From: a virus
Length of the DNA stretch: 64,000 nucleotides
Virus record (IMG/VR): IMGVR_UViG_3300025141_008848
Coordinates: 64,463 to 128,462 of that record
Reading direction: 5' to 3' (one strand)
Shown here: positions 1 through 64,000 of the stretch, piece after piece
Layout: each line of letters begins with the position of its first letter
Numbering within the stretch: the first letter of the stretch is position 1
The notes under the pieces: model-generated
Told to the model about the DNA's origin: nothing
The model's database searches: none
The model's input: the letters and a program-made list of their open reading frames with translations, nothing else
Translations under genes and position numbers: made by a program

Positions 1-1
1 A

Positions 2-1270
2 GCAAAATATTTCGATAATCAGTACTTTAAATTAATTATGCAATTAATTAAAGAATATTACGAAAAATATCAGACTTCACCTTCATTTGATGCTTTAGAC
101 CAGCTAAGTAGAATTGAAATTACTTCCGAAATGGCAAGAAAAAATATAGTAGATGTGTTGAAAGAAGTTAAAGAAGCTTCTTTTGAAGACCACCTTTTTA
201 TTAAGGAAAAATCTATTAAATTCTGTAAACAAATGGAACTAAAAAAAGCTATTCGTAAGGTAGAAGGTATAATGGAAAAAGGTGATTTTGAGAACTATGA
301 TAAATGTGAGGAGTATATTAGAGATGCGATTAAAATAGGTGACGGAGATGTGGGGAGTTTTGAGATATTTACAGAATTAGAGAAATTACTTGAAGAAGAT
401 TATAGACACCCAGTACCAACAGGAGTAGACGGACTAGATAATATATTAAATGGAGGTCTCGCAAAAGGTGAGATAGGTGTTATATTAGCCCCAACAGGGG
501 TTGGTAAAACAACACTGTTAACAAGATTTGCTAATACCGCTTTTAATATGGGGTATAATGTACTACAAATATTTTTTGAGGATAACCCTAAAATTATACA
601 AAGAAAACATTTCACATGTTGGACAGGCATAGTTAATGATGAGTTAAGTAAACATAAAGAAACAGTTTTAGAAAAAGCAGATGAGATGAAAAAATCTGGA
701 GGAAGACTAATCTTAAAAAAATTACCATCGGACGAAATGACTATGTTACAGATTAAAAACCAAGTAAGAAAGATTATTTCAGAAGGCACAAAAATTGATA
801 TGGTTTTAATAGATTATATAGATTGTATAATACCAGACAGGTCTTTTAATGATGAATGGAAAGGTGAAGGTTCTGTTATGAGAAAATTTGAAGGTATGTG
901 TCATGAATTAGATATAGTTGGGTGGACAGCAACCCAGGGAAATAGGTCATCTATAAGTTCTGAAGTTGTAACCACCGATATGATGGGTGGGTCAATTAAA
1001 AAAGCACAGGTTGGTCACGTTATTATATCTGTAGCTAAAACTTTACAACAAAAAGAATTGGGGTTAGCCACAATCGCTATTGTTAAATCTAGATTAGGGA
1101 AAGACGGTATCATATTTGAAAATTGTAAATTTGATAATGGTACATTAGAAATTAACACTGATTCGACTTCTACATTCCTAGGTTTTGAGGAAGACAAAAT
1201 ACAAAGAAACAGAGAAAGAGTTACACAAGCACTCGAAAGAAGACAACAAATAATAAATAAAAATAATTAA
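2..1270 (+). CDS. dnaB: Replicative DNA helicase, DnaB/T4 gp41-like (5' truncated by window edge)
   Basis: Walker A APTGVGKT, Walker B VLIDYID, TATQGNR and KSRLG motifs of SF4 helicases; frame is open from position 2 to the ATG at 38. Confidence 0.9.
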   Translation, partial: AKYFDNQYFKLIMQLIKEYYEKYQTSPSFDALDQLSRIEITSEMARKNIVDVLKEVKEASFEDHLFIKEKSIKFCKQMELKKAIRKVEGIMEKGDFENYDKCEEYIRDAIKIGDGDVGSFEIFTELEKLLEEDYRHPVPTGVDGLDNILNGGLAKGEIGVILAPTGVGKTTLLTRFANTAFNMGYNVLQIFFEDNPKIIQRKHFTCWTGIVNDELSKHKETVLEKADEMKKSGGRLILKKLPSDEMTMLQIKNQVRKIISEGTKIDMVLIDYIDCIIPDRSFNDEWKGEGSVMRKFEGMCHELDIVGWTATQGNRSSISSEVVTTDMMGGSIKKAQVGHVIISVAKTLQQKELGLATIAIVKSRLGKDGIIFENCKFDNGTLEINTDSTSTFLGFEEDKIQRNRERVTQALERRQQIINKNN

Positions 1271-1283
1271 TAAAGATTAAAAT

Positions 1284-3194
1284 ATGGAAGTATCAAATAG
1301 AATCCTTTCGGACATTACTGTGTATATGAAGTACGCTAAGTATATACCGGAATTAAATAGAAGAGAGACATGGGACGAATTAGTGACACGTAATAAAAAT
1401 ATGCATATTAAAAAATATCCACAACTAAAGGAGGAAATAGAAGAAAAATATGAATTTGTATACGACAAAAAGGTGTTACCATCTATGAGGTCCATGCAAT
1501 TTGGAGGTAAACCGATTGAGATATCACCAAACCGAATTTATAATTGTGCGTACCTACCAATCGAACATGTGGATTCATTTTCCGAAACAATGTTTTTATT
1601 ATTAGGAGGAACAGGTGTTGGGTACTCAGTACAAAAACATCACGTAGAAAAATTACCAGTAATACAAAAACCATACCCAAAAAGAAAGAAAAGATTTCTT
1701 ATTGGAGATTCAATAGAAGGATGGGCAGATTCCATAAAAGTTTTAATGAAATCATATATGAATGGTGGTGGGTCAAGTATTGAATTTGATTTTTCAGATA
1801 TTAGAGCAAAAGGTGCAAGACTTGTAACCTCTGGTGGAAAAGCTCCCGGACCACAACCATTAAAAGAATGTTTAGTAAAAATTAAAGGTATATTAGATGA
1901 AAAAGAAAACGGGGACCAATTAACGACACTAGAAGTTCATGATATTGTTTGTTATATCGCAGACGCGGTACTAGCGGGAGGAATTAGAAGAGCAGCACTT
2001 ATTAGTTTATTTTCAGCGGATGATGAACAAATGATTTCATGTAAAACAGGAAATTGGTGGGAACTAAACTCCCAAAGAGGTAGAGCAAACAACTCAGCAT
2101 GTTTAATGAGACATAAAATAACAAAAGAGTTCTTTATGGATTTATGGAAAAGAGTTGAATTATCAGGAGCAGGAGAACCAGGAATATATCTTAATAACGA
2201 TAAAGATTGGGGGACTAATCCATGTTGTGAGATTGCTTTAAGACCAAACCAATTCTGTAATCTTTGTGAAGTTAATGTGAGTAATATTGAATCACAAGAA
2301 GACCTAAATACAAGAGTAAAAGTAGCAGCATTTATAGGGACACTACAAGCAGGATACACTAATTTCCATTATTTAAGAGAAATATGGCAAGAGACAACCG
2401 AGAAAGACGCTCTTATAGGGGTATCAATGACTGGTATTGGTTCTGGTAAAGTATTAGAATATGACATGTCAAAATCCGCAAGTTTAGTTAAGAGAGAAAA
2501 CACCAGAGTATCTAAATTAATAGGGATAAATCAATCAGCAAGATGCACAACAGTTAAACCAGCCGGAACAACTTCTTTAACATTAGGTACTTCATCTGGT
2601 ATTCATGCATGGCATAATGATTATTATATCCGAAGAATTAGAGTTGGTAAAAACGAATCAATATATCACTATCTATTACATAACCATCCATCATTAGTGG
2701 AAGATGAATACTTTAGACCACACGATACAGCGGTAATTGAAATACCACAAAAGGCTCCTGAAGGGTCAATAATGAGAACTGAATCTCCATTCCAACTACT
2801 AGAAAGAGTTAAAAAAGTAGCACAAGAATGGGTAAAATCTGGGCATAGGAAAGGTTCAAACACTCATAATGTATCAGCTACAATTTCATTAAGAGACCAT
2901 GAATGGGATTCTGCAGGTGAATGGATGTGGGAAAATAGAAAATATTATAACGGACTTTCAGTTCTTCCCTATAATGGAGGGACGTATACCCAAGCACCGT
3001 TTGAGGACATCACAGAAGAAAAATATAATGAAATGTTAGAAACTCTTAAAGATGTAGACCTATCCCAAGTAATAGAGATAGACGATAATACAAATTTATC
3101 TGGGGAGTTAGCTTGCGCGGGGGGAACCTGTGAAATAGATGTAGATTTAAAAAGTATTGAGAAAAAAAAAGTAGAAGAACTTAATGAAGCATAA
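1284..3194 (+). CDS. nrdJ: Class II (adenosylcobalamin-dependent) ribonucleotide reductase, monomeric type
   Basis: IYNCAY, GTGVG, TNPCCEI active-site loop, FCNLCE, TTVKPAGT, C-terminal ACAGGTC cysteine pair; no adjacent NrdB. Confidence 0.92.
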   Translation: MEVSNRILSDITVYMKYAKYIPELNRRETWDELVTRNKNMHIKKYPQLKEEIEEKYEFVYDKKVLPSMRSMQFGGKPIEISPNRIYNCAYLPIEHVDSFSETMFLLLGGTGVGYSVQKHHVEKLPVIQKPYPKRKKRFLIGDSIEGWADSIKVLMKSYMNGGGSSIEFDFSDIRAKGARLVTSGGKAPGPQPLKECLVKIKGILDEKENGDQLTTLEVHDIVCYIADAVLAGGIRRAALISLFSADDEQMISCKTGNWWELNSQRGRANNSACLMRHKITKEFFMDLWKRVELSGAGEPGIYLNNDKDWGTNPCCEIALRPNQFCNLCEVNVSNIESQEDLNTRVKVAAFIGTLQAGYTNFHYLREIWQETTEKDALIGVSMTGIGSGKVLEYDMSKSASLVKRENTRVSKLIGINQSARCTTVKPAGTTSLTLGTSSGIHAWHNDYYIRRIRVGKNESIYHYLLHNHPSLVEDEYFRPHDTAVIEIPQKAPEGSIMRTESPFQLLERVKKVAQEWVKSGHRKGSNTHNVSATISLRDHEWDSAGEWMWENRKYYNGLSVLPYNGGTYTQAPFEDITEEKYNEMLETLKDVDLSQVIEIDDNTNLSGELACAGGTCEIDVDLKSIEKKKVEELNEA

Positions 3195-3369
3195 ATTTAG
3201 TAAAGAAATTTTATACCACTTTAATTGTGGTAAATGTAATAAATGGTGGTCAATTGCTGACCACCATTTATTATCTAATAATGTACCAAAAAGCAAAGAA
3301 AAGGTACCTAATTTAATTATATGTCCCCATTGTGGACACAAAGAAGAAGTAACAGATGAGAAGAAGTGA
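3184..3369 (+). CDS. Small zinc-ribbon protein
   Basis: CGKC...CPHC pairs; overlaps both neighbours (translational coupling). Confidence 0.65.
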   Translation: MKHKFSKEILYHFNCGKCNKWWSIADHHLLSNNVPKSKEKVPNLIICPHCGHKEEVTDEKK

Positions 3370-3550
3370 CGATTGGATTACAGAATTACATTATAAAGAA
3401 TTTATAAAACCAAAATTACAACCGAAAGACTTTTATTGGGAAAATGGAAATATGGTAATGACGAAATACTTTCATGAAAGAAGAGGTAGTTGTTGTGGTA
3501 ACAACTGCAGACACTGTCCCTATCACCCCCAACATATAAAAAATAACTAG
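3356..3550 (+). CDS. Small Cys-rich protein, DUF5522-like
   Basis: RGSCCGNNCRHCPY motif. Confidence 0.7.
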   Translation: MRRSDDWITELHYKEFIKPKLQPKDFYWENGNMVMTKYFHERRGSCCGNNCRHCPYHPQHIKNN

Positions 3551-3605
3551 TAATTAATATAATACAATCTTAAAATCAAAACCAACCATAAAGTAATATA
3601 GGAAG

Positions 3606-3612
3606 TATTTAT
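3606..3612 (+). promoter_or_regulatory. Putative phage late-promoter motif TATTTAT
   Basis: Intergenic, 12 nt before the first baseplate gene; same motif recurs before about ten genes in this window. Confidence 0.55.
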
Positions 3613-3624
3613 TATAAAAAAGAA

Positions 3625-4092
3625 ATGCCAACTCAAAGATACGGTATAACATTCCCATTTGTAGATAGCTCTGAAGGTTTTTTTCTAGGCTTAAATACAG
3701 ACATAGATAGTGAAGTAAGGTCTAACCTTGTTCATCTAGTTCTTACCCGTAAAGGTACAAGGTATTTTTTACCGGATTTTGGCACTAACTTACCCACCTA
3801 TGTATTCGAACAAATGGATACGACTACTAAGCTATCTATTGATAGAGAAATACGGGAGGCGGTAGATAAATATCTTCCTAGTCTAACAATTAATAATGTT
3901 GAGGTAAAAACATTAGAAGATTTACTAGCGGAAGAAAAACTTAACGAACAAAATACTGATTTATCTATGGATGATGGAAATATGAGTTTTGTAGGGGAAG
4001 CCCAAAGAAACTATTCTATGAGAGTAAGAATTGATTATACCGCGGGTGACGGTGTATTGGAAAGTAAAGATTTTGTTATAATAGACTTATAA
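3625..4092 (+). CDS. Baseplate wedge subunit, T4 gp25/GPW-like
   Basis: YGITFPF, NLVHLVLTRKGTRYFLPDFGTNL signature of the gp25 family. Confidence 0.88.
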   Translation: MPTQRYGITFPFVDSSEGFFLGLNTDIDSEVRSNLVHLVLTRKGTRYFLPDFGTNLPTYVFEQMDTTTKLSIDREIREAVDKYLPSLTINNVEVKTLEDLLAEEKLNEQNTDLSMDDGNMSFVGEAQRNYSMRVRIDYTAGDGVLESKDFVIIDL

Positions 4093-4094
4093 TT

Positions 4095-5933
4095 ATGGCA
4101 GAAAAAAAAATAGCATACACAGAAAGAGATTTTTTAGGGGTTAGGAACGAACTTCTAAGGTTAACAAACACATATTATCCAGACCTAATTAAAAATGCTA
4201 ACGACGCCTCCATATACTCCGTATTTTTAGACCTAAATGCTGCAGTCGCAGACAACCTAAATTTTCAAATAGACAGAACCTTCCAAGAAACAGTCTTACA
4301 ATATGCTCAAGAAAGAAGTTCTTTATATAATATAGCTAAAACTTACGGTTTAAAAATTCCAGGAAATAGGCCTTCGGTAACGGTTTGTGATTTATCTATC
4401 ATAGTTCCAGTTTTAGGTGATAAAGAAGATTTTAAATATTTGGGAACCATAAGGGCTGGAGGACAGTTTAGAGGTGGGGGACAAGTATTTGAATTAATAG
4501 AGGATTGTGATTTTTCATCTCAGTACAGTGCAGAAGGAATACCAAATCAAACAAAAATACCAAATTATAATGCTAACGGGATTATACAGAATTATACAAT
4601 TGTAAAAAAAGAAGTACTAATTAACGGAGTAACTAAAGTATTCAAAAAAGAAATTAATGACGCTGACAGTAACCCATTTTTTAAACTTTTTTTACCAGAA
4701 AAAAATGTTATAGGGGTAACCAGTGTAATACAAAAAGACGGGTTAGGGTACCAAACAATACCTAGTACGACAGAATTTCTATCAACTACAGCAAATAAAT
4801 GGCATGAAGTCGAAGCTTTAGCACAAAATGAAGTTTTTGTTGTAGACCCTTCTATGCCACCAGATACTCCAGGTATAAAAGTAGGTAAGTATGTTACTGT
4901 ACCACAAAGATTTATTACTGAGTTTACACCAGAAGGATTCTTCCACCTAACTTTTGGTAGTGGAAACCAAACTTCACAAGACTCACTAGATGGTTTTGCG
5001 TCAAAAGGTGTTAAATTAGATATGTCACAATTTTTGAATAATATATCTTTAGGTAATGCTGTGAAAGGAAATAGCACTTTATTTGTACAATATAGAATTG
5101 GTGGTGGGAAATCATCCAATATTGGTGCTGGAGCAATAAACACAGTAGGTAATGTGGATTTTGTGGTAGCAGGACCTAGTCAACAGATAAACCAAACAGT
5201 AAAGAATAGTTTAGCTATAACAAATACTACATCAGCTATAGGGGGTGCAAATCAAATGTCCCCAGATGAGATAAGAAATTATATAGCTTTTAATTTTACA
5301 GCACAGAATAGAGGTGTTACCATTAATGATTATGTTTCTAAGTTAAGAACAATGCCGGCTACATTTGGTGCACCTGCTAAAGTAGGGGTTACTGAAATAG
5401 AAAATAAAGTTAACCTAAATGTTTTATCTTATACACCCGACGGTAAATTAACATCATTAGTTAGTGAAACACTTAAGAACAATATAGCTAACTACCTATC
5501 TAATTATAGGATGTTAAATGATTATATAGTAGTTGGTCCAGCAAGAGTTATAGATGTGGCACTAAGTGTAGATTTAATTTTAGAAAAATCCGCTAATGAA
5601 GGTAGTATAGTTACTAACGTGATAACAAAAATTAGTGAGTATTTTGCAATAGATAGGTTAGAGCTAGGAGAAGACCTGACGTTAGGAACACTAAGGAGTT
5701 TTATAATGTCACAACCAGGTGTACTTAATATAACAGGGTTATATGTGTTTAATAAAGTTGGTGGAGAATACTCTCAATCCATCACTACACAACCATATAT
5801 AAATGCTACCACCAAACAAATCGGGTTAATAGATGACACTATTTATGCTCAACCTAATGAGATATTACAAATTCGTTTCCCAGACAAAGATATATCGGTA
5901 AGATTTAAAAAACCAAGTAAACCAGTATTTTAA
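4095..5933 (+). CDS. Baseplate wedge protein, T4 gp6/baseplate J-like
   Basis: YTERDF N-terminus, AQERSSLYNIAKTYG, GGANQ...AQNRGVTINDY motif; follows gp25. Confidence 0.85.
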   Translation: MAEKKIAYTERDFLGVRNELLRLTNTYYPDLIKNANDASIYSVFLDLNAAVADNLNFQIDRTFQETVLQYAQERSSLYNIAKTYGLKIPGNRPSVTVCDLSIIVPVLGDKEDFKYLGTIRAGGQFRGGGQVFELIEDCDFSSQYSAEGIPNQTKIPNYNANGIIQNYTIVKKEVLINGVTKVFKKEINDADSNPFFKLFLPEKNVIGVTSVIQKDGLGYQTIPSTTEFLSTTANKWHEVEALAQNEVFVVDPSMPPDTPGIKVGKYVTVPQRFITEFTPEGFFHLTFGSGNQTSQDSLDGFASKGVKLDMSQFLNNISLGNAVKGNSTLFVQYRIGGGKSSNIGAGAINTVGNVDFVVAGPSQQINQTVKNSLAITNTTSAIGGANQMSPDEIRNYIAFNFTAQNRGVTINDYVSKLRTMPATFGAPAKVGVTEIENKVNLNVLSYTPDGKLTSLVSETLKNNIANYLSNYRMLNDYIVVGPARVIDVALSVDLILEKSANEGSIVTNVITKISEYFAIDRLELGEDLTLGTLRSFIMSQPGVLNITGLYVFNKVGGEYSQSITTQPYINATTKQIGLIDDTIYAQPNEILQIRFPDKDISVRFKKPSKPVF

Positions 5934-5984
5934 TAATCTTTACTATATTCCATTGTTAAGTACTTTTAGTTTTAATGGTGGAAC

Positions 5985-5991
5985 TATTTAT
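5985..5991 (+). promoter_or_regulatory. Putative late-promoter motif TATTTAT
   Basis: In intergenic gap before the 1221-aa gene; followed by a small hairpin ttttatag-cca-ctataaaa (5991-6009). Confidence 0.45.
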
Positions 5992-6049
5992 TTTATAGCC
6001 ACTATAAAAATAATAAAATTATTTTATGGGGTAACAAATAATATTAAAT

Positions 6050-9000
6050 ATGGGTCAATCATTTAGGGTAAGAACAGACATTAATACAAGTGGAGCAAAA
6101 GATAAAAATGTAACATTTGAATTAAAACAAGATTTTGATTTATTAGAGATTTTAAGTCTTTCATTAACACAACAAGATGTTTACACACGTATGTGTGCAG
6201 ATTTTGGTGTTGTTGTGGGTAGAGTTGTGGCTAATGGTGGTTTTGGTATCCCTAATGCAAAAGTTTCTATATTTGTACCTTTAGATACTAAAGATGAAGA
6301 AAATGAGGTAATAAAATTTTTATACCCATTTAAACAACCTTTTGATACTGACAATGAAGGAAAGAGATATAATTTACTTAGTACTGAAAAAACATTTAAT
6401 TGTCATGTAAATGTTGGAACATTCCCAGTTTTAAATGATGTACTAAACAAACAAGAAGTTAAATATGTCTACGACAAATATTACAAGTATACGGTAAAAA
6501 CAAATGAGTCGGGAGACTTTATGATATATGGTGTCCCAGTGGGTGACCAAACTATCATTATGGATGTGGATGTAAGTGATATTGGGTGTTTTTCGTTATT
6601 ACCAGAAGATTTTAAAATAAAAGGATTTCCAGATTCAGATTTTGATGGCCCAAGATTTAGAGATGACACAAGTATTGATTCATTACCTCAGATATTAAAT
6701 CTACAAAAATCTATAGATGTTAGGCCTTTTTGGGGCGATGAGGAATTTTGTAGAGCTGCTATTACAAGGGTAGATTTTGATTTATCACAAACTGGATTCA
6801 AACTCGAACCAAGAGCTGTATTTATGGGTAGTACAGCTTCAGATACTGACAAAGATTCGGTAAACAATAACTGTAGACCTAAAGCTCATATGGGAGACCT
6901 ATGTAGTTTAATATCAAAACCTGGAATTATAGACTGTATAAGGTATACTCCATTTTTTGAAAATGACCCTCTCGCTTATCCCGCATATACTGCTGGGGGA
7001 TGGGGAGCACCACTAGGTGGTGAAGTACCTATCTTAGAAAGGTATTATCTTGAAGATGGTGGTAGGGTTATTGATAATACAGGGTCCTTCCTTATCCACC
7101 TACCAATGAATCTTGACTACATGATTACCAACGAGCTTGGTGAGATGGTGTTATCCGATGACCCAACACTAGGGGTAGCTACAAGAACTAGAGTTAGATT
7201 TAGAATAAGACCCGAACAAGCAAAAGGTGGGGCACGACAACGAAGAATAGGTTCTCACTTAGTCCCCAATATTAGAGAATTTTATCAACATTGGGCAGGA
7301 GATAGTAATGGTGATTGGCCCGGCATCGAACCAAGTTCCTACACTTTTTCGGTAAAGTATAGTGATTACCACCCCTGGGCACAAAGAAATCTGATGCCAG
7401 GAGGAGAAGATGTTTTTTATGATATGACTTTTAATAGGGTTTATACTTATGCACAATTTCATGACCACATAAAACATGGTGGTAGGAGACAATTTGTGGG
7501 GATAAAAGAGATATTACCAGAAATGGACCAACAATGTTCCACCACAGCAATGTTCTTCCCAATTAATAGTGCGGTTAGAAGTCCCAATCTTATGGTTTTC
7601 TTATGGATGTTTTTAATAGATTTTCTTGGACTATTTTATCAGTTAATTGCGTATTTTGTTACCATATTAGCTGCATTCTTAAGTCTTATATTAGCCATAG
7701 TATTGTTTATAATATGGGTGTTATGTATAATGTGGTGTTTTCTATATTGTCTCTATATTAGTATATGGGGTGTAACAATATTTCGGATGACCTGGATACT
7801 ACCTAGTAGTGCGGCACCGCCAGACATATGCGGCCAAGTAAACATACAGGGTTTTGGTTGTAATGCTGACTGTGCATTTTTTGGTTTAAGAATGGGTATG
7901 GTCTTATTTAAACTTAGACAAACCAAATACCCCGAATGTGAAAAATGTATGTGTAGGACAAATGTTGGGAGTATTTCCACCCCCGATAGTATGAGGTATT
8001 TAACTGAAGGACCAAACAGATGGCCATGTCCAGAAGGATTTCCAGGTGACCCACTTGCTCAAACTGGTGCTTCAACAGGGACAAGTTGTGTTCCACAATG
8101 CCCACCAGGTAACGGGGCTACTGGAGATGACTTCGGAGGTAAGTTCCAACACGATTGTTGTGAAGAGTCAGATGATATTAGGGTTTGTTGTCATGATAAC
8201 TATGGGTATAATTCCGATGGTAGTATGAATGCACAATCAGTTGATGAAAAAGATGGTATAGCTGGTGGAGGTTGTTATGTAAAAATAATATGTTTTGCAA
8301 CTGGTTGTATAGATGAAAATTTCAATATGACAGTATTGAGGGAATGGACAAGAAGAGAAAAAATTGCAGTTGCTTTATGTAATGGGATAATGAATTATTT
8401 TTGGGAAAACAATTGGGTGAATGGGTTCCTATACCAATTCCAATTTAACGCAAAATTAGAATATAACCCGACTACCGAATCTTACGCAACGAACTCAAAA
8501 TGGTGTAAAAAATTAACATATCTACACCCAACACAACATACTTTCTATTATAGGTCTACACCATTTCAGGTTACTGGTATTGGTAAAAATGATGGTAATT
8601 TTATAGGGGATACGGACGGTGTTTATAAACCGTGGTGGATGATTGGTGGTGGGAACGCTACTAGTGATTTGCATGCAAAAGGAGACATGGATAGGCACAT
8701 ATTATTCCCAACAACGATTGTAGATATGGGTTCTAGAAACCAATGTATACAACAAATATGTCTTGACCCTAAATTCAACGAGGAGTGTTCAGTTACAGAC
8801 CAAATAGGTAGTACAACATTCCAAGACATAACAAACTTAGTTTCAGATATATACAATATTAAAATGATGTATAGTAAAGCTTCTATGTCTACATTTTTCC
8901 CTAGACCAGAATATGAAATAGGTGGAGATGTTGCACAAGCATTAATGCAGAATTGCATGTTAGGGGTGTATGGGTATGAAGCAAATGTTGGTGATATTGG

Positions 9001-9715
9001 ATGTGAGTGTGATTATGATTTAGACATATCAACCGGTGGTGGTGATGCAGACCAGTCCGGAGCTTTAGGTGGACTAGAATATCCATCTCCTAATTTTACT
9101 GCTGGTACATATATACAACATGCAGTTAATGTTAATCAGTTAGGGGGTACCGCACCATTTAATCATACAATTTTATGGGAACCAATCCTTTTTACAGGCT
9201 CAACAGAAACCATTATGGACGGGCAAAATTTGATAGATTGTGTGACTGTAGACTTATCCAAGTCCAGTCAATATGTCCCATTCTATCCTTGGCATATGAG
9301 AAGTGGTGCTCCAGGTGGGTTTGGTGATGCGTGGAATGATTGGATTGGTACAATGGGTAAATATAGATATGTATATGGTGTACCAGGACCAGCAATGTCT
9401 ATCTTACCTGCGTTATCAACGGGTAATGTAGCATGGGGAGACGATAGTAATATGCATCCCGTAGGAAATTTAGGTGGTGCTCCACCCCTTATTTTTGATG
9501 GGAATTACCAAAGCAATATGGGTAACCCACCATTTTCAGGTACGTCAGGTCAACTAGGGTTCCCAGATTACCCAGTATTAACACCAGCTAGTTCCAAAAG
9601 TGTTGTTTTTTCACAACCACTATTTTATTATTTTGGATTAAGACCTGGACAAACATCTTTTAACACATTTGTAAGAAAATATATTGATGAAGAAATGGCA
9701 GATAACGTAATATAA
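6050..9715 (+). CDS. Large baseplate-module protein with internal hydrophobic segment and Cys-rich region
   Basis: 1221-aa ORF in baseplate cluster; N-terminal GRV..NGGFGIPNAKVSIF beta domain; ~70-aa hydrophobic stretch at ~7590-7800. Confidence 0.7.
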   Translation: MGQSFRVRTDINTSGAKDKNVTFELKQDFDLLEILSLSLTQQDVYTRMCADFGVVVGRVVANGGFGIPNAKVSIFVPLDTKDEENEVIKFLYPFKQPFDTDNEGKRYNLLSTEKTFNCHVNVGTFPVLNDVLNKQEVKYVYDKYYKYTVKTNESGDFMIYGVPVGDQTIIMDVDVSDIGCFSLLPEDFKIKGFPDSDFDGPRFRDDTSIDSLPQILNLQKSIDVRPFWGDEEFCRAAITRVDFDLSQTGFKLEPRAVFMGSTASDTDKDSVNNNCRPKAHMGDLCSLISKPGIIDCIRYTPFFENDPLAYPAYTAGGWGAPLGGEVPILERYYLEDGGRVIDNTGSFLIHLPMNLDYMITNELGEMVLSDDPTLGVATRTRVRFRIRPEQAKGGARQRRIGSHLVPNIREFYQHWAGDSNGDWPGIEPSSYTFSVKYSDYHPWAQRNLMPGGEDVFYDMTFNRVYTYAQFHDHIKHGGRRQFVGIKEILPEMDQQCSTTAMFFPINSAVRSPNLMVFLWMFLIDFLGLFYQLIAYFVTILAAFLSLILAIVLFIIWVLCIMWCFLYCLYISIWGVTIFRMTWILPSSAAPPDICGQVNIQGFGCNADCAFFGLRMGMVLFKLRQTKYPECEKCMCRTNVGSISTPDSMRYLTEGPNRWPCPEGFPGDPLAQTGASTGTSCVPQCPPGNGATGDDFGGKFQHDCCEESDDIRVCCHDNYGYNSDGSMNAQSVDEKDGIAGGGCYVKIICFATGCIDENFNMTVLREWTRREKIAVALCNGIMNYFWENNWVNGFLYQFQFNAKLEYNPTTESYATNSKWCKKLTYLHPTQHTFYYRSTPFQVTGIGKNDGNFIGDTDGVYKPWWMIGGGNATSDLHAKGDMDRHILFPTTIVDMGSRNQCIQQICLDPKFNEECSVTDQIGSTTFQDITNLVSDIYNIKMMYSKASMSTFFPRPEYEIGGDVAQALMQNCMLGVYGYEANVGDIGCECDYDLDISTGGGDADQSGALGGLEYPSPNFTAGTYIQHAVNVNQLGGTAPFNHTILWEPILFTGSTETIMDGQNLIDCVTVDLSKSSQYVPFYPWHMRSGAPGGFGDAWNDWIGTMGKYRYVYGVPGPAMSILPALSTGNVAWGDDSNMHPVGNLGGAPPLIFDGNYQSNMGNPPFSGTSGQLGFPDYPVLTPASSKSVVFSQPLFYYFGLRPGQTSFNTFVRKYIDEEMADNVI

Positions 9716-11526
9716 TGAGTAACGAAAAAAATATAAGAATAGTAAGAGGAGAATCTAGATTTGCTGGGTCATCCAATGTAGAAATGGTTGTGCACCCTTT
9801 CCTAGAATCTACTACGAAAGAGTTAACACAAGGAGACAGAAACCTAGTTTTAGATTTAAGAGACCAATTCGATTTTGAACGGGAGTATTGCACAAATTAT
9901 AGGCTCCATGGTAAAATAGATATTTTATATAATAATATTGTTACAGGAGAAACAAATGAACAAGATTTTAAAACATCCATGTATTTTTTACCTGACTGGA
10001 CAGGGTGTCCACAAGTAGGGGGGGTACCACCAGGAAGTTGTGTTGGATTAACCCCAGCTTCTACGTTCTCATTTATGCCAGAAAAAAGATTTGGTATTAA
10101 TGCTAGTTTAAATGGTTGGGAACCATTATTAGCATATCAGGATAATTGGGTACAATATATTTCTTATATTCACGATGCGGATAGTGGACAAACAATGGAG
10201 TACTATATAGACTATGGAACCTCATCAGGACTGAGTTTCATTGCAGGAGACGGAATCCCATTCCAACCCACAACTAATACCATAGACGGGAAAGAAGTTT
10301 TACAATTAATTACACCAGTACCACATGGTATACTACCTGGGGAATATGTTGAGTTACAATCTACAGCTTTAGTATTTGGGGGTGGAGCAACATTAATGGT
10401 TGATGTTCCCATAACTTCTATATTCAACCCTGTTATAATGGGCACAAGTACACCCGCACCTCCACAAAACACATTTAAAGTAGATTCGTTAGGTAATAAT
10501 TTAGCAAACTCGGAAAATTATATCATAAATGTTCAAACCAACGGGCTAGACGTAGCATCTATACCAGCTAATGGTCCAGTAGGGACCTTAAAAAGAATAA
10601 TAAATATAGATAACCCTAATGAAACAAGGTCAGAATATTATACACAGATTCACAAATTAATAACTAACCCTAACGATTATACTTTTGATAGAACTGGATT
10701 TGAATTGGGAATATACGCTAAAAAAGGTAGAGTATATAGAGCAAAGAGAACACCAGATAATATAGAAAAAACTATAATAAAAGAACAATACGAATCTTAT
10801 TTATGGAACTCAAACCAAAATATAAACATTGATAATTATTATGATAATTTAAACCGCCCTTTAACTGATGTGTATTTAACCATTTTAACCACAAATAGAA
10901 ATTTAATTTGGGACTGGAATCCAGGTGGGGTGTCTAGTCCAGCTGGTTTTGGTTGGGGTTGGAATTTTAAGAAAAATGGGACAGTTGACCCATTTGTAGA
11001 TAATACACTTAATCCCATAAATTTAACACAAAACGGTACTTTGGGTGTTACTCCATTACCAGTTAGTGGAAGTACTTTTAGAGGTGCATTTGCGGAATAC
11101 AACCCATTTGAATTAAAAGAAAGAGTAATCTCTAATATAGGTCATTCTCTAAAGTTTAATAGGGACACATTATATATGTCAGGAGGAACACCATATGATT
11201 TTGTGCCCACCATTTACAAATACCAACCACACCATAAAATATCTTTAAAAAAATTCTCTAATTATATAAGTTATAATGATAGTTTATTTACATCACCCCA
11301 GTATGCTGTTTATTCTTCATCAGAGGAAACATTTAGGTGGAGAGAAATTTTACCTATTGAATTTTATGAAGATGGTACAAACGGTGTTAGTTATCCCTAT
11401 CTAAATGATGCACATTATCCGTACCTAAATCTAGAATTTACAATAGAGGCTGTAGGACCCGCATTAATACCATATAGTTCTGGTAGCATAAACATATTAT
11501 CTGAATACACTGATGGCTGTCAATAG
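9715..11526 (+). CDS. Putative virion structural protein
   Basis: 603-aa ORF coupled (TAATG) to the previous gene; beta-rich composition. Confidence 0.65.
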   Translation: MSNEKNIRIVRGESRFAGSSNVEMVVHPFLESTTKELTQGDRNLVLDLRDQFDFEREYCTNYRLHGKIDILYNNIVTGETNEQDFKTSMYFLPDWTGCPQVGGVPPGSCVGLTPASTFSFMPEKRFGINASLNGWEPLLAYQDNWVQYISYIHDADSGQTMEYYIDYGTSSGLSFIAGDGIPFQPTTNTIDGKEVLQLITPVPHGILPGEYVELQSTALVFGGGATLMVDVPITSIFNPVIMGTSTPAPPQNTFKVDSLGNNLANSENYIINVQTNGLDVASIPANGPVGTLKRIINIDNPNETRSEYYTQIHKLITNPNDYTFDRTGFELGIYAKKGRVYRAKRTPDNIEKTIIKEQYESYLWNSNQNINIDNYYDNLNRPLTDVYLTILTTNRNLIWDWNPGGVSSPAGFGWGWNFKKNGTVDPFVDNTLNPINLTQNGTLGVTPLPVSGSTFRGAFAEYNPFELKERVISNIGHSLKFNRDTLYMSGGTPYDFVPTIYKYQPHHKISLKKFSNYISYNDSLFTSPQYAVYSSSEETFRWREILPIEFYEDGTNGVSYPYLNDAHYPYLNLEFTIEAVGPALIPYSSGSINILSEYTDGCQ

Positions 11527-12481
11527 AATACAAATAAAAGCTTCTTTAAGTGATAAATCTGTCACTATACCTATAGGTCAAACTTTTGAAGAAATAGGCC
11601 AAGAAGAATTAATCAAAACTTGGGAAGAAGTAGAATTACAAGATAATATAAATGTTATACAAGATTATGAAACTACAAGATATGCATATAAAAATAATGC
11701 AGCTCCAGTGGGCTCAGGAGGTAGTAATACAATATCGTATAAATTTCATTTTTGGGATGCTGCAAATCAATGGTATACTGGCACAGGTGGAAACCCCCAT
11801 ACATTTAATGTTGTTGGGTACCTAAACAAAGATTTAGCAAAACCAAAGAAGGCATTTACTAAAAGCTTTTTTAAATTTGATTTTTACGACTCACCTAAAA
11901 AAGAAGAACAAAAAATAATGTTTACCAATATAATGCCATTAAATAATTGTATAAAAGTAACAACAGAAGTTGACGAACTAGAAGACCCGATAGAGTACTA
12001 CTCACAAATCGCAAATGACATTATTCCACCTACCTATGGGGTATACGTACCAACAGCGATATTAAGTCCATTAAAAGGTAAAAATGAGAATTTCTATATA
12101 CAATGGTTAAAAGATAGAGAATTGACACCCATTGATACTTTTTATATGTCTTGTAAATTCTTTAATGCAAAAACTGGTAAGGTAACGAATATGATAAATG
12201 ACAACCCAACACCAAGTCAAATTAATAATGGGTTAGTTCTTAATAATTTAGATTGGTTTTATTATAAAGTAAAACTTTTCATTGGACCATCCAATACTTC
12301 CACAATTATACCAAAATATAGGTATGTGGTGACTAAGTTCAATGAAGTCGCGATGCTCACCAATACTGGTGGGGTTGCGGGGACAGGACTTCCAGGTGGG
12401 ACACCTGCAGACGCTGTACCAAACACACCACAAGTACCAAATGCGGTACCAATAAAATTTTATGAATATGTAAACCCTTAA
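11513..12481 (+). CDS. Putative virion structural protein
   Basis: 322-aa ORF overlapping the previous gene; SFFKFDFYDS and FYMSCKFFNAKTG blocks. Confidence 0.65.
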   Translation: MAVNRIQIKASLSDKSVTIPIGQTFEEIGQEELIKTWEEVELQDNINVIQDYETTRYAYKNNAAPVGSGGSNTISYKFHFWDAANQWYTGTGGNPHTFNVVGYLNKDLAKPKKAFTKSFFKFDFYDSPKKEEQKIMFTNIMPLNNCIKVTTEVDELEDPIEYYSQIANDIIPPTYGVYVPTAILSPLKGKNENFYIQWLKDRELTPIDTFYMSCKFFNAKTGKVTNMINDNPTPSQINNGLVLNNLDWFYYKVKLFIGPSNTSTIIPKYRYVVTKFNEVAMLTNTGGVAGTGLPGGTPADAVPNTPQVPNAVPIKFYEYVNP

Positions 12482-12484
12482 TAT

Positions 12485-15400
12485 ATGGAAGTATATAAAT
12501 ACCGAATAAAAAGAACCAACCCAAGTATATATTGGACAGTGCCCTGTACAGGAGGGACAGATTTTTGGCCTATAAACTTGAGTACTAATTGTTCTGGAAT
12601 AACCATGTTTAATTCTACCTTTAGTCAAGTTAGGGATGCATTAGAGGGGGATATGAATAATTTCCCACAAGAACTAACAGGGTGCTCTATAGCTAATCCA
12701 TGTGTGATTTTAAATGACACAGTAGTGTTACCAATGTTCCCTTCCCCAGACCCATTTTGTATAGATTCCTCATCTCACCCATATATTTTATTTACGGGGC
12801 TAAATCTAATCCAAATGGGGGTCCAAACATTTACGGGTGAAAGTTATAATGATATGATAAGTGTTTTTGACTTAACCAACTCAACACTATCACAACCACT
12901 AAACACTCAAACATCGGCTAATCTAATGCCGAATTCTAATTCTTGTTTTTGTCAAAACCCTTTAGGTACAAACTTAAACCAAATACCTATTCTATTAGAC
13001 CAAGATTTTAATGATATTGGTCACTACGATATTTGGGATGGGAATATTGGACAAAAAGATATTTTTTCTAATTTTGTTGTTACAGCGACTACGACTGCGG
13101 GAAATAAAATAAAAATATTTAACTCTACAGATTTTGGTTATTATAAAACATTTCAGGATTCACCATATACTATAAATTGGGGTGATTGTAATTGTAATTG
13201 TCCTGTCCCCCCATGTGTTAATTCATTTGGTGACCCTTGTTGTGAAACTTTACAATTTCCTAATTTGACAAATCCGGTAGACCATACTTATGGTGGGGTT
13301 GGTTCTCGAAAAATTACCATAACCCATGAAAGTCCATGGGGACCTACTTCGGTGTCACAAATGATTACTGTCCCCTTCATGAATTATAACGCATTATTAG
13401 CGACAGGAAATATACCTTCTTTTGTGTCCCCAGTTATTGGACCTAATGGTCCAGTTGGAACTAATTCTTATTTTGGAGCTTACCCATCTACCCCATTAGA
13501 TTCCGGTACGGATATAATGCAATATAGTGGAATGTCACCTATCTTTGCTGGGGGAAATAATAATGACTGTTTTGATGTCACAGGAAATACCGAAAGTTTA
13601 TTAGGAGCATTCCAAAACTATACAACATCAAGTACTGCGGGCTTACCACCAGGATACCAACAAGGTATCACAGTACCTCTTATGGGGCAGGTTTTAAATC
13701 CAATCACTAATACATTAGTACAAGGAGTTTCTGGTAAAATAACACAAGTAAATGCACAATATACGGCATATACAATTAGTATTGGAACCAACACACCAAT
13801 AACCTTTTATGATTTTAGTAATGGTGTTACTCTCTATGAAGCTGTAAGTTGCGGGTTAGACGCGTTTGCGTTTGCAGCATTTGATTGTGTTAAATGTGAA
13901 CTAGGGGATTGTACATATTGTGAAACAAAAGATGAATATATTGATAGGATTACATTTTTACCAGAATCCATAACGTTTAATGCCCAACATGGGGAGTGGT
14001 TACCTACTACTAATTATGTTGTTGGGGATATTGTTTTTGATAGTACTTGGGGGGAATGTTGTTGTTATATGGCAGTAAAAGATATAACACAAAGCGCTAC
14101 TACTCTTTCCCCATGGGCAGGAGTAAAACCAACAGATACATTCCAAGGTGTGTGGTGGTATAATGGACAACCAACTGAACATATTTGGGAAGCGTGTACG
14201 CCAGAATGTGAAAGTTGTCCTGATTATACCGCAATACCTTGTTATGACCCAACAAACTGGTTAAACGCATATCCTACATTTGGTCCTCCAGGACCTGCAG
14301 GGGTTTATAGTAATGGTAACAATTATACTGCAGGAACATTTACGGTTAGTCAATTCGGTAATTGTTATAGAGCATTACAAACAGGAACACTACCACCACC
14401 AACAGGACTAACTAATAACGCATATTGGGATTACATAGGGTGTTCTAGTTGGATATGCCCACCAGTATCCGCTTTGACAGCTGGAACTGTAGCGTGTGAA
14501 CTGGTTCCTGGAACTGGGTCTACCAGTACTGGACCATGTACAACTATAGGTTATACCTCATACAATGATTGTTTTGACGATTTTTTAAATGGTGAGTGTT
14601 GTGAAGATAGGTATATATGTACTGACCAGTATTCATGTCAAGGGTGTACAGGGATAACTTCAGCTCATCCATTATATAATGACCCAAGTGGTTTAGACCC
14701 CTTACAAGGTCCAGTTTTTGACTCTGAGCTAGATTGTAATGCGTGGTGTAACCCACCAGCATTTTCGTGTACTACTCAGATAGCGTCATCTAATAATTGT
14801 TGTGTTTCACTTTCATGTGCTGAGGATAACTTAAATGGAACCCCAGGATATTATAGTAGTGTGGTATTACCCGTTATTGCTGCCGCTGGTACAAACCCAG
14901 CACCTTTCTCAAATATGATTGATTACATAGCGTCTAATTATGCTTTATGGTTCGTAAGCCCTCTTACAACACCTAACCCATACGACATTAACGATTGTAA
15001 TTTAGGTGTGGTAGGGATTGCTACTGCATGTTGTGATTATACAATATGGGTTTATAATTGTGAAGATGGGTGTATTCCCGCATTTGCTGGTGCAGGGTGG
15101 CCAACACCAGGTGATTGTTGGGCTGCTAATCCACAATGGGCGGGTTATGGGACAACCCCATGTGGTTGGATATGTGACCCTGTTTGTGAACCCTGTGTCG
15201 AGGTATACCAACTTGGTGTGGGATACCCCTACACCCCACAAGGATTACTTGATTGTGAAATGAATTGTTCTTGTGTTACTGACTGTTACATATGTGACTG
15301 TACCGCAACAACAACAGGGGTAAATATAAATTGTGATTTATACCACGACCCTATTACAGGTCTAGCCGGTTGTCCCCATTGGCCACCAAATGAAGGTATC

Positions 15401-18400
15401 CCAGTAAACCCAGGAGACCCATTAACCTACTTATACCAAACTAATTGTCTATCCGCGTGTACTTGTGAAGGTGGTATTGATTGCTTTATATCCTCTATTG
15501 ATGGAACACAGATGGGTGGATGTAGTTCATACCCAAGTTTGTGGCATATGGCACAACAAAATGCAACATGGAGTTTAGGGTCACCAACAGACGCTGCGGG
15601 TAACCCTACGGGGTATACCACTGTAGAAGAATGTTGTTTGGCCACCGAGTGTTGTTGGGCTGTATGTGAAGAAGACCCAGCTGTTTATGACCCTGGTTAT
15701 TTTGGTATTACCCCTTCAGTTAATCCAGCGTTACAAGGTGGTGGTGGTGGTACTTACCCATGTTGGTGGTATTCACAGTCAGTACCAGATGTGTATAGTG
15801 ATTTCGGGGGTGGACAACCTTCTAATTGTTGTAGTCCCTTATATATTAATAATGCAGGAGCTAATACGGGATTAGCTGGTTGTATTCAAGACCATCCAAA
15901 TCACCCATATTGTGATATGATAGATTGTATAAATTCATTATGTCCACAACCCGCCCCTTCTAATGAAATGATGTGTTGTGTCCCACCAGAAAACTCATGT
16001 ATATGTGCATGTGATACTTGGATAGCACAAAATGGTAGTATATTAGTGCCTAGTTGGGAAGGACCTTGGAACGTAGGAATTTATTTAGAAGGAGATACTG
16101 TAAGTTACGGTGATGGTAATACACCAGACTGTTGTTGGATATGTACATGTCCATATGACCCATTATCACAAGTATTTGGGAGTGGTGTGTTTGATTGTAG
16201 TAGTTCACCACCAGATGATGGACCATACAGTAATGGTCAACCCAACTGTTGGCAAACTTGTGAAAGGTTACCAGCTACGTTCCCTTCTCCACCATCAAAT
16301 ATAGTAGGTGACCCATGTGGACCTTGTAGTGGTCATGTTCCACCTGTAACGTATTCTTGTAGTACGGCAGGTTGTTTAGCTTCTACTTGTGTTTTTAATC
16401 CAGGTGGGATGAACCCGTCTATATGGGCAACACAAATGAATTGTTATGATAATCCTATGTGTGACACACCAGCATATCCAGGATATGACCAGTGTAGAGC
16501 AGATTGTTATTGTGCAGACCCAAATCCACTTGCTGAAGTTACAAGTTGTACCGTATTACAAGATTATTTAAATGATATATACTCCCCAGGGGCTCTGGGA
16601 GGTGTTAATGGCTGGATTGCAGGTACCGGATGGTACTCAACTTGGCCAATGACTTATCCACCAGTACAACCAGGACTTATATTTAATACTAGTGGTTCAT
16701 TTTGGTGGCAATATTCATCGTTCGATGATTGTGTGTTGGGGGTAAATGCTGGTGTAGATTGTTGTGACACCTCAGGATTTACATACGCTTGTGATGATAC
16801 ATGTAATTGCCCAACGGTAAATGGAAATCCATGTGTTGGTGGTACAGGATGTTACGTAGTAACGAGTGGTCCTCCAGGACCTTTCACATCAATGGGTCAA
16901 TGTCAAGCCTGGTGCACATGGGAATGTGACCCAACAGGACCACAAATATGTATATTTAATGCATTATCGATAGCAGCTACTACATATCCATCGGCATTAG
17001 CATGTAGCGTCGCTAATACTAATTGTGAATGTGTTAATGGTACTGTAGAGTACTGGTGTGATTGGGCAGGTGCAGACGCAGGATATTATAACACATTGGG
17101 AGCAGTCCCTTGTGTAGACAGTGTATATATGTCCAGCCAAGTTCCAGCATATCAAGCTATGGCGATAGGACAAGGAGCTACAGGACCTGCAGACCCGGCA
17201 AATAATTATCATGACGCGGTAGTCTTAGGGAATAATCCTACGGGACAAGGATTCCCAACAATACAACAATGTCAAGAAAAGTGTAGATTCTGTTGTGATT
17301 GTGCACCTCCAGGTTCAGGTATTTGTGATTTATGTGGAGACCCCGCTGTCACAATATGTAGTTGGGGTGACCAATTCTGTAGTGCAGGTACTGCCTGTCA
17401 ATATGGAAGTAGTTACCTATCACCTTATGACTGCCAACAAAATACAACTCCATATCCTTGTGCAGCACCGATTACTGAATATTGTTGTCATGCAGTAGAT
17501 GGGTGTCTATCATATATGGGGGCGTATGTAGCGGGGACCAACCCAGTTACAAGTGATGGTGTGGGTTGTGTAAGTTTCCATACCATAGCAGGATGTGATG
17601 GGGAATGTAATTTTGTATGTGGGGATTGTACACCAACCGGAGGACAATGTGATTGTACTTTTGTAAATACATTAACACCTAATTGTCTTGCACCTTATCC
17701 ATTTACTACGATGGCAGACTGTCAATTCTATCTTAGTACAGCTGTCAACCTTTTATATGATGCTGGGTCTTGTTGTAGATGTTATGATTGTTTTTTAAAT
17801 AGTCCTATAACATATTCCGCATATGATGTGGGAAGTAGTACATGGATAACAATGAGTACCCCTATACCTACGTTTACCACTAGTGCACTAGCATGGGTAG
17901 CAGGTACCCAATATAATACGGGAGATGTTGTTAGTGAACTTTTTGATGGTGATGACTGTTGTTATGTTTGTGTTTGGGGAGCTAATGAAACAGGAGGTAT
18001 AACAACTAACTGGACATGGAATCCTTCTTTCTATTATACAGCGTATGTTAATGATGTTGGGTTAGGTAACCCAGTTTGGCCAGGTGGTGGTACTGGAAGT
18101 TTGGCGTGGATACCTTGTGACGCAGGATGTGTAAATGTCCAAATAATTACATATAATTGTATTCCAGGAGCAATCTTCGATAGTTGTGAGTATGATACAA
18201 ATGGTAATCTAATGAATTTAATAGTACCAACCACAGTATTTTTATCTCAAAATGATGTAGTAAGGAGATTAGCGGACCCACTGGGGACACCAAATCTTCA
18301 ATCAACTAATATATTTACAATTAAATTTCCATATGGTGGATGGCCAGTAGGTTATCCAGCAAACCCTTGTCTATATAATGGATTTCCCCTAGCTATTGCG

Positions 18401-21400
18401 GGAGGTTTTCTCAGCATAGATAGTGATATGGCAATGCAATACGGCATCCCACAAGATTATGTATCCTGGTCCCAACTTATTGCAGCTCTGGTAAGTGTAG
18501 GTGTTGTGGATTACAGTGGTACCCTGGTAAGTCTAACTAGTACTTTTGACGAAGTATGTGAAGCAATATGGCTAGCAATTGGGTCGATGCCAGGTTCACT
18601 ACCAAAGTGTATTACCATTACGATAGACCCATGTGAGTGTACTCAAAGTACATGTGATTGTGTAGCAGTTAATGGACCAGGAGGACAATTCACTAATCTT
18701 GGAGATTGTCAATCACTTCTAAATAACGTACCTTGTTGTGGTACCTGGTATTGTCCAGGACAAACTAACTGTACCTGCGTATTCCAACCTAATATATTAA
18801 CTGGGTTTGCCACCCAAATAGATTGTTATAACGCTGTTAATTGTTGTGAAATACAAGAACCAGAATATGCCTGTATAGTAACAGCTCCATCTCCATCATT
18901 CGGAATACCTGATGTGTGTGACTGCATACAAACACCAGGAGGACCTTATACCGGACCAAACGCACTACTTGATTGTCAAACTGACCCAAATACTTGTTGT
19001 TCAGGTACTACAATGCCAGACTACTGGAAATGTGAATTACAACCTGGGGGTAACTGTCTGTGTGTACTAGACCCCTCACCAACGATTAATTCTTTTACTA
19101 GTCTATTTGATTGTCAATCAACACCAGTCTCCAATTGTTGTTGGACAGGAGTAAGCTACACACATTATTGGGAGTGTATAGATTTCGGAGGTACCATAGG
19201 GTGTGAGTGTGTACAAACATCAACAGGTGCATGGCCTACATCTGGAGACTGTGAAGCTCAACAAAGTCTATGTTGTTACAGTGGGGTTACAAAATGGGAT
19301 TGTAAAGACCCGGGGAATGGTAATTGTACGTGCGTACAATCAATATTTGGATTCTATACCAGTTTATATAATTGTGAACATAGTATACCTGCAGTAGTCC
19401 CACACCCAAACTGTTGTGAAAAAATTTATGGAAATTGTAAAACATGTGATGGAGCACAGCTAATCCATACAACAGGTAAACATTACGGTCCCCTAGGTGG
19501 GCTAGGTATAGCTTCTACAAATGGTGTAACCCTAGCACCAATTGTGGATAGGGGTTTATGGGTTACAGGAACGAATAACTACGTATACTTAGATGTGGTA
19601 GAAGACCCATTGGATGGTTGTTGTTACGCACTTATTCAAACGACAAATCATAGTGGGGTTAATATGTTAGGGCCAGGAAGCCCACTTCTAACCTACTCAC
19701 CAAGTATTGTGTATAATAACCACATTAACGGTTATTTTGCTGATGGTTCATATAATTCAGCTCCAGGTCCATGTGCAACAATACAACAAGTTTTTTGTCC
19801 ATGGTGGCCTTGTGACCCTAGTTGTGTAGGAACAGTAAAAGGGTATGATTGTGATAATTGTCCCGGAACGTGTGTTTGTAACCCTAATAATACCGCAGGT
19901 GCTACGTTCCAAGGTCCAGGAGCATTAGCAGCGTGTCAAGCAGTTTGTATACAAGGGTGTGATGATTGTGCAGTTAGTTTAGCTGGTTATCTCACCGGAC
20001 CAGTACAGTATGAGGGTGTATGGAGTGCTACTTTTAATCCTCCATGGCATGTGTATGATATTAATGATTGTGTGGTAGACCCTGCAGACAACTGTTGTTA
20101 TTGTTGTGTTGAAGACCCTACCGTTCTCAATCCGTGTACACCAAACACACCACCACAACTATGTAAAGTGGCTGGGGAGGTATGGCATCCATTCCCAATA
20201 TGTAAGTGTATGAAGCCAAATATACAACAATCCAAATCGAAAGCTAATCCGTGCATACCACAACCTTGTGCTCCTAATGAAACTTGGTTCGGAAACCCAA
20301 TATGTGATTGTGTCCCGAACGGTCCTGGTGGTTCAGGTCCTGGTGGTTCAGGAAATATTAACGGATGTGCCGCCAAACATCAACCATCACTCAATCTTGG
20401 TGTGAGTGTTGGTGGTGTTGGGTCTATACCAGTAACATGGGCAGATTGTAAACAAGATATAAATGGAGACCCATGTGGTCCTGGTGGCTCGAATCCAATT
20501 TGCAAGGACTGTGGTCCTGGTGCGATTACCTTCGATTACTATGACCACAATACCAGTACCTGGCAGACGGCTAATATCACTGCCACACCCACCCTCCCAA
20601 TTCCAGTATGGACACCAGGCACTTACACACCTACCGGTCAACAGGGTAACGTTGTTATGCATAACGGGTGTTGTTTTGTTGTTTGTAACACACACTCAAC
20701 ACCGACAACATATCTCAACCTATCTCCGACAGATGATTATATGGAATACTTATGGTGTATGTCACAACACCCTGGAGGAAATCCACTTGATTGGCCAACA
20801 CTAATGTCTGCCTTTGGTCAAAATCCTATGGCACAAGTTGTATATTTCCCATGTGATAAAGATTGTGTACCAAGTGTCCCTATAAGAAACAAGAGATATG
20901 ATTGTAAACGACAAGCAACGTTGGGGAACCCAAATAATATGGGATGCGTACCAAACCCAAATGGAGTTTATGTAGATTTACCAACATGTCAAATTAACTG
21001 TAACCAACAGGAAGAATGTAAACAATGTTGTCAAAATACTAATTGGGAACCAGGATTATCTGATGCAATGTCAATGACGAGCTCGTATACACTCCTACAA
21101 TCAAACGCAAATCCGTGTGATTGTGAATTTTGGTTAGGTGTTGGTTGGGTTCCAGTACCACTTTCAAAATGTAAGGTACGAGATGGTTGTGTACAAGTTA
21201 AGGTATGTGACTCACCTTATGTGTGGGCAGGACAACCGATATGTGATTGTGTTCTCCCAAACGATATCCCACACGAGGACTGGGCCCATGATGATGGTTG
21301 TGTACAAGATAAGGAATGTGAGAATGGTTGGACCTGGTCATGGAAATTATGTGACTGTGTTATTGAAACCAGAGAAAGATGTATGGAAAGAGAATGTGCA

Positions 21401-21460
21401 GCAGGAAAATTTTGGGATAAGGAAGTATGTAATTGTGTACCACATAAAAAAATACCCTAA
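12485..21460 (+). CDS. Giant (2991 aa) cysteine-rich repeat protein, putative tail-associated adhesin
   Basis: Uninterrupted 9 kb ORF in the tail module; PKD-like YTINWGD...HTY domain near the N-terminus; seven CBM5/12-like W..G..Y..GD.V motifs; several Cys repeat classes. Confidence 0.75.
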   Translation: MEVYKYRIKRTNPSIYWTVPCTGGTDFWPINLSTNCSGITMFNSTFSQVRDALEGDMNNFPQELTGCSIANPCVILNDTVVLPMFPSPDPFCIDSSSHPYILFTGLNLIQMGVQTFTGESYNDMISVFDLTNSTLSQPLNTQTSANLMPNSNSCFCQNPLGTNLNQIPILLDQDFNDIGHYDIWDGNIGQKDIFSNFVVTATTTAGNKIKIFNSTDFGYYKTFQDSPYTINWGDCNCNCPVPPCVNSFGDPCCETLQFPNLTNPVDHTYGGVGSRKITITHESPWGPTSVSQMITVPFMNYNALLATGNIPSFVSPVIGPNGPVGTNSYFGAYPSTPLDSGTDIMQYSGMSPIFAGGNNNDCFDVTGNTESLLGAFQNYTTSSTAGLPPGYQQGITVPLMGQVLNPITNTLVQGVSGKITQVNAQYTAYTISIGTNTPITFYDFSNGVTLYEAVSCGLDAFAFAAFDCVKCELGDCTYCETKDEYIDRITFLPESITFNAQHGEWLPTTNYVVGDIVFDSTWGECCCYMAVKDITQSATTLSPWAGVKPTDTFQGVWWYNGQPTEHIWEACTPECESCPDYTAIPCYDPTNWLNAYPTFGPPGPAGVYSNGNNYTAGTFTVSQFGNCYRALQTGTLPPPTGLTNNAYWDYIGCSSWICPPVSALTAGTVACELVPGTGSTSTGPCTTIGYTSYNDCFDDFLNGECCEDRYICTDQYSCQGCTGITSAHPLYNDPSGLDPLQGPVFDSELDCNAWCNPPAFSCTTQIASSNNCCVSLSCAEDNLNGTPGYYSSVVLPVIAAAGTNPAPFSNMIDYIASNYALWFVSPLTTPNPYDINDCNLGVVGIATACCDYTIWVYNCEDGCIPAFAGAGWPTPGDCWAANPQWAGYGTTPCGWICDPVCEPCVEVYQLGVGYPYTPQGLLDCEMNCSCVTDCYICDCTATTTGVNINCDLYHDPITGLAGCPHWPPNEGIPVNPGDPLTYLYQTNCLSACTCEGGIDCFISSIDGTQMGGCSSYPSLWHMAQQNATWSLGSPTDAAGNPTGYTTVEECCLATECCWAVCEEDPAVYDPGYFGITPSVNPALQGGGGGTYPCWWYSQSVPDVYSDFGGGQPSNCCSPLYINNAGANTGLAGCIQDHPNHPYCDMIDCINSLCPQPAPSNEMMCCVPPENSCICACDTWIAQNGSILVPSWEGPWNVGIYLEGDTVSYGDGNTPDCCWICTCPYDPLSQVFGSGVFDCSSSPPDDGPYSNGQPNCWQTCERLPATFPSPPSNIVGDPCGPCSGHVPPVTYSCSTAGCLASTCVFNPGGMNPSIWATQMNCYDNPMCDTPAYPGYDQCRADCYCADPNPLAEVTSCTVLQDYLNDIYSPGALGGVNGWIAGTGWYSTWPMTYPPVQPGLIFNTSGSFWWQYSSFDDCVLGVNAGVDCCDTSGFTYACDDTCNCPTVNGNPCVGGTGCYVVTSGPPGPFTSMGQCQAWCTWECDPTGPQICIFNALSIAATTYPSALACSVANTNCECVNGTVEYWCDWAGADAGYYNTLGAVPCVDSVYMSSQVPAYQAMAIGQGATGPADPANNYHDAVVLGNNPTGQGFPTIQQCQEKCRFCCDCAPPGSGICDLCGDPAVTICSWGDQFCSAGTACQYGSSYLSPYDCQQNTTPYPCAAPITEYCCHAVDGCLSYMGAYVAGTNPVTSDGVGCVSFHTIAGCDGECNFVCGDCTPTGGQCDCTFVNTLTPNCLAPYPFTTMADCQFYLSTAVNLLYDAGSCCRCYDCFLNSPITYSAYDVGSSTWITMSTPIPTFTTSALAWVAGTQYNTGDVVSELFDGDDCCYVCVWGANETGGITTNWTWNPSFYYTAYVNDVGLGNPVWPGGGTGSLAWIPCDAGCVNVQIITYNCIPGAIFDSCEYDTNGNLMNLIVPTTVFLSQNDVVRRLADPLGTPNLQSTNIFTIKFPYGGWPVGYPANPCLYNGFPLAIAGGFLSIDSDMAMQYGIPQDYVSWSQLIAALVSVGVVDYSGTLVSLTSTFDEVCEAIWLAIGSMPGSLPKCITITIDPCECTQSTCDCVAVNGPGGQFTNLGDCQSLLNNVPCCGTWYCPGQTNCTCVFQPNILTGFATQIDCYNAVNCCEIQEPEYACIVTAPSPSFGIPDVCDCIQTPGGPYTGPNALLDCQTDPNTCCSGTTMPDYWKCELQPGGNCLCVLDPSPTINSFTSLFDCQSTPVSNCCWTGVSYTHYWECIDFGGTIGCECVQTSTGAWPTSGDCEAQQSLCCYSGVTKWDCKDPGNGNCTCVQSIFGFYTSLYNCEHSIPAVVPHPNCCEKIYGNCKTCDGAQLIHTTGKHYGPLGGLGIASTNGVTLAPIVDRGLWVTGTNNYVYLDVVEDPLDGCCYALIQTTNHSGVNMLGPGSPLLTYSPSIVYNNHINGYFADGSYNSAPGPCATIQQVFCPWWPCDPSCVGTVKGYDCDNCPGTCVCNPNNTAGATFQGPGALAACQAVCIQGCDDCAVSLAGYLTGPVQYEGVWSATFNPPWHVYDINDCVVDPADNCCYCCVEDPTVLNPCTPNTPPQLCKVAGEVWHPFPICKCMKPNIQQSKSKANPCIPQPCAPNETWFGNPICDCVPNGPGGSGPGGSGNINGCAAKHQPSLNLGVSVGGVGSIPVTWADCKQDINGDPCGPGGSNPICKDCGPGAITFDYYDHNTSTWQTANITATPTLPIPVWTPGTYTPTGQQGNVVMHNGCCFVVCNTHSTPTTYLNLSPTDDYMEYLWCMSQHPGGNPLDWPTLMSAFGQNPMAQVVYFPCDKDCVPSVPIRNKRYDCKRQATLGNPNNMGCVPNPNGVYVDLPTCQINCNQQEECKQCCQNTNWEPGLSDAMSMTSSYTLLQSNANPCDCEFWLGVGWVPVPLSKCKVRDGCVQVKVCDSPYVWAGQPICDCVLPNDIPHEDWAHDDGCVQDKECENGWTWSWKLCDCVIETRERCMERECAAGKFWDKEVCNCVPHKKIP
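18653..19417 (+). repeat. Six tandem ~40-48 aa protein repeats, CxC-x(8-14)-[FYW]-x(4-8)-C-x(5-13)-CC-x(n)-[WY]xC
   Basis: CDCVAV..FTNLGDCQ..CCGTWYC; CTCVFQ..FATQIDCY..CC; CDCIQT..YTG..LDCQ..CC..YWKC; CLCVLD..FTSLFDCQ..CC..YWEC; CECVQT..WPTSGDCE..CC..KWDC; CTCVQS..YTSLYNCE..CC. Confidence 0.85.
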
Positions 21461-21468
21461 AAAAGATA

Positions 21469-22110
21469 ATGGAAAAAATAAGTACACCACTAGAAAAAGA
21501 ATGGGGTAAGGTTTTTAAATTTGAAGTAGGCCCCATTAAAGTAACTAAAAAACTTTATAGGCCTACCATTAAAAGATTTGAAAAGTGGTTAAATATAATA
21601 GAAAAAGAAGAGTATTTTAATAAATTTGATTTCCTACTAACAGGTTCTTTCCCTAACTATATTAATAATAATCTACCTTGGCAAACTTGGGATATAGATA
21701 TTATTTTAATTGATAACGGAAATAATAGTTTAGAATTAATTAGAGATACACTGGTACATCTATCTACAATAGCATTAGAACAATGTGATTTTTATATAGA
21801 TGTTTATTACCAGAATAAAAAAAATGTGGAATTAAACAAAGTTTGTTATAGAGGAGGTATAAAAAATTGTAAACCTTACAGTTTTGAAAAAGTAGGATTA
21901 TCTTACGCACCTCATGTTAAAAGAGACGGTGTTATAGTATCTAATTGGAATATTGATGAAGAGGTTATAAATGGATTATGGGTTACCAGACTACAATTTC
22001 CTTCCGCAAAACAAATCCAAAGAATCAATACTGGATTTAAATATGATGACGAGATTTACTTAAGTGAGTACAAAAAACATTTTCCACTAATAGAAACAGT
22101 AGATAAATAA
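21469..22110 (+). CDS. Putative nucleotidyltransferase (Pol-beta superfamily)
   Basis: hGS motif (LLTGSF) followed by DxD (WDIDII) and a third acidic residue (YIDVYY). Confidence 0.6.
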   Translation: MEKISTPLEKEWGKVFKFEVGPIKVTKKLYRPTIKRFEKWLNIIEKEEYFNKFDFLLTGSFPNYINNNLPWQTWDIDIILIDNGNNSLELIRDTLVHLSTIALEQCDFYIDVYYQNKKNVELNKVCYRGGIKNCKPYSFEKVGLSYAPHVKRDGVIVSNWNIDEEVINGLWVTRLQFPSAKQIQRINTGFKYDDEIYLSEYKKHFPLIETVDK

Positions 22111-22119
22111 GTGTTATGA

Positions 22120-22126
22120 TATTTAT
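22120..22126 (+). promoter_or_regulatory. Putative late-promoter motif TATTTAT
   Basis: Intergenic, 13 nt before the ATG at 22140. Confidence 0.55.
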
Positions 22127-22139
22127 TATAAAATAAGTA

Positions 22140-22361
22140 ATGGGACTGAGTGAAGTAAAAGTAACGGGATGTATATTACCTTTAACTAAATTAGAGGTTT
22201 TAATGAATATGGTACAAAGACCAGAAGTAAGGTCAAATATATTTATTGAAAGAGGTAAAGTGACAGTTTTTGAGAAAGCACAAAGGTTAGGACAAATAAA
22301 CAGTATAGGTGAATTAGAATTACACGGATACGGATACTATAAAGTAGAAAAACAACCATAA
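22140..22361 (+). CDS. Small structural protein, possibly the detached C-terminus of a conserved tail gene
   Basis: 73 aa, PEVRSNIFIERGK...RLGQINSIGELELHGYGYY; own upstream TATTTAT motif. Confidence 0.65.
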   Translation: MGLSEVKVTGCILPLTKLEVLMNMVQRPEVRSNIFIERGKVTVFEKAQRLGQINSIGELELHGYGYYKVEKQP

Positions 22362-22364
22362 ATT

Positions 22365-23288
22365 ATGGCATTAGGAGCATACGGAATTAAGAGACCAGCA
22401 GATGTAAAAGTAGAAGACGTACAAATACTTGTTCATCAACAAGCTAGTAGAGACTCATCAGCAGCACCTTCAGTCTATGAGGTACCAGCAACCACAGTAT
22501 TAACCCCAATACTCCACGCTTCACCTACTCAAACTGGAGGACCCGCAGGTGAAATTTTGGGGGGACTTTACGATTTACAATTACCCTCAGCAGTATTCGC
22601 TAGTAGAGGGATTTATACGGTATATATTAGACCAGTAGAAATCAGAACAACAATATTGGATTGTGGGATTTTATCGTCACTACCAAATGTAAAAGGACTT
22701 GTATTTGACCTTAACTCGATACCACTACAGTATAGAAATAGGTTTTCCCCTATGGATTTAGTGGGGTATAGAATAGAATATCTAGATTCAGACAGTGGTG
22801 CAAAAATTAATAACTTTTTTAGGATAGTTACCTCTAATTTTTATTGTGCGACAGTAGAACAAAATAACACCAACCCAAATCAAACATCACCTAGATATGT
22901 TTATACAAACGCAAAAACTAATTTAGTATATTGTACACTAACACCAACCAGTGCACCATCTAATAACCCTAACGCAATACCATTTATAGGACAACCAGGA
23001 CAATCTGTAATAATCACAAACACTTATTTTAACCCTATAGTACTTGATATAGAAATGGTAGACCATGATTTCGACACTCTAGCTATTGCACTTTATGGTA
23101 ATCAAGCAAAATCTATAGATAGTGGAATTTACACCCTTTATGATTTAAGTGGTGCGGATAACATATACATGCAATATGATTTATATGAGGTTAGAGACCA
23201 ATTTAACGGACAATTATTCGAAATTAAACAAAATAGAGGAAACAATATTGATTTTAGTCAAATGTTTGGTACAATAACTAACTTTTAA
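22365..23288 (+). CDS. Putative virion structural protein
   Basis: 307-aa ORF in tail module (YGIKRPADV, LGGLYDLQLP blocks). Confidence 0.65.
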   Translation: MALGAYGIKRPADVKVEDVQILVHQQASRDSSAAPSVYEVPATTVLTPILHASPTQTGGPAGEILGGLYDLQLPSAVFASRGIYTVYIRPVEIRTTILDCGILSSLPNVKGLVFDLNSIPLQYRNRFSPMDLVGYRIEYLDSDSGAKINNFFRIVTSNFYCATVEQNNTNPNQTSPRYVYTNAKTNLVYCTLTPTSAPSNNPNAIPFIGQPGQSVIITNTYFNPIVLDIEMVDHDFDTLAIALYGNQAKSIDSGIYTLYDLSGADNIYMQYDLYEVRDQFNGQLFEIKQNRGNNIDFSQMFGTITNF

Positions 23289-23293
23289 AAATT

Positions 23294-26200
23294 ATGGCTA
23301 GTAATAGATTTAGATACCCACCGGCCCCTAATCACGGAGGGGATACATTTAGTGACTATCTTGTAGGTAACCAATTTATGGGTAGCCAACAAATGACACT
23401 GGGTAATTTCTATAGTATGCCACCCTACGGTAAACCAAACTCACCAGAATATAATGTAGGTACATTCTCCACCCCAATAACCCTAGAATCACTAAATATA
23501 GAAAATTTAGCTCTAGCACAACAATTATCTAGTAATAATCTTGAGGTGTTTGTCAATAACAATATAAGTGATATTTCTAGTTTTGTTTTATATGGGTCAT
23601 TAAAGAAAAGATTATCTATTGCGGTCCAAAATATAGTTAATTTTTTTCCAGGAGCTTTATTTGTTGATGGGATAGATACTAATTACTTACCAGGTAATAC
23701 TACAGCATATGATATATTATATAACTTAGCGACAGAAGAAACGACATTTAAAACTAATGTTAATATCTTATCTAACCCATTTAGTATAGAATTTACTACC
23801 AACGGAAATCAGATGAATGAAAATATTAGTCCAGAACAAATATTGAATAATTTTGAAATGTTTGGGATTTCTGCAAATACTTTGATAAATATAGCAGATG
23901 GAACCACGTCCTCATTAAGAAACCTAACTAAAGAATTTAAAAAATACTCATTAAGTTTTAGTGGGAAAGTGGGTGAAAAAGAATATAGGATAACCAACCT
24001 AGAACCACAAAACACAAATAATAATTATCTAGTTTTTACTGTTAAAGGGAACCCGTTTAATGTATCAACACTAGCTGGTGCATCCCCAACACTAACAACC
24101 AATACATTTTATATTAAACCCACCCAACAACAAACAGAAGAAGAATTTAAAAAATTCCAGAGTATAGAAGCATTTTTGGTTAATAGAGGAGTTTCACCCA
24201 TATACACGGCTACATTTAATACCATTAAAGAAACCACTGAAGGTGTTAAATATTATGATAAAATAAAAAAGACATGGCCACTAGAGGATAATGTCAATAT
24301 AGATACCACAACTGAAAATTATACTAACTACCTAATATCATTATCTGAGTTAGGTGAAGAGTTAGACCAAGAAAAAACAAATTTAATTTCTAGATTTTTA
24401 ACTTCACCTATATTAAAAGAATTTGATGGTACTAACCAAAAAATAGAAAAAACATTACAGATATATGGGAGAAGTTTTGATGACATCAAAACTTTTGTAG
24501 ATGGAATATCTTATATGACTAATGTGAGTTATGATGGTGAAAATAATATACCTAATGAACTCATCAAGAATTTTGCACAAACTTTAGGATGGTCTACACC
24601 AAGTACACTAAACAACACTACCTTCTTAGACAGTGTCTTAGGTGTAAACACACCACAGTATTCCGGAACAAGTGTATCCAAAACACCTGCAGAACTGGAC
24701 ATAGAATTATATAGAAGAATATTACTCAATACAGGATACCTATTTAAATCTAAAGGAACAAGAAAATCTATAGAATTTTTATTAGGACTTTTAGGTGCAC
24801 CTGAAGCACTAGTTGAGTTTAATGAGTATGTTGTATTAGCAGATGCACCAATTAAATTAGACTCAGGGGTTAAATTTGTTTGGGCCTCTCAACCAAACGC
24901 AGTTACAGAACCTTCCTACGAAAAGGTAGAAAGTAAATTTACAAACCAATGGCAAAAAATATCCGGAGGGTCATATACCACTACTACTATAAATTATAGC
25001 ATACCATTTGGGCAATACTACTATTCTACCGGAACAACACAAAACCCATTTACACTCGTAGATTATCCTATTGATAGTCAGGGATATCCAACAACTCCTC
25101 GAATCACTAATAACTATTTTTTCCAGAGAGGAGCAGGATGGTTTGAAATGACGGATAAACATAAGTCGGAATTAGTAATTAACATTAGTGCATCCACCCT
25201 TACAGGATGTACCCCAAACATAGTAAATAAATTTAGTGAATTTACATGGGGTGGTTTTTGGACACTCGGACAGTATTCTAATTCAGTAAAATGTCCTTAT
25301 TTAGATAGGTTTAGAAGGTTTCCACATATGTCATTTGGTTTTGGATTAACCAGAATGATAGACGATAAAAAATCTTGGGTTCTAAAGGAAGGTACCCAGT
25401 ATAGGGATTACTCCTTTAATAATAGAGACGCGTACTACCAAACACAAAATGAAAAGTTAGTTCTAAATGTTAAAAATGTTGAATTAGGATTAAATATTGG
25501 GCAAGGACTAACATATGATGTGTGGAAACAATCAGCCCAATCAGACTGTTTTTTTAGTGGGGGAACATTACCTTATCCATATCCTACCACAGGAGGAAGG
25601 TGGGACTCCACAAACCCAAAAATTAACGCAAAAACTACCGACTTTAAAACGTTTAAAGACCATTTTTGGAAAGTGTTTATTGATGCCAAAAATCGAATGA
25701 CCATAAATGATGGTAAAACAGGGGGATATCCTACCTTACAAAAAATATATCTAGACTATCTCTATAAAAGTTGTGGGGAAAATAATAAGTACACATATAA
25801 TAAAATGATTGAGTATGCACAATCGATGGGAGACTATTGGATAAAGATTATCGAACAAATGGTTCCAGCCACTACATTATGGACAAGTGGAGTTAAAATA
25901 CAAAACTCTGCTTTTCATAGAGATAAGTTTGTATACCAATGTTTTAATGTTACAGGGACAAGTCTATCTACAGTATTAAGTTCTACACTTTTAGTATCCA
26001 GTACAGGATTTACTGGGTTTCCCGCACCACAATTTATGAGTGCCCCACCATCATTAAGAATAGCAGCACCCCCACAGTCAGGTACAACGTTCTATAATAA
26101 TTTATTAAGTGGGGCTCTTGTAATTCCACGTTCCACTTACGCAAATTCTTATAATATAGATAACCAAGGAAAGACATTTGGTGGTGCCTTAACGAGTAAA

Positions 26201-26461
26201 GAAACCAATAAACTCGCTAATAAGTTTCATAGTAATAAAAAAGAATATATAGATAAATCCGTATTTACAAAAAAAGGTAGTACTAGTAATTTATTATGTA
26301 TACATGGTATGAAGGAGCTACGTGGTGGAGATACAACATGGTTAGAAAGTTATCGATTAACCCCTAGACCAAGTACACAAAGAGGCGGAATTGAGGGTGG
26401 TACCACTATAAATACTAGTAGTCAAGTGAACCACTCTGGGAGAATGGGTGGTAGTTATTAA
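23294..26461 (+). CDS. Baseplate wedge protein, T4 gp7/P2 gpI-like domain
   Basis: NIPNELIKNFAQTLGW...ELYRRILLN..YLFKSKGTRKSIEFLL, the KGT motif typical of gp7/gpI wedge proteins. Confidence 0.7.
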   Translation: MASNRFRYPPAPNHGGDTFSDYLVGNQFMGSQQMTLGNFYSMPPYGKPNSPEYNVGTFSTPITLESLNIENLALAQQLSSNNLEVFVNNNISDISSFVLYGSLKKRLSIAVQNIVNFFPGALFVDGIDTNYLPGNTTAYDILYNLATEETTFKTNVNILSNPFSIEFTTNGNQMNENISPEQILNNFEMFGISANTLINIADGTTSSLRNLTKEFKKYSLSFSGKVGEKEYRITNLEPQNTNNNYLVFTVKGNPFNVSTLAGASPTLTTNTFYIKPTQQQTEEEFKKFQSIEAFLVNRGVSPIYTATFNTIKETTEGVKYYDKIKKTWPLEDNVNIDTTTENYTNYLISLSELGEELDQEKTNLISRFLTSPILKEFDGTNQKIEKTLQIYGRSFDDIKTFVDGISYMTNVSYDGENNIPNELIKNFAQTLGWSTPSTLNNTTFLDSVLGVNTPQYSGTSVSKTPAELDIELYRRILLNTGYLFKSKGTRKSIEFLLGLLGAPEALVEFNEYVVLADAPIKLDSGVKFVWASQPNAVTEPSYEKVESKFTNQWQKISGGSYTTTTINYSIPFGQYYYSTGTTQNPFTLVDYPIDSQGYPTTPRITNNYFFQRGAGWFEMTDKHKSELVINISASTLTGCTPNIVNKFSEFTWGGFWTLGQYSNSVKCPYLDRFRRFPHMSFGFGLTRMIDDKKSWVLKEGTQYRDYSFNNRDAYYQTQNEKLVLNVKNVELGLNIGQGLTYDVWKQSAQSDCFFSGGTLPYPYPTTGGRWDSTNPKINAKTTDFKTFKDHFWKVFIDAKNRMTINDGKTGGYPTLQKIYLDYLYKSCGENNKYTYNKMIEYAQSMGDYWIKIIEQMVPATTLWTSGVKIQNSAFHRDKFVYQCFNVTGTSLSTVLSSTLLVSSTGFTGFPAPQFMSAPPSLRIAAPPQSGTTFYNNLLSGALVIPRSTYANSYNIDNQGKTFGGALTSKETNKLANKFHSNKKEYIDKSVFTKKGSTSNLLCIHGMKELRGGDTTWLESYRLTPRPSTQRGGIEGGTTINTSSQVNHSGRMGGSY

Positions 26462-26466
26462 AAGTT

Positions 26467-29400
26467 ATGGCAAATAAATCATATAAAACAAATATAGACT
26501 TAAGAATATTAGGGGAAAGAATAAAATTTTTATTTTTTGTTTCTAATACAGTGGGTAATACCACAAGTCACTCATACAATAAGAAAAAATGTATGGTTAT
26601 AGAGTATGATACTCAGATTATGGTAGAAGCTATTTGTTTGGTTACCGAGATTGGTGAAAGAATGTTTTTAAGATTTAGGGGTGATAATTTAAAAATAGAA
26701 AATACTTTAAATCTATTTGGGTTAAGAAAGTCGGATATGTTTTTAGAAGTTTTTAAAAATAGTAAAGGTGTGTATGGGTTTGAAAGTATTAGAGGTAATG
26801 GTGTAGGAGCATTTTTATCACACCCTAATTATTTTTCTACTACTATACCTAAAAATAATTCTAGAGGGGTCGGTGCTTTATTACCATTTGAAAATGGGGT
26901 AATGGGAAAAAATCACTCATTACAAATGGTATTACCCGGTGCAAATATAACTAAAAATATATCAGCTGGTATTTCTTTTGATATGGATATACATATAGAA
27001 TCAGGGGGTCAATACATACAGTCATTAGGGTTTAAATTATATAAGGAAAACATAATAATAATAGAGGGAGAAACACTAGACGTAAAAAATACAAAACAAA
27101 TTATCAATACAACCCCTAATATTTCCTTAGAGACTACCTATATACCCTTAACTAGTAATGATTTAGCGTCTCGTAAAGTGATGTATGATTATAAAAAAGT
27201 ACTTACACCACAAAATGTAGACGCCGACTCAATCACTTTAATAGAAAGTAATGTCTATACCATCCAAAACCCAAAGAACCTTAATACTAATTTAGATAAG
27301 TTAAAGTTAACAAAAAATAATATAATAGAAATTCCTTATAATATTTCACGTGTTGTTGAAGATGGTAAGATAAAAACAACTAAAAAAGTTATAAAAAATG
27401 GTAAAGAAATTTATCCTTTAGGGTGGATAAATGAATTAAGAGATAATGAGATAGTGTCGAGTGCTAATAAATGTATTTCTCTTAAATTTAATAATAGAGA
27501 ACAATTAATTGCTTTTAGTGAAAAACTAAAACAACAACAAATAGGTAATATAGAAACTTACCCACTAATGAATACTAGTGCAGAGGGAACCAACACAGTT
27601 AGAGGCATGAAAAAAACCTACAGTAAGATATCTCAATGGATAGAAAGAAGTACCCTAGATGAATATAATGATGTTAAATTTAGTTATGACTCCGATAATT
27701 ATATTAAAAGTATTTTAATCTGCCCCAGAAAGAAAACTAAAGTAGATAATACAAATAAAGGAAAACAGAATGGTCTATACAGTGATGGAACCCAATACAC
27801 CAGATTAAATGGTGAAGCATATAAAGGGTATTTCCACATAGACTCTAACCTAGGACCAGTTACCGGAAAAGATAGTGGTGAACCTAGAAGACAAGTACTA
27901 ATTGGGTTATATAATTATGCACCCATTAGTGCAAATACATCTACAGATTTTTATTTAAGTACTGTAGGTAAGAAAAATAGTGGTTTATATTCAGCATTTA
28001 CAGCAACGACTACCGATATATATGAAGCTGATAATACTTATGATTTACATATAAGTGCTTCTTCTTTTTCTGCACATTCCGCAAGTACCGGAACCACAAC
28101 AATACCAATAAGTAATATAGATAGAGAAGTTGTATTACCTATGATTGGTGATATAAATAAACAATACAAACCATATGCCTTTGGTGAAGTTTACGCTAGT
28201 AACCCTAATGGGTCACTAGGGTTAAATAACGATAACCCACAACACTATATGACTTATAGGGTTAAAAGTAACGGTATATATAGATTCACATACAAAGCCT
28301 TTTTAAATGTTACATATACGGATACAAAATGGTGTGATTATGTAAGTAGATTAGCACCTAGTGGTGTTACCGCCACAACTGGAATTTACCCCCAAAATGA
28401 CTATGAGATAAAAAGATTAATAAATACTTCTATTATACAAGGAGGTGTGGAAGAAACTGCTACTACTTTACAAGATACTAAGTTTAAATTAAATACGGGT
28501 CCTAGATATATAAAATTAGCGGACAGGAAAGAAACCGACCCACCTGAGAGTGGTTTATTAACATTTAATTTTACCACCTCATTGTTGAAATATAGGGTAG
28601 GTACTGGTACAACTGATAGTATTATATCCGGTACACCAACCACATTACAAACAGTTAAAGTATTAAGGTCAACAGAGGATGGTGATGCCAACCACTATTT
28701 AACTTTGGACGTGAATGAAAATGATAAATTTTCTAACACGTACAATACATGTATTACTGATGGTGTCTCGGCGACCACTATTTTTAAAAGACAAATTCCT
28801 ATTGTAATTGATACTGGACTTATTAGTTTATTGGAAGGTGAGGTCATAGAATTAGCTTATGATACAAATTGGGTATCCACATCCAAAGGAAATTATTTTG
28901 GTGGAGGAGGAACTACAAATGTGGATATTAATCTCGGACATAAACTAGATAAACATGGTAATACTATAGAATCCCCATGGTATAGAGGGATAAAATTATC
29001 TAGTGCCGTAGTTAATAAAAATTTATTCTTCGACCAAAGTAAAAAGTCCAAAGAATTCCAAATGAATACTTCTGGTAATAAACAAAAAATAAGGTTAGAT
29101 GGTACATTATACTTATCAGACCAGAAATGTGGAAATATCCTAAGACCACATATAAACGAAGAATGTTTTGGACAACAGATTTTCTGGGATAGTACAGGAG
29201 TGGACGGTAAATTAGTTTGGAATGAAACATCCACCAAACCAACTAATAAGTGGCAAAAGCTAATAGAAAGTAATATAATAAAAGATTATCAGATAACTAC
29301 TAGTCCACATAATAAATTAACGGAGATGGAGAAAGACGGCGTATTCTCCTTTCACATACCAACTTACGATAGTGATTATGGGGTAAAATGTAATTTTAAT

Positions 29401-30243
29401 TTCCCACAAACAACCCAATCCTATATAATAGTTAATAAATTTAAAAATTATTTTGGGTCGGACTTTAGACATTATATAGTTTTAACACCAGAATGTAATT
29501 TTTACAAACCATGTTCAGAAACTAAACTTTTATCCTGTTATGATATTTTACATAGAACTAGACCAGATAAATGGAAAATACAAAATGTAGGCAATAAAAT
29601 AACGATAAATGGTAAGGAAATAATGATTATATCGGATAGGTCAGACGCCAATTCAAAACCAACAACCCTTCCCAACCAAACCATATGCAAGTATTTTTGT
29701 GACTGTGGACAAAGTATTGCTGAAGATTTAGAGATAGACCCAATATACGGTATTACAGATGTATTTACTGATATTAATGGAAAAGATTGTAACGAATGTG
29801 TTAAAAATTCTAGAGCTCATTGTGCAAAAATACATGCGGCATGTAAACCGATAATCATAGAAGATTGTTCAGAACTAAAAGATTATGCGTTAAGTAATGA
29901 GGGGGATGAAGAGAGTATTCCTATTAAGATGAAAGGTATGGTTGATGTTGGTGTTGGTGGTGGAGATAGTGATGGCCCTGGAGACCCTAGAGGAGGTTCT
30001 ACATACTTTTCATGTATAGAAGGGGTATGTCAAGAAGATGATGACGGAATATACACATCATTTAGTAGTTGTCAGGAGAGTTGTGAACCAACGGGACCAC
30101 CAACTCCCCCGCTAGGACCCGATGATGGTGATGACCGAGGAGGTGATGAATCATACGAAGAAGGTGATGAAGAGATTTGTAAGGAAGGGACCTACTGGTG
30201 TGAGAGTAGAAAAGCGTGTATACCACTAAATGAAAAATGTTAA
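26467..30243 (+). CDS. Large hypothetical structural protein with Cys-rich, acidic C-terminus
   Basis: 1258-aa ORF; C-terminal FSCIEGVCQEDDDGIYTSFSSCQESC and CKEGTYWC modules. Confidence 0.6.
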   Translation: MANKSYKTNIDLRILGERIKFLFFVSNTVGNTTSHSYNKKKCMVIEYDTQIMVEAICLVTEIGERMFLRFRGDNLKIENTLNLFGLRKSDMFLEVFKNSKGVYGFESIRGNGVGAFLSHPNYFSTTIPKNNSRGVGALLPFENGVMGKNHSLQMVLPGANITKNISAGISFDMDIHIESGGQYIQSLGFKLYKENIIIIEGETLDVKNTKQIINTTPNISLETTYIPLTSNDLASRKVMYDYKKVLTPQNVDADSITLIESNVYTIQNPKNLNTNLDKLKLTKNNIIEIPYNISRVVEDGKIKTTKKVIKNGKEIYPLGWINELRDNEIVSSANKCISLKFNNREQLIAFSEKLKQQQIGNIETYPLMNTSAEGTNTVRGMKKTYSKISQWIERSTLDEYNDVKFSYDSDNYIKSILICPRKKTKVDNTNKGKQNGLYSDGTQYTRLNGEAYKGYFHIDSNLGPVTGKDSGEPRRQVLIGLYNYAPISANTSTDFYLSTVGKKNSGLYSAFTATTTDIYEADNTYDLHISASSFSAHSASTGTTTIPISNIDREVVLPMIGDINKQYKPYAFGEVYASNPNGSLGLNNDNPQHYMTYRVKSNGIYRFTYKAFLNVTYTDTKWCDYVSRLAPSGVTATTGIYPQNDYEIKRLINTSIIQGGVEETATTLQDTKFKLNTGPRYIKLADRKETDPPESGLLTFNFTTSLLKYRVGTGTTDSIISGTPTTLQTVKVLRSTEDGDANHYLTLDVNENDKFSNTYNTCITDGVSATTIFKRQIPIVIDTGLISLLEGEVIELAYDTNWVSTSKGNYFGGGGTTNVDINLGHKLDKHGNTIESPWYRGIKLSSAVVNKNLFFDQSKKSKEFQMNTSGNKQKIRLDGTLYLSDQKCGNILRPHINEECFGQQIFWDSTGVDGKLVWNETSTKPTNKWQKLIESNIIKDYQITTSPHNKLTEMEKDGVFSFHIPTYDSDYGVKCNFNFPQTTQSYIIVNKFKNYFGSDFRHYIVLTPECNFYKPCSETKLLSCYDILHRTRPDKWKIQNVGNKITINGKEIMIISDRSDANSKPTTLPNQTICKYFCDCGQSIAEDLEIDPIYGITDVFTDINGKDCNECVKNSRAHCAKIHAACKPIIIEDCSELKDYALSNEGDEESIPIKMKGMVDVGVGGGDSDGPGDPRGGSTYFSCIEGVCQEDDDGIYTSFSSCQESCEPTGPPTPPLGPDDGDDRGGDESYEEGDEEICKEGTYWCESRKACIPLNEKC

Positions 30244-30257
30244 AAAATAAATAATAT

Positions 30258-33200
30258 ATGGCAATATTCGACGGAGATATAAAACTGATTGGTTATGTAT
30301 TAACAAATGCTTTAAGTGGTAGTTGTGATGGGGGTATAATAGGTTCCCAAATTTCAGCAACTACGAGCACTACATCCCCCTATTTAGTTAGTTGGTCAGG
30401 GACCAACCTAGGATATACCGCGTGTACTTTTGATATATTTAATTTATGTCCCGATACCTATGTTGCAACCGTAACGGATGCCACAGGTGCAACCGGTACC
30501 ACTAGTATTGTTGTAAGTGCTTTTACAGTACCAACCTTAACAGGAAGGCTTAGCAAAAATGACTGTATTCTAGACCCCAATAAATTGTGTGATATAACAA
30601 TTTCATCAGCTGTAGTTGACACCCCAACGTACAAGTACGAATTGAGAAAAGATAATAAGTTAATAGATACCCATTATGGTAATAGTGCTGATACTAGTCA
30701 TCTTTTTAGTGACCTAGAGAATGGGATGTATACTGTGACGTTGATTGAGAATGAGATAATTAGTTATACACAGGAACAATCTTGTAGTGGGTGCACCGCA
30801 TATATGTTTAATGATGAGGGAAATTATGAAATCAGTGGTGAACCATACGGATGGGAGTTAGACAAAGTGATAGGTACTAACTGGGAAAACTTCATACCAG
30901 ATGCCCCATTTCACCTTGACTTTTATGGTGGAGTTTCGGGATTGACTGGGTGGGGTCCCGCAACGGGAGGAACCAACATATACTATGAAGCTGGAATATT
31001 AGAAGATGGGACTATAGATTCTTCTAATCCGTATGTGTGGTTTTATACGGGAGCTACTCATACTAGAATGTCTGACACAGGTCAAGATTGGTATTTAGGT
31101 GTTAGTGCACTAACTAAAGAAGAAGGACAAAATTGGATAGGTCCGGACATTGCAAAAACTACACCCAACATAGGTAAATTTTACTATAATAGTGTCATTA
31201 ATAAATTTGAATATTTGTACCCTAGTTATTCTAATTTGGTTAGTTGGGTAACTTATGACCCTAGAATAAATTATGGTATACCAGGAAATCCTAGAGCTGC
31301 AACCTTAACTGGTGGAACCTCAGGACTCACACTTATGGATTTATCACCGATAGATGTTACAATAAATGCATCAAATGTGGTTATCGAGGCTAGTAGTATT
31401 TGCTGGTTGGCGGGTCCGGGAAATCTTGGAAAATTATTTTCACATTCAAATAATGGACTAATAACGGGAATGTTAAGTAAGTGTTCATATAACAACTATA
31501 CTTGGCAAACTAGTTTTAATGCAACTTCTGATAATGATGCTATCTATTCTATTCTTGCTGCGTTTAGGGATGATGACGCTAAATATGGTCCTTCCGGAGC
31601 CACACATAGTCTTTTTATGAGTTTTAATGGGACAAATGGTCAGATTAGACTTGGTATAGACCTAGGAGCAAGTGGTTTTGGGTTAAGAAAAGATAGTAAT
31701 CCAGGTTTTAGGAATTGTCTAAATGGAAGTGGGTGTACATCCTACAACCCTGATTATGGAAAAGTTAGCTTGGCAACTTTTGATGGGTCCCGAACCCCTT
31801 TTAGTGCGGGAAGTGATTGGAATTCAAGAGGAGCGATAAGAATGAAAGTAATCCGTTCCGGAACAGTAGGAGAACAATTCAAGATACAGTTTACTGAAAC
31901 TATGGGTACTGGGTCTAGTGCTACAGTAGCTATAGGAGACACTAACCCATATGCTTCACAGTATGATATTAATTTTAATCTTCTAGATAAAACTACTTGG
32001 TCTGGGAATAGTTGGTCCGCATATGATACTATAAGTTGGTTAGATGATTATGACCTATGTAAATTTTTAGGGTCTAAAAAAATTGGATACGCACAGAATT
32101 CACAAGCTGAGGCTAGTTGGTATCATATATCATTTAGTGCTACACCATCACAACAAAATATTATAGCTCCACTATGTGAAAATTTAAACGGTCCATCAAC
32201 AACCATAGAAATAACGGCAACAACAGGTACCACAACTAATATAATTCAGACTAATGATACCACTAGTTATACTTCAGTAGAACCTGGGGTACCTAAAGTT
32301 AAACCAAGAGTAAATGTTTCACTACAAACAATGCCTTTACCTGCACTAACAATTGCAGGTCTCAGCAGACCGGACACTAGTTTAACCACCGATATTGGTG
32401 GAATACCTAGTTTAGCGGTATATAATAAGTCACAAGGTGGTGGAACCCATGTACAATTTTATTATGGGGGTAATAATACAGATATGATATTTGGTAATAT
32501 GTATCCTAAATTTAGAATATATACTTACATGAGTGAATTAGAACAAATAGCTACTAGTCCAGTATATGAGGCAATATTCGATACACTACCACAGTATTAT
32601 GATACATCTAGTCAAAGTATTATATTAAGTGCTAATACTTTTATCCCGTGGTCTGGATTTTCCACTGGGACTAGTTGGGAGTACATAATTCGTCCTAGTT
32701 ACTTATTTAAAGATAAGAAGTCACGTCACGATGTCTGGTTAGACACTACACCCTACCCACCTCATAAATTAGTTAGTAATAATAATGATTTTTATATGGC
32801 CTTGGTGAGTGACCCACCAACGCCTAATCTAATGTTAAATGATTTTGCTATACCATTTACACCTCCACAGATGATGATAGAGAGGACAGTTGTATCTGGC
32901 TTGCCTAATGCTGATACTGACTTTAAAGCGTATTCCACCGCAACCTATTCATTTCAGATTAGAAGTAATCATGTTAGTAAACCATTAGTTACGGTTAACG
33001 GTTTAACGGTAGCGGAGGGAGATTCGGCGGTTACACGTACTACAGCAACATATACAAATTCCGAAACACAATCTGGATATAATTTAAATGTAAATACAAA
33101 ATTAGCTACTGGTGATTATAAAACAACAAACGGACATAGATATATAACTTTCTTTCCACAAACAGTGGTAAATGGGGACCAGTTAACATTTATGTATGAT

Positions 33201-33836
33201 ACAGATAGTGGTTCTTGGGGTCAGTTCTTTACATTACCAGCTACAGTATCAACACTCAACACTGAGATTATATATGAAGAAAATGGTTATTATTATATAA
33301 ATTTAGATAAACAATCTGTTGGTTCGGTAGTCATAGCAGTAAATGGTCTAACACAATCCCAATATAATAAAGTTAGTGACACTAAAATACAATTACTCAC
33401 TTCCCTAAGTGATTATAAAGAAGGTGATGTATTTGCTTTATTCTATAAGACAATATACACCCTTATTGGTTCTAGTATGAATAAAGAACCACAAATTCCA
33501 GTTACATACCAGAAAAATCAAACTTTAAATGATACTATTCATGTTAAATTATTTAATGAGAATGGGGATTTGGTACAACATCTAACCCAGGGAGTTCCTA
33601 ATTATGAATTAGGGGCAATATATAAAAGTTTTAAACTAACACCACCAGCACCAGGTAACTATAAATACCGGGTGTCTGTTGATAGACAATATCCATTATT
33701 AAATGGTGAGAGTATATACTCAACCAGTCAAACTGACATAATTTCTTTCGAAATAACGAGGGATACATTTTATTCTCCATCAGGTATAGCACTTGGTAAT
33801 AACTTAAACCCCGGAAACAACGCAACAATAACCTAA
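30258..33836 (+). CDS. Putative tail fibre/adhesin-like protein with SprB-like N-terminal repeats
   Basis: PYLVSWSG...NLCPDTYVATVTDATG and FSDLENGMYTVTL resemble SprB/Ig-like repeats; S/T/G-rich. Confidence 0.55.
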   Translation: MAIFDGDIKLIGYVLTNALSGSCDGGIIGSQISATTSTTSPYLVSWSGTNLGYTACTFDIFNLCPDTYVATVTDATGATGTTSIVVSAFTVPTLTGRLSKNDCILDPNKLCDITISSAVVDTPTYKYELRKDNKLIDTHYGNSADTSHLFSDLENGMYTVTLIENEIISYTQEQSCSGCTAYMFNDEGNYEISGEPYGWELDKVIGTNWENFIPDAPFHLDFYGGVSGLTGWGPATGGTNIYYEAGILEDGTIDSSNPYVWFYTGATHTRMSDTGQDWYLGVSALTKEEGQNWIGPDIAKTTPNIGKFYYNSVINKFEYLYPSYSNLVSWVTYDPRINYGIPGNPRAATLTGGTSGLTLMDLSPIDVTINASNVVIEASSICWLAGPGNLGKLFSHSNNGLITGMLSKCSYNNYTWQTSFNATSDNDAIYSILAAFRDDDAKYGPSGATHSLFMSFNGTNGQIRLGIDLGASGFGLRKDSNPGFRNCLNGSGCTSYNPDYGKVSLATFDGSRTPFSAGSDWNSRGAIRMKVIRSGTVGEQFKIQFTETMGTGSSATVAIGDTNPYASQYDINFNLLDKTTWSGNSWSAYDTISWLDDYDLCKFLGSKKIGYAQNSQAEASWYHISFSATPSQQNIIAPLCENLNGPSTTIEITATTGTTTNIIQTNDTTSYTSVEPGVPKVKPRVNVSLQTMPLPALTIAGLSRPDTSLTTDIGGIPSLAVYNKSQGGGTHVQFYYGGNNTDMIFGNMYPKFRIYTYMSELEQIATSPVYEAIFDTLPQYYDTSSQSIILSANTFIPWSGFSTGTSWEYIIRPSYLFKDKKSRHDVWLDTTPYPPHKLVSNNNDFYMALVSDPPTPNLMLNDFAIPFTPPQMMIERTVVSGLPNADTDFKAYSTATYSFQIRSNHVSKPLVTVNGLTVAEGDSAVTRTTATYTNSETQSGYNLNVNTKLATGDYKTTNGHRYITFFPQTVVNGDQLTFMYDTDSGSWGQFFTLPATVSTLNTEIIYEENGYYYINLDKQSVGSVVIAVNGLTQSQYNKVSDTKIQLLTSLSDYKEGDVFALFYKTIYTLIGSSMNKEPQIPVTYQKNQTLNDTIHVKLFNENGDLVQHLTQGVPNYELGAIYKSFKLTPPAPGNYKYRVSVDRQYPLLNGESIYSTSQTDIISFEITRDTFYSPSGIALGNNLNPGNNATIT

Positions 33837-33863
33837 AACCAATAAACATTTTAAAATGAAATG

Positions 33864-33870
33864 TATTTAT
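33864..33870 (+). promoter_or_regulatory. Putative late-promoter motif TATTTAT
   Basis: Intergenic, 17 nt before the ATG at 33888. Confidence 0.55.
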
Positions 33871-33887
33871 CTATAAAGTAAAAAACT

Positions 33888-36302
33888 ATGAGTTATATAA
33901 TTAAAAACAGTACACAAGGAGCTATCGCAGCTAGATTAACTGACGCTGGGAGAAGAAAACTATCAGAAGGTAAATTAAATATCGGGCTTTTCCAAATAGG
34001 TGATAGTGAAGTCAACTATGATTGTTATACCCAACAACCAGGAGCAAGTGATGGGTTATTTATTTTACAAGCAGAACATAACGCACAAAATCTTAACCCT
34101 TTACCAGAAAAAAATAAAGGACATATAAAATATCCCTTAGTTGGTGGGATGAGTAGCGGGGATACATTTGGCCCTACAATCCCACAACATCAACAGAATG
34201 ATGTTTACAATACAGCCGCATCAAGAGGGTTTTTTACTGGTACTACAGACAATTCAACGGGGGGTAACGGTTCTTATAGTTACTTTTATGCAAATATCGA
34301 TAGTTCTTATACGCTATCTTCGAATTGGTTATTCTGTGCATCCGCGATGACAGGAAGTAGTCAAATGGTATTACTTACAGCTAGTACTATGTGTTCATCA
34401 CAACTTTACTCCCCAGTTGTTGGAGACTTATTATCAGTCACATATGAATTTTCTGGAGCAAATTGTTCACAATTAAATTATAGTGCTGCATCTACCACTT
34501 TATTTTATCAAGTAGAAAGTGGTAATAATGATTCAGCTCAGACAAACTCGTGGTTATCCCTAACAGTAGACAGAGCTTTACCTAATTTTAGTGGGGTGAC
34601 AACAGATATGAAAAATATTTGTATGAGAGTCAGGGTCTATCCTGCAAGTTCAGCGACCCCAATGACCACATCCAGTATATATAATACTGCAAATACTGTA
34701 ACTTGTTGGTGTGACGAAACACTATCATTCAATAATTGTTGTGACGTATCCAATTCTGACGTTAAAATATGGAATATGAATATAAACTGGACCCACCAAG
34801 TAGCAGGAGTATGGTCACCAGCAGCAGGTGTTGACGAAAGCTTCAATAGCTATGGGTCAAGTGGATATTGTGGCTCCAAAGAATATTTTGGGCTAGAAAG
34901 TAATAATGGACAATCTTTTACAAATCAAGTTAATGATACTTACCACCCTTCGGTTATAGGTGGGACCTTTTACTTTGATTCTTTTTATAATACTAGGGTA
35001 GTTTTACCAGAAGAACAAAAAATGGCAGGATTTATCCATTATACCAACAATTCAACAACAGATTTTTATGGTGAAAAGTTTGCTCTTAAAGATTCTACCT
35101 TTACTGGTATTGGTGAAGCCAAAAACCTAAAATTACATTTACCTTGGTTAATGTGGCATAAGAAATCAGTCCAAGGAAGTGGAACTGGGACCGGAGCTGG
35201 TAATGAAACTCTTCTAGGACAAACATTTTACGTTGACCCACAATCATATCCACTAGTATTCCCAATTAATCCACATCTTATGTTATCTAGTATGAATACT
35301 AATATGAATGATGATGGATTAAGGTATTATCATTTATGGGATGACAATATTGGAAGTGGGGCAACACCTAATAGAGTTGGAAAAGTATTTCCAGATTATA
35401 AAATGATTGTTATTGATGATGAAGAATTATTGACAGCTATGTCTTATAAATCTAATAGAAGTTGGACTTTGCCAGCCCCTAAAACACAAAAATTTCCATC
35501 CGGTACGGGATGTCCTACGGGTTGTACTACGGGGGTAATACAAACACCAGGAACCACACTTTGGATGACTTACATGTTCGAGAATAAAGTACTTGGAGGT
35601 GCGGGTGTAACAACAGGAGTTCATTGTAACTATTTTGTGTCCGAAAATCTACAACCAGGAGAAGGATTTTTTGATATAGGATTTACTTTAGGTCCGGAGT
35701 TCCCTTATTTGAGAAGTGACTTTGCATTAGTGGGTACAGGTTGGGAAGCAGATACCTTATATATATTAACACAAAAAGTCCCTAACGGTCAAAAACCAGC
35801 ACCACAAGGATGGAATCTAAAAGACGTAACTTCTGAAATTCCAAACCATACTGTAGGAACTAAAATATCCGCAACAAATATAATAAACCATACATTCTAT
35901 CTTACAGCAAATGACCTAGACCCAGGATGTACATACTATACAACACCAACTCCGTACTACTTAAATAATTTTATAGACATACCAACCGCGGCATCACCAG
36001 GACCAACACAACTACAATTTGGGGACGAATACTTTTTTTATGGTAGTCTAGAGACAGATATAATGGCAACGATTTATGAGATGAAACATGTGGTACAGTT
36101 AGGAGCACAACAATATATAACTTCTACGAACCCAACATGGGTAGATTATACTACTAATGCTGGTTATACTAACCCTAGAATAACTGAAATTGGTTTATAT
36201 GATAATGAGAATGGGTTCCCAGACTTGATGGCTATCGCAAAATTACAGTCACCAGTTCAAAGACAAAGTACTCAGCAATTTACAATATCTATTGATTTTT
36301 AA
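33888..36302 (+). CDS. Tail/baseplate protein with tail-fibre anchor (DUF3751-like) motifs at both ends
   Basis: N-terminal LTDAGRRKLS..FQIGDSEVNY and C-terminal ITEIGLYD...LMAIAKLQSPV. Confidence 0.65.
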   Translation: MSYIIKNSTQGAIAARLTDAGRRKLSEGKLNIGLFQIGDSEVNYDCYTQQPGASDGLFILQAEHNAQNLNPLPEKNKGHIKYPLVGGMSSGDTFGPTIPQHQQNDVYNTAASRGFFTGTTDNSTGGNGSYSYFYANIDSSYTLSSNWLFCASAMTGSSQMVLLTASTMCSSQLYSPVVGDLLSVTYEFSGANCSQLNYSAASTTLFYQVESGNNDSAQTNSWLSLTVDRALPNFSGVTTDMKNICMRVRVYPASSATPMTTSSIYNTANTVTCWCDETLSFNNCCDVSNSDVKIWNMNINWTHQVAGVWSPAAGVDESFNSYGSSGYCGSKEYFGLESNNGQSFTNQVNDTYHPSVIGGTFYFDSFYNTRVVLPEEQKMAGFIHYTNNSTTDFYGEKFALKDSTFTGIGEAKNLKLHLPWLMWHKKSVQGSGTGTGAGNETLLGQTFYVDPQSYPLVFPINPHLMLSSMNTNMNDDGLRYYHLWDDNIGSGATPNRVGKVFPDYKMIVIDDEELLTAMSYKSNRSWTLPAPKTQKFPSGTGCPTGCTTGVIQTPGTTLWMTYMFENKVLGGAGVTTGVHCNYFVSENLQPGEGFFDIGFTLGPEFPYLRSDFALVGTGWEADTLYILTQKVPNGQKPAPQGWNLKDVTSEIPNHTVGTKISATNIINHTFYLTANDLDPGCTYYTTPTPYYLNNFIDIPTAASPGPTQLQFGDEYFFYGSLETDIMATIYEMKHVVQLGAQQYITSTNPTWVDYTTNAGYTNPRITEIGLYDNENGFPDLMAIAKLQSPVQRQSTQQFTISIDF

Positions 36303-37084
36303 TGGGATATTTAGGCATTCATAATGATACTATATCGGGTAACACTTTTAGAATGTATTTATCGGATTATGGTAGAAGTAGACTAGGGTCTGGAAGTGGG
36401 ATATTAGAATCTCTTGAACAATTTGGACTTGGGGATTCTGATATTGATTATCGTAGATTTGTGGGAAGTGGGAGTTGTAGTGGACAAACTAGTTTAAGTG
36501 CCTTAACCGAAGATTGTTTTTATGACCTAACAGACGCAAGAGGAGGGGAACCAAATTCCGTCAAAAGAATATTTGGTATAACTCCGTCGATATTTAGAGG
36601 ACCGAGAGTTCAACTTAATAATGGAGTTATTTCTTTAAGTAATACATCATTAGGTGTAAATCCAACCAACACAACAACTTTATGGGCAAAACATAGAGAA
36701 TCTGAAGCAGACACTAATATAGAAGAACCTAATAGTGGAAATTATACAACCTGTTGGGAAGTAGGGGCGGCGGTAAACGTATTTTATCCATCCTTTTGTA
36801 TAACATGTGCAGATTTTAATGGTGACGGGGTTGTAGACTTTAAAGATTTAATAACATTTTTAAATCTTATGGGTACTGAAGGTAAAGTAGGTAATGAACT
36901 TGTTGGGGATTTTAATGGTGATGGTAAGGTAGATAAAAAAGATTTAATGATTTTTATAGATTGTCTAAAGTATAACAATAAAAATATATTAAAATATTGT
37001 ACTAATAAAGAAATCTATTGTTTACTATGTAAACATTTAGGTTCAGCTTCACTATGTAATGGTGACTGTTTAAAATGTATATAA
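36302..37084 (+). CDS. Tail-module protein with dockerin-like duplicated Ca-binding loops
   Basis: N-terminal LSDYGRSRL...FGLGDSDIDYR; ADFNGDGVVDFKDL and GDFNGDGKVDKKDL. Confidence 0.7.
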   Translation: MGYLGIHNDTISGNTFRMYLSDYGRSRLGSGSGILESLEQFGLGDSDIDYRRFVGSGSCSGQTSLSALTEDCFYDLTDARGGEPNSVKRIFGITPSIFRGPRVQLNNGVISLSNTSLGVNPTNTTTLWAKHRESEADTNIEEPNSGNYTTCWEVGAAVNVFYPSFCITCADFNGDGVVDFKDLITFLNLMGTEGKVGNELVGDFNGDGKVDKKDLMIFIDCLKYNNKNILKYCTNKEIYCLLCKHLGSASLCNGDCLKCI

Positions 37085-37136
37085 GAATGATAAGAAATCG
37101 TTTAACTAGATAATTATATAATAAGAGAATAATAAT

Positions 37137-39008
37137 ATGGGCTATATAAGTGCACAAACCGCAACAACACTAACTATTCAGTTAACTGAAGAAGGGCGTC
37201 AGAGAATGCTAACATCAGGTAACTTTATAGATATGTTTAATAAATTTGGTATTTCTGATGGTGATATAGATTATAGAAATACACAGCAACATGCAGACAC
37301 TACAAGTACTTCTAATGACTCTGCACAATTAGGTTATTTACCCGATGCTACTGGCCAAGACAGCAATTACAAAAACTCTATAAGTAACGGGTTTACACAG
37401 AATAATATAGTGTGGCAAACACCCGAAGCAAATAAAGTTTTTAACTCAGTTAAGGAGTACGTATCAATTGGTGTTAGAGGAAGTGATAATTTAGTAAAAT
37501 ACTATAGAAATGAAGTAGAGATAGATGTTTATTTATCCGACTACTATGTTTTATGTAAATTATTCGCTGCAAAGTATGTGAATGACCACAAAGACATCCT
37601 ATCTTCCGCAGCTACTACAATTGCTAGTGCAACTACAAGCTACTTTGAAAATACTTTAAATATCTATAAGGATAGTGATTACTTAAATTTTTTAAATTCA
37701 TTATCAGAACATGGAATTGGACAATATATTGATTATGTTGATTCAGTTAAGGTTTATGATGGAAGTAACTTCAGAACACAGAATATAAAATTAGTCCCAA
37801 CAACAGACAGTAGTTATTATAATGCTCTAGCTTTAGCAGGGGGTGCATTTATGAATAGAGGTCAACATACAGGAATTGATTTCTTGGGTACAAATTTAAA
37901 AGGTATGCAACTACCATCACCCTTTTCTTTGGTGTTTTCACCGGGATTAAATAATGGTGCCACCAAATACTTAAGAGGAGCGGGTAAATATGGTATAGGT
38001 TTCGCAGCTTTTGATGTGGGTTACTTAAATTGTGGGGGTATAAACGCGTGGAACCAAACTGGTGAGTCGTACCCAACATTTGTAATGAACTCAATCACTA
38101 ACGGGTGGGTAAGTGAGTTAGCGGGTGACGCACAGCCCCTAATAGGGTTTGTGAGTAGTATTGATATGGAAAGAGAAATTAATCTAACCCAAAGTGGGTT
38201 CGGTAGTGAAGCGTATAAAAATATTAACACGACAATTCCAACAACTAGATTAGTTACTAATGTTACAAATACTAATTTTTCACCAGTATACTACCCTATT
38301 AAACTTAAACGATTAACAGAAAATCAAGGAGCATATATAAATATTAATAACACCCAAAACAAAGGAATTAGAATAACATATACAACTCATCCTTCTGATA
38401 CATTTGGTTTGTTGATGGGTAGTATGGAGTATACCGCTAATTGGAATAATAATGAACAGGGGTTAAAAACAGGAGGTGCTTCTTTTTCACTATACCCATC
38501 TAAGGATAATGGGTTAGGTACGGTAGCAAGTAGAGTATCAGATAAAACTGAACCATATTATACTCTTTATACTAGACAAGCAAAAATGGCAGATGATATA
38601 TTTTTAACTATAGCTTCACAAAATAATAATTTTTGGAAAACAGATACATATTCCGGAGGGTATATTGCTGGTCTGAGTGGAAGTGGACAAACTTCATACA
38701 ATGTATCCATTCCTATTACGTGGGATGTATATAGTTCGGATAATGCAGGGGCAACCCCGTGTAAACTAACAGTCAGATTTAAATTTAATAAACCTGCAAT
38801 CACACCATCAATCGCTTACGAAACGACGGACTCTCAAAGCTATTATAGAATATATGATAATGCAACATTCCGTTTTTATGGGGAAGCGGGTGTGGATAAG
38901 AGTTCCTATTCTGAAGACCCTCGAGGACACAACAGTTCAAATCAATGGCAAACTAGTGCTGGAAAGGCATTATTTTATAAAGTAACATACGGACAAGTAA
39001 TAAATTAA
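37137..39008 (+). CDS. Tail-module protein (anchor-motif paralogue)
   Basis: N-terminal LTEEGRQRML...FGISDGDIDYR shared with the two preceding genes. Confidence 0.65.
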   Translation: MGYISAQTATTLTIQLTEEGRQRMLTSGNFIDMFNKFGISDGDIDYRNTQQHADTTSTSNDSAQLGYLPDATGQDSNYKNSISNGFTQNNIVWQTPEANKVFNSVKEYVSIGVRGSDNLVKYYRNEVEIDVYLSDYYVLCKLFAAKYVNDHKDILSSAATTIASATTSYFENTLNIYKDSDYLNFLNSLSEHGIGQYIDYVDSVKVYDGSNFRTQNIKLVPTTDSSYYNALALAGGAFMNRGQHTGIDFLGTNLKGMQLPSPFSLVFSPGLNNGATKYLRGAGKYGIGFAAFDVGYLNCGGINAWNQTGESYPTFVMNSITNGWVSELAGDAQPLIGFVSSIDMEREINLTQSGFGSEAYKNINTTIPTTRLVTNVTNTNFSPVYYPIKLKRLTENQGAYININNTQNKGIRITYTTHPSDTFGLLMGSMEYTANWNNNEQGLKTGGASFSLYPSKDNGLGTVASRVSDKTEPYYTLYTRQAKMADDIFLTIASQNNNFWKTDTYSGGYIAGLSGSGQTSYNVSIPITWDVYSSDNAGATPCKLTVRFKFNKPAITPSIAYETTDSQSYYRIYDNATFRFYGEAGVDKSSYSEDPRGHNSSNQWQTSAGKALFYKVTYGQVIN

Positions 39009-39013
39009 ATAAA

Positions 39014-39445
39014 ATGGATACAAAAGCTTTAGAATTTTATAGAAATAATAGTAAATGTACTGAAAATAGTATTTTAGCGGGAAAAGAACCTATCTTATAT
39101 GTTGATACCCAAAGAATTAAGGGAGCAAGAAATAGATTTATTGACCAAAGCAAAAGTAGTTCAGGTAATAAATATTTCGGTACCCCTGGTGAATTTAATG
39201 CGGTTTATGCACCCTCTAAATATTTATCAGTGGTAAGTCCACCAGACAAAGGCAAGTATATGTTTGTAAGTTACCCAAAAAATATTGTATTAACAAAAAA
39301 AACTGTATTCCCCGGAATACAAAATAATAATGCTGGTAAGACGGACGGTAGCCCTTTTCATATAACACCCCTTTACTTTGCGGGTAGAGCTTCACTAGTC
39401 TTAGATAGAACTATAAACTCACGTAACTATAAAAGCTGGACTTAA
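39014..39445 (+). CDS. Hypothetical protein
   Basis: 143-aa ORF filling the gap between tail genes. Confidence 0.55.
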   Translation: MDTKALEFYRNNSKCTENSILAGKEPILYVDTQRIKGARNRFIDQSKSSSGNKYFGTPGEFNAVYAPSKYLSVVSPPDKGKYMFVSYPKNIVLTKKTVFPGIQNNNAGKTDGSPFHITPLYFAGRASLVLDRTINSRNYKSWT

Positions 39446-39446
39446 A

Positions 39447-40643
39447 ATGGGAAAATTTAAAACAATACAAACAAACGAAAAAAGGTTAGAAAGTGTTCTA
39501 GTACCTTATAATAGTACATCTGGTGGTACCGGGTGGAATTCAATAAGTGGAGCAACATTACCATTTACAGTGATACAACGTAACCCATCTAACGGAAGAG
39601 CGTTTTCTAATTTATATTCTTCTTTTAATATGCCCACCATATCTGGGGACGTTACTAGTTTTTTATCTACTTGGTCAAACACTAACTTCAGTGGGCTATC
39701 ACAAGCACAAGCAATTGTTGCCGATATACCTAAAAGTGAATATGGAATACTCATAGACGGACGAACATTAAAACTAACAGTTCCAAAACACAATGGTGGG
39801 GTATACACTATCTATAGTTCTTACTACAACCCAATCCCAACATCCTCTGACAATTCTGATGAAGCAGAATATTTTGGTAACCCTAAAATAGGGGGTCAAA
39901 TAGCAGGTGCACCTGGATTACCCTCTACTAATGTAGCTTTTTTATTTTGTGATGCAATCGCGGGACCATCATTATCAGCATCTAATACTAGTATTACTAG
40001 TTGGTCCAATGGGTGGATAACCGACACCACACCAACAGGATATCCTGGTGGGGGAGTAGACAACTTTAAATTTACACAGACCGTTTCTTCTTCTAATACA
40101 CCTAAAGCTTATGCACAAGTACAGGATAAACCAGTAGGGATTGCATATTTAGATAAAGGATTTGCAGTTATAACTGACCCTATTATTATTAGTAATTTTA
40201 ATTATAGTGGTGCTTCTACAGGTGGTACTTATACATATGAACAAGGGGATTATATTTCCGCTGACAGTTCTGGGATAACACAAGTTTATTTTACTGCGAG
40301 TACCTCAGCAGCTTGTAGTTATTATTCATTTGAAAAAGAATGGAGTGTAGTAGTTGATATTGTTGCTGGGGCTGGGGAATTTTATATTACTGAAAATCAA
40401 ACCGCTGCGGAAGCTCAGACACCCTACTATGGTGCTGGAGGGAGTGACACAGGAATACAATTTCAAACACCATTTGGGGACGTACACAATATCTGGGATT
40501 TATCTAATGTAACCTCAGCTTTTATAACAGAAATAGGTTTATACGACTCATCAAATCGACTAATTGCTGTCGCTATACCAGATAGACCAATAGCTAAATC
40601 AAAAAACACTCCACTCACTTTACAATTGGTACTTACTTTCTAA
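39447..40643 (+). CDS. Tail/baseplate protein with C-terminal DUF3751-like motif
   Basis: ITEIGLYDSSNRLIAVAIPDRPIAK at the C-terminus; VGIAYLDKGFAVIT block. Confidence 0.65.
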   Translation: MGKFKTIQTNEKRLESVLVPYNSTSGGTGWNSISGATLPFTVIQRNPSNGRAFSNLYSSFNMPTISGDVTSFLSTWSNTNFSGLSQAQAIVADIPKSEYGILIDGRTLKLTVPKHNGGVYTIYSSYYNPIPTSSDNSDEAEYFGNPKIGGQIAGAPGLPSTNVAFLFCDAIAGPSLSASNTSITSWSNGWITDTTPTGYPGGGVDNFKFTQTVSSSNTPKAYAQVQDKPVGIAYLDKGFAVITDPIIISNFNYSGASTGGTYTYEQGDYISADSSGITQVYFTASTSAACSYYSFEKEWSVVVDIVAGAGEFYITENQTAAEAQTPYYGAGGSDTGIQFQTPFGDVHNIWDLSNVTSAFITEIGLYDSSNRLIAVAIPDRPIAKSKNTPLTLQLVLTF

Positions 40644-40648
40644 CTTTA
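40619..40648 (+). promoter_or_regulatory. Putative Bacteroidota-type -33/-7 promoter
   Basis: TTTA-N18-TAACTTTA, 4 nt before ATG 40653. Confidence 0.5.
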
Positions 40649-40652
40649 GTAC

Positions 40653-41249
40653 ATGGATAATATTGGAACTACACCAAAAGTACTAGGATTGGATATCTCT
40701 ACCAAAACTATAGGATGGGCTTTATTTAATTTACAAACCGAAGAATTATTAGAACTAACTCATTTTTCTCCTAAGATTAAACCAAAGCGAGAAGACAAAA
40801 TAGAAGAGATGTTGATAAAGGCAGACCAGTTTAGAAATAAATTAATTGATTATAAAAATATAGGTATAACGAAAATTATAATTGAAGAACCATTAATCAA
40901 TTCTAATAATATCAGAACCGTAGCTATTTTATTGAGATACAACTCCTTTATTACTCGAATTATATATGATGTTTTAGGGTTAGTACCGGAATTTATATCT
41001 ACCTATAATTCTAGGAAATTTGCTTTTCCCGATTTATTTACCGAAAACCCTAAAGGAAGAAAAGTTTTATTTGGGAAATATAAGATTGGGTGTGATAAAA
41101 AACATATTATTTGGGAAAAAGTTTCAGATAAGGAACCACACCTTACATGGACTTATACCAGAAACAATACACTAAAAAAAGAAAATTTTGATATGTGTGA
41201 TGCTTATACTTGTGTCTTAGGGCATATGAAACAAAAAGAAATTTGGTAA
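40653..41249 (+). CDS. RuvC-like Holliday junction resolvase
   Basis: VLGLDISTKTIG, IIIEEP, FDMCDA catalytic acidic motifs. Confidence 0.8.
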   Translation: MDNIGTTPKVLGLDISTKTIGWALFNLQTEELLELTHFSPKIKPKREDKIEEMLIKADQFRNKLIDYKNIGITKIIIEEPLINSNNIRTVAILLRYNSFITRIIYDVLGLVPEFISTYNSRKFAFPDLFTENPKGRKVLFGKYKIGCDKKHIIWEKVSDKEPHLTWTYTRNNTLKKENFDMCDAYTCVLGHMKQKEIW

Positions 41250-41280
41250 TTGATTACCCATAAAAAATTCCATACATTTA
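41250..41280 (+). promoter_or_regulatory. Putative Bacteroidota-type -33/-7 promoter
   Basis: TTGA-N19-TACATTTA, 4 nt before ATG 41285. Confidence 0.65.
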
Positions 41281-41284
41281 TCAC

Positions 41285-42199
41285 ATGGAAGACTCACCAC
41301 TATTATTAGAATTACTACAAGATGTTTTGGGGGACATAAATACCCACTACCCAAATAAAGGACAGATATCATTTGATTGTCCTGTATGTTCTTATGATAT
41401 AAAAGGTTTAGATAATGGTGATGGAAAGGGTAATTTCGAGGTCAACTATCTCCAAGGAGTTTATAAATGTTGGTCTTGTTGTGAAACTTATGGAACCCAT
41501 GGCTCTCTAAATAAATTATTTTTAAAATGGGGGAGCACGAGAAATAAATCTACATGGTCATTAATAGGGGGAGACTTCATTAAAAAAACTGTAAGGAAGT
41601 ATGAAGACGTAAAGTTACCTAAGGAGTATACTTCATTCGAAAAAGGAAATAAATTAACCATCCCCTTCAAAGAGGCATATAACTACCTCAGAAAAAGAAA
41701 TATAACAGATAAAATAATAAGTAAATACTCAATAGGGTATACGACGGAAGGAAAATATAGAGGTAGGATTATAGTGCCATCATTTGATGAAAATGAAGAA
41801 ATAAATTATTTTGTCTCCCGTTCGTATGTTGGGCATAAAAATAAATATAAAAATCCAGAAGCGGAAAAAGATAAAATTATTTTTAATGAACACTTAATAA
41901 ACTGGGAAGAAGATGTATATTTGGTAGAGGGTGTCTTTGATATGTTCTTTATAGATAATTCCATACCTATATTGGGAAAAAGTGTTAGTGAAAAATTATG
42001 GTCTAAACTATATGATAATTGTAAAAAGAATGTTATTATTTGTCTAGATGGGGATGCATGGGAAGACGCTCAAAAACTATATAGAAAATTAGAAGGTGGG
42101 AGACTAACCAGAAAAATAAGATTGATTAAACTACCAAAAGATAAAGATGTTGGTGAACTAGGTACCATTGAAGGGTTAAAAGAAATAACATTACTGTAA
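41285..42199 (+). CDS. dnaG: DNA primase (zinc finger + TOPRIM)
   Basis: CPVC...CWSC zinc finger, YLRKRNI, KYKNP, LVEGVFD, CLDGDA. Confidence 0.88.
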   Translation: MEDSPLLLELLQDVLGDINTHYPNKGQISFDCPVCSYDIKGLDNGDGKGNFEVNYLQGVYKCWSCCETYGTHGSLNKLFLKWGSTRNKSTWSLIGGDFIKKTVRKYEDVKLPKEYTSFEKGNKLTIPFKEAYNYLRKRNITDKIISKYSIGYTTEGKYRGRIIVPSFDENEEINYFVSRSYVGHKNKYKNPEAEKDKIIFNEHLINWEEDVYLVEGVFDMFFIDNSIPILGKSVSEKLWSKLYDNCKKNVIICLDGDAWEDAQKLYRKLEGGRLTRKIRLIKLPKDKDVGELGTIEGLKEITLL

Positions 42200-42200
42200 A

Positions 42201-42968
42201 ATGAAAATAACAAAAGAATTAGCTAAATTTAATAATATTAAGTTTCATGATAAGGAACATATCTATTATTTAGATGGGATTAGAACAAAATCAGTAACAG
42301 GAGTGTTATCTGAATATAAACATCCTTTTGATAAGGAATATTGGTCACAAAAAAAAGCAGATGAAAGAGGAATAACGAAAGAAGAGATACTAAAAGAATG
42401 GAAATATAAAGCAGATTTTTCGTGTGAAAAAGGTTCGGCTTTTCACGAATACGCAGAAAATTTTTTAACTAATAAATTATTTCCATTTCCAGAACATAAA
42501 ATAACAAAAATATTAGGTAGTGTAGAAAATATGTTAACTTGTAAGGAAGCTGTAATCACCCTACAAGGAATGTTTAAAGAATTTTATGATAAATCCTTTG
42601 GTAGGTTAATACCCGTAAGAGCTGAAATAGTGGTGGGGGACGCAGAATGGGGCGTTACAGGAATGATTGACCAGTTATTTTATAATGAAAAATCTAAGAA
42701 ATTAGAAATATGGGATTGGAAAACTAATAAAGCTATAAAAGATAAAAATAAATGGCAACAATTTAAAGAACCACTTTCACACCTTGATGTTTGTGAATTA
42801 AATACATATTCCCTACAATTATCCTTTTATAAATTAATAGTAGAACGAAATACTGACTTACAACTAGGTGAGTGTTATATAGTTTGGTTTAATGAAAATA
42901 ACGACACATATAAAGTTATAAAATGTTATGATTTTAGTGATGAAATATTAAAAATAATGAATAAATGA
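42201..42968 (+). CDS. PD-(D/E)XK exonuclease
   Basis: SVTGVL, KGSAFHEYAE, GMIDQL, IWDWKT, YSLQLSFY. Confidence 0.82.
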   Translation: MKITKELAKFNNIKFHDKEHIYYLDGIRTKSVTGVLSEYKHPFDKEYWSQKKADERGITKEEILKEWKYKADFSCEKGSAFHEYAENFLTNKLFPFPEHKITKILGSVENMLTCKEAVITLQGMFKEFYDKSFGRLIPVRAEIVVGDAEWGVTGMIDQLFYNEKSKKLEIWDWKTNKAIKDKNKWQQFKEPLSHLDVCELNTYSLQLSFYKLIVERNTDLQLGECYIVWFNENNDTYKVIKCYDFSDEILKIMNK

Positions 42969-43834
42969 TAGAGCCACCACAGTATACGTCGATAAAAAGT
43001 AGTGTACTTAAAAAAGTTAAATTAAGCCAGACCTTTGGAAGGTATGGAGGTTGGTTTGGTAAACTTATGGGGAAGATTGTATTAAAATATAATTTGAGAT
43101 TTAGCTATTGGAAAAAATTAAGAAAAAGTTTAGAAGAAGGATATAACCCAGAAAAATATGGGTACATCCAGGTACTAGAGAAAGAAAAAGAAAATAGCAG
43201 GACCTCAACAGAAGGAAAGATATTAAATGTTTTAGATACCGCAGGTGCGGTTCTTTCTCTTGATACTGAAGAACACTCTTATTATGTGGTAGATGGTAAT
43301 CACAGAATAAAAATATTAAAAGAATTATATGGGGATGATTATGAGGTTACGGTAGAGGTAGTTATAAACAACCCTGAAGATGGGGCAATAAATGCTGGGG
43401 ACGGACCAATTAAAACCTTACGAAAAGGTATTAAGACCATCCCATTAATATATTACCCCTCAATAGTATTTTTTCTTATATACTTATTGGTACCTGTTCT
43501 CCTATTCTCATTATTTTGCTACGTATTTATGATGTTTACAAAAAATCACCAACAAAAATACTATACGGATACACACCCTAAAAAAGGTTTTGTATGGTTA
43601 TATAATAAATCTAAATTTTTATATGAAATGGTTATGACTGTTTACTATAATGCTAGGAATGGGGTTTTATTAATAGCGTTTTTAGTATACCTTTATCATA
43701 TATTAAGTGTTAATTTTTATGGTATATTAATTATGACTGGAATTTCATTCTTAATTATGATTATTTTCAGGATTCTAAACATACCTAATACAATTCATCT
43801 ACTAGATTTAATAAAAAAAATAAAAAGATTATAA
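42965..43834 (+). CDS. ParB/Srx-like domain fused to a multi-pass membrane region
   Basis: YYVVDGNHRIKIL ParB-type motif; 3-4 hydrophobic helices in the C-terminal half. Confidence 0.6.
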   Translation: MIEPPQYTSIKSSVLKKVKLSQTFGRYGGWFGKLMGKIVLKYNLRFSYWKKLRKSLEEGYNPEKYGYIQVLEKEKENSRTSTEGKILNVLDTAGAVLSLDTEEHSYYVVDGNHRIKILKELYGDDYEVTVEVVINNPEDGAINAGDGPIKTLRKGIKTIPLIYYPSIVFFLIYLLVPVLLFSLFCYVFMMFTKNHQQKYYTDTHPKKGFVWLYNKSKFLYEMVMTVYYNARNGVLLIAFLVYLYHILSVNFYGILIMTGISFLIMIIFRILNIPNTIHLLDLIKKIKRL

Positions 43835-44616
43835 TGATTGAAAAAATTATACATTATTCAGATTTACACTTAAAACCCTATAAACAACATGAGAGGGATA
43901 AGAAAGTATTAAAAAAAGCTATACAAGAATGGAAAGAGATTAAACCAGATAGGATAGTTTTTACTGGGGACTTTGTACATTCGAAAAATCAAATGACACC
44001 AGAATTAATAAATTTAATGTCTTGGGTTATGACTGAAACAGCAAAAATTTGTAAGTGTGTGTATATTATTGGCAATCATGATTTTTTAGAAAATAATATG
44101 GATAGGATGGATGCACTATCTCCCATAGTAGAAAGTTTAAATAACCCAAATATAGTGTACTATAAAGACAGGGGTTGTCATGAAGACGAAAATATTTTAT
44201 GGTGTGTCTACTCACTTAGAAGTAATAATGTAAGTCCTAATATACCACAAGAAACCGATAAATATAAAGTGGGGTTATTCCATGGACCAATAGAAGGAGC
44301 CTCTAATGATTGGGGATTTGTCTTTGATGATGGATTTAGTGTTGATAGGTTTGAAGGGTGTGATGTGGTTTTTGCGGGGGATATACATAAAAAACAAACC
44401 TTTAAAATTCCAGGCGGTAAAAAAGCATATATGGTAGGGTCCACCATAATACAAAATTTTGGTGAAAGTGTTAAAAACCATGGATACGGGCTATATAATG
44501 TAACCACAGAAAAATATAAATTCTTTACTCTTGATAACCCACAACCATATCTTAATTTTAAGATAACAGATATTGGGGATATAGAAAATAAAAAAGAAAT
44601 TTTAACAAATGGTTAA
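43834..44616 (+). CDS. sbcD: Recombination nuclease, SbcD/Mre11/T4 gp47-like metallophosphoesterase
   Basis: SDLH, TGDFVH, IGNHD, LFHG, AGDIH motifs. Confidence 0.85.
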   Translation: MIEKIIHYSDLHLKPYKQHERDKKVLKKAIQEWKEIKPDRIVFTGDFVHSKNQMTPELINLMSWVMTETAKICKCVYIIGNHDFLENNMDRMDALSPIVESLNNPNIVYYKDRGCHEDENILWCVYSLRSNNVSPNIPQETDKYKVGLFHGPIEGASNDWGFVFDDGFSVDRFEGCDVVFAGDIHKKQTFKIPGGKKAYMVGSTIIQNFGESVKNHGYGLYNVTTEKYKFFTLDNPQPYLNFKITDIGDIENKKEILTNG

Positions 44617-45055
44617 TATAGATAAAGAATTACAGAAAGAATTTGATTTATATTCTAAATTAAATGAAATTGAAAATACAGAAGAATTTATTATAAAATG
44701 TGCAAAAGATGGTTTAACATTAGATAAGTATGGGGTTGCACCTTTTTTACCTAAGTCACAAATACAAGAAGTACCAGTAGAGAAAGAAGTAGTTAAAGAA
44801 GTTATTAAAGAGGTTATTGTAGAAAAAGAGGTTATAGTTGAAAAAATAGTAACTAAAGAAATTGACAATAAAGAATTACTTAATAAATTAGAAGAGTGTA
44901 AAAAAACCGAGAAGGAAAAAGACAATAAAATAAAACAACAACAAAATAAAATAAAAGAACAGGATGATGTACTCGAACACTTCAAAAATGTTACTGTAAA
45001 TAGAAGAGCCAAGTATATGAAAACATCAAACCTAGACGATACTTATATAGATTAA
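44609..45055 (+). CDS. Hypothetical coiled-coil protein with VEKEV-type low-complexity repeats
   Basis: VPVEKEVVKEVIKEVIVEKEVIVEKIV; coupled to sbcD. Confidence 0.65.
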   Translation: MVNIDKELQKEFDLYSKLNEIENTEEFIIKCAKDGLTLDKYGVAPFLPKSQIQEVPVEKEVVKEVIKEVIVEKEVIVEKIVTKEIDNKELLNKLEECKKTEKEKDNKIKQQQNKIKEQDDVLEHFKNVTVNRRAKYMKTSNLDDTYID

Positions 45056-45059
45056 TATT

Positions 45060-45389
45060 ATGGAAACACTTATATGGATTTTAGCAGCTTACGGAATGTC
45101 ACAAATTTTGGTATTTGGAGCTATATTTGACAAACCAAGAAATTGGATAACGAGACACTCAACATTTTTTGGGGACTTACTAGGATGTATGATGTGTACA
45201 TCTACATGGGTCGGATTCTTTTTTGCCCTTACATTTTTTTCACCCACAGAAAGTATGACAACATTACCGTATGTTAATATCTTTTTTGATGGTATGTTAG
45301 CAAGCGGTTCTGTCTGGGCACTTAATGCGATAGTTGAGTGGTTCGAAGAAAATAAACCTAAAGGTGATGACGGTCCCGGAATAACATAG
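45060..45389 (+). CDS. Small membrane protein, DUF1360-like
   Basis: IFDKPR...GDLLGCMMCTSTWVG pattern with hydrophobic helices. Confidence 0.6.
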   Translation: METLIWILAAYGMSQILVFGAIFDKPRNWITRHSTFFGDLLGCMMCTSTWVGFFFALTFFSPTESMTTLPYVNIFFDGMLASGSVWALNAIVEWFEENKPKGDDGPGIT

Positions 45390-45390
45390 T

Positions 45391-45421
45391 TTGATTTATT
45401 ATCCTTAATATTTTATATTTA
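45391..45421 (+). promoter_or_regulatory. Putative Bacteroidota-type -33/-7 promoter
   Basis: TTGA-N19-TATATTTA, 4 nt before ATG 45426. Confidence 0.65.
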
Positions 45422-45425
45422 AAAT

Positions 45426-46613
45426 ATGGATAATCCAAAAATACCTCTATTTAAAGTTTTTATGTCAGACGATGCACCTACGGAAGTGGGTAAAGTTTTG
45501 ATGTCCGGATTTGTCGGGGAAGGGCCTAAAGTCAAAAAATTTGAGAAAAAATTAAAAGAATATTTTGATAACCCTAATTTAGTTTCTTTAAATTCTGCTA
45601 CCTCCGCTTTACACCTCACTCTACATTTATTAAAAAAACCCACAAATAGTATTGAAACTTCCTATAGTTATGCACCACAATTAAGTGAATGGCCTGGACT
45701 AAAAGATGGTGATGAAGTTTTAACTTGTCCATTGACATGCACTGCGACTAATTGGCCAATATTGGCTAATAATTTAAATATAAAATGGGTAGACGTAGAC
45801 CCGACCACCTGTAACATGTGTCTAGAAGATTTAGAAAAGCAGATATCAGAAAAAACCAAAGTAATAATGTTGGTACATTGGGGTGGTAACTCTATAGATT
45901 TGGATAGGGTGGAAAAAATACAAGAAAAATGCAAAGATAAATACGGATTCCGCCCAGCAGTAATCCAAGACGGGGCTCATGGATTCGGGTCCGAATATAA
46001 AGGCAAAAAACTAGGAAATACCAAACACGATATTTTTACTATATACAGTTTTCAAGCTATAAAACACCTAACCACAGTAGATGGGGGTTGTCTCATTTTA
46101 CCAGATAACAGATTTTATAAAAGAGCAAAACTATTAAGGTGGTACGGTATTGATAGAGATGATAATAGGAAAGATTTTAGGTGTGAAAATGATATATCAG
46201 AATGGGGGTTTAAATTTCATATGAATGATATTGCAGCAACTATAGGGTTATGTAACCTTAAACATATAGAAAATATATTAGAAAAACACAAACAAAATGC
46301 TTTATATTATAATAAAGAATTAAAAGGTGTAAAAGGAATTGACCTAATAAAGAGTAAAGATGAATGTTCTTATTGGATTTACACCATTAAAGTTAAGAAC
46401 CAAAGAAGATTTATGGATGTAATGGAGTCAAAAGGTATTATGGTAAGTAGAATACATGAACGTAATGATAAACATTCATGTGTGAAAAAATATAAAAGAG
46501 ACTTACCTAATTTAGATAAATTAGTTAAGGAAATGATTTGTATCCCAGTGGGTTGGTGGTTAAGTAAAGAAGATAGGGAATATATTGTTAACACCATAAA
46601 AGAAATATGTTAA
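45426..46613 (+). CDS. DegT/DnrJ/EryC1/StrS family PLP-dependent sugar aminotransferase
   Basis: NSATSALHL, VHWGG, IQDGAH, YSFQAIKHLTTVDGG (PLP lysine), GFKFHMNDIAA. Confidence 0.92.
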   Translation: MDNPKIPLFKVFMSDDAPTEVGKVLMSGFVGEGPKVKKFEKKLKEYFDNPNLVSLNSATSALHLTLHLLKKPTNSIETSYSYAPQLSEWPGLKDGDEVLTCPLTCTATNWPILANNLNIKWVDVDPTTCNMCLEDLEKQISEKTKVIMLVHWGGNSIDLDRVEKIQEKCKDKYGFRPAVIQDGAHGFGSEYKGKKLGNTKHDIFTIYSFQAIKHLTTVDGGCLILPDNRFYKRAKLLRWYGIDRDDNRKDFRCENDISEWGFKFHMNDIAATIGLCNLKHIENILEKHKQNALYYNKELKGVKGIDLIKSKDECSYWIYTIKVKNQRRFMDVMESKGIMVSRIHERNDKHSCVKKYKRDLPNLDKLVKEMICIPVGWWLSKEDREYIVNTIKEIC

Positions 46614-47638
46614 ATAATAGTATCTCTTGTGTGGTAGTAACTAATGGACTAAATAATAAGTTTTTAACAGAAAGAACTTTATTTAGTATTATAAAAACTA
46701 CCGATAATATAGGGTGGGATGTAGAATTAATACTAGTTGACAATAGTCCAGGACAAAATATTAAAGATATTCTAATAGAAGAAGGATATGCACCCATAGT
46801 ATGTAAAAGAATAAAAGTTGTAAAATCCACACCAAACCACCTACCCAAAGCTTTTAATAATGGTGTTAGAGAAGCAACTAAAAAATATATAGCTATTTTT
46901 CATGATGACTGTGAAGTACTCGACAAAGAGTGGATAGAAAAACTCACCAACGAGTTAAATGACGATGTCTATATGGTGGGACCAGAAACACATACCGACA
47001 TTGTACCTCATAAGAAGATAAGAAAGAAAATATATTTTAAAGAAGTACCGGTAGTGTTAGAAAGAGATAAATTTTTAGAAATAGGTGGGTATGATGAAGA
47101 GTATTATTGGGGGTTCGAAGACGTGTTATTTTCCGCAAAAATAATAAATAAAGGAAAATACCTAAAACAAGTTCCTATAAAATATATACATTTTGACGGC
47201 ATGTCCACCATTCTCCTCCAAAAAAAATTAACTACAACACCAAAAGAGTTTTTAGAAATACAGAATAAATTTGTTAAAATGAAAAGTAAAAAGGAATTTG
47301 TTAATTTTAAAGAACAAACAATGGGGTATACAAAGGTTAAAATTAAATATGTAACACATAATATATTATTATATTTATTCTTAGTAATAGTCAATAAGTC
47401 GTTTAGTATAAAGGTACCACTAAATATGGGGGTTAATCTGGGGTATTTCCAAACCTTCAAATACTGGAAAACCACACCCAAGATACCAACTGAGATTATA
47501 ATAGGGTTAATGCCAAAAACTAAAAATGATATAAAAGTTTTCCTAAAAGATATCCAAGAAGAAAAAGGGGGTAACCTCTATAGTAAATTAGAAAAACACA
47601 AAGGAGAGTTATTTAAAAACTATTTTAGGGTTATTTAG
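46607..47638 (+). CDS. Glycosyltransferase family 2
   Basis: ELILVDNS, AFNNG, AIFHDDCEV (DxD-like), IGGYDE...WGFEDV. Confidence 0.82.
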   Translation: MLNNSISCVVVTNGLNNKFLTERTLFSIIKTTDNIGWDVELILVDNSPGQNIKDILIEEGYAPIVCKRIKVVKSTPNHLPKAFNNGVREATKKYIAIFHDDCEVLDKEWIEKLTNELNDDVYMVGPETHTDIVPHKKIRKKIYFKEVPVVLERDKFLEIGGYDEEYYWGFEDVLFSAKIINKGKYLKQVPIKYIHFDGMSTILLQKKLTTTPKEFLEIQNKFVKMKSKKEFVNFKEQTMGYTKVKIKYVTHNILLYLFLVIVNKSFSIKVPLNMGVNLGYFQTFKYWKTTPKIPTEIIIGLMPKTKNDIKVFLKDIQEEKGGNLYSKLEKHKGELFKNYFRVI

Positions 47639-48356
47639 CATCGGGGTCACAGAACTCACCAGACCTATTCTCATCTCCTCCAGCCGTAATAGAATACCCA
47701 TTGGCAATTACTGATATAGGGTTAACTTTTACATCACCTTTCCATGTTATATAATGTAGATGAGGACCCAGGGAGTTACCACTTAAATTTTCATCTTTTC
47801 CACCACCCGAAACACCTATAGGAAAACCCTTGGGCACCCTCAAACCAATCAAATTGTCATTAACAACCCTTAGATGACAATACCCTACAGCATCACCATT
47901 ATTACAGTTTATTTTTATAAACCCTCCACAATCACCCACTTCTTCTGCGTTAACCACCACACCAGAACAAGCCGCCATTAAAGGTTGGTTACTTTTTAAC
48001 CCAGTAGTATCTAAATCTACACCTGCATGTAATCTATTCGTACCTGTCGCTCTCCTAAAACCATAACAACTATTAATGTGTTTCTTGAGTTCACCGACTA
48101 GGGGTATGGGATATAAATCTGGGAGATTTACATTACTTTTCCCGGGAACCAGTTTTAAAACAGCCTGTAACTTCCTACCACTCAGATTAGTCAAAAACTC
48201 AAAATCTTTTTCAGTAGGTTTTCTGAGTCTAGAAATTAACTCCTGAACTTTATCCCAGCTAACACCTAGTTTCTCTAAAGCAGCTTTTTTAAGTCTATCT
48301 TTATAACTTTGTTCCACTAACTCACTGTATTGATTTTCGGTAATTCTAATTTTCAT
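47631..48356 (-). CDS. M23 family peptidoglycan peptidase
   Basis: HAGVD and GPHLHY zinc motifs, YCHL, VNP; N-terminal MKIRITENQY leader. Confidence 0.85.
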   Translation of the reverse strand: MKIRITENQYSELVEQSYKDRLKKAALEKLGVSWDKVQELISRLRKPTEKDFEFLTNLSGRKLQAVLKLVPGKSNVNLPDLYPIPLVGELKKHINSCYGFRRATGTNRLHAGVDLDTTGLKSNQPLMAACSGVVVNAEEVGDCGGFIKINCNNGDAVGYCHLRVVNDNLIGLRVPKGFPIGVSGGGKDENLSGNSLGPHLHYITWKGDVKVNPISVIANGYSITAGGDENRSGEFCDPDAK

Positions 48357-48362
48357 TTCATA

Positions 48363-48393
48363 TTGATTTATACTAATAAATATACGATATTTA
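48363..48393 (+). promoter_or_regulatory. Putative Bacteroidota-type -33/-7 promoter
   Basis: TTGA-N19-GATATTTA, 4 nt before ATG 48398. Confidence 0.55.
48376..48382 (-). promoter_or_regulatory. Putative late-promoter motif TATTTAT (minus strand)
   Basis: ATAAATA on + strand, 19 nt upstream of the minus-strand M23 gene. Confidence 0.55.
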
Positions 48394-48397
48394 CCTT

Positions 48398-50725
48398 ATG
48401 GAAATAGATAAATTAGAAAACCCATTTATTAAAGTAACATGGGAGGACATACCAGAAAATTTTACTCAGGAAAGGATTAAAAGAGCAAGAAGCTATTTCC
48501 AAAATAAGTACAATTCTAAAAATGTAACCGTTTTAACTAGGGTTATAGATAAAAAATCAGGTAAAGAATTAGATATAGATTTAGATAAAAATGTAATGGA
48601 CCCAGCATACCAAAGAAATCTAATGTCACAGTTTGTCATGGCAAATGATATGGGGGTGGACATAGAACTATTAAAAAGATTGGATGATAAAGTAAACGCA
48701 AAAATATCTGATGAAGTAGAGATAGATACTAAATACAAAAGGGTGTATATTAAAAATATAAAATTTTCTAATTTTATATCTTTTGGTGACTCAAACACAC
48801 TAGATTTTAAAAAGTTAGGGGGAATCACAGTAATAGACTCTAACCCACCCAACTTCGGAGGTAAATCAGTCTTAGCGGTCGACCTAATACTATTCTTATT
48901 TTTTAATACTACAACCAAAACAACTAAAGCTTTGGATATCTTTAATAGATTTAGAAAAAGTAACGAAGTTTTTGTTCAAGGAGAAATAGAAATAGACGGT
49001 TCAGACTATATAATTTTAAGAAAAATTAAAAGAAAAAAAACTAAAAAGGGGGATTGGTCAGTTAGTACTAGTTTAGAGTTTCTAGAAAGAAAAAAAGACG
49101 GGTCATTACAAAATTTTACTGGTGAACAAAGAAGAGAAACAGAAAAATTTATAAAAGAGTCCATAGGTACCATGAATGACTTTTTACTTACCGTATTATC
49201 TACAGCAGGAAATCTGGAGTCCCTAATAGAATCCAAACCAACAGAAAGGGGGAATATACTCAGTAGATTTATTGGCCTTGAAGTTTTAAAAGATAAAGAA
49301 ACTACTTGTAAAAAAATGTATTCGGAATGGTCCAAAAAATTAATATCTAATGTTTACAATATAGAAGAGTTAAAACAGGACATTAAAAAAGAAAAACAAG
49401 AAAAAATAACATTGTCTGAAAAAAATATAGACAACCAAAAAAAATTAAATAAAGTAGAGAGTGAGTTAATACAGAATAATAAAACTAGGGATGAATTAAT
49501 TGGTAAAAAATTTTTAGATATAGATAGGGAAATACAAAAAGTTAACCCTCGATTAGTAAAAGAAAGTTTAGATGAAAATAATTTAAATTTATTAAGTTTA
49601 GATTTAAAATTAAAAGCCTATGGTGATAAAGAGATTCCAGAAGAGGTAGACTTAGAGATTTTAAATATTAAAACAAAAGAGAGAGATAAAACACTACATA
49701 AAAAAATACAAAATACGACCAACTTAAAAAGTCTAAATAAAACTTTAAAAAATTTAATAGAATCAGAAATATGCCCAACCTGTAAACAACCACTAAAAGA
49801 TGTTGACCACACAACCGAAATAAAATCTTTAAAAAAAGAAGTAAGTACGTTAAACACCCTAATAAAAAACCAACAAATCAAACTAACCAATCTAAATGAG
49901 GATGTGGAAAATATAACCACAAAAAAAATTATTTTTGATGACTATGAAAAAGAATTACTAAAAAAAGAAAGAGTTATATTAGAAATAGGTAAAAAAGAAT
50001 TAGAAATTAATAAAATTAAAGAAAAATTAAAAAAGTGGGAAAATAATAAAAATAAACTAGAGGAAAATGCAAACCTAGACAAAAAAATACTAACCATTGA
50101 TTCAAAACTCGACATACTTAAGTCCGACAAAGATACTCTAATACGAGAAATAGAAGGAAATGTTAATAAAATAAAAAACTCTGAAGATTTAATAGGGGAA
50201 CATAATATTAAAATAGATAAGATTAAAAAAGAGAATGATTTAGAAAAAATTTTTAGAGCTTATTTAACTGTATTTGGTAAAAATGGTATTATAAAAACTA
50301 TAGTTAAAAGTGTGGTCCCTAAATTAAACAATGAATTAATGAGGTTATTATCTGATGTTACTAATTTTATGGTTGAGATAAAAGTAAACGAAAAAAATGA
50401 GGTAGAGTTTTGGATGGTAGATAACAATACAAATATTGAAAAGCTATTATCGAGTGGTAGTGGGTTCGAAAAGACCCTAGCTTCCCTCGCTATCAGGACA
50501 GTCCTCACGAAAGTCTCTTGTCTCCCCAGACCAAATGTGACGGTATTTGATGAAGTATTGGGAAAAGTAAGTAATGAAAATTTAGACCAGGTGGGGGTTT
50601 TCTTTAGTAGGGTTAAAGATTATTTTGAAAACGTGTTTTTAATAACCCACAATCCCTTAGTTAGAGAATGGTCAGATAATATCATAACAATAACTAAAGA
50701 AAATAATATTTCTAAGTTAAGATAA
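48398..50725 (+). CDS. sbcC: Recombination ATPase, SbcC/Rad50/T4 gp46-like
   Basis: FSNFISFG, NFGGKS Walker A, coiled coil with CPTC zinc hook, SGFEK signature, VFDEV Walker B, LITH. Confidence 0.9.
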   Translation: MEIDKLENPFIKVTWEDIPENFTQERIKRARSYFQNKYNSKNVTVLTRVIDKKSGKELDIDLDKNVMDPAYQRNLMSQFVMANDMGVDIELLKRLDDKVNAKISDEVEIDTKYKRVYIKNIKFSNFISFGDSNTLDFKKLGGITVIDSNPPNFGGKSVLAVDLILFLFFNTTTKTTKALDIFNRFRKSNEVFVQGEIEIDGSDYIILRKIKRKKTKKGDWSVSTSLEFLERKKDGSLQNFTGEQRRETEKFIKESIGTMNDFLLTVLSTAGNLESLIESKPTERGNILSRFIGLEVLKDKETTCKKMYSEWSKKLISNVYNIEELKQDIKKEKQEKITLSEKNIDNQKKLNKVESELIQNNKTRDELIGKKFLDIDREIQKVNPRLVKESLDENNLNLLSLDLKLKAYGDKEIPEEVDLEILNIKTKERDKTLHKKIQNTTNLKSLNKTLKNLIESEICPTCKQPLKDVDHTTEIKSLKKEVSTLNTLIKNQQIKLTNLNEDVENITTKKIIFDDYEKELLKKERVILEIGKKELEINKIKEKLKKWENNKNKLEENANLDKKILTIDSKLDILKSDKDTLIREIEGNVNKIKNSEDLIGEHNIKIDKIKKENDLEKIFRAYLTVFGKNGIIKTIVKSVVPKLNNELMRLLSDVTNFMVEIKVNEKNEVEFWMVDNNTNIEKLLSSGSGFEKTLASLAIRTVLTKVSCLPRPNVTVFDEVLGKVSNENLDQVGVFFSRVKDYFENVFLITHNPLVREWSDNIITITKENNISKLR

Positions 50726-50738
50726 ATATTTATATTAT

Positions 50739-51296
50739 ATGGAAGGAAGAATTAGAGAATATCTTTTATTTATGTTTGGTGACTGGAACCGGATAGAAAA
50801 AAATGTAGAAGTGGTAAATAATATCAAGGATATTATGGAAACCATAGTAGTACAGGAGGAGTTTAGTTTTATAACCGGCAAAGACATTATAATAATGTGT
50901 ATAAAATCAAGAATGACTTTTGAGGAGATAGATGGGATAATAAAAGAATTTTTAACACCATTTATTAATACATTATTTTTAATGCCTAAACCTAGAAAGT
51001 TATCGTATAGATTAGATGACAATTTAAAAAATCTACTTTTTGGGAAGACAACCAAAAAACCAAAACCAATAGACCCTAAAGTAGCAGAAACACTATCCAA
51101 ACAATTAAAAGCTATTATGCTTGCCAAGGTTGAAAAACTTAATAAAGAACTTGACAAATCCAAACAAATATCTAAATTTAAAAAAACAACTCTTACACCA
51201 ATGACTATGGATTCACTTTTGGATAAAATAATAGATGAAGGCATTGGCAGTCTAACACTACAAGAAACAGAGTTTTTAAATAACCTTAATAAGTAA
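50739..51296 (+). CDS. Hypothetical protein
   Basis: 185-aa ORF; C-terminal MDSLLDKIIDEGIGSLT motif; TATTTAT at 50727-50733. Confidence 0.65.
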   Translation: MEGRIREYLLFMFGDWNRIEKNVEVVNNIKDIMETIVVQEEFSFITGKDIIIMCIKSRMTFEEIDGIIKEFLTPFINTLFLMPKPRKLSYRLDDNLKNLLFGKTTKKPKPIDPKVAETLSKQLKAIMLAKVEKLNKELDKSKQISKFKKTTLTPMTMDSLLDKIIDEGIGSLTLQETEFLNNLNK

Positions 51297-51299
51297 GAT

Positions 51300-51650
51300 A
51301 TGAAATTAAATACAGAAAAATACAAATTAACTTTAATGACAGAGGACATATGTCCTGATTGTATTGAGTTAAAAAAGAAACTAACGGAATTAAAAATACC
51401 TTTCATAAATAAATCAATAACCGCTAATAATGGGGTGGTGAGTAATACAGATTTCGATAAAGATAAATCCGCAAATAGATGGGAATTTATTGATTTATCT
51501 AAAGAATTCCCAACAGAAATTAAATATTCTCCTGTAATGGTGATAGAAAATGTGACGGGAGAACAAGAAGTTTTTAGTTTAGAAGGGGAAAATGGTTTTA
51601 AAAATACAGATGAAGCAGTAAATATTATAACTGAAAACTACTGTATCTAA
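51300..51650 (+). CDS. Glutaredoxin/NrdH-like redoxin
   Basis: CPDC active site near the N-terminus; YSPVMVI cis-Pro strand. Confidence 0.72.
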   Translation: MKLNTEKYKLTLMTEDICPDCIELKKKLTELKIPFINKSITANNGVVSNTDFDKDKSANRWEFIDLSKEFPTEIKYSPVMVIENVTGEQEVFSLEGENGFKNTDEAVNIITENYCI

Positions 51651-51666
51651 AATAACCTCAAAAATC

Positions 51667-51697
51667 TTGGTAGACTCAGATTAATTTTTTATATTTG
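51667..51697 (+). promoter_or_regulatory. Bacteroidota-type -33/-7 promoter upstream of the sigma gene
   Basis: TTGG-N19-TATATTTG; exact TAnnTTTG consensus. Confidence 0.65.
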
Positions 51698-51713
51698 TAC
51701 TCAGACAATAAAC

Positions 51714-51756
51714 CTGACAAAAAGTCAGTTAATAATACTGTGGTACACTAATTGTA
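51714..51756 (+). promoter_or_regulatory. Inverted repeat plus sigma54-like -24/-12 element
   Basis: CTGAC-AAAAA-GTCAG (51714-51728) then TGGTACACTAATTGTA (51741-51756) versus consensus TGGCACG-N4-TTGCW. Confidence 0.5.
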
Positions 51757-51791
51757 CTATATAAAATAGTAACCAATAAAAAATTAATATA

Positions 51792-52589
51792 ATGAATAAA
51801 AATGCGTTTATAGACCAAGCTGAAATATCACATTATCTAAAAGATGTGAGAAAAAGAAAAGTTCTAACACCAGCAAGAGAAAAAGAACTCGCTAAAATAA
51901 TCTTAAGTGAAAATCCTACATTAGAAGAAATACAAAAAGTACATCTAGAATTACTAGAAGGTAATCTTAGGTTTGTAATCAGTGTCGCAAAGGACTACCA
52001 AGGACAAGGTCTTTCACTAAGTGATTTAATTGCTGAGGGAAACTACGGACTTTTAAAAGCGATTAAAAACTTTGACTGGAATAAAGGATTTAGGTTTATT
52101 TCTTATGCAGTATGGTGGGTAAAACAATCCATATTACAAAGTTTAAATGAAAATGCGAGGACTATTCGCCTCCCAGTCAATATCATACAAGAACTTCAGA
52201 GAGAAAGGAAAAAAGTAGTGCAAGAAATACAAATATGGGACACTAAGTTATCCAGACTACCAACCACTATTAATTATGATAGACCCATTAATGAAGAAGG
52301 TGACACACTAATTGATATACTGGTCAATGAAGATGCGGATAACCCAGAAGATATTTTTGCTGATGAGGTTAACCTAAAAGATGAACTTTACAAGTTAATG
52401 TCTAACTTAGATGAAAGAGAAAGAAATATAATTATTGACTATTATGGGTTATGTGGTACACCGATGACTTTACAAGAAATAGGTGACGGATTAAACCTAA
52501 CCAAGGAAAGAGTAAGACAGATTAAAGAAAAGGTATTGAGAAAGTTAAGAAATGATAGTTACCAACTACTCGAATACCTAAGTGACTAA
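51792..52589 (+). CDS. RNA polymerase sigma-70 factor, Bacteroidota primary-sigma-like
   Basis: GNLRFVISVAK, DLIAEGNYGL, GFRFISYAVWW, RTIRLP, TLQEIG..LNLTKERVRQIKEK; no region 1.1. Confidence 0.93.
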   Translation: MNKNAFIDQAEISHYLKDVRKRKVLTPAREKELAKIILSENPTLEEIQKVHLELLEGNLRFVISVAKDYQGQGLSLSDLIAEGNYGLLKAIKNFDWNKGFRFISYAVWWVKQSILQSLNENARTIRLPVNIIQELQRERKKVVQEIQIWDTKLSRLPTTINYDRPINEEGDTLIDILVNEDADNPEDIFADEVNLKDELYKLMSNLDERERNIIIDYYGLCGTPMTLQEIGDGLNLTKERVRQIKEKVLRKLRNDSYQLLEYLSD

Positions 52590-52610
52590 TATTTATTAAT
52601 AAAATAATAA

Positions 52611-54026
52611 ATGAAAAAAAGACTATTTCCATTACTAATTACACTAGCTGCTCTCTTAGTTTCTGGGTCAGCAGCATTCTATTCGGTATTTGGACTGAGT
52701 AAATTATTTGCTGGAGCATCTACACAAGTAATTATAATGGCGGGTTCATTAGAATTTGCAAAATTAGTTGTAGCATCTCTTTTATATCAGTATTGGGGTA
52801 CTATAAATAAAATATTAAAAGGTTATCTGATGATAGCCTGTTTTGTTTTAATGGTAATTACTAGTGGTGGTATATATGGATTCCTTTCAGGCGCCTATCA
52901 ATCAACAGCAACTCAATCTGAATTATTAGACAAGTCATTAATGATTCTAAATCAAAAACAAGTCAGGTTTCAAGAAACGAAAGAAGATTTAACACTTGAG
53001 AAGACTCAAATAAATAAATCAATTTCAGACTTAAGAGTATCATTATCTAATCCACAACAAGTATCGTGGTTTGATAAAAATTCTCAAACAGTAATCACAT
53101 CAACATCTAGTTCAGCAAGAAGAGCATTACAAGCAGAATTAAAAACTACAATTGTTGATAGAGATGTTATAAATCTAAAGTTAGAAGCCGTATTAGACTC
53201 AATAGGTAAAACAGATGTAGCTTTACTAGAAAAGGAAATAGATAATGAAGACCAAAGAGAATTAGGACCACTTAAATATCTAGCTAGTACAACAGGTTGG
53301 CCAATGGATAAGGTAGTTAATTATTTCTTACTCTTAATTGTATTTGTGTTTGACCCACTAGCAATAGCATTAGTTGTAGCAGCTAATATGGCATTTGCAC
53401 AGATAAATCCTCAACGTAAGGAAGGGGAATTAGGAGATGGAGTATTTAATCCAGATGGCCATTATACAAATCCAGCAATTGGAGATACTACTCCAGGAGC
53501 GTTAAAAGAAGAAGAAATAGACGAAGACTATTTTAGTGAGTTACAGGATTACATACAAGCTACGACAGAAGAACCATTAGACGATTTAACCTACCCACAA
53601 TTCAGAGAAAAACATTACCCTAAAGTTGAACCTGATATAAATACTTATGGAGACGATGAGTGGGCAACACCACAATCTGAGGAGAAGGAAAAAGAAGATG
53701 AAAGACGAATGGATATTATTGGGCAGAATGGTAATGAGGGGTTACATTATGATAATGAAGAATATGAGGGTGATATAGAACGATTAACTGACACTACCCA
53801 GACACTAATAGTAGAAAAAAAAGATAATGTACGAGTAATTAAAAAAGATACGGACCTCACCGAAGAAGAACTAATAGAATTAAGTAAAGAAGTAGGTAAA
53901 AAAGAAACTCAGACAGAAGAACCAATTAATCCAAGTACAGAAGAACTTGAAAAATTAGCCAAAATACTTAGTATTAGTAAAAAAGAAGATGATGAAACTA
54001 AAAGACTTAGATATAAAGGAAGGTAA
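52611..54026 (+). CDS. Multi-pass membrane protein with coiled coil and acidic tail
   Basis: Three N-terminal TM helices, ELGPLKYL, LLIVFVFDPLAIALVVAA; TATTTAT at 52590-52596. Confidence 0.7.
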   Translation: MKKRLFPLLITLAALLVSGSAAFYSVFGLSKLFAGASTQVIIMAGSLEFAKLVVASLLYQYWGTINKILKGYLMIACFVLMVITSGGIYGFLSGAYQSTATQSELLDKSLMILNQKQVRFQETKEDLTLEKTQINKSISDLRVSLSNPQQVSWFDKNSQTVITSTSSSARRALQAELKTTIVDRDVINLKLEAVLDSIGKTDVALLEKEIDNEDQRELGPLKYLASTTGWPMDKVVNYFLLLIVFVFDPLAIALVVAANMAFAQINPQRKEGELGDGVFNPDGHYTNPAIGDTTPGALKEEEIDEDYFSELQDYIQATTEEPLDDLTYPQFREKHYPKVEPDINTYGDDEWATPQSEEKEKEDERRMDIIGQNGNEGLHYDNEEYEGDIERLTDTTQTLIVEKKDNVRVIKKDTDLTEEELIELSKEVGKKETQTEEPINPSTEELEKLAKILSISKKEDDETKRLRYKGR

Positions 54027-54546
54027 AGCCAACCAAATACTACTCTGCAATACAAACAGGAACAGTAAAGACTATATAAAAAGTTTAGAAATAAGAAATA
54101 ACGGAAAGTACAAAAAAAAACCAAATTACTTAATAGATAAAAAAGGTAAGGTACATGAATTAAACAATAGTGATGTATCTGAAGAATATTTATATGGTTA
54201 CAGAAAAGACGGCGTTATTGTGGTTTGTCTAGAGAATAGAGGGTGGTTAAATAGAAGAAGTAGTGATGGTGGGTATGTTGATTGGTTAGGGGATATTTAT
54301 AATAATAAAGTATTCTCTAAAAAATGGAGAAATAAATTGTTTTGGGATAAATATAACGATAAACAAATAGGAATGACAAAAAAATTAATAAAAGAAATTT
54401 GTAAGAAGAATGGTATACTTAATGATTTTATAGGCCATAATGTTTTAGTTGATGGTGTAGAAAATTTTAAAGGTATAGTAACCCGAAGTAATTATAATGA
54501 GTATTGGACTGATATTAATCCGTCATTTAATTTTGAAATACTATGA
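53989..54546 (+). CDS. N-acetylmuramoyl-L-alanine amidase (Amidase_2)-like protein, divergent active site
   Basis: QILLCNT, PNYLIDKKGKV, IVVCLENRG, YNDKQI, DINPSFNF resemble the T7-lysozyme/Amidase_2 pattern. Confidence 0.6.
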   Translation: MMKLKDLDIKEGKANQILLCNTNRNSKDYIKSLEIRNNGKYKKKPNYLIDKKGKVHELNNSDVSEEYLYGYRKDGVIVVCLENRGWLNRRSSDGGYVDWLGDIYNNKVFSKKWRNKLFWDKYNDKQIGMTKKLIKEICKKNGILNDFIGHNVLVDGVENFKGIVTRSNYNEYWTDINPSFNFEIL

Positions 54547-55076
54547 AAAAAATAACAAAAATAAAAAACTACACTGATTATAATAATAATCGGTATGATG
54601 AGATGAAATCTCTATTAAATAAGTCTAGACAATTATTTGAACAAGTAACGGATGTAGAAGATATAACTTTAGATAGAGAAGAAGAGAAAACAAAAGAGTA
54701 TGATGTGTCAAGTGGTAAAATTGTCGTACACGGATATACCACCACAGACGTAACCCTAACGGACGAAGAAAAAAATACGTACCAAGAGACAATGGACGAT
54801 TTTATGGAACAAGTATCTGATTTAGTAGATTATAATTCATTAAATATGTATGAAAATAATGTTGAATGGTCTGGTATTCTAGTAAAATTTGATACCGAAT
54901 TTTTTTATACCGTAGGTGAACAAAATGGTGTATATATTACAGGGAGTATGATTAATTTAGATGTGGAAGCGTTGGATACCTTAACTAAACTAAAGGAATA
55001 TTATAAAATATTCTCTGCAAAATGGGCCGGAGTATTAGCGGAAAGGAAATCAACACAAAAAATAGAAGAAGAATAA
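54543..55076 (+). CDS. Hypothetical protein
   Basis: 177-aa ORF coupled by ATGA overlap. Confidence 0.65.
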   Translation: MKKITKIKNYTDYNNNRYDEMKSLLNKSRQLFEQVTDVEDITLDREEEKTKEYDVSSGKIVVHGYTTTDVTLTDEEKNTYQETMDDFMEQVSDLVDYNSLNMYENNVEWSGILVKFDTEFFYTVGEQNGVYITGSMINLDVEALDTLTKLKEYYKIFSAKWAGVLAERKSTQKIEEE

Positions 55077-55078
55077 TT

Positions 55079-55396
55079 ATGGAATTTTTAAGGAAATCGT
55101 GGAAATGGGTATTAGGTTTTATAGGGTTCTTTGTAGGTCTTGTTTGGATGATGAATGCAAACAGTAGTAAAAAAGTTAAAAAGATTAAAAAGAATATTAA
55201 ATCTAACGAAAAGAAAACAAAAGAAGTTAATAAGAAGATAGAAAACGTAAAAAAGAAAAAGAAGGTAACAAAGAAAAAAATTGCGGATACAAATAAGGAA
55301 TTAAAAGATATTAAAAAGAAAAAACCTAAAGTAAAAAAGAAGGACGGAAAACAGGCGGTTAATTCATTAAAGAAGAGACTTAAAAAACGTAACTAA
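55079..55396 (+). CDS. Membrane-anchored lysine-rich coiled-coil protein (spanin-like?)
   Basis: Likely start ATG 55079, just after upstream stop; N-terminal TM helix, then Lys-rich coil. Confidence 0.55.
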   Translation: MEFLRKSWKWVLGFIGFFVGLVWMMNANSSKKVKKIKKNIKSNEKKTKEVNKKIENVKKKKKVTKKKIADTNKELKDIKKKKPKVKKKDGKQAVNSLKKRLKKRN

Positions 55397-55397
55397 G

Positions 55398-55772
55398 ATG
55401 AAAAAATTAGTATTAATACTATTATTGCTTACCCCAGTATGGGCCTTTACTCAGACACACACCTTTACTGAAAAAGAAGTGGTTGAAATGGACTCATTAT
55501 TTCAAGTATACGAACAAAATGATAGTTTACAGAAAATAGAGATTAATCTTCTTAACACACAAATCACCAATTATAAGACATTACATATACAAGATAGTTT
55601 ACATATAGCTTTTATGGGTGAAAAAACTGACCTATTAAATCAGAGAATAGATTTATATATAGATTTAACTAAAGAATTGAGACCTAAATGGTATAATAAA
55701 CCTGTAATTCACTTCTTTTTAGGGGCGGCAACAATTGTTACAGCTTCTTGGGTCGTATCTAACGTTAAGTAG
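55398..55772 (+). CDS. Exported coiled-coil protein with C-terminal TM segment (spanin-like?)
   Basis: MKKLVLILLLLTPVWA signal peptide; KWYNKPVIHFFLGAATIV C-terminus. Confidence 0.55.
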   Translation: MKKLVLILLLLTPVWAFTQTHTFTEKEVVEMDSLFQVYEQNDSLQKIEINLLNTQITNYKTLHIQDSLHIAFMGEKTDLLNQRIDLYIDLTKELRPKWYNKPVIHFFLGAATIVTASWVVSNVK

Positions 55773-55784
55773 TATTTATAGTAT

Positions 55785-56027
55785 ATGGCACTAACTAACA
55801 CAGATAAAAAAGAAATAGAGAGAATCGCTAGAAAGGAAATAAAAGATTTTGTCACTAAACCACAGTTTAAAAAGGAGATTGAAAAATTAATCGATGTACA
55901 AATTAAAAGTGGGAGAAAAACTAGAAGTGAGATTGTTGATATTGTGAGTAAAGTAACATTAGAGCTCTATAAGACATTTTGGTTTAGAAGAAGTATGTGG
56001 CAATCAGAACTTAAAAGAATAAGATAA
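55785..56027 (+). CDS. Hypothetical protein
   Basis: 80-aa ORF; TATTTAT at 55773-55779. Confidence 0.65.
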   Translation: MALTNTDKKEIERIARKEIKDFVTKPQFKKEIEKLIDVQIKSGRKTRSEIVDIVSKVTLELYKTFWFRRSMWQSELKRIR

Positions 56028-56719
56028 TGGGAATAAAAGATAACTTTGATAATGCATTAAGAAAAGCAATTGCTCTTGACCCGATTGGGTACAAAGAAAT
56101 ATTAAAGAATTCTAATGATATTGAAGAAGTAAAAACACATAAAGGAAAAAAATGTAATGAGGTACATCCAGGGGTCCTACATTCCAAATGGGTAAATCAA
56201 AAACCAGAAGAAGAAATGGATGAAGCTACTACTTCCGCAAGTGCCGGAGCTTTTATGGCTCCTTTAGGTGTAGACCCTAGATTTACAAAAAAGAAAAGAA
56301 AAGAAGAGGTAGGTGAAGCGACAGGAGCATCAAGTGCAGGAGCATACGAAACACCACAAATGTGGGCAAAAAATCCAAAGAATTGGAGAGGAGCCGCAAA
56401 AACACAATGGCCAGGTGGACAATTTGTGAAAGTAAAAAAGAAATGCAGTACTTTCCCATACTGTAACCAAGGAGATATAAATGCTTTAGATTTAAGTGAG
56501 AATAAAATAGTAAAACATGCCATACAAGAGGTAGCCAATAAGACGGGAAAAGATAAAAACTATATTAAAAAATTAGTTAAAAAAGAGATGGAAGAGATTA
56601 TAAGAAGAAGCATTTACAAATCTCCGATAACCTCGATACTAGGTCCTGAGACTAAAATGGATAAACCTATAGGTAAAATTTATAGCATGGGGTCAAATGT
56701 TGGAGGGAAATACGAATAA
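56027..56719 (+). CDS. Hypothetical protein with two EAT..S.AGA repeats
   Basis: EATTSASAGAFMAP and EATGASSAGAYETP; KKKCSTFPYCNQGD. Confidence 0.65.
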   Translation: MGIKDNFDNALRKAIALDPIGYKEILKNSNDIEEVKTHKGKKCNEVHPGVLHSKWVNQKPEEEMDEATTSASAGAFMAPLGVDPRFTKKKRKEEVGEATGASSAGAYETPQMWAKNPKNWRGAAKTQWPGGQFVKVKKKCSTFPYCNQGDINALDLSENKIVKHAIQEVANKTGKDKNYIKKLVKKEMEEIIRRSIYKSPITSILGPETKMDKPIGKIYSMGSNVGGKYE

Positions 56720-56745
56720 ATAGATATTTATAATAAAAAGAAATT

Positions 56746-58089
56746 ATGTCAATATTAGCAAAACAACCGGATTTGGAAAAAATTATTAATAAAGCAATCA
56801 AAAGAATTGGTGAAAATCATGCATTAGCGAGAGATAATAAAGGTGTAGAAATGAAAGCCGTCGAAATTGAAGAAGATAGAAAAGAGTTTAGAAAGGGTAG
56901 AAATACGATGACGAGTGTAATAGAAGAGTCGTTAAAAGCGGTCGCTGACGAAATGGCAGAAAAAATGGTATTAGAAAACACAATTGATGGAATGATAAAA
57001 GATGTTATCCAAGAACAAGAAACAGTAACAATTGGAGGTAAAAAATATAGTATCACTAAAACCGTTTGGGACCTGATTGCCCAAGAGGGAGTAAACCTAG
57101 AAAAGCTAGAGGCCTTCAGCGCGGTTGACTTAGAAACTTTAAGGCAACAACTAATAAAACCAATAGGGTGGAAGAGTAAATTGGGGGAGGAGATTGACGC
57201 CATATTTAAACCATTGATAAACGCAGCAAAACAAAATGAAGATGGAAGTTTAACTACTAAATATGGGTGTATTGATGGAAACTGTGAAAATGGAACAGGA
57301 ACTTTTGTGTATGAAAATGGAGATAAATATGTAGGAGAATGGAAGGATGGCAAACGACATGGCCAAGGTACAATGACATATGCTAAGGGCAGTGAAGCTA
57401 AGGGACAATTAGACCAAGTCGAGTACGATAAGATAGACTATAAGAACCTGGACGAATCAACAACAGATACTATTAAAAAATTAGTAAATAAGAAATTAAA
57501 AGATAAATTAGCAGAAGCAAGAGGCGGTTTCTCTACTGCAAAACATCCAGGTCTGGATACATATGAAAAGTCGGTTAAGAAATCAAAGACGGAAAACAAC
57601 AAAGCGATGAAAGACACTGATAAGAAGTTTAAGGAATATAATAAGTTTGAGTATAACGATAATCCAGAATTCCCACACCAAGAACTATCTAAAACTAATG
57701 CAGATGGACAATTCCAGTACTATAGAAATAGTGAGGAAGACCAAGAGTTTGTTGACGATTTTGCACATCCAGGTTTAATCGATTTTGATATAAATAATTT
57801 AAATTTAGATAGGTTGACTAAGTACCTAGAAGGCTCGTCGGAAACTGGTAATGCACAAACAGATAAAGATGGAAACGGATTAGGGAATGTAGTACCAAGT
57901 GACCTAGGGAAAAAAATGATGAAATCCGCAGAAAACCGAAAAGAAAAGATAGCACAACAAAAAGCTTCTATGAGTAATTTAAGAGGGTACACACCAGATG
58001 TACAAAAAGTAAAACAAGTAAAAGAAGGTACGGAGAAAGATATGGACAAAATGAAGAAATTATGGTCCTACAACAAAAAGACTCAATAA
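56746..58089 (+). CDS. Hypothetical protein with MORN repeats
   Basis: GCIDGNCENGTGTFVYENGDKYVGEWKDGKRHGQGTMTY; TATTTAT at 56725-56731. Confidence 0.7.
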   Translation: MSILAKQPDLEKIINKAIKRIGENHALARDNKGVEMKAVEIEEDRKEFRKGRNTMTSVIEESLKAVADEMAEKMVLENTIDGMIKDVIQEQETVTIGGKKYSITKTVWDLIAQEGVNLEKLEAFSAVDLETLRQQLIKPIGWKSKLGEEIDAIFKPLINAAKQNEDGSLTTKYGCIDGNCENGTGTFVYENGDKYVGEWKDGKRHGQGTMTYAKGSEAKGQLDQVEYDKIDYKNLDESTTDTIKKLVNKKLKDKLAEARGGFSTAKHPGLDTYEKSVKKSKTENNKAMKDTDKKFKEYNKFEYNDNPEFPHQELSKTNADGQFQYYRNSEEDQEFVDDFAHPGLIDFDINNLNLDRLTKYLEGSSETGNAQTDKDGNGLGNVVPSDLGKKMMKSAENRKEKIAQQKASMSNLRGYTPDVQKVKQVKEGTEKDMDKMKKLWSYNKKTQ

Positions 58090-58139
58090 ATCTATTTACC
58101 TCAGCAGCTCTTATAACCTATCTTATATATATAAAAGAT

Positions 58140-58610
58140 ATGGAAAGAAGAAGACTATTACCAGAACAATTTTTAAAATACGTAACTAAACCCGTAAGTC
58201 GCGATGATGTTAACTTATGGGTTAGAATTAATGGTATAGGGATAGAAAAAATAAATTTATTTGGTGAGTACTTAACTTTTTTATATAGTTTAATAGTAGA
58301 TACGTATTTGGGGAAAGATACTATTACAACTGATGAGGAAATTGAAGGACATTTTAATTGGTGTTGGAAAAAAATTATAAATAATTTTAGAGAAGAAAAC
58401 ATTATCTTTAAAAATGAAGGAAAACATAAAGAATATTTCTTTAATTTTTTTTACGAATCTTTTTATAAAGGGAAAGAAGAACAAATAGAAAAAATTGACT
58501 CATTTTTAAATATATTATTTGTGTTACATATAACTAAAACAAAGTCCGAATTAGATATGTTATTAGAAATGTACACTATTTTAAATGATAACTTGACAGT
58601 TAAGAAATAA
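58140..58610 (+). CDS. Hypothetical protein
   Basis: Likely start ATG 58140 rather than 58062; DTYLG...HFNWCWKK block. Confidence 0.65.
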   Translation: MERRRLLPEQFLKYVTKPVSRDDVNLWVRINGIGIEKINLFGEYLTFLYSLIVDTYLGKDTITTDEEIEGHFNWCWKKIINNFREENIIFKNEGKHKEYFFNFFYESFYKGKEEQIEKIDSFLNILFVLHITKTKSELDMLLEMYTILNDNLTVKK

Positions 58611-58623
58611 TTTTATAGAATTA
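58593..58623 (+). promoter_or_regulatory. Putative -33/-7 promoter
   Basis: TTGA-N19-TAGAATTA, 4 nt before ATG 58628. Confidence 0.55.
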
Positions 58624-58627
58624 ACAC

Positions 58628-58831
58628 ATGAGAATAATTACTATTATCAATAATGAACTGGTCAGCCAAAAACAAAAATTGGAAGCTGAACTAGAAAGAG
58701 TATTAAACTTACCAACAATTACAACTGAAGATAAATTAAAAAAATCTTTGGAACTAATAAATAAATTAAGTGGGGTAAACGCAAGTTTTGCTACTTGGGA
58801 ATCCTACCAGAGTAAAGAAAAACAAAAATAA
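58628..58831 (+). CDS. Hypothetical protein
   Basis: 67-aa helical ORF with matching upstream promoter geometry. Confidence 0.6.
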   Translation: MRIITIINNELVSQKQKLEAELERVLNLPTITTEDKLKKSLELINKLSGVNASFATWESYQSKEKQK

Positions 58832-58832
58832 T

Positions 58833-59006
58833 ATGGAAACATTAACACAATTAGAAACACTAGTGACATCTATTAAAGTAGATGCTGAAAAATTTTTTGA
58901 TAAAAAAAATAAAAGTGCTGGTATTAGAGCCAGAAAATCTGCACAAGAATTAAAAGGAGTATTACAAATACTAAGAAAAGAGATTTTAGAAGAAAGTAAA
59001 AAATAA
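58833..59006 (+). CDS. Histone H1-like protein, Hc1 family
   Basis: DAEKFFDKKNKSAGIRARKSAQELK matches the Hc1 core; ATG at 58833. Confidence 0.8.
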   Translation: METLTQLETLVTSIKVDAEKFFDKKNKSAGIRARKSAQELKGVLQILRKEILEESKK

Positions 59007-59186
59007 ATGATACACTGGGGATTTACATTAGTTTTTATATTTTCTTTATTGGTAGTAACTAGAAATACGGTACTACTAATAAGAAAATTATATTCTGCCG
59101 AACCAACGACCTACGTATTACCAAAAGAAGAATTGGTATTATTAGGGGTGAGTTTATCTTACATTATAACCTACTTAATAAATTAA
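59007..59186 (+). CDS. Small two-TM membrane protein (59 aa, missing from ORF track)
   Basis: MIHWGFTLVFIFSLLVVTR...ELVLLGVSLSYIITYLIN*; exactly fills the gap between flanking genes. Confidence 0.7.
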   Translation: MIHWGFTLVFIFSLLVVTRNTVLLIRKLYSAEPTTYVLPKEELVLLGVSLSYIITYLIN

Positions 59187-59609
59187 ATGAAATTATACGA
59201 TAATATATTAGAATTTGGGGATTTATTTCATAGCATTAGAAAACATGATGATTTTCTAGTTGTTGATTTAAAATTACCTGTTGGTTGGGAAGATAAAAAG
59301 ATAATTGATAGTAGGGGTAGTAAAATACAAATGAAGAGTGCGGATAGTAACGATACCCATAAATTGGTGTCCTTTTTTAATTTATATACCTCAGAGGAAT
59401 GTGGGGTACTCGTAGGAGAGATAAAATCTATAATTAAATGGAATAAGGACGTAGAAGAAAAGAATAACTTATTAAGCCTAAAAATGTTAGAGTTAAAAAA
59501 AGTATTCTCGGAAAATGATGTAGCAGCTTTAAGAAAATTAGATTTTGAGTTTAACAAGGATAAAATAAGTTTAAATGGAGAAGAAGAAAATAGAGGACTG
59601 GTTCCGTAA
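59187..59609 (+). CDS. Hypothetical protein
   Basis: 140-aa ORF abutting the upstream stop. Confidence 0.65.
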   Translation: MKLYDNILEFGDLFHSIRKHDDFLVVDLKLPVGWEDKKIIDSRGSKIQMKSADSNDTHKLVSFFNLYTSEECGVLVGEIKSIIKWNKDVEEKNNLLSLKMLELKKVFSENDVAALRKLDFEFNKDKISLNGEEENRGLVP

Positions 59610-59781
59610 GGAAGTAGCGAAAGACCATAGGGAAGTCCTCCAACATAAGAGAAAGGTAATTGAAGAGATAAAGAAAAGCAGCATCCAAGAGTTTTTGGAT
59701 AAAAGAAAAATTACTGAAAAAGAACCAAAAAAAGAAAATAAATCGTGGTGGAAGAAAATCAAAAATATTCTAAAGTACTAG
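59575..59781 (+). CDS. Hypothetical basic protein
   Basis: 68-aa ORF overlapping both neighbours. Confidence 0.55.
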   Translation: MEKKKIEDWFRKEVAKDHREVLQHKRKVIEEIKKSSIQEFLDKRKITEKEPKKENKSWWKKIKNILKY

Positions 59782-59981
59782 AAGATTGTGCTCAACTGTC
59801 CAAAACTATTCACGATAATCCATATTTAAAAACCGGCCAAGTCACTTTAATGGTGGATGATGTAAAATTTGGTGAAATTCTATCAGAAATCGAAGAATTT
59901 GTGAGGATAAAAGTGGATAAAACACAAAACAAAATATCTATAGATATTGGGGATACAGAATTTATATTTATACGAGACTAA
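59745..59981 (+). CDS. Hypothetical protein
   Basis: 78-aa ORF with GTG start. Confidence 0.55.
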   Translation: MVEENQKYSKVLEDCAQLSKTIHDNPYLKTGQVTLMVDDVKFGEILSEIEEFVRIKVDKTQNKISIDIGDTEFIFIRD

Positions 59982-60613
59982 TAGGTGAACTGTTTCCTTA
60001 AAAATCCTCTACTATATCCCGCACTTTCTAATAAATTATATAATTGTTTCCGTTGAATTGTGTTAGTGTCAACAACAAATAAACAATCATACCTACCCTT
60101 ATTTAAATATTCTAATTCTATAACGGTTAATAATCTTAAAGCGTCGGAAACGGTCTTTAAACTAAATACATTAAATAAGTCATCTTTCTGTATTATTACT
60201 TTATTATTTAAAGTAAAAACTTGTTTAAAAGACTTATCCTCCAAATAAAGAGACATTAACCCCTCAAAACTAACTTTCTTACTTAATGTATGGTCATAAA
60301 TCTTTTCCTCTTTCCAGTAAGGCAGCATTTTTATGAAGGTATAATCCGAATCCCCCAGAGTCACCTCCCGAGTCCTACCAACAGAATCTTTTACATGTAG
60401 AGTATTTTCACTAAGTTCAGTAGTGATAATAGCAAGCTCAAACATTACCTTTTTTCTAGAAATATATTCTGTCACAAACTTAGGTTTCTTTTCCTCAATA
60501 AGTTTAGTATACTTACGAAAGATACTTTTTTTACTGTTGGAAGAAAAAAATACTTTATTTCTTTCACCATTTTTAAATAAAACAATTTTATATTTATTTC
60601 GATTATAAGTCAT
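59978..60613 (-). CDS. Hypothetical protein
   Basis: 211-aa minus-strand ORF with no competing long plus-strand ORF. Confidence 0.7.
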   Translation of the reverse strand: MTYNRNKYKIVLFKNGERNKVFFSSNSKKSIFRKYTKLIEEKKPKFVTEYISRKKVMFELAIITTELSENTLHVKDSVGRTREVTLGDSDYTFIKMLPYWKEEKIYDHTLSKKVSFEGLMSLYLEDKSFKQVFTLNNKVIIQKDDLFNVFSLKTVSDALRLLTVIELEYLNKGRYDCLFVVDTNTIQRKQLYNLLESAGYSRGFLRKQFTY

Positions 60614-61627
60614 ATGAACAAAGATTACTACAAAATTCTAAATATCAATAGAAACGCCACCCAAGATGATATAAAAAAGTCATTTAGAACTTTATCCAAA
60701 ACTCACCACCCAGATAAAGGCGGTGATGAAAATACATTTAAAGAAATTTCAGAAGCCTATGATACTTTAGGTGATGGTAATAAACGTGCAGACTATGATA
60801 ATAAACTAAATAATCCTTTTCATGGGAGACAACACCACAGTAGAGGACCTAGTATGGACGACGTCTTCAATCAGTTTTTTCGTCAGAACCAACACCAACA
60901 CCAACAACGAAGAAAAGGAAGGAATTTAAGTATATCCTTAAAAGTTAGTTTGGAGGATGTTTATTTTGGGAAGGTTAAAAAATTAAAATATAATAGAGAA
61001 ATGAAGTGTGGCACATGTAGTGGTAGTGGTGGTAATGTTCACACATGTCATATCTGTAAGGGTAGTGGTCATATAGAAAATATGGTAGGGAATGCATTTT
61101 TTAGGCAAATACGTAGAGATGTGTGTACACAATGTAATGGTGCAGGGAAGATAGTGGTACAAGCATGTAAGGTGTGTGTGGGGAAAGGGACTCAAACGAG
61201 ACCCAATACTGTAGACTTTAACACACCAACCAATCTTATGACAGGTCAAGTGTATAATTTTAGAGGTTTGGGTGATGATATCGAAAATGGGCAGTCAGGA
61301 GACTTAAGTGTGCAAGTAGTGATAGAAAGACACCCCCATTTTAAAATAGTAGGTAATGATATACTATACCACGTTAATATTCCTATAACTAAAATGTTGT
61401 TAGGTACCGAAATAGAAATACCGTTCTTTACTGGACCACTCAAGGCTAAAATCCCACCATTAAGCAATTTAACACAAAAGTTTAATATAAAGGGGAAAGG
61501 AATGGCCACAAATTTAGGTGCGGGAGATTTGGTAATAGACCCAACAGTTATAATGCCTACTGTGTTAAATCAGGAAGAAATAGAAACCCTAAAGAGTTTA
61601 GATATAAAAGATAATTTTAAAATATAG
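60614..61627 (+). CDS. dnaJ: Chaperone DnaJ (class A)
   Basis: DYYKIL...HHPDKGG J-domain, four CxxCxGxG zinc motifs, GDL C-terminal domains. Confidence 0.95.
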   Translation: MNKDYYKILNINRNATQDDIKKSFRTLSKTHHPDKGGDENTFKEISEAYDTLGDGNKRADYDNKLNNPFHGRQHHSRGPSMDDVFNQFFRQNQHQHQQRRKGRNLSISLKVSLEDVYFGKVKKLKYNREMKCGTCSGSGGNVHTCHICKGSGHIENMVGNAFFRQIRRDVCTQCNGAGKIVVQACKVCVGKGTQTRPNTVDFNTPTNLMTGQVYNFRGLGDDIENGQSGDLSVQVVIERHPHFKIVGNDILYHVNIPITKMLLGTEIEIPFFTGPLKAKIPPLSNLTQKFNIKGKGMATNLGAGDLVIDPTVIMPTVLNQEEIETLKSLDIKDNFKI

Positions 61628-61832
61628 AAATTAAAAATCTAACTATGCTAATGTAACCTACAATTAAAGGAAACCAAGCAAAAACAAAAATAATAAAACG
61701 TTCGTCACTTTTAAGTTTGCCCATAGATTTATTCCATACTCTACCTAAAATTTCTTCCTTTTTTTCATTTAACCCATTAGGGTCCATTTTTTTAAAGTGC
61801 TCCTTAGATTTTTTACAATTAGTACAAGCCAT
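61617..61832 (-). CDS. Small membrane protein with N-terminal CxxC
   Basis: MACTNCKK...C-terminal hydrophobic helix; minus-strand TATTTAT at 61849-61855. Confidence 0.6.
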   Translation of the reverse strand: MACTNCKKSKEHFKKMDPNGLNEKKEEILGRVWNKSMGKLKSDERFIIFVFAWFPLIVGYISIVRFLISIF

Positions 61833-61880
61833 AATTTTTTATTTAAAGATAAATATCTTCTTTTAACAAGTAAATAAAAC

Positions 61881-61911
61881 TTGAAATCTTGATTAAAATA
61901 TGTTATTATTG
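61881..61911 (+). promoter_or_regulatory. Putative -33/-7 promoter
   Basis: TTGA-N19-TATTATTG, 4 nt before ATG 61916. Confidence 0.6.
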
Positions 61912-61915
61912 AACC

Positions 61916-63091
61916 ATGGGAGAACAAACAACAATATTCGATATTATAGAAAATGAAGAGGTTTTTGACTTTGGAGGACAAAAACAAAATCTAATAGACA
62001 ATCTAGATATGTTAAAGGAAATGTCAGTAGAGGAACAAACACTTTATAAAAAGTGGCAAGAAATGAATAAGGGTGGTAAAATGGCCAAGGTAAAAAATAA
62101 ATTATATAGTTACCGAACAAATCTATGGGTACCATCCGATTTAGATGACTTAACCCACACAATAAAACAAATTGAAGATTTAGAACCTTATGTTGAAATG
62201 GCAACTCCAGGTAAAGGTGTTACAGAATGGGTAAACTATCGTAAACTCATCCACACAATGGAATGGGTTGCAAATCCTGGACGTAATATGAAATTCTGGG
62301 TAAGAGATAGGAAAACAGATAAAGTCCTTGGTTTGATTTGTTTAGGGTCTGATGTTACTAGTATTAAAGTTAGAGATGCCTACATAGGGTGGGATAAAAC
62401 AAACAAATTCGACCAACACAAACTAAACAATACAGCTATAGCTACAACGATATGTTCCACACAACCAGGTGGGTACAATATGTTAATGGGTAAATTAATA
62501 GCAGCCTTAACCACTTGTAAAACAATAAGAGATGCTTGGGAAGAAAAGTACGGTGATAAATTAATTGCTGTAGGAACGACAGCACTGTATGGAATCAACT
62601 CAATGTACAATGGAATGCCACACTTCAAAACAATGGGTGAAACCTCAGGTAAAGTTAGGTTAAAACCTGATGATAGTGCATACCTACCATGGAACAAATG
62701 GTTAAAGGAGAATCACCCAGAAGAACACGCGAAAGCTATAAGTGCTACAGGACCTAAACAGAACATACTTAACAAAGTTTTTAAACATTGTGGGATAAAG
62801 GGGTCAGAATACGACCATGGATTCAAGAGAGGGGTCTATCTTGCAATGATGTACGATAATGGTTGTGAGTTCTTACGAGGAGAGATAGAAGAAAAGGAAT
62901 TAAAAATAAAGAAAAAATTCCAAGATGATATCCCATACACAGATAAGTGGTGGAAGAAAAAAGCAATTAGGAGATATAAAAATATGTATGAACAAGATAG
63001 GATTAAACCAGAACAGTTATTTTATTGGGATGTAATTGATTTATCTTGGGAAGACACAAAAAATAAATACATAAAAGAAGTAGGAAGATAA
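61916..63091 (+). CDS. DUF4338 / Druantia DruA-like protein
   Basis: NPGRNMKFWVRD...LGLICLGSD...RDAYIGW, QPGGYNMLMGKLIA, TTALYG..SMYN. Confidence 0.7.
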   Translation: MGEQTTIFDIIENEEVFDFGGQKQNLIDNLDMLKEMSVEEQTLYKKWQEMNKGGKMAKVKNKLYSYRTNLWVPSDLDDLTHTIKQIEDLEPYVEMATPGKGVTEWVNYRKLIHTMEWVANPGRNMKFWVRDRKTDKVLGLICLGSDVTSIKVRDAYIGWDKTNKFDQHKLNNTAIATTICSTQPGGYNMLMGKLIAALTTCKTIRDAWEEKYGDKLIAVGTTALYGINSMYNGMPHFKTMGETSGKVRLKPDDSAYLPWNKWLKENHPEEHAKAISATGPKQNILNKVFKHCGIKGSEYDHGFKRGVYLAMMYDNGCEFLRGEIEEKELKIKKKFQDDIPYTDKWWKKKAIRRYKNMYEQDRIKPEQLFYWDVIDLSWEDTKNKYIKEVGR

Positions 63092-63092
63092 T

Positions 63093-63287
63093 ATGATACA
63101 AACCACACTATTAATAGCTTTATTTATCCTAGAAGTGGTCGCTTTTGGGTGGTTAATCTGGGAAGCAAAAACAGGTAGAGAAAAAAGAGAACAGATAATT
63201 CACCTGGAAACACAAATACTAAAACTAGAAAAAGTTATAATATCAATGGAAAAAACAATAATTAAAAAATTAGATAAAAAAAAATAA
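63093..63287 (+). CDS. Small membrane-anchored coiled-coil protein
   Basis: N-terminal TM helix followed by a heptad pattern. Confidence 0.55.
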   Translation: MIQTTLLIALFILEVVAFGWLIWEAKTGREKREQIIHLETQILKLEKVIISMEKTIIKKLDKKK

Positions 63288-63288
63288 A

Positions 63289-63849
63289 ATGGAAGAAACA
63301 TTAATTTACACACAACATTACTCCAACAGTATAACTGAAGTTTACTTAACAGAAGATAACAAAACCGTTATCCAAAAAAAATGTCTTTACTCATCTTGTG
63401 GTGAATATAAATATAAACTTGAGGAATATCTGGAGAAGAAAATGGTGGGGTATAGACAAATTAGAAAACGAGTTAATAAAACAAATTACGTTTTAGATAT
63501 TGATGGAACACTCTGTGAAGATATCCCTAACGAACAATTCGAAAGAATGGCAACCGCAAAACCACACCACAATGCGATAGAAACAATTAATAAGTGGTAT
63601 GAAGAGGGGAATATTATTACATTTTTTACGTCTAGAAAAGAAGAACATAGAGAAATCACAGAACAATGGTTAAGGGATAATGAAGTAAGATGGACTCATC
63701 TAATTTTCGGTAAACCAAGAATTGATGGTGATGTAACAGCATATCACTACATCGATAATCATAAAGTAAGAGCGACTAGATATAAAGAAGAGAGTATTTG
63801 GGGGGACCTAGTAAGTACAACAAAAGAAATAAAAGTTTTTCCTAAGTAA
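63289..63849 (+). CDS. HAD-superfamily phosphatase
   Basis: LDIDGTL (motif I), FFTSR (II), FGKP (III), YIDN (IV). Confidence 0.8.
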   Translation: MEETLIYTQHYSNSITEVYLTEDNKTVIQKKCLYSSCGEYKYKLEEYLEKKMVGYRQIRKRVNKTNYVLDIDGTLCEDIPNEQFERMATAKPHHNAIETINKWYEEGNIITFFTSRKEEHREITEQWLRDNEVRWTHLIFGKPRIDGDVTAYHYIDNHKVRATRYKEESIWGDLVSTTKEIKVFPK

Positions 63850-63873
63850 CACAATAAAATAATAAAAAATTCG

Positions 63874-63881
63874 TATATTTG
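63874..63881 (+). promoter_or_regulatory. Bacteroidota -7 element TATATTTG
   Basis: Exact TAnnTTTG, 4 nt before ATG 63886; no TTGA at the -33 position. Confidence 0.55.
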
Positions 63882-63885
63882 TAAT

Positions 63886-64000
63886 ATGGAAACAAAAGAA
63901 AATTCAAACTGGGACACATACGACTTCCAAGACTGGGTTGTTAGACATGTTAACCTTATCTTAGGGGGAAGAGAATTAGATTTATTTATGAGAAATAATT
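63886..64000 (+). CDS. Hypothetical protein (3' truncated)
   Basis: METKENSNWDTYDFQDWVVRHVNLILGGRELDLFMRNN..., open to the window end. Confidence 0.55.
   Translation, partial: METKENSNWDTYDFQDWVVRHVNLILGGRELDLFMRNN

What the first reader, a model, noticed from the sequence alone, without database searches (positions are those of the whole stretch)
12485..22361. Conserved structural gene apparently split by a Cys-rich cargo plus nucleotidyltransferase cassette
Seen: the giant protein switches abruptly to Cys-rich sequence after ...YTAYTI...FYDFSNGVTLYEAVSCGL (~13860). Its stop is followed 8 nt later by an NTase-like gene and then a 73-aa ORF (TKLEVLMNMVQRPEVRSNIFIERGK...RLGQINSIGELELHGYGYY) with its own TATTTAT motif. 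Inference, from unverified recollection of related uncultured phages: the N-terminal part and the 73-aa peptide are normally one protein. Here ~8.3 kb would have been gained at the junction and the C-terminal piece kept as a separately expressed gene. This would be a display slot that hangs large cargo on a baseplate protein.
Basis: inference. Interest (0 to 1): 0.72.

Follow-up and report, generated by a model that had tools for sequence, protein, structure and literature searches.

The report
Split phage baseplate gene carrying giant insert
A small two-domain protein gene found next to the baseplate genes of many uncultured large phages has, in this marine phage, taken up a 2,500-residue cysteine-rich insert between its two domains and broken into a giant gene and a separate 73-residue gene, showing how phages can hang new surface structures on a conserved tail part.

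Summary
The 2,991-aa ORF (12485-21460), the 213-aa ORF (21469-22110) and the 73-aa ORF (22140-22361) exist as described. The Cys-rich switch falls at EAVSCGL (aa 452-458).

In 80 of 80 related IMG/VR loci a single ~390-aa gene carries both parts. It joins a domain homologous to giant aa 164-456 to a domain homologous to the 73-aa ORF through a 6-11-aa linker. In 12 of 12 loci examined this gene lies exactly between orthologues of the window's flanking genes.

Other relatives form a graded series at the same slot:
- one ORF with a ~740-aa insert;
- two ORFs with the break inside the insert, in two clades;
- the window's clade, with all the insert on the first ORF and only the 73-aa domain on the second.

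Three corrections apply:
- The split and the insert are old and clade-wide, and synonymous-site GC matches the neighbouring genes.
- The NTase-like gene is a later addition found in only 5 contigs, not part of one cassette.
- A baseplate location rests on gene order alone.

How the two pieces reassemble is inferred, not shown. I rate this a new variant of a known kind (modular receptor-binding or baseplate protein evolution), of moderate to high interest.

The parts
11513..12481 (+). Upstream synteny anchor (322-aa ORF), function unknown
   Evidence: Orthologues lie directly upstream of the compact, one-ORF-with-insert or split gene in every locus examined (12+8+7 loci). Pfam gave only a sub-threshold ASH hit.
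12485..21460 (+). First half of the split gene (ORF-A, 2,991 aa): variable N-terminus, conserved N-domain, then a Cys-rich insert
   Evidence: No Pfam or PHROG family matched the whole protein or six pieces of it. It is conserved along its whole length in 8 relatives, with identity falling from N to C.
12974..13852 (+). N-domain (aa 164-456), homologous to the N-domain of the compact single-gene family; expected to hold a PKD-like beta-sandwich
   Evidence: An HMM built from 25 compact proteins matches aa 165-456 at E 1.4e-39, the only match in the six-frame window. BLASTP found 37 of 150 proteins. In the compact homologue P0055, residues 102-194 match PKD domains (TMt 0.75-0.77; Z 8.3).
13859..21457 (+). 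Inserted Cys-rich region (aa 459-2991; 240 Cys, 26 CC pairs, six tandem 6-Cys mini-domains at aa 2050-2311, four W..Y..GD.V..CC motifs); the C-terminal end evolves fastest
   Evidence: Identity to the closest relative L001 falls from 79% (aa 471-760) to 52% (aa 2040-2320) to 28% (aa 2543-2991). No tblastn match at E<=1e-4 in 27 loci outside the clade. GC is 0.417 but GC3 is 0.234, the same as the N part.
21469..22110 (+). 213-aa nucleotidyltransferase-like gene, a subclade-specific insertion between the two halves
   Evidence: G59(S60), D75, D77, D107 and D111 are invariant in 14 homologues. AF2 pLDDT 82.5. Fold matches to minimal NTases, CCA-adding enzyme and ANT are weak (best E 0.027; best Z 5.2). 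No Pfam or PHROG hit. Present in 5 contigs only and absent from L009 and L012-L015.
22120..22133 (+). Conserved AT-rich upstream motif TATTTATWATAAAA, a candidate start signal for the 73-aa gene
   Evidence: Conserved upstream of the 73-aa ORF in 10 of 10 loci of the clade. Exact copies also lie 5-7 nt before the ATGs at 3625 and 56746. There are 5 matches at <=1 mismatch against 1.28 expected, and 1 of 100 shuffles reaches 5.
22140..22361 (+). Second half of the split gene (ORF-B, 73 aa): the C-terminal domain alone (domain = aa 15-72, nt 22182-22355)
   Evidence: E 2.3e-26 against the CTD HMM of compact proteins. dN/dS is 0.05-0.27. Contigs from three RNA libraries cover 22197-22535 (this is not proof of transcription).
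22365..23288 (+). Downstream synteny anchor (307-aa ORF), highly conserved, function unknown
   Evidence: 55-67% identical orthologues lie directly downstream of the compact or split gene in all 27 loci examined; in L023 one extra ORF intervenes. No match in 50,697 cultured-phage records.
3625..5933 (+). gp25-like (155 aa) and gp6-like baseplate wedge genes that define the module
   Evidence: The 612-aa ORF matches PHROG 219 and 6 'baseplate wedge subunit' at E 1e-17. The 'gp25-like' label for the 155-aa ORF rests on its size and position and on my recall of T4 gene order; it was not scanned here.

Best explanation
The giant ORF and the 73-aa ORF are the two halves of one ancestral gene. That gene encodes a ~350-400-aa two-domain protein: an N-domain with a PKD-like sandwich, an 8-aa linker, and a ~60-aa C-terminal domain (CTD). 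It sits in the baseplate-wedge gene block of an uncultured lineage of large T4-like myophages.

The inter-domain linker is an insertion hot spot. In marine lineages it has taken up Cys-rich, probably disulfide-bonded extracellular modules, and the reading frame has broken within or at the end of the insert. In the window's clade the break lies at the very end. ORF-A is therefore the N-domain plus a 2,533-aa Cys-rich stalk with a fast-evolving tip. ORF-B is the bare CTD, translated from its own ATG behind a conserved AT-rich motif. A small NTase-like gene later landed between the halves in one subclade.

Shown: the homology of both halves to one protein, the exact junction, the synteny, the graded series of intermediates, purifying selection on the 73-aa ORF, and its conserved start region.

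Inferred:
(a) The direction of change is insertion plus fission rather than fusion plus deletion.
(b) The 73-aa protein still assembles next to the N-domain in the virion, either as non-covalent complementation of a split protein or with both halves docking on the same neighbour. The giant stalk would then project from a conserved anchor.
(c) The stalk serves adhesion or host recognition.
(d) The protein is a peripheral baseplate component.

The confidence given (0.8) is for the split-orthologue reading. For the inferred assembly mechanism alone I would give about 0.45.
For: Homology:
- The N-domain HMM matches giant aa 165-456 at E 1.4e-39. The CTD HMM matches the 73-aa ORF at E 2.3e-26. Each is the only hit in the six-frame window.
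- 60 of 150 listed CTD-bearing representatives carry both domains. The gap between them is most often 8 aa; outliers are 136, 190 and 741 aa.
- In 148 of 150 the CTD ends within 10 residues of the C-terminus.

Synteny:
- 12 of 12 compact loci have the order gp6-like / 1221 / 603 / 322 / [compact gene] / 307 / 1055.
- 80 of 80 compact loci have one ORF with a 6-11-aa linker.

Intermediates at the same slot:
- L109 and L110: one ORF of 1,139-1,156 aa.
- L113-L115, L117, L118: ORF-A 421-542 aa plus ORF-B 829-963 aa.
- L097-L103, L106, L107: ORF-A 777-1,253 aa plus ORF-B 225-1,078 aa.
- The window's clade, 9 distinct contigs: ORF-A 2,858-2,991 aa plus ORF-B 73-77 aa.

The 73-aa ORF is a real gene:
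- It is 68-97% identical across 9 relatives.
- dN/dS is 0.05-0.27.
- The upstream motif is conserved in 10 of 10 loci and shared with two other gene starts.
- Contigs from RNA libraries of three studies cover part of it.

The insert is old and behaves like a fibre:
- GC3 is 0.234 against 0.236 for the N part.
- Identity to the closest relative falls from 79% to 52% to 28% from base to tip.

No intron-type RNA was found in the window.
Against: - No structure or co-fold shows that the two halves touch. The AF2 model of a compact homologue has pLDDT 62.7 overall and 33-50 in the CTD, so the domain interface is unknown.
- The tree of the neighbouring 307-aa protein is unrooted and is only a quick search. 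It shows compact loci as one clade and split loci as a grade plus a clade, so polarity is not established.
- The 80 compact loci are the 80 closest to one query and form one clade. They therefore count as breadth only together with the more diverse representatives.
- No virion proteomics or cultured relative exists in the collections searched.
- The RNA-library contigs could derive from contaminating DNA.
- The cargo matches no known binding family, so an adhesion role rests on composition, position and the evolutionary gradient.
Confidence: 0.8

Rival explanations
1. Reverse polarity. Two separate genes, an N-domain fibre gene and a CTD-bearing gene, are ancestral. The compact ~390-aa gene arose by fusion with loss of all intervening sequence.
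For: The 307-aa-protein tree is unrooted and places the two-ORF loci as a basal grade under midpoint rooting. Split forms are diverse: 69 of 150 representatives are longer than 90 aa and lack the N-domain.
Against: It needs a deletion leaving a conserved 6-11-aa linker in 80 of 80 loci. Single-chain forms with 136-, 190- and 741-aa inserts at the same point are easier to read as insertions. The cargo shows no detectable homology between clades, with no tblastn hit at E<=1e-4 in 27 loci. That fits repeated gain better than a shared ancestral cargo.
Confidence: 0.12
2. The 73-aa protein is not a structural partner. It is a detached assembly chaperone or oligomerisation nucleus for the fibre: a C-terminal folding domain, as in some tail fibres and spikes, here acting in trans and possibly absent from the virion.
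For: The domain always sits at the extreme C-terminus of very different proteins (148 of 150), as intramolecular chaperone and foldon-type domains do (recalled knowledge of T4 fibritin and endosialidase). It is the most conserved part of the system.
Against: In compact proteins it follows the N-domain directly, with no fibre to fold. In the window's clade the fibre is on the other polypeptide. No protease or chaperone family matched it.
Confidence: 0.2
3. The split is an artefact or is bypassed. Either assembly or sequencing frameshifts break one ORF, or programmed frameshifting, hopping or splicing produces one polypeptide.
For: One relative (L009) does show a frameshift-like break near the 3' end of its giant ORF. 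Phage structural genes are known to use programmed frameshifts (general knowledge).
Against: The same break with a conserved ATG and upstream motif is seen in 10 of 10 loci from independent samples. In the window a 642-nt gene in a third frame lies between the halves. Two-ORF relatives have breaks at many different positions, each with its own start codon. No Rfam family, including introns, reaches its gathering score in the window.
Confidence: 0.03
4. Cassette reading. The Cys-rich region and the NTase-like gene arrived together as one mobile cargo unit, and the NTase acts on the giant protein.
For: The NTase-like gene starts 8 nt after the giant's stop and has no motif of its own, so it is probably co-transcribed. 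It is found nowhere else in IMG/VR.
Against: Five contigs of the clade (L009, L012-L015) have the full giant ORF plus the 73-aa ORF without it. Its GC (0.274) and GC3 (0.169) differ from the cargo's (0.417 and 0.234). A DNA contig in run X2 appears to skip it, though the evidence is weak (29 letters on one side).
Confidence: 0.05

Closest known systems
Unnamed compact family of uncultured large myophages (e.g. UniProt A0A6J5L9U6, 'PKD domain-containing protein', uncultured Caudovirales phage)
   Same: The window's two ORFs are homologous to its two domains, in the same order and at the same genomic position. The BFVD hit A0A6J5L9U6 is 41% identical to the compact homologue P0055.
   Different: The window's version carries a 2,533-aa insert at the 8-aa linker, is broken into two genes, and has a longer, Cys-containing N-terminus (aa 1-163).
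'Evolved' distal-tail and baseplate proteins of lactic-acid-bacteria siphophages, with carbohydrate-binding modules inserted into conserved scaffold proteins
   Same: It works alike: a conserved tail-tip or baseplate scaffold protein tolerates insertion of extra surface-binding modules at a permissive site.
   Different: A different phage type (T4-like myophage module) and unrelated proteins. The insert is about ten-fold larger, is Cys-rich and matches no CBM family in Pfam. The scaffold gene is split, so its last domain is made separately.
Multi-gene tail fibres and short fibres of T4 (gp34-37, gp10/11/12) and C-terminal folding or trimerisation domains such as the fibritin foldon (recalled knowledge)
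   Same: A conserved proximal anchor, a long stalk, a fast-evolving distal tip, and a small C-terminal domain needed for assembly.
   Different: No sequence or fold match to any T4 fibre or baseplate protein was obtained. Here the small domain is homologous to the C-terminus of a compact non-fibre protein and lies on a different polypeptide from the stalk.
Ig-like, PKD and FN3 domains displayed on phage virion proteins (recalled knowledge)
   Same: The conserved N-domain holds a PKD-type sandwich in the compact homologue.
   Different: The PKD-like unit here belongs to the conserved core, not to the variable decoration. Pfam PKD models do not reach E<=5 on the window's own protein.
Pol-beta-type minimal nucleotidyltransferases (MNT, HI0073-like, ANT) for the 213-aa ORF
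   Same: The G[SG]...DxD pattern and further acidic residues are invariant. The best structural neighbours are minimal NTases, ANT and the CCA-adding head domain.
   Different: There is no Pfam or PHROG hit. The structural scores lie in the noise range (Z 5.2, E 0.027). It has extra N- and C-terminal beta elements, and no HEPN partner was seen.

Membership tests
Compact N-domain + CTD protein family of uncultured large T4-like myophages (unnamed) | N-domain homologous to the family's ~290-position N-domain profile | tested here: met
   HMM from 25 members matches giant aa 165-456 (profile positions 49-287 of 291), E 1.4e-39.
Compact N-domain + CTD protein family of uncultured large T4-like myophages (unnamed) | ~60-aa C-terminal domain (F[IV]ERGK...RLG[EQ]...GYG[YF][YF]) at the extreme C-terminus | tested here: met
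   73-aa ORF residues 16-73 match profile positions 1-58, E 2.3e-26. The reverse profile search found 310 proteins.
Compact N-domain + CTD protein family of uncultured large T4-like myophages (unnamed) | Position between orthologues of the 322-aa and 307-aa genes, downstream of the gp6-like gene | tested here: met
   12 of 12 compact loci, 8 of 8 and 5 of 5 two-ORF loci, and 2 of 2 one-ORF-with-insert loci share the flanks.
Compact N-domain + CTD protein family of uncultured large T4-like myophages (unnamed) | Both domains on one polypeptide, joined by a short (6-11 aa) linker | tested here: not met
   In the window the domains lie in different ORFs and frames, 8,332 nt apart. It is therefore a split derivative, not a canonical member.
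PKD domain (Pfam PF00801 / PF18911) | Match to the Pfam profile at the gathering score | tested here: not met
   No Pfam family at E<=5 on giant aa 1-470. The PDB profile search with compact proteins gave only E 0.002 to PKD-containing chains.
PKD domain (Pfam PF00801 / PF18911) | PKD-type beta-sandwich fold | tested here: inconclusive
   Shown only for the compact homologue P0055, residues 102-194: 4l9d_A Z 8.3, rmsd 2.9, 80 aligned; 6aem_A TMt 0.75. The window's own protein was not folded.
Pol-beta-like nucleotidyltransferase superfamily (213-aa ORF) | hG[GS] then DxD catalytic pattern, conserved | tested here: met
   G59-S60 (G-G in P0177), D75 and D77 are invariant in 14 sequences of 42-89% identity.
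Pol-beta-like nucleotidyltransferase superfamily (213-aa ORF) | Profile match to an NTase family | tested here: not met
   No Pfam family at E<=0.1 and no PHROG at E<=0.01.
Pol-beta-like nucleotidyltransferase superfamily (213-aa ORF) | NTase alpha-beta-alpha-beta-alpha-beta fold | tested here: inconclusive
   AF2 pLDDT 82.5, pTM 0.82. Foldseek best 1r89 E 0.027. VIA-align best 1ylq_B Z 5.2, rmsd 3.5, 91 aligned, and 1no5_B Z 5.1. NTases dominate the top rows, but the scores are in the noise range.
CBM5/12 carbohydrate-binding modules (for the W..Y..GD.V..CC motifs in the insert) | Match to the Pfam CBM_5_12 profile | tested here: not met
   No Pfam family at E<=5 on five ~500-aa pieces of the insert. 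Only a regex-level resemblance at 4 sites.
Self-splicing intron or intein joining the two halves | Group I/II intron RNA, or intein motifs, between the halves | tested here: not met
   No Rfam family at gathering score in the whole window. The intervening ORF has no Pfam hit. Relatives lacking it still have a stop, 53-58 nt and a new ATG.
T4 baseplate or fibre proteins gp7-gp12 | Sequence or fold similarity to a solved T4 baseplate component | tested here: inconclusive
   No PDB sequence hit for the CTD profile. Only PKD chains for the compact profile. Fold searches of a mediocre model returned only the PKD domain. The parts outside residues 102-194 were barely tested.

The most novel reading that the evidence does not exclude
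The linker of this conserved protein in the baseplate gene module is a natural 'split-and-display' site. Once the gene is broken there, the N-domain's free C-terminus and the CTD's free N-terminus can each grow an independent outward projection. Three states are seen: cargo on the first half, on the second half, or on both. Meanwhile the two conserved domains re-associate non-covalently in the virion. In the window's clade a Cys at the end of the N-domain (SCGL) and the conserved Cys just before the CTD might link them by a disulfide. This would be a previously undescribed, evolutionarily reusable protein-fragment-complementation anchor for giant phage adhesins of up to ~2,500 residues.
Probability: 0.4. 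Interest if true: 0.78.

Novelty: new variant of a known kind. Interest (0 to 1): 0.62.

Why it matters
- It documents a full natural series at one orthologous locus: compact gene, in-frame insert, then a split at different points. This shows step by step how a phage can turn a small structural protein into the anchor of a 3,000-residue surface fibre.
- It identifies a ~60-aa domain, found in at least 310 protein clusters, that marks one end of this slot. That helps annotate many 'hypothetical' giant proteins of marine and freshwater jumbo-phage contigs.
- If the two halves re-associate, the pair is a ready-made split anchor. It could be tested as a scaffold for displaying large cargo on contractile tails, and used to locate host-recognition genes in uncultured phages.
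- It shows that the 73-aa ORF is part of the structural machinery, not a stray small gene.

Tried and rejected
- Pfam and PHROGs on the three ORFs and seven neighbours gave nothing for the finding's genes. Pfam on six pieces of the giant at E<=5 gave nothing, so the CBM5/12 idea stays a motif-level resemblance only.
- Cultured phages (INPHARED, tblastn): no match for giant aa 1-505, the 73-aa ORF or the 307-aa neighbour. No cultured relative can therefore be named.
- PDB sequence search with the CTD profile gave nothing at E<=1.
- AF2 of a compact homologue gave a mediocre model (pLDDT 62.7, CTD 33-50). Foldseek PDB, VIA-align wide and BFVD recognised only the PKD unit. I could not name a T4 counterpart or see the domain interface.
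- ESM Atlas on P0055 gave only PKD leads at scores of 0.80-0.81, below the trustworthy range.
- GTDB genome scan with the CTD alignment found no relative, so there is no host hint.
- The search for homologous proteins with the giant's last 449 aa, 'longer': nothing. But only proteins of 787-2,245 aa were searched, so the giant homologues were out of range. A local tblastn showed instead that the tip is still homologous to the relatives at 28-30%, so I dropped the idea that the tip had been swapped for unrelated sequence.
- Idea of a clade-specific disulfide staple: the Cys before the CTD is conserved in all forms, compact ones included, while the SCGL Cys is confined to the giant clade. This is kept only as a speculation.
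- Tree: the careful search did not finish, so a quick tree was used. Rows L023 and L024 picked a non-orthologous ORF (very long branch) and should be ignored. 8 duplicate or partial loci were left out before building. The root is unknown, so no polarity claim rests on it.
- Read laying: only Logan contigs were available. Parts of the stretch without RNA-library cover mean nothing. The 741-nt skip in X2 has a 29-letter side and was laid at 88% likeness, so it may come from a relative.
- Literature: three full-text searches (listings and abstract starts only) and term passages from PMC12619734 turned up no description of this split gene. I read no paper in full, and supplements are closed. So 'not in print' means only 'not found by these searches'.
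- Earlier scan notes were first-reader notes on the same stretch and were not used as evidence.

Full report
**What is there.** The window is the second half of a 128,462-base IMG/VR virus record with a CheckV completeness estimate of 34%. That suggests a genome well above 200 kb. The window opens with replication genes: DnaB-like helicase and ribonucleotide reductase. It then runs into a T4-type baseplate block, where the 612-aa ORF at 4095-5933 matches PHROGs 219 and 6 'baseplate wedge subunit' at E 1e-17. All large ORFs from 3625 to about 47600 are on the + strand.

- 12485-21460 (2,991 aa);
- 21469-22110 (213 aa, starting 8 nt after the giant's stop);
- 22140-22361 (73 aa).

The compositional switch is real. 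EAVSCGL is aa 452-458 (nt 13838-13858). Before it there are 15 Cys in 458 residues (3.3%), and after it 240 in 2,533 (9.5%). None of the three proteins matches any Pfam or PHROG family.

**Close relatives.** Scanning IMG/VR with giant aa 1-470 and with the 73-aa protein returned 16 loci. All that are complete enough show the same order: a giant ORF of 2,858-2,966 aa, then a 73-77-aa ORF, then a 304-307-aa ORF, then ORFs of ~1,060 and ~1,260-1,400 aa.
- The ~210-aa gene lies between the giant and the small ORF only in the contigs of L001, L003, L004 and L005 (also held as L002, L007, L008, L010, L011 and L016) and in the window.
- In L012-L015 the small ORF starts 53-58 nt after the giant's stop.
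- L009 is also without the ~210-aa gene, once an apparent frameshift near the end of its giant ORF is allowed for.

Along the giant protein, identity to relatives falls steadily from the N-terminus to the C-terminus. Against L001 it goes from 0.87 to 0.22, and against L012-L015 from about 0.47 to about 0.15. There is no discontinuity at the junction: the bins at 451-750 are as conserved as the N-terminal bins. The last 449 residues are still homologous to the relatives, but at only 28-30% identity.

The raised G+C of the insert (0.417) comes from its amino-acid composition. GC3 is 0.234, the same as the N-terminal part (0.236) and close to the flanking genes at 0.21-0.22. The insert and the split are therefore old features of a clade, not a recent event in this phage.

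**The decisive test.** I built a profile of ten 73-aa orthologues (A1) and searched 1.84 billion representative proteins. It found 310 proteins at E<=0.001, of which the best 150 are listed.
- In 148 of the 150 the match ends within 10 residues of the C-terminus. The exceptions are P0010, which has a frameshift-like tail, and P0136, which my second HMM did not detect.
- BLASTP of giant aa 1-470 against the 150 hit 37 of them over giant aa ~160-460.
- An HMM of the N-domain built from 25 compact proteins (A2) found 60 of the 150. Of these, 24 include the start of the domain and the rest look like fragments.
- In those 60 the gap between the end of the N-domain and the start of the C-terminal domain (CTD) is most often 8 residues. 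Most of the others lie between 6 and 47. Three clear single-chain outliers have gaps of 136 (P0083), 190 (P0080) and 741 (P0039, 1,134 aa).
- Two rows (P0116 and P0145) have only partial N-domain matches, so their gaps are not meaningful.
- In the six-frame translation of the window, each HMM has exactly one hit. The N-domain matches giant aa 165-456 (E 1.4e-39). The CTD matches residues 16-73 of the 73-aa ORF (E 2.3e-26).

The junction is residue-exact. Compact proteins read ...YTAYTI..Y.DY..G.T.F...SSG.T, then about 8 residues, then ITK.E.L.... The giant reads ...YTAYTISIGTNTPITFYDFSNGVTLYEAVSCGL and then turns Cys-rich. The 73-aa ORF reads MGLSEVKVTGCILP-LTKLEVLMN....

**Synteny.** Scanning IMG/VR with A2 matched at least 591 stretches, of which 80 loci were kept.
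- All 80 have both domains in one ORF with a 6-11-aa linker.
- In 12 of 12 loci examined, the window's proteins map in the order gp25-like, gp6-like, 1221, 603, 322, [N-domain + CTD in one ORF], 307, 1055. The 307-aa protein is 56-61% identical.

The compact gene is therefore the positional orthologue of the giant/73-aa pair.

**Intermediates.** Many top CTD hits lack the N-domain: 90 of 150, of which 21 are <=90 aa and 69 are longer. I fetched loci for two such groups and for P0039.
- P0021 group. 9 loci were classed as split, and 8 of the 11 fetched were examined gene by gene. Two ORFs lie between the 322- and 307-aa orthologues. ORF-A (777-1,253 aa) starts with the N-domain. ORF-B (225-1,078 aa) ends with the CTD.
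- P0031 group. 5 of 7 loci were examined. ORF-A is 421-542 aa and ORF-B is 829-963 aa.
- P0039 group. L109 and L110 were examined; L111 is truncated. One ORF of 1,139-1,156 aa carries the N-domain, an insert of ~740 aa and the CTD, again at the same position.

The 'different partners' of the CTD are therefore second halves of the same gene, broken at other points inside the insert. The window's clade is the extreme case, with all the insert on ORF-A and nothing but the CTD on ORF-B. The window's insert gave no tblastn hit at E<=1e-4 in any of the 27 loci outside its clade. The inserts of the different clades are therefore not detectably related to one another.

**Is the 73-aa ORF a working gene?**
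- Its protein is 68-97% identical across nine relatives, with 40 invariant columns.
- dN/dS against seven relatives is 0.05-0.27, at dS 0.47-1.19.
- The 25 nt before its ATG are conserved in 10 of 10 loci (GATATTTAT[T/A]ATAAAA...).
- In the window the motif TATTTATWATAAAA has 5 matches at <=1 mismatch against 1.28 expected; 1 of 100 shuffles reaches 5.
- The three exact copies, all on the + strand, end 5-7 nt before the ATGs at 3625 (the first gene of the baseplate block), 22140 and 56746. I read this as a shared start signal. Whether it acts in transcription or translation is not known.
- Logan contigs from three metatranscriptome libraries of different studies cover 22197-22535. That is the distal two thirds of the ORF running into the 307-aa gene. 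This is compatible with expression, but DNA carry-over cannot be excluded.
- No Rfam family reaches its gathering score anywhere in the window.
- The three ORFs are in three different frames, and in the window a 642-nt gene separates the halves. Read-through, simple frameshifting and splicing are therefore unlikely.

**The 213-aa gene.**
- It has 19 homologues of 43-97% identity and similar length.
- In an alignment of 14, G59, D75, D77, D107 and D111 are invariant, and S60 is nearly so. This is the G[SG]...DxD pattern of Pol-beta-type nucleotidyltransferases.
- The AF2 model is confident (pLDDT 82.5, pTM 0.82).
- Its best structural neighbours are nucleotidyltransferases, but only weakly. Foldseek gives the class I CCA-adding enzyme 1r89 at E 0.027, then AAD(9), CdnD and MNT. 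VIA-align gives 1ylq_B at Z 5.2, 1no5_B at Z 5.1 and ANT(3'')(9) at Z 4.7, all below the Z 7-8 that unrelated models commonly reach.
- In IMG/VR it occurs only in the same five contigs, always in this slot.

I accept 'NTase-like' as the best label, not as an established membership. I treat it as a late, subclade-specific insertion of unknown role.

**What the conserved protein is.** AF2 of the compact homologue P0055, with 25 sequences, gave pLDDT 62.7. Residues ~110-200 and 250-330 are confident, and the CTD is at 33-50.
- Foldseek (PDB), VIA-align and the ESM Atlas recognise only a PKD-type sandwich at residues 102-194: 4l9d_A at Z 8.3, and 6aem_A at TMt 0.75.
- The nearest BFVD entry is an uncharacterised 'PKD domain-containing protein' of an uncultured phage, 41% identical.
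- No T4 baseplate or fibre protein was matched.

A role as a peripheral baseplate protein therefore rests on gene order alone.

**Mechanism proposed.** Three things are shown:
- one orthologous locus exists in compact, in-frame-insert and split states;
- the linker between the two conserved domains is the site of every insert;
- both halves stay under selection.

The rest is inferred. The two conserved domains act as the anchor in the tail structure and still come together when made separately. The Cys-rich insert, probably disulfide-bonded and extracellular, projects outward as a stalk. Its distal end evolves fastest, as receptor-binding tips do.

The CTD is the most conserved element. It is 41-54% identical between the window and the compact phages, against 26-35% for the N-domain. 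The equally conserved 307-aa gene follows it everywhere. A CTD-307 contact is therefore a reasonable guess.

The direction of change (insertion and fission rather than fusion) is favoured by three things: the conserved short linker, the in-frame inserts of 136-741 aa, and the unrelated inserts in different clades. The quick, unrooted tree of the 307-aa protein cannot settle it. In that tree the giant+73 loci are one clade (SH-aLRT 97), 65 compact rows are one clade (100), and the two-ORF loci form a grade.

**Comparison and novelty.** Insertion of binding modules into conserved tail-tip or baseplate scaffolds is known from other phages, as are multi-gene fibres with fast-evolving tips (recalled knowledge; no paper on these was read here). 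New here are three things:
- the family itself, which is uncharacterised;
- the size of the insert;
- the fact that the scaffold gene is broken, so its last 60-residue domain is a separate gene, with natural relatives documenting each step.

Three literature searches and passages from one paper on a large aquatic phage lineage turned up no description of it. I rate it a new variant of a known kind, with interest 0.62.

**Limits.**
These are distant giant-type fragments that also continue into Cys-rich sequence.
- No co-fold could be run.
- The 80 compact loci are close kin of one query.
- Paper supplements could not be read.

Noticed in passing
window 23294-30243 versus L109:14356-22536, L110:14305-22524, L113-L118: The window's 1,055-aa and 1,258-aa genes are two ORFs here. 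In L109, L110, L113-L115, L117 and L118 their homologous regions lie inside one ORF of 2,726-3,026 aa. This is a second fusion or fission polymorphism in the same structural block.
   Followed up: no
window 3606-3619, 22120-22133, 56725-56738 (also 52590-52603 with 2 mismatches): Exact copies of TATTTATWATAAAA end 5-7 nt before the ATGs at 3625, 22140 and 56746; a looser copy precedes 52611. This is a candidate phage start signal that differs from the T4 late-promoter consensus as I recall it.
   Followed up: partly
window 13847-13849 (Cys456 in SCGL) and 22170-22172 (Cys11 of the 73-aa ORF): A Cys 3-4 residues before the CTD's [LI]TK is conserved in compact, two-ORF and giant forms alike. A Cys in S-C-G-[LIM] at the end of the N-domain is seen in all 9 giant-clade loci shown, and L103 has a Cys nearby. 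A disulfide between the halves is possible but untested.
   Followed up: partly
L009:3860-4100: The giant ORF of L009 stops early, but Cys-rich coding continues in another frame for ~160 nt. This looks like a frameshift (assembly error or real) near its 3' end.
   Followed up: no
L023:11185-12148: In L023 about 950 nt holding an extra ORF of 270-340 aa lie between the compact gene and the 307-aa orthologue. This ORF was picked up by mistake in the tree (rows L023 and L024 are on a very long branch). It is another insertion just downstream of the same slot.
   Followed up: no
window 20800-22700, run X2: One DNA contig (4,386 nt, depth 27) joins 21363 to 22105, skipping 741 nt that include the whole NTase-like gene. 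The side is only 29 letters and it was laid at 88% likeness, so it is probably a co-occurring relative without that gene.
   Followed up: partly
whole record (G000, 128,462 bases): CheckV completeness is 34% for a 128-kb record, and compact-gene relatives sit on contigs of 272-322 kb. The 307-aa protein, the giant N-terminus and the 73-aa protein have no tblastn match in 50,697 cultured-phage records. This looks like an uncultured jumbo T4-like lineage.
   Followed up: partly
window 12485-12973 (giant aa 1-163); P0006-P0008: The region before the N-domain is also expanded and Cys-containing compared with compact proteins, which have ~50-70 residues there. The distant fragments P0006-P0008 have different Cys-rich N-terminal inserts. 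This suggests a second variable site near the N-terminus.
   Followed up: no
window 30123-30240 (C-terminus of the 1,258-aa ORF): The last ~120 residues of the 1,258-aa protein are acidic and Gly/Pro-rich and contain short Cys motifs (for example Y.SC..G.C...) that loosely resemble units in the giant's insert. My strict regex found no match in either protein.
   Followed up: partly
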